From positions 5,120,001 through 5,184,000 of the forward strand of contig CP086569.2 in assembly GCA_009914755.4 (NCBI GenBank): DNA of 64,000 nucleotides, in the 5' to 3' direction. Made by a program: the position numbers and the translations under genes. This document shows positions 1 to 64,000 of this stretch, piece after piece (the stretch's first letter is position 1; each line of letters opens with the position of its first letter). Under the pieces are notes generated by a model. That model did no database searches. It worked only from the letters and a program-made list of their open reading frames with translations, and was not told the DNA's origin. The DNA comes from the human T2T-CHM13v2.0 reference genome, Homo sapiens.

Positions 1-13502: not shown

Positions 13503-15104
13503 TTCCACTCTTGGCCCCCTCAAATCTCATGTCCTTCTCACATTGCAAAATTCAATCATTCCTTCTCTATAGTCCCCCCAAATCTTATCTCATTTCAGCA
13601 TTAATTCCGAAGTCCAAAATCCCAATTCTCATCTAGAGATGTGTTTCTTCTGCCTATGATCCTAGAAAATCAAGCAAGTTATTTACTTCCAAAATACAAT
13701 GGAAAAACCAGCATTGGGTAAACATTCTCATTCCAAAAAAGAGAAATCGGCCAAAGAATGAAGCTACAGACCCCATACCATCAGGAGAGTCATTAAATCT
13801 TAAAAGCTACAAAATAGTCTCCTTTGACTTCATGTCCCACATCCAAGGCACAGTGGTGGGAAGGATGGGCTCCCAAGGCCTTGGGCAGCTCTGTCCCTGT
13901 GGCTTTCTGGTCTTTGGCCCCAACAGTTGGTCTCCTGGGCTGACACTGAATGCCTGCAGCTTTTCCAGGTGCACAGTATGAGCTCTCAGTGGATGACAGT
14001 GACCCTCTTCTCACAGCTCCACTAGGCAATGCCCCAGTAGGGACTCTGTGGGGGCTCCAACCCCGCATTTCTCCTCTGCACTGTTCTACTAGAGTTTCTC
14101 TGTTGAGGGCTCCATCCCTGCAGCAAGCTTCTGCTGGAGCACTCAGGCTTATTCATACATCCTCTGAAATCTAGGCAGAGGATCCCAAGCCTCAAGTCTT
14201 GACTCAGTGCACCCACAGGCTTAACACCACATGGAAGCCACCAAGGCTATGACTTGCATCTTCTGAAGCAGTGGTGTGAGCTGTATCTGAGGCCCTTAGA
14301 GCTGAGACTGGGAACAAAGCAACTGGGATGTGAGGAGTAGTGTCCCAAGGCTATGCAGGGCAGTGAGACCCTGGTCCTGGCACACAAAACCATTCTTTCC
14401 CCATAGGCCTCAGGGCCTGTGATGGGAGAGGCTACCTCAAAGGTCGCTGAAATGCCTCCGAGGCCTTTTCCACATTGTCTTGGAATCAACCCTTGGCTTT
14501 TTAGCTATACAAATCTCTCTGGCAAGTGGTTGCTCCACCACCTGCTTGAATTCCTCTCCCAAAAAAGCTTTTTCTTTTTCTGACACTTGGCTAATTTTTC
14601 AACATTTTATGCTCCGCTTCCCCATTAAGTATAAGTTCCAACTTATTTATTCACTCCCACATCTGAACATATGCTGTTAGGAGCAGGCACAGCACTTCTT
14701 GGACACTTGCTGCTAGAATTTTCTTCTGCCAGTTACTCTATATCATCATTCTCAAGTTCAAACTCCCACAGAACCGTAGGTCATGAATACAGTGCAGCCA
14801 AGTTCTTTGCTAAGACATAACAAAAGTGACATTGACTTCATTTCCCAATAAGGTCCTCATTTCCATCTGCGAACACAGCAGCCTGTACTTCATGGTCCAT
14901 ATCACTATCAGCGTTTTGATCACAACTATTTAACCAGTCTCTAAGAACTTCCAAACTTTCCTCATCTTCCTGTCTTCCTTGGAGCCCTCCCGACTCTTCA
15001 AACCTTCACCTGCTATTCAGTTCCAATGTCACTTCCACATTTTCAGGTAGCTTTATAGAAATACCCACTCCTTGGTACAAAAATACCAAATTTTTGTATT
15101 AGTC

Positions 15105-15509
15105 CATTCTCACATTTGTATAAAGAAATACCAGAGACTGGGTAATTTATCAAGAAAGGAGGTTTAATCGGCTCACACTTCTGCAGGCTACACAGTAACC
15201 ATGAGGTTGGCATCTATTCAGCTTTTGAGGAACCCTCAGGAAATTTACAATCATGGTGGAAGGTGAAGGGGGAGCAGGCACCTTACATGGCCAGGGCAGG
15301 AGCAAGTCAGGGGTGCCACACTTTTAAACAGCCAGATCTCATAAGAAGCCACTCACTATTGCAAGGACAACACCAATAGGATGGTACTAAACCATTCGTG
15401 AGTCGTCCAACTCCATGATCTAATTACCTCTCACCAGGCCCCACCTCCAACATTAGGCATTACAGTTCAACATGAGATTTGGGTGGGGACACATATCCAA
15501 ACTATATCA
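15105..15509 (-). mobile_element. MaLR LTR (5' LTR in element orientation)
   Basis: see parent element; ~85-90% similar to the other LTR by eye. Confidence 0.8.
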
Positions 15510-15514
15510 CAACC

Positions 15515-16580
15515 AAAACCAAAATTGACAAGTGTGATCGAATTAAACTAAAGAGATTCTGCATAACAAAAGATAACTATCAACAGGATAAACAGACAAC
15601 CTATAGAATGGGAGAAAATATTCACAAACACAAATCCAACAAGGGACTAATATCCAGAATCTCTAAGGAACTTAAACAACTCAAGAAGCAAAAAACACAT
15701 AACTCCACTAAAAATAGGCAAAGGACATGAACAGAAAATTCTCAAAAGAAGATATACATGTGGTCAACAAGCATCTGATAAAATACTCAACGTCAGTAGT
15801 CATCAGATAGAAGCAAATCATAACCACAATAAAATATCATCTCACAAGAGTCAGTATAGCTTTTATTAAAAAGTTAAAAAATAATGGTTGCAGGGCTGCA
15901 GAGGAAAGGGAATGCTTATACACAACTAGGGGGAATGTAAGTTAGTTCAGCCACCGTGGAAAGCAGTTTCAAGGATTATCAAACAAACAAACAAACAACA
16001 AATGAAAAAAAGAAAACTACCATTCAACCTAGCAACCCCATTACTGAGTATAGACCCAAAGGAAAATAAATCATTTTACCAAAAAGACACATGCACTCAT
16101 ATGTTCATTGCACTGCTGTTCACAATGGCAAAGATGTGGAATCAACCTAGATGCCCATAAACAGTGGATTGGTTAAAGAAAATGTGGTACATATATCCCA
16201 TGGAATACTACGAATCCGTAAAAAAGGAACAAAATCATATCCTGTGCAGCAATGTGAATGCATTTGGAGGCCATTTTCCTAAGTGAACAAATACAGAAAC
16301 AGAATCCAAATACTGCATGTTCTCACTTATAAGTGGGAGGTAAACATTTATGGACATAAAGATGAGAATGATAGACACTAAAGTATTCAAAAGGAGGGAG
16401 TGAGGGAGGGGTGCAAGGGTTGAAAGAGTACCTATTGGGTCCTATGCTCACTAGCTGGGTGATGTGTTCATTCATACTCCAAACCTCAGCATCACACAAT
16501 ATACCTTGGTAGGAAACCTGCACATGTACCACCTGAATTTAAAATAAAAATAGAAAAAAATAAACTCAAAAAAGAGAAAA
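15515..16580 (+). mobile_element. L1 ORF2 C-terminus, 3'UTR and A-rich tail (right part of the L1 split by the MaLR)
   Basis: 15479-15730 ORF ...[59 protein letters not shown] matches L1 ORF2 ...[21 protein letters not shown]...TEWEKIFA...[14 protein letters not shown]. It ends with old-L1 3'UTR ...cacctgaatttaaaataaaaatagaaaaaaataaa. Confidence 0.85.
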
Positions 16581-17708
16581 GAATATATGAAGGTAGTTAA
16601 ATTATTCCATTTATCTTTTCTTGTAGATGATGAAATGATTTCTATTTTGTGCTCCCCAATTGCTAATATGAAACATTTTCCAAGAGAAATAGCTGACCAA
16701 ACATGAGAATATTTCTAATCAAATTAAGTGTTTTATATAATCAGAATCATGATGAAGACTGTTTGCTGAAGTTGGCTTGGGACTAAACACCATTATTTGA
16801 AACTCAAATAGCTGTCTCATTTTAAATGTGTAAGGGACAGCATTCAGGCAAAGTCCATTTTCAAAATGGGTTTGCACCAAAGCTGTTTGGAAGGCCAATC
16901 TTTAAGGTCAGATTCATTTTGGAAATTCCATCTGCCTTGTTTAGTGTTAGGTAGAATAGAACTTATAACAAATCAATTGAAGAATATTGGTATAAGCCTA
17001 TATAGTTCTACCATTTTAAAAATCAACCAAAAGCACTTAGAAATTCAGACTTGCTTTCAGAATAGCTTTACGGAGTCGGTTTTCACCTTACCCTGTGATA
17101 TGGTGGATAATATTACAGTAAAGAGTGGGGAAAAAAGGAGGTAATAATTGTTAAACCTGTAGTGGCATTTTAGGTTTTATTTCAGAATTACCCATATTGG
17201 ACATTATCATAAGGGAACACACATAAACTGTTTTATATAAAGCTATATATCTACGTGTATTTCTTTATGTGAAATGACTTTGCCTTTCAAGAAAAAGAGA
17301 ATCACATTAAATACAATTTTTAATTTTACCAAACTAGTTTTGAATTATCTAGTGGAAATTTTCAGTCTGTATTCAAAAAATACATTGTGCCTTTAGCAAT
17401 GACATTTAAAAATTATTTCTAATCAAGAAGCTTATGAAAATGATACTGCTAAATTTAATACCCACCTCAATAGCATTCAATGCTATTTTTGGACGTTCAA
17501 TTATACATTATATGTAAACTGAAGTGGGCCCTCTGTTGAGTCTGGACAATGTCTATATAACTGAGTGTTTACAAACTTAGCTAGATGAGAAAACTTTACT
17601 TTGTGTATTCTAGCCCTAAATTAGATTTTAAATTTCTTGAAAGCTGGTTGTACAAACGTTTTTTTTGTCTTGCCCCTGTCTTCTAAGTTCTTTGGGTCCT
17701 CAAGTTTT

Positions 17709-17960
17709 GGCACATTATTCTATGTATAGTAGGAACTCAGTAGATGAATAATTTGTGATTTACAGACTATGAAGCTAATGAATGATGATGTTTGAAGATC
17801 TTATCCATCTGGACCTTTCCTCATGCTAGGCACATTATTTTGGCCCGTTATTCTAGATATAGTAGGGACTCCATAAATGAATAATTTGTGACTTACAGAC
17901 TATGAGGCTAATGAATGATGATGTTTGAAGATTATATCCACCTGGACCTTTCCTCATGCC
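17709..17960. repeat. tandem duplication, 2 copies of a ~120-130 bp unit (~90% identical)
   Basis: ggcacattattctatgtatagtaggaactcagtagatgaataatttgtgatttacagactatgaagctaatgaatgatgatgtttgaagatcttatccatctggacctttcctcatgc is followed immediately by a near-copy (ggcacattattttggcccgttattctagatatagtagggactccataaatgaataatttgtgacttacagactatgaggctaatgaatgatgatgtttgaagattatatccacctggacctttcctcatgc). Confidence 0.9.
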
Positions 17961-20900
17961 TGTAGAAGCAAATTAAAGTTATTATTTAATTAATAATTAG
18001 GCAGCACAAAGCAAGAAAATGTCATTAACTATTTTATAAGCTAATTAACAATGTGGCTGTTAACATTATTTTATCAAGGTCAGGTAGTAAGTCAAGACAG
18101 ATAGAGAAGCATAATCTGTATCTTCTGTCTCAGTCTGAGTTCTCCCTTGTAATAGGCTGCTTTTCTCCTCCACTTTCTGGAATAGATGAGGGGGATTTTG
18201 TTTAAACAACATTATATGTAGTGCTAACCACTTGTAAAAATAAAATCTTATCCCTTACATTTTCCATAGTTGTACTATAGAATTGCATCGTAGAAATGTT
18301 GTTGATCATAATAACTTTTATAGATTTCATAAATACATCAACAAGGCAGAGAAAATTAATGATGCTTGATAAAGAAATAAGATAAATTCATTTCTCAAGA
18401 ACATTTTGATTGTAAGCTACTCCTGTATTGTCTTTTAACATTAATGTCTATGCAATAAACTCAGTGGTGAATAAGAAATAAAGAAAAGGGCCAATGACAG
18501 AATTAATAGCACCAAGTAATAATTAATAATGTTGAATGGAAAGAAAATAAAATAATGAGGATAAATCTGATAAGAGTATTCAGGAATGTAACAGAGCACT
18601 GTCTACTATCGCTTCTAAAAGCAGGAATAGGGCTATTTCCTGCTATACAGTGTTGCTAGCTAATATGATGAATAGGTGGAAATGCTTGCCCTTCATCTTT
18701 CCTTTTTAAAAATATTCTTTCTCTGTTTCTTTTCCTTTTTTACCTAAATTTTTCAGATATTTCCAAATGTTTACTAGTTCTTTTCTACTTGTCTTGATTT
18801 TTGAGCTCTTTGAAGGAAAGAGAACTTATAAATCTTATTAATCAAACAAAAGAGAATATGAAGATACAATCATATAGCCTTAGTGAAAACAGAGCTGAAG
18901 AGTATACGAAGAACATTCCTTTTCAATTTGGTACGTGTTTTTTTACTGTTGTGTCTAGGTTACTTGCTTCTCAGAAACATGAAATAATTCAGCTATAGAC
19001 AGGGTACATAAACATATCATCTAACTCCCATTGGGTTAGATACAGGGAAGCTACTTTTATATAGAAGTAAATAATAATTAGCTTGAAAATAATACATTTG
19101 GAGGGATTACAAAGAACAACCACAGAGAAAATGACTTAGAATATGAAGCTTTATACTCTTTTTCCCACTGGCCCCAACTCTACACTAGAAATATTCTCAA
19201 CACAATCAGAATATTAGTAAATGTCTTAAACATTAAAAAATGAGTTTTAAAAAATTGTTTAAACAGATTTTATTAAATCCAGAATAATGTTAATTTTTAA
19301 TTTGTATTTGTTTTAATAACTGCAATAAGGTCAGAAGAAATCTCAAAACAATTGTTTTATAAAATAAGTTCATTGTCTTGATAGTTATTTTTTTTCCTCC
19401 CCGCATTATAGGAATTCATGAAGTTACGTCTGTCATCTTCATTTGTTATTTGAAGTTACTCTGCAAGTTACCTTAATAAACTCATTCATTATTTTTCAGA
19501 ATATGAAAACACAGGAGACATGGTATTGAAAGCTAATTAGACACCCCTGAGCACATATCAGAAACGTATCAAAGTTAGTACCTGTATTTTTTTTCTGATA
19601 AAAGTACTAACTTCTAATGTGTGAGTAGCTAACATAGCAAAAGAATCCTAATATATGAAACCTAAGGAGAAAATACATAGAAATCCAATTTTAAAGTAAA
19701 ATGTTGTTGTTTTGAATTTCCAATGATAGGTTTTAGATCTTCTTTTTCTTTACTTAAGTGAAGCAGCAAATATAGATGGGATGCTTGCATGTACATTAAC
19801 GACTGCCAATGCTATATTGGCAATGAATTCATCAACTCATATGACAGATTCAAGATTAAGTTCTTATGCCTTCCTTGACATTTTGAAGTAGACCATTTTT
19901 GTTGTGGAAGAAAGAGGAAAAGGAAAGGTCATAGAATTTTTATCAGTCAGTCTTATTGTCTTTTAAAATAGCAATGTCTGTTTAATGTCAGTGAACAATT
20001 CAGATGGGGATTTGTGGGTAATTTGTTGATGGAGAGCATTTTTGCTACATTTTACATCTCAAGGTGTATAATCCCTTAAACTTGGCAATAATAGAATACT
20101 CTATAACTTACTAGATGGATCCTCTGTGCAAGATGAGTTATTTCTGCTTCCAGTCATCCTCTTCCCATAATATAAATAAAACCTGCACAAGTCCAAAACC
20201 TTGAACTTTATCTTACCATCTTCTCAGAAAATAATACTTTGTATTAAAATTTTACAAGTGACACGTGGAATTATACTTTTAAGTGAAAACATATGTAGTA
20301 GACTACAATCAACATTTAATAATAAATGCCCGTGCATCTAGACTTTTTACCAAAATTAAGTATTGCAAAGAAATTTATTAGATTCTTTTACTTGACGTTC
20401 AATAATTCATTCTAGTCAAACGGGCCTATCCTAGTCCATCCTCATGGTGGCAGCCATAGATATTTAGTTATTATGTGAATAAATAATGCTTTAATTCACT
20501 GCTGTGTCATGGTCTCCAATATGTATTTTCTACGGTATTGAAACCTCAAAGAAGATGTCTTGTAGCATATTTTTCCCTAGAAAATGTATTACATGGTATC
20601 CACTAAGATCTAGTTATTTTCAGTTGGTTTCCTACTAATTTTCTGTTAATTGGTGGTAAAAAAAACTAAGGTTTATTAAATCACTTGTGAGTCATTCACT
20701 TGAATTATATACGTATATTATGTGACTTTTGTGCTAAAATAATCTTTTCTATGTTTTTAGATATGCTTAAAATTCTTTTATAACCTTAAGTATGTATTGA
20801 GTTGCAGCTACACTTTGATTTATAAAATATATTTTAAAATTATTTGCATATGTAGACATATTTGTGTATGTGTACAAGCTCAGACATAAACCATGTTACT

Positions 20901-22198
20901 ACTAGTTATAAATGTCAAATTAATCAATAATCATATAACTTATTCATTGACAAGTAACTCAATAAGTAATTTAAGAAATTATAGAATACTAGATGTCATT
21001 ATATATTCACATAGTTTGACTTAATGAAATGTTTGATGTGAAACATGGCATTAATAGTTCATAAAGAAGACTTTTTTTCTCCTTCAGATGCTCTTATAGT
21101 CTTCTAATTCAACAAAAATTTTGACAGAAGACAAAGAAGACAATAGTCTGGAGAAAATGAAGATTACTTGAAATCCTAATTCAAAATCTAAGAGGCTTCT
21201 GGGTAGAAATGAATTCTCTAAGTATGCCTGAGTGTTAAGGAAAGCAGCTGACCTTCAGAGACACTCTAAACCATTTATACGCAGGTTCATGTCATCAGCA
21301 TAGTTCATCACAACCTATTTCCATTCTTGCAGATGAGGGTCTTGGATTCCTAGGTGTCATGGCATCAAGTCTATATCCTCCATTATAACCTCATAGATAG
21401 TTTCTTCTGTTATAACTACATTGGAGCAAAGTATATTTAAAAACCCCTTTATTGTTCTTCCTTATTATCTATATTGTAGTATATACATAGTAGATTCCAC
21501 AGAAATAGCTGGGTCTTCAATTGACTTGCAAATCAATTTTTCTTATTTTCTCCAAGTAGCATAATTTTGCAATTTAATGCTATCTTTGAAGACAAATATC
21601 ATTTTTGTTTATGGACCATAGAGATTACATGAAAGAAAAGGACATTATACATCAGAGCCAGAGAGAAATTCAAAAAGAAAACAAGGGCTGATTTCAGTCA
21701 GTGTCCTGTTTTTACAGACACTGGAGCCACAAGCTTTCTAATTAGGGTGATTTATTATAGAACCCACTCCATTCCACCAAACTCTGGCATTTTTCTGTTC
21801 CTTTACACAACACTGTCACCTGGATTCCTAAAGCTGAAGCAAAACGGTTCCTGAAGTAATTGAATCAGCTTTGTTATTTTCAGCTCTGAGGACATCTGTT
21901 GGTGAAGTTCTGGACTACTAGCAACCAATGATCCAGCCCCGGGCTGGGTCAGAAAATCAAAATGAAACAAAAACAAAATATACAAATAAGTATTATATCT
22001 TGTAAGCCAAAGGCTGTGTTAAAGTAGTAAATGCCAGAGTAGGATTCTCATCCTGGTCTATCTGACTCCCCAAGCCCAGGATCTCAACCAATATGCTGTA
22101 CAGCTTTCTCTTTTGTAACCATCCAAAATCCAAGTTCAGGGATTGAGACCATTCATCTATGAGATGTTTTAATTCAGAGAAATCAAACATCAAAATTA

Positions 22199-22510
<312 letters not shown>

Positions 22511-23299
22511 ACTTATCAAAATTATAAGGAACAAATAAGGTATGGGACACTGATCATAGTCAGCACTACTGGCTTCCTGACAGCAGTCAAATTTTTCTGC
22601 ACTTACTTTCTAAATGTGGAATGTTCTTTCTACAAGTATCTATGAGCATCTGACATGTATGGGTATTAGTGCATAATTGTAGCTCTGTGCACGTGACTAT
22701 AGCTGGTAGAGCTCATAGAAACTCAAACCTTGTAACTTTTTTTCTAGATCTCGTTGAAATGGACATTACTAATACATATTATATTTAAGCATGTATTTAT
22801 ATGCTTTAAGCCACTGTGTGCTTATTAAATATCCATTATATAATGTATCTAATTATGATAAGAAATAGTGAAAATTTATTGTTTGGATATTTACATTTTT
22901 AAAATTGCAAAAAATTAATTCTTGTTTATTTTATAGGTAACTGAAAATAATGTTTAGCTTTTTATGAAATAATAGCCATTTTAAACAACAGAATAAAATT
23001 TATTTTAATTGGACATGTAGAAAGTATACATTCTCACTTGCAGTTCATTTATTTACCTAACATGTATTTATATAAGAATGATTTCTGTGATTCTAACCTT
23101 GACCTCTTCAGTCATTTCTCAATCAAGCTGCCACAACCATCCTTTAAAACTCAGATCACATCACTCTTCTGCTCATGACCCACCAATTGCTTCCCATTTC
23201 TCTCAAAGAAAGTTAAAATACTTTACCATGTTCTACAAGTCCCGCTACCATTTGTCCCCTCCCCTTTCCGTTCTTCTCTGACCTCCTTTCCTCTTATAT

Positions 23300-23687
23300 A
23301 TGGTCCTTATCTTATGATGAATCAATTTATGATTTTTTGACTTTATGATGGTGCAAAAGTAATACACATTCAGCATAAATTGTACTTTGAGTATGCATAC
23401 AGTCATTCAGTTTTCCACTTTCACTTCAGTATTCAGGAACTTACATGAGATATTCAACACTTTACTATAAAATAGGCTTTGTATTGGCTAATTTTGTCCA
23501 ATGTAGGCTAATGTAAGTGTTCTGAGGACGGTAAGGTAGGCTAGGCTAAGCCATGATGTTTGGCAGCTTAGGTGTATTAAATGCATTTTTGACTTAAGAT
23601 AGTTTCAATTTAGATGCTCCTTGACTTAACAATGGGTTTATCAGGACATAACCCCTTCGTAAGTCTAGAAGCATCTGTACTCTTTCC
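23300..23687. mobile_element. non-autonomous DNA-transposon-like interspersed repeat (family not assigned by me)
   Basis: Contains motifs I recognise from a common human repeat consensus (...tttgactttatgatggtgcaaaagtaatacacattcag...ggcagcttaggtgtattaaatgcatttttgacttaagata...caatgggtttatcaggacataacccc.tcgtaagtc.agaagcatctgta). It abuts the truncated L1 at 23688. Confidence 0.35.
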
Positions 23688-24560
23688 TGGTCTCCCTTGG
23701 CTCTAGCAATACTGGCCTGCTTGCTATGCCTTCAACATATACACTGAAGTTGTGATTGCTTTTTATTTATGCTATCTATTTCACTGAAGATTTCTCCCCT
23801 GGTATCTTGTTTCATTTTTTTGATTTCCTTAAATTGGACCTCACCTCTTTCTGGTGCCTCCATGATTAGCTTAATAATTGACCTTCTGAATTCTTTTTCA
23901 GGTAAATCAAAGATTTCTTCTTGGTTTGGATCTATTGCTGGTGAGCTAGTGTAATTCTTGGGGCATGTTAAGGAACCTTGTTTCTTCATATGACTAGAAT
24001 TGCTTTTCTGGTTCTTTCTCATTTGGTAGGCTATGTCAGAGGGAAGATCTGGGGCTCAAAGTTGCTGTTCAGATTCTTTTGCCTCCTGGGGTTTTCCCTT
24101 GATGTAGTAGTCTCCCCTTTTCCTAGGGATGTGGCTTCCTGTGAGCCAAACTGTAGTGATATTATTTCTCTTCTGGATCTAGCCACCCAGCAGGACTAGG
24201 TTGTCTTCACAGACAGAGTCCTGTGATGTGTACCATCTTCAGGTCTCTCAGCTGTGAATACCAGCACAGTGTTTTGGTTGTCTCCCAGGTCCTGTAGGAG
24301 CAATCCACTTTCTTCAGGGTGTCTATGGATTCTCTTGGCTTTCCTAGTATATTCCTGAAGTAGTTCTTGGAACAAAAGTCCATGATTCAAGTCTCCACAC
24401 GCTGCTCTGTCTGTCTGACTGGGAGCTGCAATTTAGTTCTGCCTTCTATCTACCATTTTTCTCAGTATCCACCCAGAACAGCTTATCAAGATGGGCATAA
24501 AAATTGCAGACCTGTGACCATGTATTATCTTGTCTTGTTATGCTCTCGTACTTCAAAACA
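23688..24560 (-). mobile_element. old L1 (L1PB/L1MA-like) 5' fragment: part of 5'UTR plus N-terminal ~110 codons of ORF1
   Basis: Minus-strand ORF 23732-24022 MRKNQKSNSSHMKKQGSLTCPKNYTSSPAIDPNQEEIFDLPEKEFRRSIIKLIMEAPERGEVQFKEIKKMKQDTRGEIFSEIDSINKKQSQLQ matches older-L1 ORF1 N-terminus (MAKRNQKKNSGNMTKQGSLTPPKDHTSSPAMDPNQEEISELPEKEFRRLIIKLLKEAPEKGE...). Upstream (higher coordinates) sequence looks like L1 5'UTR. The element stops abruptly at ~23688. Confidence 0.7.
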
Positions 24561-27500
24561 CATTTGTTTCACCCATGTAACTCATTATTCTCATTTGTCA
24601 TGAAATATTTGTGCACTGATAGACAATGAAAATTGGCATCTTCCTCTAGGATTTTCATTTCACTGATGGCAGGTTTTGAACTCCATAGATGATTTTCAAT
24701 TCAAAGTGGAAGAAAGAACTTGTGAGTTAATTTCAAACTTCTGAGTAACTTCTGTTCAGTATGATGTTTACTTTACTGCAGTTGCAGGTCAACTGTTCTT
24801 CAGTCCTAAAATACAATAATCCCTAATCAGATATATCTGTTTCAAGAACTAAAATTACTTCTAATTTACAAGACTCGCTTCTTATAAACTATTCCATCAA
24901 CTTAATTCTACTCCTACAAAGCTCTTTTGTGTAGGTTCACAAATAAATCATTTTACGCCTCTTTGCTTTCAGAATAATTCATTCAGGAATGACTCAGAGT
25001 AGGTTCGACTAATGCATGACATCTTTTAATTTCATGTAAACTAACAATATTCAATTTCATTTGGAAATATTTTATATCACCTGAACCTATGGGGTACATA
25101 TAGTAAGTTTTCTTTCCATTTCTTTAGCTATCTTTAACATTCACATCGAATAATTTTCTAAGATCTGTAACTATGAAATTCTATTTTATCTTACTGCTAT
25201 CAATTTTATTTATAGTGTAAAAATAATTATATTATCTTTACATTTGAATGCACTACACTGGCCTTGAGTCAAATTTTTTAACACGGTATTAAACATTGCA
25301 TGTTTAGTTACTGCAAGCATCATATTAGTCACTGTTAAATGAGGTAAAATCTATTTTTCCTTAGCTCACTTCATAATTCTCTACTGTATATGATTCATCC
25401 CTTCATCTGGAATCTGCTGTAGTTGAGCTTCCATTGTGTTGGGTATGGAAGAGGTTTGTTCACACTGACTTACTGATACAGCAGCTATCGAATAATGGAA
25501 AAGATGTTATGATTTCTTAAGATCATCAGTCCACTCCTAGACATTGCCTGTAAAGAATCATATAGATTTTAAAGAAGACATGTGAAGTGTTTAAATGGAA
25601 ACCTCTGTAGTTTTCAAACAATGGGAAATTGGAAATATTAACTCAATCTGACTACATGACCTTACCATCATTTGGAGAATAAGCTATTTCCAGTTGCCCT
25701 ACAACTGAAACGATAATTTTCTTCATCATTATCATGACTTTCTCCTTTATACAATAAAAAGTTTTAATATTGAAGATGCAGTATCTTATATTTGTACTCC
25801 ATCTACTGATCTTGGATTCTAAATGGATTGGAGCTTTTGCCTTGAGTAAATGTATTCCTACAAAAACCATAGAATTTTAGAGAGAAAAATGATATTAGAA
25901 AGACATTATATACCCAACCCTCTCGTTTGATTGATGAGAAAACTGATGCCAACTTAGTTATGAATTACCTGGATTTACATGAACAAGAAGTGGAACTGGA
26001 GCTCAGGTCTCTTGATTCATTTTCTAGAGCTTTTCCTACTCCACAAACTCCTTTTATTATGAATTCTGTATTCCAAATATTACTATAAATGAAGAATTCA
26101 ATGTAGGATTTTTTTTTTCATCACTAAGGCAAGTGTTAGTTAACAAATACAGTCAAGGAGAAAATGAAATATTTGAAATTAGCTGAAGTTATACTAAAGG
26201 CACAAAGAAAAATTCTCAGACATTATTAGGTACTCAGTAAAAGAGAGAAATTCAGCATCATAGAGCTGTAAACGCCTTGATAAATGTGAGGTCAATCAAT
26301 AAAATAATGACAGTGAACTCGTGTGGCTCATAGCATAGCACAGAAGATAAATCTGAAAGAGAAACAGCAAAATGTTGTGAACAATAGCAGCATCGTTGAA
26401 ATAAATAGTCCCCATTTATACTAGTCTGTAGTTAGAGTTCTAATGAATTAATAATTTTTATTGATTTCAGTTTCTAAAAGAAATTTCTATTCTTGTCATC
26501 TTTATCTGCCTTGGAATCTGATAAAATCTAAGTTGACTACTTCTCATTAAAAGAAATTGTTGAAGCAGAATCTCTGTTATTAAAAGTAATGCAAAACCAA
26601 AACAAAACTCTTTTATACATCTGAAGGTTACAAATAAAACATACATTTATCAGTTTTATTACAAAGATATATTATTAAAGCATGAATGGTTTTAACATGA
26701 ATTGTTTCTTCATTTATTCACGGTAGTTTATACTGCCATTGTAAATTTTAGAGTTTCCCTGCATTTTTTTTGCAAATATCATAGGAGCTATTATAGATAT
26801 TTCATGTTCTATATCTGACTTACAGTTACCCAGTTTTGATCATGACCAAGCAATAGGATCCTAAGGGTCCATTTGAAAGGATTTGGAGGAAATATAGCTT
26901 CATGTTGCAATATAGTTTTGCACATTTGTGACTGATCACTGCAATCAGAGAACCGTGCTATCTCATGTTAAGACTGTATAAATATATACTGTTTCACATA
27001 TTTTCATATAATCATTGCAAATTCTAAAAAAAAAAACACTTTAAATGATGTTTTAAATACTCCTGAGAGTTGTTACTTGTACAGCCTCGTACTTCAGCTG
27101 AACAAGTCATGTATATATAGAATGAATAGATCACCAGAAGCTCCTTCTGTGTCAATGCTCCTGGTAAATGTTTCTACTTGTATTCCCCAGAGGGAATCCT
27201 AGGAGATAATTTGGAGAGCAAAGCAAAAGTTATAACATTTGTTTTTCTCTATTTCTTTGATGCACTAAGAATTCATTTACTTTCTCCACAGACTGGTCTT
27301 CCTTTGCCAGCAAAGAAACTGCAAGTTATATTACTTTATAAAAAGGAAACATTAACCACATTAAAATGTTTCATGTCTCTAAAAATTGTGGTATGTAATT
27401 ACCTAAAACTGAGTTCTTTGAAGAAGGAAAGAAATAATACCAAATTTAGCTCTAATATGCCTGGCTATATGTCATATAAATTCTATTAAGTTAACTATAT

Positions 27501-28495
27501 ATCCCCAGTTTTAAAACTATTAAGTGATTCACTCTTCGAAATATTTCCCCTATATTTACAACATAATTTAGAGTAGAATCGCCTTGTAATAATAAAATTA
27601 AAAACCCATATACTCACCTCTTGGTAAACAGCAAATGCAGCAAGAATACAATAGTATGTATGAAAGCAGAGAACACATTTGCTTGTAATGTGGGTGGGAC
27701 TGCCTCTTATAAGTAAGGTAATCATATTTGTTTATTTTCTTATCACTTTGTTATTGCTTCCATAATCACCGTGTAAGAAAGTGTAACAGCTTAAATCCTA
27801 TATCTTTCAACCTCATTGGGTAAATATAGTCAAACTTTTAAAGAATGTGGCACAGAGTATCATACTAGGGAATTGCTGTAATCGTTGGAGTAGGGTCTTT
27901 GGCCATGTCAGTTCCCATAGTTATTTACTTAAAGTGAAATCATCTTTACACAGCAATTGCTATTTTCCAGAGATGGGCCACGTTAAATTGTCCACTCTAG
28001 GTGATTTAGGGACCATAATGAAGATTGGCATCATGAAAGGCAACAGGAAATGCACCCCTTTGAAGAGAATGTGGCTCCTGTGCAACAGTGAAAATGCAAT
28101 AAGTACTGAATGCCAAGAGCAGGTGGCTGAGGATGGAGCAAAGTTCAAAAATTCACGTCTATTCTCAATAGCGAGTGGAATGGCCTTTTTTATTTTTTCT
28201 GAATGAATCACCCAAGGCCTCACTTTTTTTAAAAAAAAAAAAGCCTGATAACTTATATTGCTCAAAAGAGAAAATGTAAGAATGTAAGTCATTAATTTAA
28301 ATTCCTGATTTCTCCTTGCTTCATTATAATAAAGCAGATGAATGTGGTCACTACAATTGATGATCAGGAAGAATTTGAAAATAATGCATGTTGATGTCCT
28401 AATATTGTCTTTCTCACTAACTCTTATGATTGAGAATATATTTCTTTATTTCATTTAACTAATTTGGAAAAACGAAATCTAGTCTTTCTTTTACC

Positions 28496-28860
28496 TTGTG
28501 CTATGGTCAGAATGTTTGTTCCTACCAAAATTCATGTTAAAATCCTCACCCCTAAGGTGATAGTATTAGGAAGTGGGGCCTTTGGGAGGTGATTAGGTCA
28601 TAGGAGTGGAGTCCTCATGCATAGGATTAGTGCCCATATAAAGGAAGCCTGAGAGAGTCCCCTCACCTCTTCCACCAAGTCAGGACACAGCAAAGAGCCT
28701 TCTATGAACAGAAAGCAGGCCATTCCTAGACAATGAATCTGTCAGAACTTTGATATTGGACTTCCCAGACTCAAGAACTGTGAGAAATAAATCTCTGTTG
28801 TTTATAAGATATCTAGTTTATGGTATTTTGTTATAGGAGGCTAAGCAAATTAAGATACCC
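28496..28860 (+). mobile_element. solo MaLR LTR, MLT1-like
   Basis: gtgctatggtcagaatgtttgttcctaccaaaattcatgttaaaatcctcacccctaaggtgatagtattaggaagtggggcctttgggaggtgattaggtcataggagtggagtcctcatgcataggattagtgcccatataaagg...gacttcccagactcaagaactgtgagaaataaatctctgttgtttataagatatctagtttatggtattttgttatagg. The start and the ...ctgtgagaaataaat.tctgttgtttataagccacccagtctatggtattttgttatagcagc end are characteristic. Confidence 0.55.
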
Positions 28861-31266
28861 TGTATTACTTGTATCGATCTCATTAAGTATAAATCTATTT
28901 TAATTTATTATGTATCTTTTCAGTGTTATGTCTTTTTTTTATACCTAAGAGAATTGAATATATTGAAAGTTAATTTTTTAGGATATATTTTACTTTATGT
29001 TTTACCTGCAGATAAAATTTTGGTCAATGAATGTAGGAATAAAGCAAAACACATGCAGGATGGAGGAAGGAAGAAATTTTGGGCATATTTAGGATGTAGA
29101 ATGGACAATAATTGGTGACGTCTATGGGGCCAAAGCCAAGGACCCACAAGAAATGAAAAACAGAAAGTGCAGAAGACTGAGGGAAGGGCAATATGGACTT
29201 TGGTTTCGGAAATGTTGATTTTGAAATGTCTATAAGCAAACAGTTGTAGATCTGGAATGGATTCCATAGCTAAAAAAATTATAGGTCTAAATCTCAGAAG
29301 AGACATCTAACTGCACTGAAGGTAAATAATCATTAGATACAGATGGTCATTGATGTCATGGAGTAAAGATTCTAGAGACTCTTTTTTACACATTTATCCA
29401 TTTCATCAACAAATAATCTTGAGTGCCTATGATGTGCCACACACATAATGGTGAAAAGAGAATAAAACTCCTGTTACTGAAAACACAAAGATGTTGAATC
29501 TGTGCATTCATCTAATGTAGAATCTACATTTTTGGCTATTGTCAGATCCTTTTAGGTCCTAAATTGATACTTTTTAGACTTTTTTGAAAAATGTTATAAT
29601 ATTTCTGGTAAGTTTTTTGATTTTTTTTTTTTTTTTGCTTAGGTAGACTTTGTGCTAGCCTAGAAACTTGATTATTACATATTTCTTTGCCCATAATAAC
29701 CCAGTTTTTACTGTGACTTAAATTACTTTATTTCTCCTAGTGCTAAAGTTACCAATGACACAACCTGGGTAGTCACAGACAAGAAAAACTCCTCTACCTA
29801 TCATGCTCACAGATAGAGACAAAAATATGATCTTGGACAAACAATAATATTTTATTCCACCTCTGTTAGTTTCTTTTATTTTCTTTTAGCATCTAGAATT
29901 TGAGATCTGTAGGTTCTCATATTTATTTATTATAAATTCTTCTCATAAGGAACTTGCTTATAGGAAGTTGCTATTTCAGGCTATATAATCTCAATAAGGC
30001 AAGGACATTTATGGTTTCATCAATTCTCACTAATCTGCAGTCCTTCAGCCTTACAATCTGATTCTTGTGAAAAGCTGTCATCAGAAGGCAGTATCTATAG
30101 TGTACATTTTCCCTGTAAATTAATTGTGACACATTGAGTGGCGGTTCCTCATGCCTGGAGGCGTGGCTATTTTTTCATCTAATTTCATTTATGTTTTTTT
30201 TTGTGCCAAACTGCCTTTTGTTAGAAAAAATATATATATTCAACTTGATTAATTTGGGGGAGGATAAACATGCATTATTTTGTGTATGAGTTATCTTCAT
30301 ATTTTGGAGTGTGCAGAAGTGATTGGCTATTTTTGATGACCACTAATACAGTAAAATTTGGTATCTCATTATTTAAACTTATTGATCAGAAGGAAAGAAA
30401 AAGCACTGTGAGAACTGACTGTAATGAAAAGTCTATAAGGTACTACCTTAGCTTAAAACATCTAAATAGATTTCTCACAACAATTAAGGGTAAATATGTC
30501 CCTTGGTACATGCACACAATGAACAGCTTGGATTGTTGTATTTAATTTCTTACACAGTATGATAAAAGCAAACTAGTGGAATTTAAACTTTAGTTTAAAG
30601 CAAAGTTCATGTCTCTATGATAAAATTCAGTGAATCAAAAGCCAGTTTTTTCAGCCGACCTAATATCTCATTTATTTTATGACACAATAGATTTGATTGG
30701 CTCTGCCATTTGAGATATACAGGGCTAGAAATAAACTAAAGTATGTGTAATTCAGCAGCTGCAAGCATGTGATATCTAACTATCTCTTCATCATTGCATT
30801 TTAGGTTTTGTACATGGTAACTAGATCTTACTATAGCAAGCAAACACCACTATTACCTAAGAGCATCATATAAGATAGAATACTATAGGTAGTTTATTCC
30901 ACTGTGGGTAGAAGCATTTGATGCTTCTGTTAACTTTATAAATGTCCCTTAAAACACAATATTGACCCATGAAAATAATAGTAATTTTAGTCCTCCTCAG
31001 TGCCTTGTACCAAATACTTATTTAATATGCCTTTTCAAATGAGTTGTCTGTAACAGCAAACAAATCTATGTGACTAAGCATAAATTAATCTCTCCATCAA
31101 GTTTTACTGTTAGCATCCTTATTTTCTCACTCTTTAGGCAACTATTTTTAAAATAAATTATCTGAATATAAAAGATCTGAAGTGTAAGTTTTACAAAGCT
31201 TAAGATACAACATTTCAAAACTATTAATTCCTATTGTTTCCTTATTTTAGAAGTACTTGTAGGGTA

Positions 31267-31369
31267 TTTTATACTTTATACTTTGTATAAGTGCTTTATA
31301 CTTTATACATTGTATACAGTGCTTTATACTTTATACTTTGTATACAGTGCTTTATACTTTGTAAAAGTG
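31267..31369. repeat. minisatellite, ~3.5 copies of a 28-bp unit gtgctttatactttatacWttgtataca
   Basis: tttatactttatactttgtataa gtgctttatactttatacattgtataca gtgctttatactttatactttgtataca gtgctttatactttgtaaaagtg. Confidence 0.85.
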
Positions 31370-32740
31370 AAATACAGCTTTATTTCTTGCTTTTCTGATG
31401 TTACTGTTCCCTTACATTTAAAAATCATTTTAGGGTGATAGCATCATTCGCATTTCTACAGCGTTTGAAACACGAACATTTTAATGCGCAAAATATTTTG
31501 AATTTATGATGTATATTGCACAGGAGATAAATAAATAGAACATTATTTTCTCGAAATTGGTCCTATCTAAATTTGATATGCATAACTCAAATGATCAATT
31601 ATAATATGTGGGGATTCTTTAAAACATTGCAGGGAAAATATTGGAGATCAGCCAACTCAAAACAATGTTTTAGATCTCTAGAGTAGAAATGCATTTCTTC
31701 CCTTCATTTGTAAGTTTTCTAGATATCATCAAAAAGTGCTCATTTAGCTTTTTTGTTAAAGTTGTCTTTTACTACATCATACATATTTAAAAAGACATTG
31801 CATACAAGTAAATCTACTTAGTGTCTATATGCTCCAGGCACTATTCTGGGCACTGCAGGTCTTCATTAGCTCACTAAGGGGTCATTCATTTTAAAACCAA
31901 GAAAAAAAATCAGTAAAAAGTAAATATTTTGCTGTTTGGCTCCCAGATTTCCAAAACTGCTGGAAAATATATTTCTTAAAATGGCCTGTGTTGGGCCACT
32001 ACAAATTCATACTTCTAACTGTATCAGGGCTCTTGGCACCTCTGGGCAGTATTTTTTTTAATTAAATCTCTTATTATTTCTTAACACATTATCCGAAGAA
32101 GCTGATTTATTTATTTATTTTATTCATTTGAAACTCTTAGTCCCATGCTACGTCACTCACAATTTGCCAGGTATTATCTCAATTACTGTTTATTTAGGAG
32201 ATTAAGATAATTAAACCAGTTTTTTTCACCTTCTCGTCTATACTTTTCAGAATATTTCTGAATCTTTCCTTTCACTGTCTTTATTTTGGTTACTGTCTTT
32301 GAGAAAGAAGTATATCTCTCCTTTCAATTCCCCCTGTTTGCATCTTTAAGTTATTTCTCTATTTGGTCTTCCTATATCTCTCCACATGATCAGGTCTTTA
32401 TTATTTTAAAAGACAAATAATTCTAAACATCCTAAACCCTACTTTTGCTTCAGACATTTGCTGAAACTCTTCACTTCCTTTTCCCTCCAAACAATTTAAA
32501 AGATAATTTTATAACTGCTGTCATAACACATCAGCTCTTTAACTTCTTGCAACTAAGAATTATCTTTTCCAATTTTATAACCTTAAAGAAAACCAATGAT
32601 GACCAAACTCAGGTGACATTTCTCAGTCCATAGCTTTTTGAAAATCCCTGATTCATTAGATTTTTTTTACTATCCCCGTTTTACAAATGCTCTCTTCTCT
32701 CTGATAACTTGTAATATGCCACTGTTAGCTTTTAAAAGAT

Positions 32741-35265
32741 TTGTTGTGAAATACAGATAACATAAAACTTACCATTGTAGTAGTTTTTAAGTATACAGTT
32801 CAATGGCATTAAGTACATCACATTGTTTTGCAGCCATCACCATCATCCATCTCCAGAGCTGTTTTCATGTTACAAAAGTGAAACTCTTTACCCATGAAAC
32901 AGTGATGCCCCATTCCTCCTGGTACCCAAGCCACTGGCAAGCACCATTTTACTTTACGTTTGTATTAATTTGGCTATTCTTGTTACCGTGTATAAGTGGA
33001 CCCATGTACTATTTGTCTTTTTTTGGGTTATTTAACTTAGCATAATATTCTCAAGGTACACCCACATTGTAGCATCTGTCAAAAATACCTTCTGTTTTAA
33101 AGTGTATACCACATTTCATTTATCCACTTATCTGTCACTGGATATTTGGGTGGCTTTTACCTTTTGTCTACTCTGAAAATTTCTGCTATGAACAAGGGAG
33201 TACACTTGAATCTTAGAGACCCTGCTTCTGTGTGTTCATATCTAGACATAGAATTTCTGGATCATATGGTAATTCTACATTAAATTATGTGAGAAATCGC
33301 TACACTGTTTTCTATTGAGGCTGTACCATTTTATATTTCTACCAACAGTTTACAGGATTTCACTTTCTTCACATCCTCATCAACATTTGTTATTTTATGT
33401 TTTGATAGTAGCCATTCTAATGGGTGTGAAGTGATATCTCAATATAGTTTTGTTTTTCCCTAATTATTAGTTATGCTGAGTATCTTTTCGTGTGCATACT
33501 GGTCATATGTTCATCTTCCTTGGAAAATGGCTATTCAAGTCCTTTGCCCATTTTTTAAAGGAGTTATTTATTTACTTATTTATTATTTTTGATGTTGAGT
33601 TGTATGAGTTCTTTAGATGTTTTGGATATTAACCATATACCAGATGTAGGGTTTGAAAATATTTTTTCCACCCTGTAGGTTGCATTTTCATTCTGATGAT
33701 TGTGTTTTTTGACTCATGAAAGTTTTAAATTTTGTGTAGTCAAATGTATCTATTTTTTCTTTTATTTCTATATTTTTGTCGTTATTTCTAAGAACTCATT
33801 GCCAAACCCAATGTCATGAAGTTTTTTCTCTCTGTTTTCTTCTAATAATTTTATAGTTTTAGGTCCTACATTTATGTTATTGCATTTTGAGTTTTTCTGT
33901 ATGTGTTGTAAGGAAAGGGTCCACCTTCATTCATTTGCATGTGAGTATCAAGGTTTCCAATATCATTGGTTGAAAAGACTGTTCTTTTCTGATTAAATGG
34001 TTTTGGCATTCTTGATAAAAATCATTTGAGCCTTTGTTTTTAGGTTCCCTATCATGTGAACCTTTAATTTTAGGTTCTCTAATCTATTTTTTTTTGTCTA
34101 TTTATCTGTCTTTATTCTAGTACCATACCATTTTGATTATTGTAGATTTGTAGTAAGTTTACAAGTAACTTAAATGTGAGACTTTTTACTTTATTCTTCT
34201 TTTCAAGATTGTTTTCACTATTGCAGTTCTCTTGAAATTCCATATGTTTTTTGGATGGATTTTTCCATTTCTCTAAAAAACACCTTTTAGATTTTGATAG
34301 ATATTACACTAAATATGTAGATCTCTTTGGAAAGTGTTGAACCATGCACAATATTAAGTATTCTAATCCATGAACATAGAATAGCTTTCTACTTATTTGT
34401 GTCTTCTTTCATCTGTTTCAGCAAAATTTTGGAGTTTTCAGTGAATACCTTTCCCCTCTTTGGTTAGGTTTATACATACATATATTCTTGTTTTGATACT
34501 ATTGTAAACAGAAATGTTTTCCTAATTTTATTTTCATATTGTTCATTGTTAGTGTTTAGAAACCTAACTGATTTTTAGGTTCTGATTTTGTATCCTGCAA
34601 CTCTGCTGATCTTACTTATTAGTTCTAACAGGTTTTTTTTTTGAATAATCTTTAGGATTTTATACATCTAATATCATGCCATCTAAAAACAGAGATAAAC
34701 TTACTTCTTCTTTTCCAATTTAGATGACTTTCACTCTTTTTTCTTGCCTCATTGCTCTGGCTAGTACTTCCAGTAGTATATTGAATACAAGTGGTGGAAG
34801 CAGTTATCCTTATCTTATTCTTGATCTCAGAGGGAAATCTTACAGACAGTCACCATTGAATATGATATTAGCTGCAGGCTTTTCATATATGATATAATGT
34901 TAAAATAGTTTCCTTGTATTTGTACTTGGTTTAATGTGTTTTTTTTTAAATCATAAAAGAGCATTGAAATTCATCAAATGTTTTTCTTCATCCATTGATA
35001 TGATGAGGTATGTTTTTCCCTTCATTCTGTTAGGTGGTATAGTACAGTCATTGATTTTTGTATGTTAAACTGTCTTTGCATTTTCTTCTCAGAATAATTA
35101 CTACTCAGTCTCGGTGTGTAACCTTTTTAATATATTGTTGAATTCTGTTTTAAAGTATTTTGTTGTGGATTTTCATTAGAGATATTGGTGTGTAGTTTTC
35201 TTATAGTGTCTTAGTCTAGCTTTGGAATCATGGTAATGCTTTCCTCATATAATAGTCATGTGCTA
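32741..35265 (-). mobile_element. old L1 (L1M/L1PB-like), 3' half: ORF2 C-terminal half and 3'UTR, minus orientation
   Basis: + strand shows reverse-complemented old-L1 3'UTR/ORF2 landmarks (atacagataacataaaacttaccat...aagtacatcacattgttttgcagccatcaccatcatccatctccag...gtacacccacattgtagcatctgtcaaaaataccttc...tttatccacttatctgtcactggatatttgggtggcttttacc...ggatcatatggtaattctac...catctaaaaacagagataaacttacttc). About 75% identical to L1PA by eye. Ends inside the RT region at ~35265. Confidence 0.8.
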
Positions 35266-36000
35266 CTTAACAATGGCAATATGTTCTGAGAAATGCCTTG
35301 TTAGGGGATTTTGTCACTGTGCAAACATCATAGAGTGTACTTACATGAACTTACACTCTATAGCCTATTACATACTTAGGCTATATGGCATAGCCTATTG
35401 TTCCTAGGCTACAAACCTGTACAGCATGTTACTGTACTGAATACTGTAGGCAATGGTAACACAAAGGTAAGTATTTGTGTATCTAAACATAGAAAAGGTA
35501 GAGTAAAAATAGTACAAAAAATAGAAAATGCTACATTTGTATAGGGCACTAAACATGAGTAGAGTTTGCAGGACTGGAAGTTGCTCTGGGTGAGTCAATG
35601 AATAAATGGTGAGTGAATGTGAAGTCCTAGGCCATTACTTTACACTACTGTGTACTTTATAAACATGTACCAGGCTAACACTAAATTTATGAAAGAATAT
35701 TTTTATTTCTTCAGTAATAAATGAACCTTAGCTTTCTATGACTCTTTTACCTCGTAAACTTTTATTTTTTTCTAACTTTTGACTCTGTTGTAATAGCACT
35801 TAGCTTAAGACAAAAACACATTTTATAGCTCAAATCGTTTTCTCTTTGCTGGGCACAGTGGTGGGCACCTGTAATTCCAGCTACTTGAGAGGCTGAGACG
35901 GGGATTCCTTGACTCCAGGCTGTAGTGCACTAAAAAGACTGCAAGATTGCACCTGTGAATAGACACTCCACTCCAGCCTGGGAAACATAAGAAGACCCTT

Positions 36001-36049
<49 letters not shown>

Positions 36050-36450
36050 TTCTTTATATTCTTATGTTATGAGCTTTTTCTATTTTTTTCTATATTTTAA
36101 ACTTTTTAAATCTTTCTGTTAATAACTAATGCACAAACATTAGCATAGGCTTGCATAGGGTCAAAATAATCAATATCACTCTTTTCACCTCCACATCTTG
36201 TCCTTGTCCTACTGGGAGGTTTTCAGGGACAGTAACATGCACAGAGCTGTCTTCTCCTATGATAACAATGTCTTCTTTTGAAATACCTCCTGAAAGATCT
36301 GCTTGAGGCTGTTTTGTAGTTAACTTTTCTTTTTTCAATAAGTAGAAGGAATATACTCTAAAATAACAATTAAAGGTATAGTATAGAAAATATATAAACC
36401 AATAACATCGTTATTTATTATCATTATCAAGTATTATGTACTGTACATAA
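35266..36450. mobile_element. ~1-kb non-autonomous interspersed repeat (family not assigned) carrying a nested Alu-monomer insertion at 35848-36054
   Basis: 35266-35847 (...tgtgcaaacatcatagagtgtacttacatgaacttacactctatagcctattacatacttaggctatatggcatagcctattgttcctaggctacaaacctgtacagcatgttactgtactgaatactgtaggcaatggtaacacaa...) and 36055-36450 (...gcataggcttgcatagggtcaaaataatcaatatcactc...cctcctgaaagatctgcttgaggctgttttgtagttaac...tatcattatcaagtattatgtactgtacataattgtatgtg) match a repeat consensus I recognise but cannot name. Confidence 0.4.
35848..36054 (+). mobile_element. free Alu-monomer-like element (right-arm/FRAM-like, diverged) with a pure 50-nt poly(A) tail
   Basis: gctgggcacagtggtgggcacctgtaattccagctacttgagaggctgagacgggg...cactccactccagcctgggaaacataagaagaccc aligns to the Alu right arm (gccgggcgtggtggcgggcgcctgtagtcccagctactcgggaggctgaggcagg...cactgcactccagcctgggcgacagag) with a ~14-bp extra segment. 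It is followed by A50 at 36005-36054. Confidence 0.6.
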
Positions 36451-36479
36451 TTGTATGTGTTATACTTTTATACCACTGG

Positions 36480-36657
36480 CAGTGCAGTAGGTTTTTGTTG
36501 TTGTTGTTGTTGTATTGTTTTTTTAAAAAGTAAAGACAGGGTCACACCATGTTGCCCTGGCTGGTCTGGAACTCCTGGACTCAAGCAATCATCCTTTCTC
36601 AGCCTTCCAAAGTGCTGGGATTACAGGTGTGAACCACCACACCTGGCCAGTACGTTT
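36480..36657 (-). mobile_element. free left Alu monomer (FLAM-like), minus orientation, with T/TTG-rich tail on + strand
   Basis: Reverse complement reads ctggccaggtgtggtggttcacacctgtaatcccagcactttggaaggctgagaaaggatgattgcttgagtccaggagttccagaccagccagggcaacatggtgtgaccctgtctttac = Alu left monomer. It sits exactly at the 3' truncation point of the adjacent L1. Confidence 0.7.
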
Positions 36658-38650
36658 GTTTATACCAGGATTGCCACAAACACATGAGTAATGCATTGTG
36701 CTATGATGTTACAATGGCTATATCATTAGGTTTTAGCTCTTATTATTTTGAGATATGTTCAATCAATACCTAGTTTATTAAGAGTTTTTAGCATGAAAGG
36801 ATGTTGAATTTTATCAAAGACCTTTCTGCATCTATTGAGATAATCATGTGGTTTTTGTCATTGGTTCTGTTTATGTGATGGATTACATTTATTGATTTGC
36901 ATATGTTGAACCAGCCTTGCATCCCAGGGATGAAGCTGACTTGATCATGGTGGATAAGCTTTTTGATGTGTTGCTGGATTTGGTTTTCCAGTATTTTATT
37001 GAGGATTTTCGCATGGACGTTCATCAGGGTTACTGGCCTGACACTTTCTTTTTTTGTTGTGCCTCTGCCAGGTTTTGGTATCAGGATAATGCTGGTCTCA
37101 TAAAATGAGTTAGGGAGGAGTCCCTCTTTTACTATTGTTTGGAATAATTTCAGAAGGAATGGTAGTGGTTCCTTTTTGTACCTCTGGGAGAATTCGGCTA
37201 TGAATCCATCTGGTCCTGGGATTTTTGTTTTGGTTCATAGGCTATTAATTACTGCCTCAATTTCAGAGCTCGTTGTTGGTCTATTCAGGGATTCAACTTC
37301 TTCCTGGTTTAGTCTTGGGAGGGTGTATGTGGTCCAGTAATTTATCCATTTCTTCTAGATTTTCTAGTTTATTTGCATAGACATGTTTATAGTATTCTCT
37401 GATGGTAGTTTGTATTTCTGTGGGATCAGTGGTGCTATTCTCTTTATCATTTTTTATTATGTCTACCTGATTCTTCTCTCTTTTCTTCCTTACTAGTCTA
37501 GCTAGCAGTCTATCTGTTTTTAAAAAAAAACTTTTCATAAAACCGGTTCCTGGATTCACTGATTTTTTTGAAGGGTTTTTTATGTCTCTATCTCCTTCAG
37601 TTCTGGTCTGATCTTAGTTATTTCTTGTCTTCTACTAGCTTTTGAATTTGTTTGCTCTGGTTCTCTAGTTCTTTTAATTCTGATGTTCAGGTGTTGATTT
37701 CAGATCTTTCCAGCTCTCTGTTGTGGGCATTTAGTGCTATAAATTTCCCTTTTAACACTGCTTTAGCTGTGTCCCGGAGATTCTGGTATGTTGTCTCTTT
37801 GTTCTCATTGGTTTCAAAGAACTTATTTATTTCTGCCTTAATTTTGTTATTTACCCAATAATCATTCAGGAGCAGGTTGTTCAATTTCCATGTAGTGATG
37901 TGGTTTTGAGTGAGTTTCTTAATCCTGATTTCTAATTTGATTGCACTGTGGTCTGAGAGACTGTTTATTATGATTTCCACTCTTTTGCATTTGCTGGGGA
38001 GTTTTTTACTTCCAATTGTGTGGTCAGTTTTAGAATAAGTGCTATGTAGGTGCTGAGAAGAATGTATATTCTGTTGATTTAGGATGGGGAGTTCTGTAGA
38101 TGTCTATTAGGTCTGCTTGGTCCAGAGCCGAGTTCAAGTCCTGAATACTTTGTTAATTTTGTGTCTTGTTGATTTGTCTGATATTGACAGTGGGGTGTTA
38201 AAGTCTCCCACTATTATTGTATCGGAGTCTAAGTCTCTTTCTAAGTCTCTAAGAACTTGCTTTATGAATCTGGTTCTCCTGTATTGGGTGCATTTATATT
38301 TAGGGTAGTTAACTCTTCTTGTTGCATTGATCCCTTTACCATTATGTAATGCCCTTCTTTGTCTTTTCTTGACCTTTGTTGGTTTAAAGTCTGTTTTATC
38401 AGAGTCTAGAATTGCAACCCCTGCTTTTTTTCTTTTTTTTTTCTTTCTTTCCATTTGCTTGGTAAATCTTCTTCCATCTGTTTATTTTGAGCCTCTGGGT
38501 ATCTTTGCATGTGAGATGGGTCTCTTGAATACAGCACACCAATGGGTCTTGACTCTTAATCCAATTTGCCAGTCTGTGTCTTTTAATTGGGGCATTTAAC
38601 CCATTTACATTTAAGGTTAATGCTGTTATGTGTGAATTTGATCCTGTCAT
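36658..38650 (-). pseudogene. L1 ORF2 remnant (endonuclease and N-terminal RT), frameshifted and 3'-truncated
   Basis: see L1 feature; ATG of MTGSNSH at 38650 (minus strand). Confidence 0.85.
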
Positions 38651-38710
38651 TATGATCCTGGCAGGTTATTTTGCACAATAGTTGATGCAGTTTCTCCATA
38701 GTGTCATTGG

Positions 38711-39725
38711 TCTTTCTATTTTGGTGTGTTTTTGCAGTGGCTGGTACTGGTTTTTCCTTTCAATATTTAGTGCTTCCTTCAGGAGCTCTTGTAAGGCAGG
38801 CCTGGTGGTGACAAAATGCCTCAGCATTTGCCTGTCTGTAAAGGATTTCATTTCTCTTTCACTTTTGAAGCTTAGTTTGGCTGGATATGAAATTCTGCAT
38901 TAAAAATTCTTTTCTTTAAGAATGTTGAATATTGGCCCCCAGCCTCTTCTAGCTTGTAAGGTTTCTGCAGAGATCCACTGTTAGTCTGACGGACTTCCCT
39001 TTGTAGGTAACCTACCTTTCTCTCTGGTTGCTCTTAACATTTTTTCCTTCATTTCAGCCTTGGAGAATCTGATGATTATGTGTCTTGGGGTTGCTTTTCT
39101 CAAGAATTATCTTACTGGTGTTCTCTGTAGTTCCTGAATTTGAATGTTGGCCTGTCTTGCTAGGTTGGTGAAGTTCTCCTGGATAATATCCTGAAGTGTG
39201 TTTCCCAACTTGGTTCCATTTTCCCCATCACTTTCAGGTAAACCAATTAATCATAGGTTTGGTCTTTTCACATAGTCCTGTATTTCTTAGAGGCTTTGTT
39301 TGTTCCTTTTCATTCTTTTTTCTCTAATCTTGTCTTCACACTTTATTTCAGTAAGTTGATCTTTAATCTCAGATATCCGTTCTTCCACTTTATCGCTTGG
39401 CTATTGATACTTGTGTATGGTTCACAAAGTTCTCGTGCTGTGTTTTTCAGCTCCATAACGTCATTTATGTTTCTCTCTAAACTCGTTACTCTAGTTAGCA
39501 GTTCCTGTAACCTTTTATCAAGGCTCTTAGCTTCCTTGCATTGGGTTAAAACACACTCCTTTAACTCAGAGGAGTTTGCTGTTACCTACCTTCCGAAACC
39601 TACTTCTGTCAATTTGTCAGTCTCATTCTCCATCCAGTTTTGTGCCCTTGCTGAAGAGGAGTTGCGATCATTTGGAGGAGAAGAAGCATTCTGGTATTTG
39701 GAATTTTCAGCGTTTCTGTGCTGGT
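38711..39725 (-). pseudogene. L1 ORF1 remnant (disrupted)
   Basis: ORF1 C-terminus recognisable at 38711-38851; ~60-nt inter-ORF spacer to the ORF2 ATG; no long intact frame upstream; extent inferred from canonical ~1 kb ORF1 length. Confidence 0.6.
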
Positions 39726-41075
39726 TTTTCCTCACCTTCATGGATTTATCTACCTTTGATCTTTCAGGCTGATGAACTTTGGATGGGGCTTTTGCGTGGG
39801 GGTCCTTTATGTTGATTTTGATGTTGTTGCTTTCCGTTTGTTAGTTTTTCTTCTAACAAGCAGGCCTGTCTGCTGCAGGTCTGCTGTAGTTTGCTGGAGG
39901 TCCACTCCAGACCCTGTTCGCCTGGGTATCACCAGTGGAGGCTGTAGAACAGCAAAGATTGTTGCCTGCTCCTTCCTCTGGAAGCTTCGTCCCAGAGGGG
40001 CACCAGCCTGATGCCAGCTGGAGATCTCCTGTATGAGATGTCTGTCAACCCCTATTGGGAGGTCTCTCCCAGTCAGGAGGCACTGGGGTCAGGGACCTAC
40101 TTGAGGAGGCCATCTGTCCCTTACCAGAGCTGGTGTGCTGTGCTGGGAGAATCCCTTTTTTTCAGGATCAGCTGCTCTCTTCAGAGCCAGCAGGCAGGAA
40201 TGATGATATCTGCTGAAGCTGCACCCACAGCCTCCCCTTCCCTCAGGTGCTCTGTCCCAGGGAAATGGGGGTTTTGTCTATAAGTTCCTGACTGGGGCTG
40301 TTGCCTTTCCTTCAGAGATGCCCTGCCCAGTGATGAGGAATCTAGAGAAGCAGTCTGGCCACAGCCGTTTTGCTGCACTGTGGTGAATTTGCCCAGTCCA
40401 CACCTCCCAGCCTCCTTAGCACTGTCAGGGGAAAATTGCCTTATAAAGCCTCAGTAATGGCGGATGCCCCTCTTCCCACCAAGCTCGATCATCTCAGGTC
40501 AACTTCAGACTGCTGTGCTGGCAGTGAGAATTTCAAGCCAGTGATTTTTAGCTTGCTGGGCTTCGTGGGAGTGGGATCTGCTGAGTGAGACCACTTAGCT
40601 CCCTGGCTTCAGCTCCCTTTCCAGGGGAGTGAATGGTTCTGTCTTGCTGGGGTTCCAGGTGCCACTGGGGTAGGAAAAAGACTCTTGCAGCTAGGTCGGT
40701 GCCTGCCCAAACAGCCACCCAATTTTTGGCTTGAAACCCAGGGCCCTGGTGGTATAGGCACAGGAGGGAATTTCCCAATCTGCAGATTGCAAAAACTATG
40801 GGAAAAGTGTAGTAACATGGCCATGTAGCACAGTCCCTCATGGCTTCCCTTGGCTAGGGGAGGAAGGTCCCCCAGCTTCATGAACTTCCCAGGTGAAGCG
40901 ATGCCCCACCCTGCTTCTGCTCACCCTCCGTGGGTTGGACCTACTGCCTAACCAGTTCCAATGAGATGAACTGGGTACCTCAGTTGGAAATGACAAAATC
41001 ACCTTCCTTCTGTGTTGGTCTCGCTGGGAGCTGTACACAGGAGCTGTGCCTATTCGGCCACCTTGGCCCCTCTCC
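39726..41075 (-). promoter_or_regulatory. L1 5'UTR (contains the L1 internal sense promoter and antisense promoter in intact elements)
   Basis: GC-rich, stop-poor sequence between ORF1 and the canonical L1 5' terminus. Spurious ORFs 39772-40011, 40011-40283, 40548-40881 etc. lie here. Confidence 0.6.
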
Positions 41076-41576
41076 TGTTTCTAGTTCTTGAAGGTGTAAA
41101 TTTTGGTTGTGAATTTTAGATCTTTAATCCAATCATTTACAAAAAATTGTTTCTTAGCACTGGTTTTCTTTATCTCATAATTTTTTTGCATTTTTTGCAT
41201 GTTGTGTTTTAATTTTCATTTTCTCAAGATATTTTCTAATGTGATTTTTCTTTCTAATATTTTATAATGTGATTTTTTTGACCCAGTAGTTGCTTAAAAG
41301 TGTTGTTTAATTTCCACATATTTCAGAATTATCAAGTTTTTTCTGCTTTAATATATAGTTTCATTCCATTGTGATTGCAAAAGATATTTGTATGATTTCA
41401 TTCTTATTAATTACTATTAGTTTTATGGCCATATATATTATCTATCCTGCAGATATTTCCATGTGTACTTTGGAAAAATGTGTACTCTTTTGATCTCGCG
41501 TGATATGTCATGTATATGTTTGTTAGATCCAATTGGTCTATAGTGTTGTTGAAGAGCCATTATGTTCTTTTTTCTT
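41076..41576 (-). mobile_element. old L1 (same family as 32741-35265), ORF2 endonuclease-region segment
   Basis: ...tgacccagtagttgcttaaaagtgttgtttaatttccacatatttcag...tttcattccattgtgattgcaaaagatatttgtatgatttcattcttattaattactattagttttatggccatatatattatctatcctgcagatatttcc aligns, diverged, to the 37650-38350 region of the younger L1. Confidence 0.7.
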
Positions 41577-41874
41577 TTTTTTTTTTTTTTTTTTTGAGAC
41601 ACAGTCTCGCCTTGTTGCCCAGGCTGGAATGCAGTGGTGCGATCTTGGCTCACTGAAATCTCCACCTCCCGGGTTCAAGCGATTCTCCTGCCCCAGCCTC
41701 CCAAGTAGCTGGGATTACAGGCGTGTGCCACTATGCCCAGCTAATTTTTGTATTTTTAGTAGAGACTGGTTTCACTATGTTGGTCAGGCTGGTCTCGAAC
41801 TCTTGACCTCGTGATCCGCCCGCCTCAGCCTCCCAAAGTGCTGGGATTACAGGCGTGAGCCACTGCACCTAGCC
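41577..41874 (-). mobile_element. Alu (full dimer), minus orientation, inserted in the old L1
   Basis: tttttttttttttttttttttgagacacagtctcgccttgttgcccaggctggaatgcagtggtgcgatcttggctcactg...cctcccaaagtgctgggattacaggcgtgagccactgcacctagcc. Confidence 0.95.
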
Positions 41875-42350
41875 AAAGATCTATATTTTCTTACTGATCA
41901 TCTTTCTGGTTCTAGCCACTATTGACAATGGAACATTGAAGTCTACTATTTTTGTAGTACTGTCTCCTTTCAATTCTGTTAATGTTGGCTTCATATATTT
42001 AGAAGCTCTGATATGTAGTGCATGTATGCTAATAATTATATATTTTTGGTGAATAGACATTTATCAATACATATTGTCCTTTTTTGTCTCTTGTAACATT
42101 TTTTGGTGTAAAATCTATTGCTTACTATTAGCATAGCTATGATTGCTTTCTTTTGGCCACTATTTGCATGGACTATCTGTTTTCACCTTTTATCCTTCAA
42201 CCTATTTGTGTTCTTACTTCTAACATGAGTCTATTGTAGACAGTACATATTTAGTTCCCGGTTATTCATTCACTATGCCAGTGTAATGTCTTATAATGTC
42301 TTATAATTAAGGTGTTTAATCCATTTAAATTTTAAGCAATTGCTCATAGT
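41875..42350 (-). mobile_element. old L1 continuation (ORF2 N-terminus / ORF1-ORF2 junction region)
   Basis: continues the diverged L1 alignment after the Alu (…gtactgtctcctttcaattctgttaatgttggcttcatatatttagaagctctgatatgtagtgcatgtatgctaataattatatatttttg…). Confidence 0.6.
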
Positions 42351-42928
42351 CAGGACTTACTATTACCACCATATTATATTTTTTAAAAACTCTCTTTCTT
42401 CTCATATGCACCACGAATTGCGTCTGACCTTTTAGAGTATAGGTGACTTTTCTAATGAGATTCAGAAAATAATTTCCACTTGTCCATTTGGCATTTCTAC
42501 CTGTATGTTCATTACTCTTGAAGTGATTTAAGTAGGAAAAGAGGATGCTACCTTTTAAATTTGTTTCCATTATTTAACTAGAAGAGTTTGTTCATTAAAA
42601 CATTATACTCCTCAGACATGTCACTTAACTCAGGTATTATGGTACTCTCTTTTGCAAATGTGAGTCCTCGAAAATTCATTAGTGTACTTTTAATTCAACA
42701 GATATGTATTGACTTTTACCCATTACATTCTTGGTATTGTTCAAGGTACTGAGTATATCACAGTGAACAAGACAGAGGAAAGCTTCTGCTCTCATGGAGA
42801 TAGACAATAAGCATAATAAATCAGTAAGTGATATAGTGTATTAGAAGATGTTTATGTGCTGTGCATAAACTAGAGAAGTGTAGGTGGGAATAGCAGTGCC
42901 ACTTGGGGGTGGGTGATTTGATGGCTTT

Positions 42929-42985
42929 TGGGTAATAAGGGTTTAGGTACTTTTGGGTAATAAGGATTTAGGTACTTTTGGGTAT
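42929..42985. repeat. short tandem duplication (2.3 copies of ~25-bp unit gggtaataagg.tttaggtactttt)
   Basis: ttttgggtaataagggtttaggtacttttgggtaataaggatttaggtacttttgggtat. Confidence 0.8.
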
Positions 42986-43489
42986 ATAAGGAAGACAGAT
43001 TTGGATCATAGTGCCAACAGAGGAGCTATGAATGAAATTAGCATAATTATATTGTGATATACAGATGATATTTGAATTTTTTTTATAATGTAAGAAATAT
43101 ATTATATGTCTATTTTATTTATTTATTGAGTATGATTCCTAGCAACAGATAACTAGCTAAATAAACTGCCTTTCTCTTAAGCTCAATGCTAATTGAAAAA
43201 GAAATTAAAGCCAGAATCCATGTAGGACAGTGAGGAATTCATGGCTATCAATATCAGGATCTCCTTTCAGAGAGCATCACAAAAGTGTGCTGATAGACAT
43301 GATGAAGGAAAATAAGGAAAATAAAAGATTCTTAGGGGAGGGAATATGCTATTTTTTGTGATAAGCAACTCCTGTTACTTCTCTTTGATAGGTACAGGAT
43401 TATAAACTAACCCTCAATTTTACCCTGTTTTGAAGAATATGTTTTAAAGTGAGCTTAAATAATACAATATAAAAATTGACTTCTTCAAG

Positions 43490-43790
43490 TGGCGAGAGCA
43501 CTCAGAGACGCGACGTGGAGCTGGCGGGTACCGAGCGGGTGCCTCAGTCTCCTTCCCCTCCCCTCGCCTAGCCTTGCCGTCTTCTCCCCGCAGATGGACC
43601 GGAACTATGTGATCCCGGAAGTTCTAGGGCCTTTGCTGTGTGTGGGATAAACGGTCATGGCGGAGGCTCCAGCTCCCGTGACAACAGCCACAACATCAGG
43701 AGCAGGAGACGCAGCGGCAGCAGCCACAGCGGCCTCCCGCACCCCGATCCCCACAGTCACTGCCCCATCCCCAGTGTCTTATTTGTACAA
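43490..43790 (+). other. isolated CpG-rich ~300-bp segment embedded in AT-rich DNA (candidate unannotated promoter/first exon or retroposed or templated 5' mRNA fragment); contains a 47-codon ORF MAEAPAPVTTATTSGAGDAAAAATAASRTPIPTVTAPSPVSYLYNVF*
   Basis: ggcgagagcactcagagacgcgacgtggagctggcgggtaccgagcgggtgcctcag...ccccgcagatggaccggaactatgtgatcccggaag...acggtcATGGCGGAGGCTCCAGCTCCCGTGACAACAGCC...GCAGCGGCAGCAGCCACAGCGGCCTCCCGCACCCCGATCCCC. About 18 CpGs in 300 bp. Sharp compositional boundaries on both sides. No poly(A) or obvious TSD. Confidence 0.4.
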
Positions 43791-46247
43791 TGTATTTTAA
43801 ATGAGGTAGCAATGCATTATAAGTATTTAATAACTAGCTTATCAATTGTTACATTATATTTGTCTAAAGTTTGAAAACCACTAATTTTAAGCATGTATCA
43901 TTGATAGATCATCAAAAACTATATTATTAATAGAACATTTATTTTCAGCTAAATTGAAGAGACGTAGCAGGGTAATAAGGCCCAGCACTTAGATTTGATT
44001 ATACAATTAAAAATATTTTACACCATAAATGAGTATTCATTAACTAGATTGAATCATCTGACTCAAGTTGGTATGTCAATCAAATGAATTTTCAAATGTT
44101 TTAAAATAATCATATATTCATACGTTGATACTAGGAGATAAAAATATGTTTTAGAGACTGCTAAAAGGAAGGCAAACTTTTGCCCTTACTCTTAGGGTTT
44201 TTCTGCTGGATATGGGAATTAAACTGACACGAGACAGGTCAATAGAAGAAATGTATACATATTTATTCAATACAAGTTTTACATGGCATGGGAGTCTTCA
44301 TAAATAAGGAAATGAAGAACCAAAGTCGCAGTTGGAGTTGAAAACTTACATGCTGTATTGGACAAAATGTAGTAAATTGTGAAAATGTAGCAAGGCAAAG
44401 GGGTTTGGGCTACAGGAGTTAATTGGGTAGAGTTGTGACTAAGAAGATAAGGTTGGTTTAACAAAGTTTGTACAAATTTCCCTCAGTCTCAATTTTCTGT
44501 CCTCGAAGACAAGTTTTCTTGCCTTCCAGTACAAAAAGGATATCTTTCGCATGGGAATTTCGTCTCCTGCTGTTAAGAAACAGAATGAAGGTCAGAGTGA
44601 ACTTCTTGCACCTGCTGTTTTTCAAATGCCTTTAGCTCAAAATAATTCTTATGCCAAAGAGCATATTCTGGAATGATGTGTTTTAAAATCCTTCACTGCA
44701 TTAGATTTCAGAGTAAGAAAGGAGCAGAATATAACTCTTAAAAGGATGCTTCTGAATCTTAAAATCTCTGAGAAATTAGGAAGTAGGCTTTTCTTGAATG
44801 ACGCTGAGGTATTAACCACTTCGATTTTTTTAACAGCTCATTAATAATCAAGTAATTATATCAGAAAGATAATTAGATTTGATCCTTAGAAATGTGCCTA
44901 CATATTTTAGTGTAAAACTAAAGAGTAATGCTTTACTGAATTAACTAATTTTTAAACAGAAGACAGTGTTCAAACAAGTGAACTGTATTCATTTACTTTC
45001 ATTCATCTAAATGAAATTGTATCCTATTTTTCTAAGACTTCACGGCACTCATCCTTTTCTAATAACCAATTTTGCACCGCAATTCCTGTGGCAATTAAAA
45101 AAACAATAATTTACTTGCTTGTAGATGTTGCACTACAAAATGAGACATTTTAAAGACCAAGGATGCATGTTCCTATGAGATTGTTTTGAAGTTTTTATAT
45201 ATAATTATATTTAATGAAGTGACTGGTTATAATTTCCATGGTTTCATATAGTCTTTATGTTGTTTTTATTGCATTTTCAAAACCTCACTTTTATATTTGT
45301 CATTTTTTTCTTCAGAAATGAATCATGGAACTTTATATTTTCCTGGCCATTTCTCTTTTTATAATATGAATTTTAAAAATCAATAATGCAACCCTTTAAA
45401 AAACATTTACCAAATTTTAAATTTCTGAAGATTATTTTCAATTGAATTATGTGTAACTCACATTTTATCTTTTCCACCACAGAATACTGCTTCAAGTTGC
45501 CTCAGTACAAGTTTGTTATCTTAACATTTCTCTTTTATCCAAAGACGATTTATCCATTGTCTCCCAGAGAGTGCTCTTTGTCTCCAGATATTTGCACTTA
45601 GCATAGTAATAGTCAGGAAGACCTTTATCAATACTTTAGAATATCAATGAAAAGTCTTTTTTTTCCTCCTAACAAATGAATATTAGATGTGGAAGCTTCA
45701 CAATATGCTACATTTCTGGTATGATAATTGATTATATTTGTTTGAAGAATGATTCTTCTGCAACGTGAGCTTTTTGTTGGTTCAGTTGAAAATAATGGAA
45801 AGATCCTCTGGATCTGAGATGTGTTCAAGTGTAATAAGCAACATTTAACAAATGTTACACTGTTGCCATTTAACAAATGTCTTTGGAATTCAATTGAGCC
45901 AGGTTTTAAAGTGATAATCCATATCACCATGTGTGAAATGTAATTCAGATCTTGTTTATCCATATTTAAATTGTGTATAAAATTTATGAAAATGTCCAAA
46001 GGCTTATCAAATTGAATCATTAATTACTATCTTGAAATTATTGGTGTCAAATCAATGATTTTTGTTGATATTATATGAATATACGGATAAGCAAACTTAG
46101 ATGTGATTTCTTCATAATACATTGGCATGGCAAAATTTTTAAAATGTGCAGTTAATGAAAATTTATCCTAAATATTTGGGATTATTAAATATAAAATTAA
46201 ACATGCAGATTTTAAGGGTTTACCTCACTTACTTTTTAATCATTCCA

Positions 46248-46250
<3 letters not shown>

Positions 46251-46318
<68 letters not shown>
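46251..46318. repeat. (TA)n microsatellite (~33 units, one CA interruption) grown on the A-tail side of an Alu
   Basis: atatatatat...atacacatatatatatatatatatatatt followed by T16 and Alu body. Confidence 0.9.
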
Positions 46319-46333
<15 letters not shown>

Positions 46334-46618
46334 GAGATGGAGTCTTGCTCAGTTGCCCAGGCTGGATTGCAGTGGCACGATCTCAGCTCACTGCAAGCTC
46401 TGCCTCCTGGGTTCATGCCATTCTCCTGCCTCAGCCTCCTGAGTAGCTAGGACTACAGGTACCCACCACCAAGCCTGGCTAATTTTTTTTTGTAGTTTTA
46501 GTAGAGACGGGGTTTCACCGTGTTAGCCAGGATGGTCTTGATCTCCTGACCTCATGATCCACCCTCCTCGGCCTCCCAAAGTGCTGGGATTACAGGTGTG
46601 AGCCACCGAACCTGGCCC
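46319..46618 (-). mobile_element. Alu (full dimer), minus orientation
   Basis: ttttttttttttttgagatggagtcttgctcagttgcccaggctggattgcagtggcacgatctcagctcactgcaagctc...gcctcccaaagtgctgggattacaggtgtgagccaccgaacctggcc. Confidence 0.95.
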
Positions 46619-46753
46619 ATTCATTTATATTTTTAAGAATTAGTTTATGTTTATATGTATTTTCAATTATTACCTGAAAAATATTTGCTAGTAGTATCTA
46701 GTTAAAGATTATTGCATATTTAAAGTGTTTACCTGTTTACATGACTTTTAATA

Positions 46754-47062
46754 TTTTTTTTTGTTGTTTCTTTGTTTGTTTTTGAGATGGAGTCTTGCTC
46801 TGTCGCCCAGGCTGGAGTGCAGTGGCTCAATCTCGGCTCACTGCAATCTCCGCCTCCTGGGTTCAAGCAGTTCCCTGCCACAGCCTCCCAAGTAGCTGGG
46901 ATTACAGGCACCCGCCACCACACCCGGCTAATTTTTGTATTTTTAGTAGAGACAGGGTTTCACCATCTTGGCCAGGCTGGTCTTGAACTCCTGACCTTTT
47001 GATCCACCCTCCTCAGCCTCCCAAAGTGCTGGGATTATAGGCATGAGCCACCGTGCCCGGCC
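46754..47062 (-). mobile_element. Alu (full dimer), minus orientation
   Basis: ttttttttgttgtttctttgtttgtttttgagatggagtcttgctctgtcgcccaggctggagtgcagtggctcaatctcggctcactgcaatctccgcctcc...cctcccaaagtgctgggattataggcatgagccaccgtgcccggcc. Confidence 0.95.
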
Positions 47063-47878
47063 TTGTTTTGTTTGTTAAAGGCAATTTTTTAAATAACCTG
47101 AGAAGGAAATTAAGAAATATTGATGTGCTTAGACTTTTGAAAAGCACTGTGCATATGTGAATGCATGTGCATGTGTGTGTGTATTCTTCCTACCATCAAG
47201 ATATCTTCTTTATGCCCTTCTTTCCCCTATTAGGTCTGAGCTCATATTTGTAAATGTATGTATCACAACATATTTTGCTGTTATTTGGATCAGAGAAAAA
47301 TCTGTTTTATAAAATGTACCACAAACTGACATGTCAAACTTGTTTTAAAAAATCAATTGCGGGGTGAGCAACTGTCTTTAATTTGAATTTATCCCATCTT
47401 TTATGACCAGTTTCCAACTTAGAGTTTACCCTCTTAACATCGAGTTACTTGTGTTATTTTCTCAAAGTGATGTGATTATTTTGCTTTTGCTTCATTACTG
47501 CAACAAAATTTAAATACCTTCATAAATAAGCAATTTTAGAGGAGCATGAAAACTAACAAAATGTAACAAACACACTGAAGAGATTTGATGATTTGCATTT
47601 TCATGAAGCTATTGAACAAAAAAAATATCCAGCAGCACTAATATACAGCAAATTCATCTTTCAACAATAGGGCTAACTTAATTCTTTGTGCCATATGTCT
47701 ATTAGGATTTTAAGCTGCTTGGTTGTCTGTGATCACTAAGTGAAGGTGAAGTCTAGATTAATAAAACATATTTCAAAGGCTGATGTCAAAACAGAAGCAA
47801 ATGTTCAGAGTGTGCTACTCTTTCTTTAGGTAAAATAAACAGCACCTGATTCTTCCTCTTTTCAGTATCACTTTTTGC

Positions 47879-47900
47879 AAAAATAAATAAATAAATAAAT
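47879..47900. repeat. (AAAT)5 microsatellite
   Basis: aaaaataaataaataaataaat. Confidence 0.85.
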
Positions 47901-49689
47901 CCTGTACTTATTTGTGACAATAACTTAATGTTCCATTATGTTTAATTTAACATTCTTTAAATTTAAACATTATTAGCTAATGGCAGTTTTCAAAGTACCA
48001 CCAGTTCTAACTCCTGACCCTTATGTCAGTTACTAATGAGACACTTGTGATTTACATTAACATTTGGAAACATGATCAAAATATTTTTTAAAAACAGATA
48101 ATTTTCCAGTAAGGAAATATTCTATATAATTGCCAGGTACAGTTTTATAGATTCTATGTGTTAATTACTTACTGAAGAATTGTCAAGGTGTAAGTGGAAA
48201 AGACAGAAAGGTATCATTTTGAAATTTAATAGGAACTTCAGAGAGCTAGAGACAACACTAGTCTTTTAAAATTGTAAAATGTGACCTACTGTATCTTGTA
48301 GGATGTAATCTTTTCAATTTGTATATCTTAAATAAACCATTGAATGCACTTCAGAAATCAGAACTTTTGGAAGGCTCATTGCATTTAACATTAGTTGAAC
48401 TCAGTATTGGACCTAGAGTCATTATACCTATTTGGGAATATTTTATTATGAATGAAGGTGCCCCAACACTACAGTTTATAGAGCTCTTAAGCACAAATCT
48501 CTTTTAGCAATATTTTTCCTTCAATGCCATGAGATTCATAGCTCTAATTTTAACAGTCCTATGATCCAACTTGTCTTCACTGTAAATAGAAGCAAAATTT
48601 TGTATTATGAAGGCTGTACCAAGCAATAATCAATTCTTATTAAATAGAAAATATGTGATTCCTTTATTCACACAAGCATATAATCAGAAAAAAATATTTT
48701 TACTGATTTTATTTTAATCCTTATAGTACCATGCAATTGTCTTAGTTTTTCTTCAGAACAGCATCACTCTAGTATGATCAAATTATCCACAGATAATTTC
48801 GTATCTGTGAAGCTCCCCCATCCCACGTTTTTTCATTATATTATACCATGGCCATCTCTGTGTTAATAATGTCATCACTAGATCATATGTATCATTTATC
48901 AAAAGTGAGCAGGAACACATCCTGAATGCAAAATCATTTTAGTAATAGCAACTAATTAAAGTGAATTAAAAGTGAACTGATTAAACTGTATAGTTAATGG
49001 ATGTAGTGGCTTGAAAATATAAAATTATATATATATATATCCAAAGACAATTCATCAATTTTGCCAAGTAAAATGAATATATTCTTGTTTCAGAATTAGT
49101 CTCTTATTTTTAAGATAATCCTATGACTTTTGAATGTTATAGAATTTAATTATTCAGCAGATAACAAATTGTAATCATGATTTCTCTGATCAATACAATG
49201 TATTTTTGATCTACAAAGAGGGTATATGAGCAATAAAAATCCCAGAAATGTTGCCCATAATGATTTCAAATGCCTTAGAATGATTAATATTATAAATTTA
49301 GAAAGATATTTTTGTGTAGATTTATTTTTGATTTTTACGAAAAATAATGATTTTTGAGAGTTTTTATTTCATAGTTTCACGGTAAGTTGTCTTGTTTAAT
49401 GGTCCTCTAATGAGAGTCAGGGTAAGAGATGTGATTAAATATAATATTGTGGCAAAAGGAGATGTCTATAGAATAAAAATTGTGAAATAATCATATTCTA
49501 AAATTGTTCTAATTAGGGTAGTCTGACATCATTAAAATTTCATTACTCTAATATGATCATATTAAAATGCCAAAAAAAGAGTCTATTATAAACATATTTA
49601 GAAAACTTAATCAGCATTCCCAGTTTTCTCTCATACACACATATAAATATATATGTTTCTGAAATTATCAAAGAACCATGTCTTAATCT

Positions 49690-50100
49690 GCTCAGGCTGC
49701 TAGAACAAAATGCTATTAACTAGGTGGCTTATAAACAACATAAATTTATTTCTCAGAGTTCTGGAGGCTAAGAAGTCCTAGATCAAATTGTTGGCAAATT
49801 CAGTGTCTGGTGAAGGCTCACTTCCTGGTTCATAGACAAGGAGGCATCTTTTCACCGTGTACTCACAGGGAAGAAAGGGTAAGAGATCTTTGAAGTCACT
49901 TATATAAGGGCACTAATCTGATTTATAAGGGATCTGCCCTCATGACCTAAGCACTTACCAAAGGCCAACTTCCAGATGCCATCACATTAGTGATTATGTT
50001 TTAACATATGAATTTTAGGGTGACACAAACATTCACTCTATGTTAGACCATGTGGCTTAAATAATCTGAATCTTACTTCGGACCTACTAAAACAGAACAG
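49690..50100 (+). mobile_element. ancient LTR/MaLR-like interspersed repeat (family not assigned)
   Basis: ...tgctagaacaaaatgctattaactaggtggcttataaacaacataaatttatttctcagagttctggaggctaagaagtcctagatcaaattgttggcaaattcagtgtctggtgaaggctcacttcctggttcatagacaagg...tataagggcactaatctgatttataagggatctgccctcatgacctaagcacttaccaaaggccaacttcc...acatatgaattttagggtgacacaaacattcactctatg. This is a very common human repeat signature. Confidence 0.5.
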
Positions 50101-50128
50101 AATATTTGAATTTTGAAACCCAGGAATT

Positions 50129-51625
50129 TGTGATGGCAGTGGCGGCTGTCTGGAGTGGCCACTGCCATGACACCAGCTGCAGTGGGGGAGGCTTGACCAG
50201 GGTTGCATGCTCCATGGAGCCTGTGGGAACCAGGAACAGGTGGGAGCCCCTCCTCCTTCTGAATTGGAGGGGTGACAGCCTCGCCTTCCCAGGTGCAGTT
50301 GCAGGGGCCCAGCTGGGACTGCTGCCCCAGGTATCCTGTGCTCTTGGGGATCCAGGAAGCCCTCCTGCCCCAGCAGGCTTGAAAGAGCCTGCACCTGCTG
50401 CTTGGCCTCTCAGCTCTCCAGCTGCCCACTCCAATTTTGGAGCAAAGTTGAGGCCAAGCCTGGGCACTGTGGCAACCTGGTGGGATGTGTGTGAGCTTTT
50501 GGCGGTCCTGACATGCCCATGGCTGCCTCAGCCCCCTCCAGACTTTGACCACCCACAAACAAGGGAGGGAAGCAGAGGGGGTGCTGAGGGCAGCTGGGCA
50601 TGGGCCTGAAGGTGTCCTTTGGCATGAACAGCCTGGGTGCCATAGATGTCATGATTGATAGTGGGTGCCATGGATGACATGATTGATAGCGTCAGGAGGC
50701 ATAGAGGCTTCTGCTCAGAAAAGGGCATGTCCCTGGTGAAGTCCCACCTTCCGGTCAGAGAAGGCCTGAAGCCTGGGGGCCCGTTGGCCAGTTCCTCAGA
50801 CCAGAGTGAGAATGCGTGCTTTTTCTGGCCTGCCTATGGCTGTCCATGGACCAATCAGCATGGACTTTCTCCCGTCTCAAGCCCATAAAAACTCCAGGAC
50901 TCAGTGAGAATTGGACAAACGACAGATGATCTAACTGCTGTTAGGAGCTACCCACTCCGTGTCTTCTGAGAGGTGCGCTTTCACTCAACAAAGCATCTCT
51001 TCACTTTGCTCACACTCCAATTGTCTGCATACCTCATTCTTCCTGGACACAGGACTCAGGACCCACCAAATGGCAGGGCTGAAAGAGCTGTAACACAAAC
51101 AGGGCTGAAACACCACCCCCCCACCCCAACTTGCCACGTTGGGGGTGATGAGGATAGAAGAGAGCATAAGAGAAGAGCTGTGCCCTTTGGGGAGCCTGGA
51201 CCTAGGAGCTCCCTGAGCCAGGGCTGTGACACCCTTTTTGGGGCTCTGTGGGTCCTGGCATCTCCAAGATTCCAGGTGCCACCATGTTCCCTGGTGCCCA
51301 ATTCACTTGCAGTACAGTTGGTTCAGCTGCAGCCTTGCAGGGATCCAGTGCCCACGCTGGCACCTGCAGCTGCCCACCTCACCACAGCCAGTGTACCTGG
51401 TTATGCGCAGTGGCCGGAACTTGTGCTTGCTCACTCACACACCCCTCTCCTCCCTGCATTTGACTTGCCTTTGGCAGGCATGGGTTCCGGGCTGGTAGTG
51501 AGACCTGAGTGCAGCCTGCCAAGCCGAGTGGGTGGAATAAGCCCAGTGGGCCCGAGCAAAACTCGAGCAAAGGCACCATCGGCCACAGAGGATTCTGTCT
51601 GGTGAAGCAATACCCCAAAGATCTT
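50129..51625 (+). mobile_element. ERV class I (LTR9/LTR12-like) solo LTR, ~1.5 kb, plus orientation
   Basis: GC-rich, stop-poor block beginning TGTGATGG. Contains gaccaatcagcatgg (CCAAT), cccataaaaactcc (TATA-like) and tcactcaacaaagcatctcttcactttgctcacactccaattgtctgcatacctcattcttcctggacacaggactcaggacccaccaaatggcagggctgaaagagctgtaacac. The last closely resembles the R/U5 region of ERV1 LTRs (...cactcaataaagc...caccctccacttgtccgcgtacctcattcttcctgggcgcaggacaagaactcgggacc..cgaacggcagggctgaaagagctgtaacactc). No internal ERV sequence on either side. All track ORFs 50038-51647 (up to 210 aa, both strands) are artefacts of this composition. Confidence 0.6.
50851..50995 (+). promoter_or_regulatory. 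LTR promoter/terminator motifs: CCAAT box (50851-50855), TATA-like cataaaaa (50884-50891), poly(A)-signal-like caacaaagc (~50986-50994)
   Basis: Order CCAAT > TATA > AATAAA-variant on + strand fits U3-R organisation of a retroviral LTR. Functional activity not demonstrable from sequence. Confidence 0.4.
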
Positions 51626-54091
51626 GTGACATATGCATGATTAACAAATTAACTAGGTGATTTCTACGTAGCTGATGTTTTGAAAACCACTTGATAGCTA
51701 CTGGTTGCTGTAGCTAGCTATCAATTTTATCCAAATTTTCAATCCCTTATCTAATTCCCAAATGTTATGAAAGGCAACAAAAGTAGTGTTACAAAAGGTC
51801 CAAATAATATATTGGGGGTAAATATATAAGATTGATTTATGGGTTTTAGAGTTGGAGACTATATCTTTCTACTAGTTTGTATTCCCATCCTCAATTTAGA
51901 AATAATTAAGAAGTATATTTTTATACCTTTTTAAGAAAAATGAAAAGGACAGTGCCATATCAATTTACTCCTGGGACCATAGCATAATGATCTTTTTTTT
52001 TTTAATTCTTTAACTTGTCAGTCACTTTGAGGTTATTTTTAATACCGTGTGTGTGTATGTGTGTATGTGCGTGTGGAGTATGTGGGTGTGGTAGACAGTA
52101 TATAGAGATATTTTTGTTTGTATGGAAAATAAGTAGAGGGGAGTCTGCTTTTAGAAGAAATACACCTCTGTAGAGAGATCCACAAGTAAAAGACTACAGC
52201 AACACTACAGATATTAGTTGATTACAATTCCTCCCCACAACTCCACCCACAACTATATTTACCACAACGTTGCTTGCTACTATCTTCCACACTGGTGAAT
52301 ATTATTACTGGAAGATGCAACTATTTTAATTTATTATTTGATTATCTATGATGATTATAGAACTTCAATGTTTTTTAAATGTAAGAAAAGTTCAAAGGAA
52401 ACATTGGTCTATTCATCTCATATTAATTTCCAGGAAGTGACACATATTACAAAGCAGCAATTATTTTCCATGTGCTAATGAACACCAGGTAAAAAAGATG
52501 AAACAAACATGTTTCATATACACCAGAATGGGTCTAAACAAATATGTTACCACTATCCATAAACTCAACACACTAACGAAATTACTAGCATACTGGCCGA
52601 TGTGTGCATTCTCCAATTTTATTAGGAATACATTCTAATAATTATTATTTAAAAACTGATATTTATTCACCATCATAACTTTTTGTTGCATTTTTTACTA
52701 ACATTAAACAAGAAATATTTTGATCCAAGCGTTTATGCCATTAATGACAATGCCAGGTTTTTCCTCTTTCATTGTATGCTACAAAATTATTCCAACATCT
52801 AATCCAAGTCAGAAACCATCTGTTGCTTGAATGACATTTGGCTTGTTTAAAATGTATTAATTAAACAGACATGTTGTGTAACTATGGCAAAGGGAGAATT
52901 ATTTTGAAAATATAAAGGAGTGACACCAGAGATGAAGCAGTGTTCAAACCAAACTTGTGGCTTATTTTATGGAAACATATTTTCAAATAACAACTAGAAA
53001 AACTTAACTATTGACTAATATTCTTAAAAATAAAATGATTATTTGGATCATATGTGATCCATGGTTCCATCATCTCCCAAGTCTATTTCATCACTGACAA
53101 TGGAGTAAGTAGTTTAGGTTTGATCTTGTTAATTATGCTAGTAGACTACAGGGACAAAAATGAAAAGGGTTAATAGCATCATAAAAGTTCTGAAAACCAT
53201 AACAAATTAGGATGGGAATTATAGCCTGGAATAGGAAGACTTATACATGAGTCTTAACTATCTTCAAACACAGGAGGGCTTGTCACGTAGAAGAACAATC
53301 ACACATATTTTATGTAGCTAAAGGCATATCTAAAGAAAATTGGTGGGAACTTCTCCTTCTGTCAATGTTTTCATTTCTAGCAGCTACCAACCCTCCTAAT
53401 ACACACTGTGAGCTGGAGAAACAGATATCCAAGTTTGTTAAAATTAAAAATAAAAGCAGAGTATGGTAGATATGATTCTGAAAACAAACTTTGTGATAAA
53501 TACTTTAGGAATTTACATGCCTTTATTCCCCCACTTACTTCCTGATATGAGGTTCTTTTAGGATAGCTGAGGCTATCAGATAACTATTAGATAGTCAAGG
53601 TGCTTTGGTAATTCATAAGTTTAAATGTAAGTCACTAAATATGGATGTGGTTAGTACCAAAAACAATGTAGATATTTCTACTATTCTTTTTTTGACTGAT
53701 AATTAGGCTTTTCATTGAAACCATTGTCTATTTCAGTTTTAATATTTGGTTTTAGTATTACTTAATGGCTTTTTTGACACATGCCAGTTTCAAAGCGTAT
53801 TAAGTTTCAATTCTGTCATATTTTAAATGTTAGTCAAAGAATTGTAGTTTCTCAAACATTCACAATATTGCTATTTCATTTGCAAAGTTCACACAACTGC
53901 AGTAATAGCCAATTTAACAATTTATAAACAATAACATTACTGAAAGAAGAAGCTTCATCTTGCGTATCTACAAATAGATTATTTCCATTCTGATTGAGCT
54001 GAAATGAATTATGATTCAAGGAATGAAGGAAAGTTGCCTGCTTATAATGCCATGTAGTCTTCTAATCAGCAAAAAATATGTCTGACTGTGT

Positions 54092-54131
54092 CACACACAC
54101 ACAGACACACACACACACACACACACACACA
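54092..54131. repeat. (CA)n microsatellite, ~19 units with one GA interruption
   Basis: cacacacacacagacacacacacacacacacacacacacac. Confidence 0.9.
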
Positions 54132-54332
54132 AAACTTATATCATGAAAAATGTAATGGCAGAATAGTCAGAGCTAGGAGGTCACCTGATTCTCATACAAT
54201 GTAGCTTCATAAAAAGCCTCCAGCACAGGCTAGTGATGTATTATGGTACTTAAAAAAAAATAGCCATGAAGGGTAAAACCCCCAGAAACATGAGAAATGA
54301 GACTATTCAAATTTTATGAAATGGAGCAGTGA

Positions 54333-54738
<406 letters not shown>

Positions 54739-56212
54739 TTATGACTACAAATTTCAGGGCCAAGTAGTAAAGACCTGCTACAAAATAAAAAGGCCTGACA
54801 TGTCATCTGTGAGATTTACACTGGGAATTATGATCTTCACATGGGATGTGCATGCTGGCCATATAATGCACATGAAAATCTTTAGTTTCTAACCAGGCTA
54901 TTTGCACATTTTACTTTATGATATACTGAGTAATTATAAATCATTTGGCTAAGAGACAGTACCTATGGGAAAAAAAATGCAGAAATCCTCTGACATTCAG
55001 AATGAGGTTGTTTACTATTATAAAATGTGGGAACTTGGAATCCTAAAGTATTCTTAATAGTTTGAAATTCAAAATGTTTTTTACGTAAATCAAAAACAAA
55101 CTTGCATATGGTAATCCTTAGAAAGTAATGACCCTACATATGATTACTCTTTCTAATCAGAGTTACTGGTGATGACAGTGAATCTAAAGGAAGATTGGGT
55201 TAGAGTGTATTAGGTTTGAACTCATGGCATGTGCAAGGTTGTATAAGTAATTCTAATGAGCCTTCTCTAACATGATACTCAAGTATTCTATAATTAGAAT
55301 CACAGGGTCACCTATCTGCATGCAGCCTCTTTGGTGCCAGATTAACCTGTCCGAAATGCCACTTACATCATGTTATGAAATGTAAAAATATTTACCTGAT
55401 AATTACTATGAAATGATGCCTTCATGAGGTTTAATGGACACAAGAATGCTGGGGATTTGATATTTAGTCTGTAAATGATTTATGTGAATGACACCAATAT
55501 AATTTCTGGGTATTGTTGTGTCCTGGAATTTTGATTCATTTGAGCTAAAAATGAGGTGTGTAGATTTTAGGGAGAGGTATCCTGTGCTGTTTCTCTCTGC
55601 TACTGGCAGAAAATAAGTAGCTTTTCAGGGCAAATATTTATTCATGAAAACGCCAGGATTTATTTCCATCCCATAAAGTCACTATTCCAGTCAATAGATT
55701 TGTTTTAATTTCTGTGTCACAACTTCTCTGCAGGGCTACAGACAGAAATTTGTCATGAACAAATTATGACATGAATATTAATGTAGTAGCCCTTTTATAC
55801 TGCACAATAATTATCTTTAACCAGCTTTTCCATATTGAAAAATTAGCCTTCCAGATCAGAGGTCTTCAAACAATGGCCTTTAGAGCCAAATGATGAAGAA
55901 GTTCAAGCAAAACATTATATTTAATAATACATAAAAGTACCTAAATTTTAAATTTTAATGTCCATAAGTACAGTTTTATTGGAACACAGGCAGGCCCATT
56001 CAGTTTCATATTGTCTATGGCTGTTTTTACACTTCAACATTAGGGTTAAGTAGTTGAGAAAGAGACTGTATCATATGGCCCACAAAGCCTAAAATATTTA
56101 CTATCTCATTCTTTACAGAAAAAGTTTGCTGAACCTTCAGTTTAATGGTTATAAGAGGGGTCCTAGAGGATGATTAGTTTATCATCCTTAAAACTGTAGA
56201 TAAATGTTGTGG

Positions 56213-57187
56213 TTTTTTTTTTTTAATTATACTTAAGTTTTGGGATACATGTGCAGAACGTGCAGGTTTTTTACATAAGTATACACATGCCATGGTGGTT
56301 TGCAGCATCCATCAACCCATCACCTACATTAGGTATTTCTCCTAATGCTATCTCTCCCCTAGCCCCACACCCTCCAACAGGCCCCAGTGTGTGATGTTTC
56401 CCTCCCTGTGTCCATATGTTCTTATTGTTCAACTCCCACTTAAGAGTGACAACATGCAGTGTTTGGTTTTCTGTTCCTGTGTTAGTTTGCTGAGAATGAT
56501 GGTTTCCAGCTTCATCCATGTCCCTGCAAAGGAAATGAACTCATCCTCTTTTATGGCTGCATAGTATTCCATGGAGTGTATGTGCTACATTTTCTTAATC
56601 CAGTCTATCATTGTTGGACATTTGGGTTGGTTCCAAGTCTTTGCTATTGTGAACAGTGCCGCAATAAACATACATGTGCATGAGTCTTTATAGTAGAATG
56701 ATTTATAATCCTTTGGGTATATACCCAGTAATGGGATGGCTGGGTCAAATGGTATTTCTGGTTCTAGACCCTTGAGGAATCGCCACACTGTCTTCCACAA
56801 TGGTTGAACTAATTTACACTCCCACCAACAGTGTAAAAGTGTTCCTATTTCTCCACATCCTCTCCAGCATCTGTTGTTTCCTGACATTTTAATGATCGCC
56901 ATTCTAATTGGTGTGAGATGATACCTCATTGTGGTTTTGATTTGCATTTCTCTAATGACCATTGATGATGAGCTTCTTTTCATGTTTGCTGGCTGCATAA
57001 ATGTCTTCTTTTGAGAAATGTCTCTTCATATCCTTTGCCCACTTTTTAATGGGGTTGTTTGTTTTTTTCTTGTAAATTTGTTTAAGTTCTTTGTAGATTC
57101 TGGGTATTAGTCCTTTGTCAGATGGATAGATTGCAAATATTTTCTCCCATTCTGTAGGTTGCCTGCTCACTCTGATGATAGTTTCTT
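56213..57187 (-). mobile_element. young primate L1 (L1PA-like) 5'-truncated 3' fragment (~975 bp: ORF2 C-terminus, 3'UTR, poly(A)), minus orientation, flanked by 10-bp TSD TAAATGTTGT
   Basis: Poly-T 56213-56224 then the reverse complement of the L1PA 3'UTR/ORF2 end, near-consensus (...ttacactcccaccaacagtgtaaaagtgttcctatttctccacatcctctccagcatctgttgtttcc...). Minus ORF 56585-56998 ...[86 protein letters not shown]...WNQPKCPTMIDWIKKM and 56952-57170 ...[55 protein letters not shown] at 56201-56210 and 57188-57197. Confidence 0.9.
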
Positions 57188-58440
57188 TAAATGTTGTAAA
57201 TTTTTTATATATTATGAATTTCTACATAGATCCAACAAGCTATTGACAATGTTTTAGTTAGTTTATTTACAAGAATGCAAATGTAACCACCCAGTGGGTT
57301 CACCTTGCCCGCTGCCTAGAGAGAGCCAATTTATCAAGACAGGGGGATTTCAGTAGAGAAGGAGTAATTCACGCAGAGTTGGCTGTGTAGGAGTCCAGAG
57401 TTTTATTATTACTCAAATAAGTCTCCCTGAGCATTTGGGGAGAGAGTTTTTAAGGACAACTTGGTGGGTGAGGGGAAGCCAGTGAGCCAGGAGTGCTGAT
57501 TGGTCAGTGGTGAAATCGTAGAGATTCAAAGCTGTCTTCTTGGGCTGAGTTAGTTCCTGGGTGGGGGCCACAAGATCAGATGAGCCAGTTTATCGATCTG
57601 GGTGGTGCCAGCTGGTCCATCAAGTGCAGGATCTGCAAAATATCTCAAGCACTGATCTTAGGAGCAGTTTAGGGAGGGTCAGAATCTTGTAGCCTCCAGC
57701 TGCATGACTCCTAAACCATAATTACTAATCTTGTGGCTAATGTTAATCTTACAAAGGCAATCTAGTCCCCAGGCAAGAAAGAGGTCAGCTTTGGGAAAGG
57801 GCTGTTAGTGTATTTGTTTTAAACTATAAACTAAGTTTCTCCCAAAGTTAGTTCAGCCTATTCCCAGGAATGGACAAGGACAGCTTGGAGGTTAAGAAGC
57901 AAGACAGAGTTGGCTAGGTTAGATACCTTTCACTGTCTCAGTCATAATTTTGCAAAGGCGGTTTCACAAAGGCTTATTTAGTACTCTGAGACTTTAGAGT
58001 TGAAGCAGCTAAACTTTTTATAAACTTTTATGAAACTCTGCTTTTGAAGAATACAGTATTGATGATTATTTCAGTAGCTCCCTACTAAATATCTTTAGTA
58101 CTAATAAATGATAGATGACTGACAGGCTAGGTAATCCATGTATTTTAATGCCCTGTAATTCAGGTTAACATTCGGATTATGTCTGTGTAGAGGTGATCAG
58201 AAGACGACCTGAAGCTTTTATTTTCCTCTTTTCACTGTGGGTTCTAGATACAAAGACAAACAGAAAAAGGGATATTGACTAGGCAAAAGCATACAAAAAG
58301 GTATTTCAGTTACATTATTTCCCTGATAAATGCTTTAAATCTTAGAAAATACAGTGTGGTTTAATCAGATAATACAGTCAATCTCACTCTTCACAGCTTC
58401 CACACAACCTAACACTCATCCCCCAAAAAACTAAAACCAA

Positions 58441-58743
58441 GGCTGGGTGAGGTGGCTCATGCCTGTAATCCTAGCACTTTTGGAAGCCTAGGTGGGTGGA
58501 TTTCTTGAGCTCAAGGGTCGAGACCAGCCTGGGCAACATGGTGAAACCCCATCTCTACCAAAAATACAAAAAATTAGCTTGGTGTGGTGGTGCGCACCTA
58601 TGGTTCTAGTTACTTGGGAGGGTCGCTTGAGCCTGGGAGGTAGAGGTTGCAGTGAGCCAAGATTGTGCCATTGCATTCCAACCTAGATGACAGAATGAGA
58701 CCCTGTCTAAAACAAAACAAAACAAAACAAACAACAACAAAAA
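58441..58743 (+). mobile_element. Alu (older AluJ/S-like), plus orientation, tail (CAAAA)n/(CAA)n
   Basis: ggctgggtgaggtggctcatgcctgtaatcctagcacttttggaagcctaggtgggtggatttcttgagctcaagggtcgagaccagcctgggcaacatggtgaaaccccatctctaccaaaaatacaaaaaattagcttggtgtggtggtgcgcacctatggttctagttacttgggagg...tgagaccctgtctaaaacaaaacaaaacaaaacaaacaacaacaaaaa. Confidence 0.95.
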
Positions 58744-59396
58744 CCCCTGCCTTCTGAACTCCTCAATATTACTTAGTTCCAGCAAGCTTTTCTTTTATTC
58801 AGTTTATTTTCTGCTCATACTAATTCTGCTAAGAGTTACCTTAACCAACACCACCCACTACTCCCTCTGAGAGGCCCAAAGGAATCCTGTCTGGCTGTTA
58901 CACTCACATGTAGAAAATCAGCAGACTATTTCTCATTAGAAGAAGTAATTTTATGTTCAGAAACATATTCCATAATATATATTACATATTACATGCATTA
59001 GTCATTTTCTCCTATTTTATTGAGACTTTAATATAAAAAATAATGGCTAAAAACTAAAGAAGATTCAAGTGAGCTACTTAAATATTTTATGCATCTATTA
59101 TATTTTCATATATCTTCCAATAAGTTTGAAGTATGATATTCAAATCTTTTCATAGCTCCATCTGAAGAAATGGCTGACTGTTAGACCTGAATTTGTGAAA
59201 ATATATGCATTCTGTTATGAAAATGCCTAGGATGTAAATTCTTCTCATCTTTGATATATGCAAATCTCTTAAATAAATTATACCTAATTTGAAGCTTTCA
59301 TGCTGCCAGTAGTTTAGTGCTTTGGTTGATCTATTGTTACATAGCAAACCATCAGTAATCTTTGGGGACATAAAAATCAATAGTCCTTCTTAATTT

Positions 59397-59830
59397 TTAG
59401 GTCAGGAATTTAGGTAGTGTACAGCAGATATAGCTATTTCTACTCCACAATGACTGCTGCCTTAAGTAGGGGGTGCTCAAATGTCTGAAGATAGTTAGGA
59501 TGACTCCAATAAGGCCACTAGCTGGAATGTTCATAATGGATTCTTCATGTACATATCCGGCACCTGAACTTGAGTGGCTGGAACAGCTGGGCCTCTCTCG
59601 GCATTGTAGTCTCTTTTTATACAGTCTTTCCACGAAGCTAGCTTGAGCTTCCCCACAGTATGGCATGCTCCCAGTACTCAAACTACTTTCAATGCAGCTG
59701 TAATTTTCCATGGTGAGTTTTCCAAGGGTGCAAAGCAGAAGCTACAGGGTTTGATTACAGAGTCTGTGCAGATTCAATGTGGTCTCAGGCTACTTGAAAG
59801 TCTGAATATCAAGAGGTGATGTCCATTGGG
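59397..59830. mobile_element. possible ancient interspersed repeat (unassigned)
   Basis: Sequence texture and the 104-aa minus ORF with no protein-like composition. Some motif resemblance to old LTR/DNA-element consensi, but I cannot place it. Confidence 0.2.
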
Positions 59831-60602
59831 GAGCCTATTTTTGGAGACTACTACATATAGCATAGCAATGCTGCAAACAAAAATGCTGCTACAAGATCTG
59901 GTGAAGATGTTACAAACTTCTTCTTTCGGAAACCAAATGCTTCATCTTTATCTTTTTATTTGTATATATATTTTTATATTCTGCTAGGAATACCATTTAT
60001 GATGATAACTATAATTTGTTTTCATAATTACCATTAACTGTTATCCATATTATGTAATTACTTTTTTCTTAGAAAGTAAAATCAATTTAAATAAATTCCA
60101 ATTCAAAATTTTGTCTCTAAGATTCTTCTAAAGGATGATGTACTTTTAGTTTTCTAAGCCTACATGATTGAATAAATTTGTGTTATTATTCACAGTTTCA
60201 GCTCACTAGCAACTTACAGATACAGCAAAAAAGTATGGTTATATTTATCCACATTTATTACTCAAAAAATAAGTTATTGCCAAATAATACCTAAATAAAT
60301 ACATGTTAAAATTATGGTTGGAATTTCCAGTTTGCTCAAATGTGCTATAAAGCTGACTGTCTCTTGCTTTAGAACAAGTTGACTTTCATTCTGCATCTGG
60401 CTGTGCCTTGTTTTGAAATATAATGGAAGCAACACTGCCTTCAGGTGAAGAAGGTTTGAACACAGAATTGTGTTATTCACAAAAGCCTGAAATTGTTCAC
60501 AACTCAAGATAATGTTAATGTGTCTTCACCAGATAGCCGAAATAATGCATTTTCTAAATTGCAGCATTAAGCAATGATTCAGATCATATCTGAAACCCTG
60601 TA

Positions 60603-60622
60603 ATTTTCATTCTCCCTTTCAG
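60603..60622 (+). promoter_or_regulatory. 3' splice site: polypyrimidine tract plus AG acceptor
   Basis: aattttcattctccctttcAG|TCCCAG. Confidence 0.75.
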
Positions 60623-60822
60623 TCCCAGCGGCGTGTCACATTTCACCTGCCAGAAGGCTCTCAGGAAAGCAGCAGTGATGGTGGACTGGGAGACCATGAT
60701 GCAGGCAGCCTTACCAGCACATCCCATGGCCTGCCCCTTGGCTATCCTCAGGAGGAGTACTTTGATCGTGCTACACCCAGCAATCGCACTGAAGGGGATG
60801 GCAACTCCGATCCTGAATCTAG
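60623..60822 (+). CDS. PCDH11X: internal coding exon (200 bp, 66 codons + 2 nt) of a delta1-protocadherin cytoplasmic domain containing the conserved CM3 / RRVTF PP1-binding motif; best guess PCDH11X (or its Y gametologue PCDH11Y), other delta1 paralogues (PCDH7/PCDH9/PCDH1) not excluded
   Basis: Frame from 60623: [66 protein letters not shown] with no stop. Bounded by tttcag| and |gtaagt. RRVTF(H/Q)LP(E/D)GSQES...GLGDH...[11 protein letters not shown](E/N)S is the CM3 region shared by delta1-protocadherins. The residues differ from my recollection of PCDH9 (…[20 protein letters not shown]…) and fit my recollection of PCDH11X. The track ORF 60633-60908 is the wrong frame. Confidence 0.75.
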
Positions 60823-60828
60823 TAAGTG
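60823..60828 (+). promoter_or_regulatory. 5' splice site (consensus GTAAGT donor)
   Basis: GAATCTAG|gtaagtgat. Confidence 0.75.
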
Positions 60829-63251
60829 ATACCTCTCTGGTTCCTCAATATAAACGGGCTTACTGTGTTTGCAACTCAAGCTATCATAGCCATAATAACA
60901 TGGGCTAATTTATTATGTTATTGTGAATAGTGACACATTTTTGAAAGGTAAACATACAGAATTAGATGGATGGCAAGTATAAGGCAGTTTATAATATTTT
61001 AAATGTATGATCATAACTACGCTGAATGAAATTTATTATAGTGACTTTGTTAAGGCATAGATAGAATTTTCCATTTATGTACACCTGTAATTTATTTGTA
61101 TATAAACAGCCAATTTATTTTATTTTATTCATTTATTTGTGAAGGTATAAATTTTTTCTTATATATAAAAATATTTCCTAGATTTTATTTTTATTTTTAT
61201 TAGAGATAAAAACCATTGACAGTTATTTTCTTTCTGAGGAAATAAGAGATCCTGACTCCAATGTAGGAGAGGGCATCTGAGGTTTTCAGCAATATACTGA
61301 AATCACACACCTGTGCCATGTTACTGTTTAGAAAGGTATTCACATTTGGTCTTCAGACAGAAGGCACAAAATCTGTGTTTTGCAAATTCCAAAGATGTTG
61401 AACTCTTTAAAAGGATCATAGAGTTGATATTAAATAAAATTTCATTAAATGTATTATCTTGAACGTGTAGCGAACAACCTTGCTGATTTATAATTTCAGG
61501 AAATACAAAATTTGATAAGATATATATTTCTCGGAAGAGTCTTGAAATTGCAAGAAGCTACAATTTGCTCCATTTATGTTATGTACATAAAAGTATGTAG
61601 ATACAAAAAAGCATACAATATATGTGAGAAAAAAGTCATAGCCATAAACCAATATGAAAAAAAATGGGCCAAATACCTGGCAAAAACATAAATAAGGTAA
61701 TATAAACTAGACATTTTGAAAGGTTATTTTGAGCATTATGGATTGCAGGGATGTATAATTCAAATAAAGCTTCTAGGCTTTAGAACAAAATAGCTTCCCT
61801 ATCATTGTATTTTAATCCTCTATTTTTGAAACTTCAAAAAATAGGGAAATGGATTGGCTAAACATTATGATATAATCTAAGGCTAAACATATGGAACCAA
61901 TGACAACATAACATCAACTTTTTCTCTCTACAGATGTAGATGCTATATATTATAGGTATTTTTAATGTAAAAATATTAGAGACTTTTGAGTCAGCAAGTT
62001 CAGACAGTCCTAAAAATCTACTATCTCCATTTTCAATTTTATACTTGGAATAAATGATCAACATTTGTTCTGAAGATAAAAAATTCCCCTATACCTTGTG
62101 TCACTAAACTATCTTTAATTTACTTTGTTTAGCACAGCAAAATGACTCCTGGTAGAAATACATAGTTGTGATTATATTTACTTGTGTAATGAACTAAGAG
62201 TTAATCTCTAATAAGAATATGATCATAAGTAACAAATACACATTAAGCAAGGGTGCCACTGATCTTCTTTCCTCCATAAATCATTGTTTTAGTTGTAGGT
62301 CTATCATGCCCTGTTAAATAAGAATATAGAAATGGGATAAGTATCATTTTTATAAACTAGAAAGAGTTGATTCATTTGTACATGATGTGTTACTAAGCCT
62401 CTTTCATAGAGGATTGCATAGCAACAATTAAAGAGTAAACTCAGAGTAAGCATCCACAGTGCACATCTCACCCTGAAATAAAATTCCAACTGAATGAGAC
62501 TCAAATGGAATACTGTTGATAATAGTAGGAGAATTGGTATGTGTCAGAAATAGTAAAACATTTAACATTAAATATAGCTTTATTAATCCCAATTATATTT
62601 AGAAATAAGTAGTTGTTTTAAAAAGTATTCAAATGCATAGTTCTTAACAGAAGCTGGTCTTGTTTATAGTTAAGGATATAAGTGCTAGCATCAATGTATT
62701 AGCTGACATACTTAGGGGCTTTTTTTAAAAAAGGGTGCTTTCTGTTAGGAGCTAAACATTTCTCTCTTCTAATTATATTTACACTATTATCTTGAACATT
62801 AAATATCTTGTTCATATTTACTCTACAGGATGAAGGACTCACAAAATTTGCATTAAAAACTTTAGTTGCTCAATCGATTTTATTTTAAAATCTAGATGTC
62901 TGTGGGCAATGATAATAGTAAAACAAATTGTATATTTTGCTGCTTATTATTTTAATAAACTTATGCAAAGGGTAGATATAATTAAAAATGAATGCCCATT
63001 TTCTACAAGTCTAACAATATTGTTAAGCGAATGTTTAAATGTTATTTTTTTACTATGAATAATACTAACAAACTGCTCTCCTACTAAATGTGAAACCTCC
63101 CCCTAAATCATGTTCCAAGAAAATTTTTGTTAGGAGTTTTGTTTTGGGACAGTCAGAGACCTTACTAAAAGTGCAAGAAGCACAATAATTTACTTGAAAT
63201 GAAGCTCCATTGTCTTAATGTGTCACGGTAGTGAAATGTTTAACATAGTAC

Positions 63252-63286
63252 GTGTGTGTGTGTGTGTGTGTGAGTGTGTGTGTGTT
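63252..63286. repeat. (GT)n microsatellite (~16 units, one GA interruption)
   Basis: gtgtgtgtgtgtgtgtgtgtgagtgtgtgtgtgtt. Confidence 0.9.
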
Positions 63287-64000
63287 GTTTTAATTAAAAA
63301 GAAAAAACATAGCTGGTTTAGAATTGGCCATAGCAAAGTAATCTCTTTAGGCTAATACTGATGATAAGGTATTTTGATTCTTCAAAAAGCAAAGCTATAG
63401 CTCTGAAATAGCACCCGATAATGGGTTTTATGATATGGAGCAGATGCCAATAAACTGTGCATTGTTTGTCAATAGCACCACTGATAGGAATGTAAAGTGT
63501 TAGAGGAAATAAATGCTGTCCTTAAGCAATGGAATTAATTTATGCAGTTCCCATTTCACATTTTGAAATGTATTACATCTTCAATCTGCTTTCTTTCTTG
63601 CTAGTGAATTGCCAAAATAGCACATAGTTCTGCAAATCCTTTGTAAATTCACAAAACAGGAATAAACATGACATTTATGAATAAGGGTATTCTGTAAAAT
63701 TTGCTAGAGGGATTTATTAATACTGCTTTAAAAATATAGTTCCCTGGTTGATAAAAATCTGCTGCTTAGGTGAAGAAATCACACAATTCATTCTCTTAAG
63801 TCTTTTGCCAAGACTATTAACTTTTCTTTTTAAAATAAAGAAAACAAACTCAAGCCAATTATTACTTTTTGAGGAGACAAAGTCAATAAAATATCCTGTC
63901 TCATTCCATCTGAAGACTTTGTAATTTTTAAATTTTATAATTGCAATCTCTTTACTGTGGCCATTGGACTAAGGGTCACTTAATGCCATTCTATACAGTT

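What the first reader, a model, noticed from the sequence alone, without database searches (positions are those of the whole stretch)
60603..60828. Single bona fide coding exon: delta1-protocadherin CM3 exon with RRVTF PP1-binding motif and canonical splice sites
An open 200-bp frame is flanked by a polypyrimidine-AG acceptor and a GTAAGT donor. It encodes [71 protein letters not shown] is the protein-phosphatase-1 docking motif that defines conserved motif CM3 of delta1-protocadherins (PCDH1/7/9/11). The exon length leaves phase 2 (66 codons + 2 nt), as expected for an internal exon. It is the only sequence in 64 kb with protein-like composition outside TE ORFs. Its surroundings (large introns, L1-rich, AT-rich) fit the huge PCDH11X/PCDH9/PCDH7 loci. 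Paralogue assignment (my recollection: PCDH11X/Y) is from memory and needs confirmation.
Basis: partly seen in the sequence, partly recalled or inferred. Interest (0 to 1): 0.6.

Follow-up and report, generated by a model that had tools for sequence, protein, structure and literature searches.

The report
Known PCDH11X exon with PP1-docking motif
This is a real but ordinary internal coding exon of the brain cell-adhesion gene protocadherin-11 (PCDH11X, or its human Y copy); it encodes the already described RRVTF motif that docks protein phosphatase 1.

Summary
Window 60623-60821 (+) is an exon-like unit with a 15/17 pyrimidine tract plus CAG acceptor and a GTAAGT donor at 60822-60827. It encodes exactly the 66-residue peptide quoted.

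One correction: the exon is 199 nt, not 200. It starts in phase 0 and ends with 1 extra base, not 2.

Homology decides the case. All 47 hits (best E = 1.5e-30) are vertebrate PCDH11X or PCDH9 fragments. Bear PCDH11X-like is 85% identical and mammalian PCDH9 is 69%. The window is collinear with the annotated bear and Arctic-fox PCDH11X loci.

- AG| and |GTAAGT are invariant in seven sequences from mammals to alligator.
- The only exon indel is in frame.
- dN/dS is 0.11-0.53.
- Bear and alligator gene models splice at the orthologous boundaries.

Published reviews describe RRVTF (motif CM3) as the PP1-alpha binding site that defines delta1-protocadherins, and place it in the long PCDH11X/Y isoforms.

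Alu elements show the host is a primate. X and Y copies cannot be told apart here.

Verdict: correct reading of a known exon of a known gene, so low interest. Side observations are a deeply conserved 255-nt upstream intronic block, a conserved non-coding element at 63427-63610, and an unidentified GC-rich block near 50.1-51.65 kb.

The parts
60367..60602 (+). Deeply conserved part of the upstream intron; a candidate splicing-regulatory region
   Evidence: One of only two window blocks that align to the alligator locus. Identity to alligator is 65-82% per 40-nt bin, as high as the exon, while the downstream intron falls to 38%. The stop codon at 60575-60577 in the exon frame rules out a coding extension. 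A regulatory role is inferred, not shown.
60591..60596 (+). Candidate branch-site region (TGAAAC), 27-32 nt upstream of the exon
   Evidence: TGAAAC is invariant in the six-sequence upstream alignment; TGAAA is invariant in all seven sequences of the alignment. Use as a branch point is inferred from position only.
60603..60622 (+). Polypyrimidine tract (15 of 17 pyrimidines) followed by the CAG acceptor
   Evidence: The AG is conserved in all seven aligned sequences. The orthologous acceptor is used in the bear and alligator gene models.
60623..60821 (+). Internal coding exon of PCDH11X (or PCDH11Y): 199 nt, phase 0 at the start and phase 1 at the end, 66 codons plus 1 nt
   Evidence: Translation. 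Homology at E = 1.5e-30 to PCDH11X/PCDH9 fragments. Nucleotide identity is 76-91% against lower flanks. dN/dS is 0.11-0.53, with p = 5e-10 against alligator. The only indel is a 3-nt in-frame gap in bear and fox.
60629..60643 (+). Codons for RRVTF, the RVxF-type PP1 docking motif (CM3 core)
   Evidence: Q2, R3, V5, T6, F7, L9 and P10 are invariant across PCDH11X and PCDH9 from fish to mammals. The literature assigns this motif to PP1-alpha binding. It has the highest pLDDT of an otherwise unstructured model.
60785..60820 (+). Second invariant block RTE(G/A)DGNSDP(E/N)S at the C-terminal end of the exon; function unknown
   Evidence: R55, T56, E57, D59, G60, N61, S62, D63, P64 and S66 are invariant in alignment A1. 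The acidic Ser context resembles CK2-type sites; that is my own inference and was not tested.
60822..60827 (+). Splice donor GTAAGT
   Evidence: It is invariant in all seven aligned sequences. The alligator gene model splices from the orthologous donor in phase 1 to an exon 54 kb downstream.

Best explanation
Window 60623-60821 (+) is the CM3-bearing internal coding exon of the primate protocadherin-11 gene: PCDH11X or, if the source is a human Y chromosome, its copy PCDH11Y. It sits in a very large, AT-rich, L1- and Alu-laden intron landscape.

The exon is spliced in phase 0 to an upstream exon that lies outside the window. In bear that exon is about 94 kb upstream. It is spliced in phase 1 to a downstream exon that is also outside the window.

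It adds 66 residues of unstructured cytoplasmic tail. At the N-terminal end of this segment is RRVTF, an RVxF-type short linear motif. In long isoforms of the protein, this motif is expected to dock the catalytic subunit of protein phosphatase 1 (PP1-alpha) at the membrane. It would thereby recruit or inhibit the phosphatase, as reported for the paralogue PCDH7c. Short isoforms that end before this exon lack the motif, so exon usage decides whether the adhesion molecule is coupled to PP1.

Shown here:
- exon anatomy
- homology and orthology
- purifying selection
- splice-site conservation
- lack of predicted fold

Taken from the literature: PP1 binding by CM3 and the isoform dependence.

Inferred: that this particular orthologue binds PP1, and that the conserved upstream intronic block regulates inclusion.
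For: - Sequence and translation.
- All 47 single-sequence hits and all 75 profile hits are vertebrate PCDH11X or PCDH9 fragments, best E = 1.5e-30.
- Bear PCDH11X-like is 85% identical against 69% for mammalian PCDH9. The 11X-type residues are present (EGSQESSS..., [14 protein letters not shown] against PCDH9 [14 protein letters not shown]).
- The window is collinear with the bear PCDH11X-like locus (53.8-55.8, 59.2-61.2 and 63.2-64.0 kb) and with the fox PCDH11X locus on a 123-Mb contig (24.5-30.0 and 59.3-64.0 kb).
- AG| and |GTAAGT are invariant in seven sequences, and there is a 3-nt in-frame gap in bear and fox.
- dN/dS is 0.11-0.53. Synonymous excess has p = 5e-10 against alligator and 5e-7 against L005.
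- The bear gene model joins ...[14 protein letters not shown] at the orthologous acceptor.
- The alligator model uses both the acceptor and the donor, the latter in phase 1.
- The AlphaFold2 model has mean pLDDT 58.9, pTM 0.13 and no secondary structure, which fits a disordered tail carrying a linear motif.
- Literature: RRVTF in CM3 is the PP1-alpha interaction motif of PCDH7c/d. CM3 is a conserved delta1-protocadherin motif binding PP1-alpha. Longer PCDH11X/Y variants interact with PP1-alpha via CM3 and Pcdh7c inhibits PP1-alpha via CM3. CM3 is a defining characteristic of delta1-PCDHs and is present in PCDH11X/Y.
- Alu heads show the host is a primate.
Against: - No transcript data could be consulted, so use of the splice sites in this species is inferred from conservation and from gene models of other species.
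- Those models are computational. The bear model reads through the donor into the intron.
- No exact match to the peptide was found in the protein collection; the best hit is 89% identical. The species and the identity with human PCDH11X therefore rest on my recollection of the human sequence plus the presence of Alu. The likely reason for the missing match is that the window's frame has no ATG, GTG or TTG start, so gene callers would not call it.
- PP1 binding was not tested here.
- The PCDH7 preprint notes that an isoform lacking RRVTF still associates with myosin phosphatase, so the motif is not the only route to PP1 complexes.
- Pfam and PDB have no model covering this segment.
Confidence: 0.93

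Rival explanations
1. The exon is the CM3 exon of the paralogue PCDH9 (or another delta1-protocadherin), not of PCDH11X/Y.
For: PCDH9 fragments are strong hits at 60-69% identity and E down to about 4e-20. Several bird sequences of the 11X type carry the label 'PCDH9' in their source records.
Against: Mammalian PCDH9 sequences are only 69% identical. They differ at diagnostic positions: [57 protein letters not shown]. The bear PCDH11X-like sequence is 85% identical and shares the window's residues. The window is collinear over tens of kb with the annotated bear and fox PCDH11X loci.
Confidence: 0.02
2. The window is the human Y-linked copy (PCDH11Y, Yp11.2) rather than PCDH11X. The exon function is the same, but it lies in the hominin-specific duplicate.
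For: The literature states that PCDH11X and PCDH11Y are 98.1% identical, and that probes for long isoforms can be 100% identical between the two. Nothing in this exon need differ between them. Alu content shows a primate host.
Against: There is no positive evidence. The Y copy exists only in the human lineage (abstract). If the source is any other primate, or a human X, this is PCDH11X. None of the tools holds a human X or Y reference.
Confidence: 0.3
3. The segment is a chance open frame with fortuitous splice-like signals, or a decayed relic that is no longer under coding constraint.
For: Open frames of this length are common in the window: 133 of at least 70 codons. Three frames are open across the segment because it is GC-rich. 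The fox orthologue is more diverged, with RHVTF and dN/dS 0.53.
Against: Protein homology reaches E = 1.5e-30. There is a significant synonymous excess. The only indel is in frame and the splice sites are invariant across roughly 300 My of divergence. Annotated models splice at these boundaries.
Confidence: 0.01
4. The exon is real, but in PCDH11X the RRVTF motif is not a working PP1 dock. The conserved tail would serve another partner, for example through the equally invariant [12 protein letters not shown] block.
For: RVxF-like strings are common in proteomes (general knowledge). The second block is as conserved as RRVTF. A PCDH7 isoform without RRVTF still associates with myosin phosphatase. 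I read no primary PP1-binding data for PCDH11X, only review statements.
Against: The motif and its flanks (QRRVTFHLP) are invariant in PCDH11X and PCDH9 from fish to mammals. Reviews attribute PP1-alpha interaction of long PCDH11X/Y variants to CM3, citing Vanhalst et al. 2005.
Confidence: 0.12

Closest known systems
PCDH11X / PCDH11Y long-isoform cytoplasmic exon carrying conserved motif CM3
   Same: Peptide of the 11X type. Collinear synteny with annotated PCDH11X loci of bear and fox. The same exon boundaries as in the bear and alligator PCDH11X gene models. RRVTF present.
   Different: Nothing found that differs. X or Y copy, and the exact species, remain undetermined.
PCDH9 CM3 exon (closest paralogue)
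   Same: An exon of the same length class (66-67 codons) with the same invariant blocks QRRVTFHLP...SQES and RTE.DGNSDP.S.
   Different: Only 60-69% identical. The middle part differs ([31 protein letters not shown]), with one extra residue.
PCDH7c/d CM3 (RRVTF), the experimentally studied PP1-alpha-binding delta1-protocadherin tail
   Same: The same RRVTF core. The same idea of long isoforms gaining a PP1 dock by alternative 3' exon usage.
   Different: PCDH7 and PCDH1 were not retrieved by sequence or profile search with this exon. Similarity therefore seems confined to the short motif. PP1 inhibition was reported for Pcdh7c, not shown for this gene here.
RVxF-type PP1-interacting proteins in general (e.g. 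MYPT1)
   Same: The [RK]-x(0,1)-[VI]-{P}-[FW] docking motif lies in a disordered segment (MYPT1 RVxF mentioned).
   Different: Here the motif is carried by a transmembrane adhesion molecule. No additional PP1 motifs (SILK, phi-phi) were seen within this exon on inspection.

Membership tests
delta1-protocadherin conserved motif 3 (CM3) | Presence of the RRVTF (RVxF-type) motif in the cytoplasmic tail | tested here: met
   RRVTF is at residues 3-7 of the exon product, window 60629-60643.
delta1-protocadherin conserved motif 3 (CM3) | Sequence homology of the segment to annotated delta1-protocadherin tails | tested here: met
   All hits are PCDH11X or PCDH9, with E down to 1.5e-30 and 6.5e-36 with a profile. 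PCDH7 and PCDH1 were not retrieved.
delta1-protocadherin conserved motif 3 (CM3) | Same polypeptide carries seven extracellular cadherin repeats, a transmembrane segment, CM1 and CM2 | not testable with these tools
   Those exons lie outside the window. tblastn with all retrieved proteins and with the bear upstream-exon peptide found nothing else in the window.
delta1-protocadherin conserved motif 3 (CM3) | Binds protein phosphatase 1 alpha | not testable with these tools
   Literature statements only. No solved structure covers this segment.
PCDH11X orthologue (as against PCDH9) | Closer in sequence to PCDH11X than to PCDH9 of the same vertebrate class | tested here: met
   Bear PCDH11X-like is 85% identical, against 69% for mammalian PCDH9. 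Diagnostic residues are listed.
PCDH11X orthologue (as against PCDH9) | Conserved gene order and collinear non-coding sequence with annotated PCDH11X loci | tested here: met
   Collinear blocks with bear L001 and fox L006, the latter on a 123-Mb contig.
PCDH11Y (human Y copy) | Y-specific diagnostic substitutions relative to X | not testable with these tools
   No human X or Y reference is available. The literature says the pair is 98.1% identical.
Internal protein-coding exon | AG acceptor with pyrimidine tract and GT donor, conserved across species | tested here: met
   a 15/17 pyrimidine tract, with AG| and |GTAAGT invariant in seven sequences.
Internal protein-coding exon | Purifying selection on the reading frame | tested here: met
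   dN/dS is 0.11-0.53. Fisher p = 5e-10 (alligator), 5e-7 (L005), 1-2e-3 (L002, bear) and 0.07 (L003, fox). Only an in-frame indel is present.
Internal protein-coding exon | Boundaries used in transcripts | tested here: inconclusive
   Gene models of bear (acceptor) and alligator (acceptor and donor, phase 1) splice at the orthologous sites. These are annotations of other species, and no RNA data could be consulted.

The most novel reading that the evidence does not exclude
The exon is flanked by two non-coding sequences conserved from primate to alligator: about 255 nt of upstream intron (60367-60622) and a 184-nt element 2.6 kb downstream (63427-63610). The upstream block is as conserved as the exon itself. 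These could be cis-regulators, either intronic splicing elements or an enhancer. They might control whether the CM3 exon is included, and hence whether protocadherin-11 is coupled to PP1 in a given neuron. No such element has been described as far as my literature searches went, though I did not search for it specifically.
Probability: 0.3. Interest if true: 0.3.

Novelty: already known. Interest (0 to 1): 0.07.

Why it matters
It matters little beyond annotation. The exon and its PP1-docking motif are textbook features of delta1-protocadherins. PCDH11X/Y is a much-discussed gene pair, as a human-specific X-Y duplicate and a candidate in cerebral asymmetry and language. It also anchors the whole 64-kb window inside the 3' intron landscape of PCDH11X/Y. 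The only mildly useful new pointers are the deeply conserved intronic flank and the downstream non-coding element. These could be tested as regulators of isoform choice.

Tried and rejected
- A Pfam scan of the peptide gave no family, even at E up to 10. No curated model covers this tail segment.
- A PDB sequence search gave only a spurious CBS-domain hit at E = 0.028.
- Rfam over the whole window gave nothing at gathering threshold.
- A profile search meant to reach the PCDH7 and PCDH1 CM3 regions returned only PCDH11X and PCDH9 fragments. The four-paralogue claim therefore rests on the literature.
- A full-text search for the peptide string [10 protein letters not shown] found no paper.
- I searched six-frame translations for remembered neighbouring human PCDH11X peptides (RKSEGK, KVAGK, WIHPQPQ, TFIPGL, AEITVQ and others). 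I also ran tblastn with the bear upstream-exon peptide. Nothing was found, so neighbouring exons are outside the window.
- Open-frame length was rejected as a significance test, because there are 133 comparable frames.
- The GC-rich block at 50.1-51.65 kb has no Pfam hit, no copy elsewhere in the window or in the bear and fox loci, and no clear terminal repeats. It is left unidentified. I ran no further search on it.
- The second splice-plus-frame candidate, 23430-23512, translates to an AT-rich, non-protein-like peptide. It was set aside as chance.
- Distinguishing X from Y, and naming the species, is not possible with the collections on offer.

Full report
**1. What is in the sequence**

Window 60580-60830 reads ...ctgaaaccctgtaattttcattctccctttcag|TCCCAGCGGCGTGTCACATTTCAC...GATCCTGAATCTA|gtaagtgata.
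- The acceptor AG is at 60621-60622, preceded by a tract with 15 pyrimidines in 17.
- The donor GTAAGT is at 60822-60827.
- The exon is therefore 60623-60821, which is 199 nt. It translates in phase 0 to [66 protein letters not shown] plus one spare base, A.

The peptide was quoted exactly. The stop-to-stop open frame is 60578-60826.

**2. Is it more than chance?**

Frame length is not informative. The window contains 133 stop-free stretches of at least 70 codons, and three frames are open across this GC-rich segment.

A stricter test is more telling. I required at least 13 of 15 pyrimidines, a YAG acceptor, an open frame of 50-300 nt and GTAAGT. Only two places on both strands pass, and one of them is this exon. 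The other, 23430-23512, encodes an AT-rich, non-protein-like peptide.

GC rises to 0.55-0.56 over the exon. The window mean is 0.35 and the adjacent intron is 0.2-0.36.

**3. Homology**

The peptide has no Pfam family and no solved relative. Against 5.8 billion proteins it finds 47 hits, with a best E of 1.5e-30. Every named hit is a vertebrate PCDH11X or PCDH9 fragment, or an unnamed equivalent.

Reading the sequences shows two clear types:
- **11X type:** ...[16 protein letters not shown]...[13 protein letters not shown]. This includes bear PCDH11X-like at 85% identity and three unnamed mammalian contigs at 88-89%.
- **PCDH9 type:** ...[57 protein letters not shown]. Mammalian members are 69% identical.

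The window is of the 11X type. A profile built from both types retrieved 75 proteins, again only PCDH11X and PCDH9. PCDH7 and PCDH1 were not reached. The exon as a whole is therefore shared by the PCDH11X/PCDH9 pair, and the link to the other two delta1 members is the short RRVTF core reported in the literature.

No hit is 100% identical. The likely reason is that the window's frame has no ATG, GTG or TTG, so ORF callers would skip it. Each of the three unnamed mammalian contigs happens to have an upstream in-frame start.

**4. Orthology and conservation**

The bear locus L001, annotated as PCDH11X-like, aligns collinearly with window 53.8-55.8, 59.2-61.2 and 63.2-64.0 kb. The fox locus L006, annotated PCDH11X on a 123-Mb contig, aligns with 24.5-30.0 and 59.3-64.0 kb. 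The remaining matches are L1 copies.

I aligned seven sequences: the window, three unnamed mammals, bear, fox and alligator.
- AG| and |GTAAGT are invariant.
- The only indel inside the exon is a 3-nt in-frame gap in bear and fox.
- Exon nucleotide identity is 76-91%, against 38-71% for the downstream intron.
- Nei-Gojobori dN/dS is 0.11-0.53.
- Synonymous excess has p = 5e-10 against alligator, 5e-7 against L005, about 1-2e-3 against L002 and bear, and 0.07 against L003 and fox.

Gene models in other species use the same boundaries. The bear model joins an exon about 94 kb upstream (...MKESTTVEIWIHPQPQ|gt) to the orthologous acceptor in phase 0. The alligator model uses the orthologous acceptor. 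It also splices from the orthologous donor, in phase 1, to an exon 54 kb downstream.

No neighbouring PCDH11X exon lies in the window. This fits introns of more than 60 kb upstream and more than 3 kb downstream.

**5. Host**

Alu heads lie at 47027-47062 (-) and 54333-54368 (+), and there are Alu-like translations elsewhere. An L1 with a reverse-transcriptase match lies on the minus strand at about 33-41 kb. The host is therefore a primate.

The peptide matches my recollection of human PCDH11X/Y. That is a lead, not a test. PCDH11Y is a hominin-specific duplicate that is 98.1% identical to PCDH11X. No tool here can separate the two.

**6. How it works**

The AlphaFold2 model built with the seven-sequence alignment has mean pLDDT 58.9, pTM 0.13 and no secondary structure. 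Its highest confidence is over residues 1-10. Of the residues, 68% are S, G, D, E, P, T or Q. The segment therefore looks like a disordered tail carrying linear motifs.

Two blocks are invariant from fish to mammals in both paralogues: Q-R-x-V-T-F-x-L-P...S-Q-E-S and R-T-E-x-D-G-N-S-D-P-x-S.

The first block contains RRVTF, which fits the RVxF PP1-docking consensus. Several papers describe its role:
- RRVTF in CM3 is the PP1-alpha interaction motif of the long PCDH7 isoforms c and d, and it is absent from the short ones.
- CM3 is the extra conserved motif of delta1-protocadherins and binds PP1-alpha.
- Longer PCDH11X/Y variants interact with PP1-alpha through CM3, and Pcdh7c inhibits PP1-alpha through it.
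- CM3 is a defining characteristic of delta1-PCDHs.

The most likely mechanism is that inclusion of this exon gives long protocadherin-11 isoforms a docking site. That site would tether, and possibly inhibit, the PP1 catalytic subunit at adhesion sites.
- **Shown here:** the exon, its conservation, the motif and the predicted disorder.
- **From the literature:** PP1 binding and its dependence on isoform.
- **Inferred:** that this orthologue behaves in the same way.

One caveat applies. A PCDH7 isoform without RRVTF still associates with myosin phosphatase. The function of the second invariant block is unknown.

**7. Comparison with what is known, and verdict**

This is the known CM3 exon of a known gene. 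Nothing about it departs from the published description. The corrections are small:
- The exon is 199 nt and ends in phase 1.
- The statement that it is the only protein-like sequence is too strong as worded.

Novelty is 'already known' and interest is low.

**8. Things seen in passing**

- Only two blocks of the window align to the alligator locus. One is the exon together with about 255 nt of upstream intron (60367-60622). This stretch is 65-82% identical per 40-nt bin, as high as the exon, and contains an invariant TGAAAC 27-32 nt before the exon.
- The other block is 63427-63610. It has stop codons in all six frames and is also conserved in bear and fox. Both blocks are candidate regulatory elements.
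- A block at about 50.1-51.65 kb has 55-60% GC, is CpG-depleted and has long open frames in many frames. It has no Pfam hit and no counterpart in the carnivore loci. It remains unidentified.
- The fox orthologue has RHVTF, the highest dN/dS (0.53) and a SINE insertion in the conserved upstream intron.

Noticed in passing
window 60367-60622: About 255 nt of intron immediately upstream of the exon is conserved from primate to alligator. Identity is 65-82% per 40-nt bin, as high as the exon itself, while the downstream intron drops to 38%. It includes an invariant TGAAAC at 60591-60596. This pattern is typical of regulated exons, but no known splicing-factor motif was identified.
   Followed up: partly
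window 63427-63610: A second block conserved to alligator (73% over 184 nt), also present in bear and fox. It is AT-rich and has stop codons in all six frames, so it is a conserved non-coding element about 2.6 kb downstream of the exon.
   Followed up: partly
window ~50100-51650: A 1.5-kb block with 55-60% GC in a 35% GC window. It is CpG-depleted (observed/expected 0.04-0.4) and has open frames of up to 211 codons in several frames on both strands. It has no Pfam hit, no copy elsewhere in the window and no counterpart in the bear or fox loci. It contains a 28-nt tandem duplication at 50634-50689. Its identity is unknown; it could be an old lineage-specific insertion.
   Followed up: partly
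window 49680-50035 and 28510-28855: Two copies of an interspersed repeat, about 72% identical and in opposite orientation. The repeat is also present in the bear and fox loci. The first copy abuts the GC-rich block.
   Followed up: partly
window ~33200-41000 (-), 56500-57200, 47027-47062 (-), 54333-54368 (+): A long L1 lies on the minus strand, with a reverse-transcriptase match at 36791-37234 and a GC-rich 5' end at 39.8-41 kb. There are further L1 fragments and several Alu elements. The host is therefore a primate.
   Followed up: partly
L006 29355-29549 (Arctic fox): The fox orthologue of the exon is unusually diverged: RHVTF instead of RRVTF, 67% identity and dN/dS 0.53. A SINE is inserted in the otherwise conserved upstream intron. 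This may reflect relaxed constraint in canids.
   Followed up: no
window 60785-60820: The C-terminal block RTE(G/A)DGNSDP(E/N)S of the exon product is as invariant across PCDH11X and PCDH9, from fish to mammals, as the RRVTF motif. In the papers I read no function is attached to it.
   Followed up: no
window 23430-23512 (+): This is the only other place in the window with a strong pyrimidine-tract acceptor, an open frame and a GTAAGT donor (83 nt). The peptide is AT-rich and not protein-like, so it is probably a chance match.
   Followed up: partly
window 4876-5296: A purine/pyrimidine-rich low-complexity stretch gives long poly-E/K/R or poly-L/S/P open frames in several frames. It is a simple repeat, not coding.
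   Followed up: no
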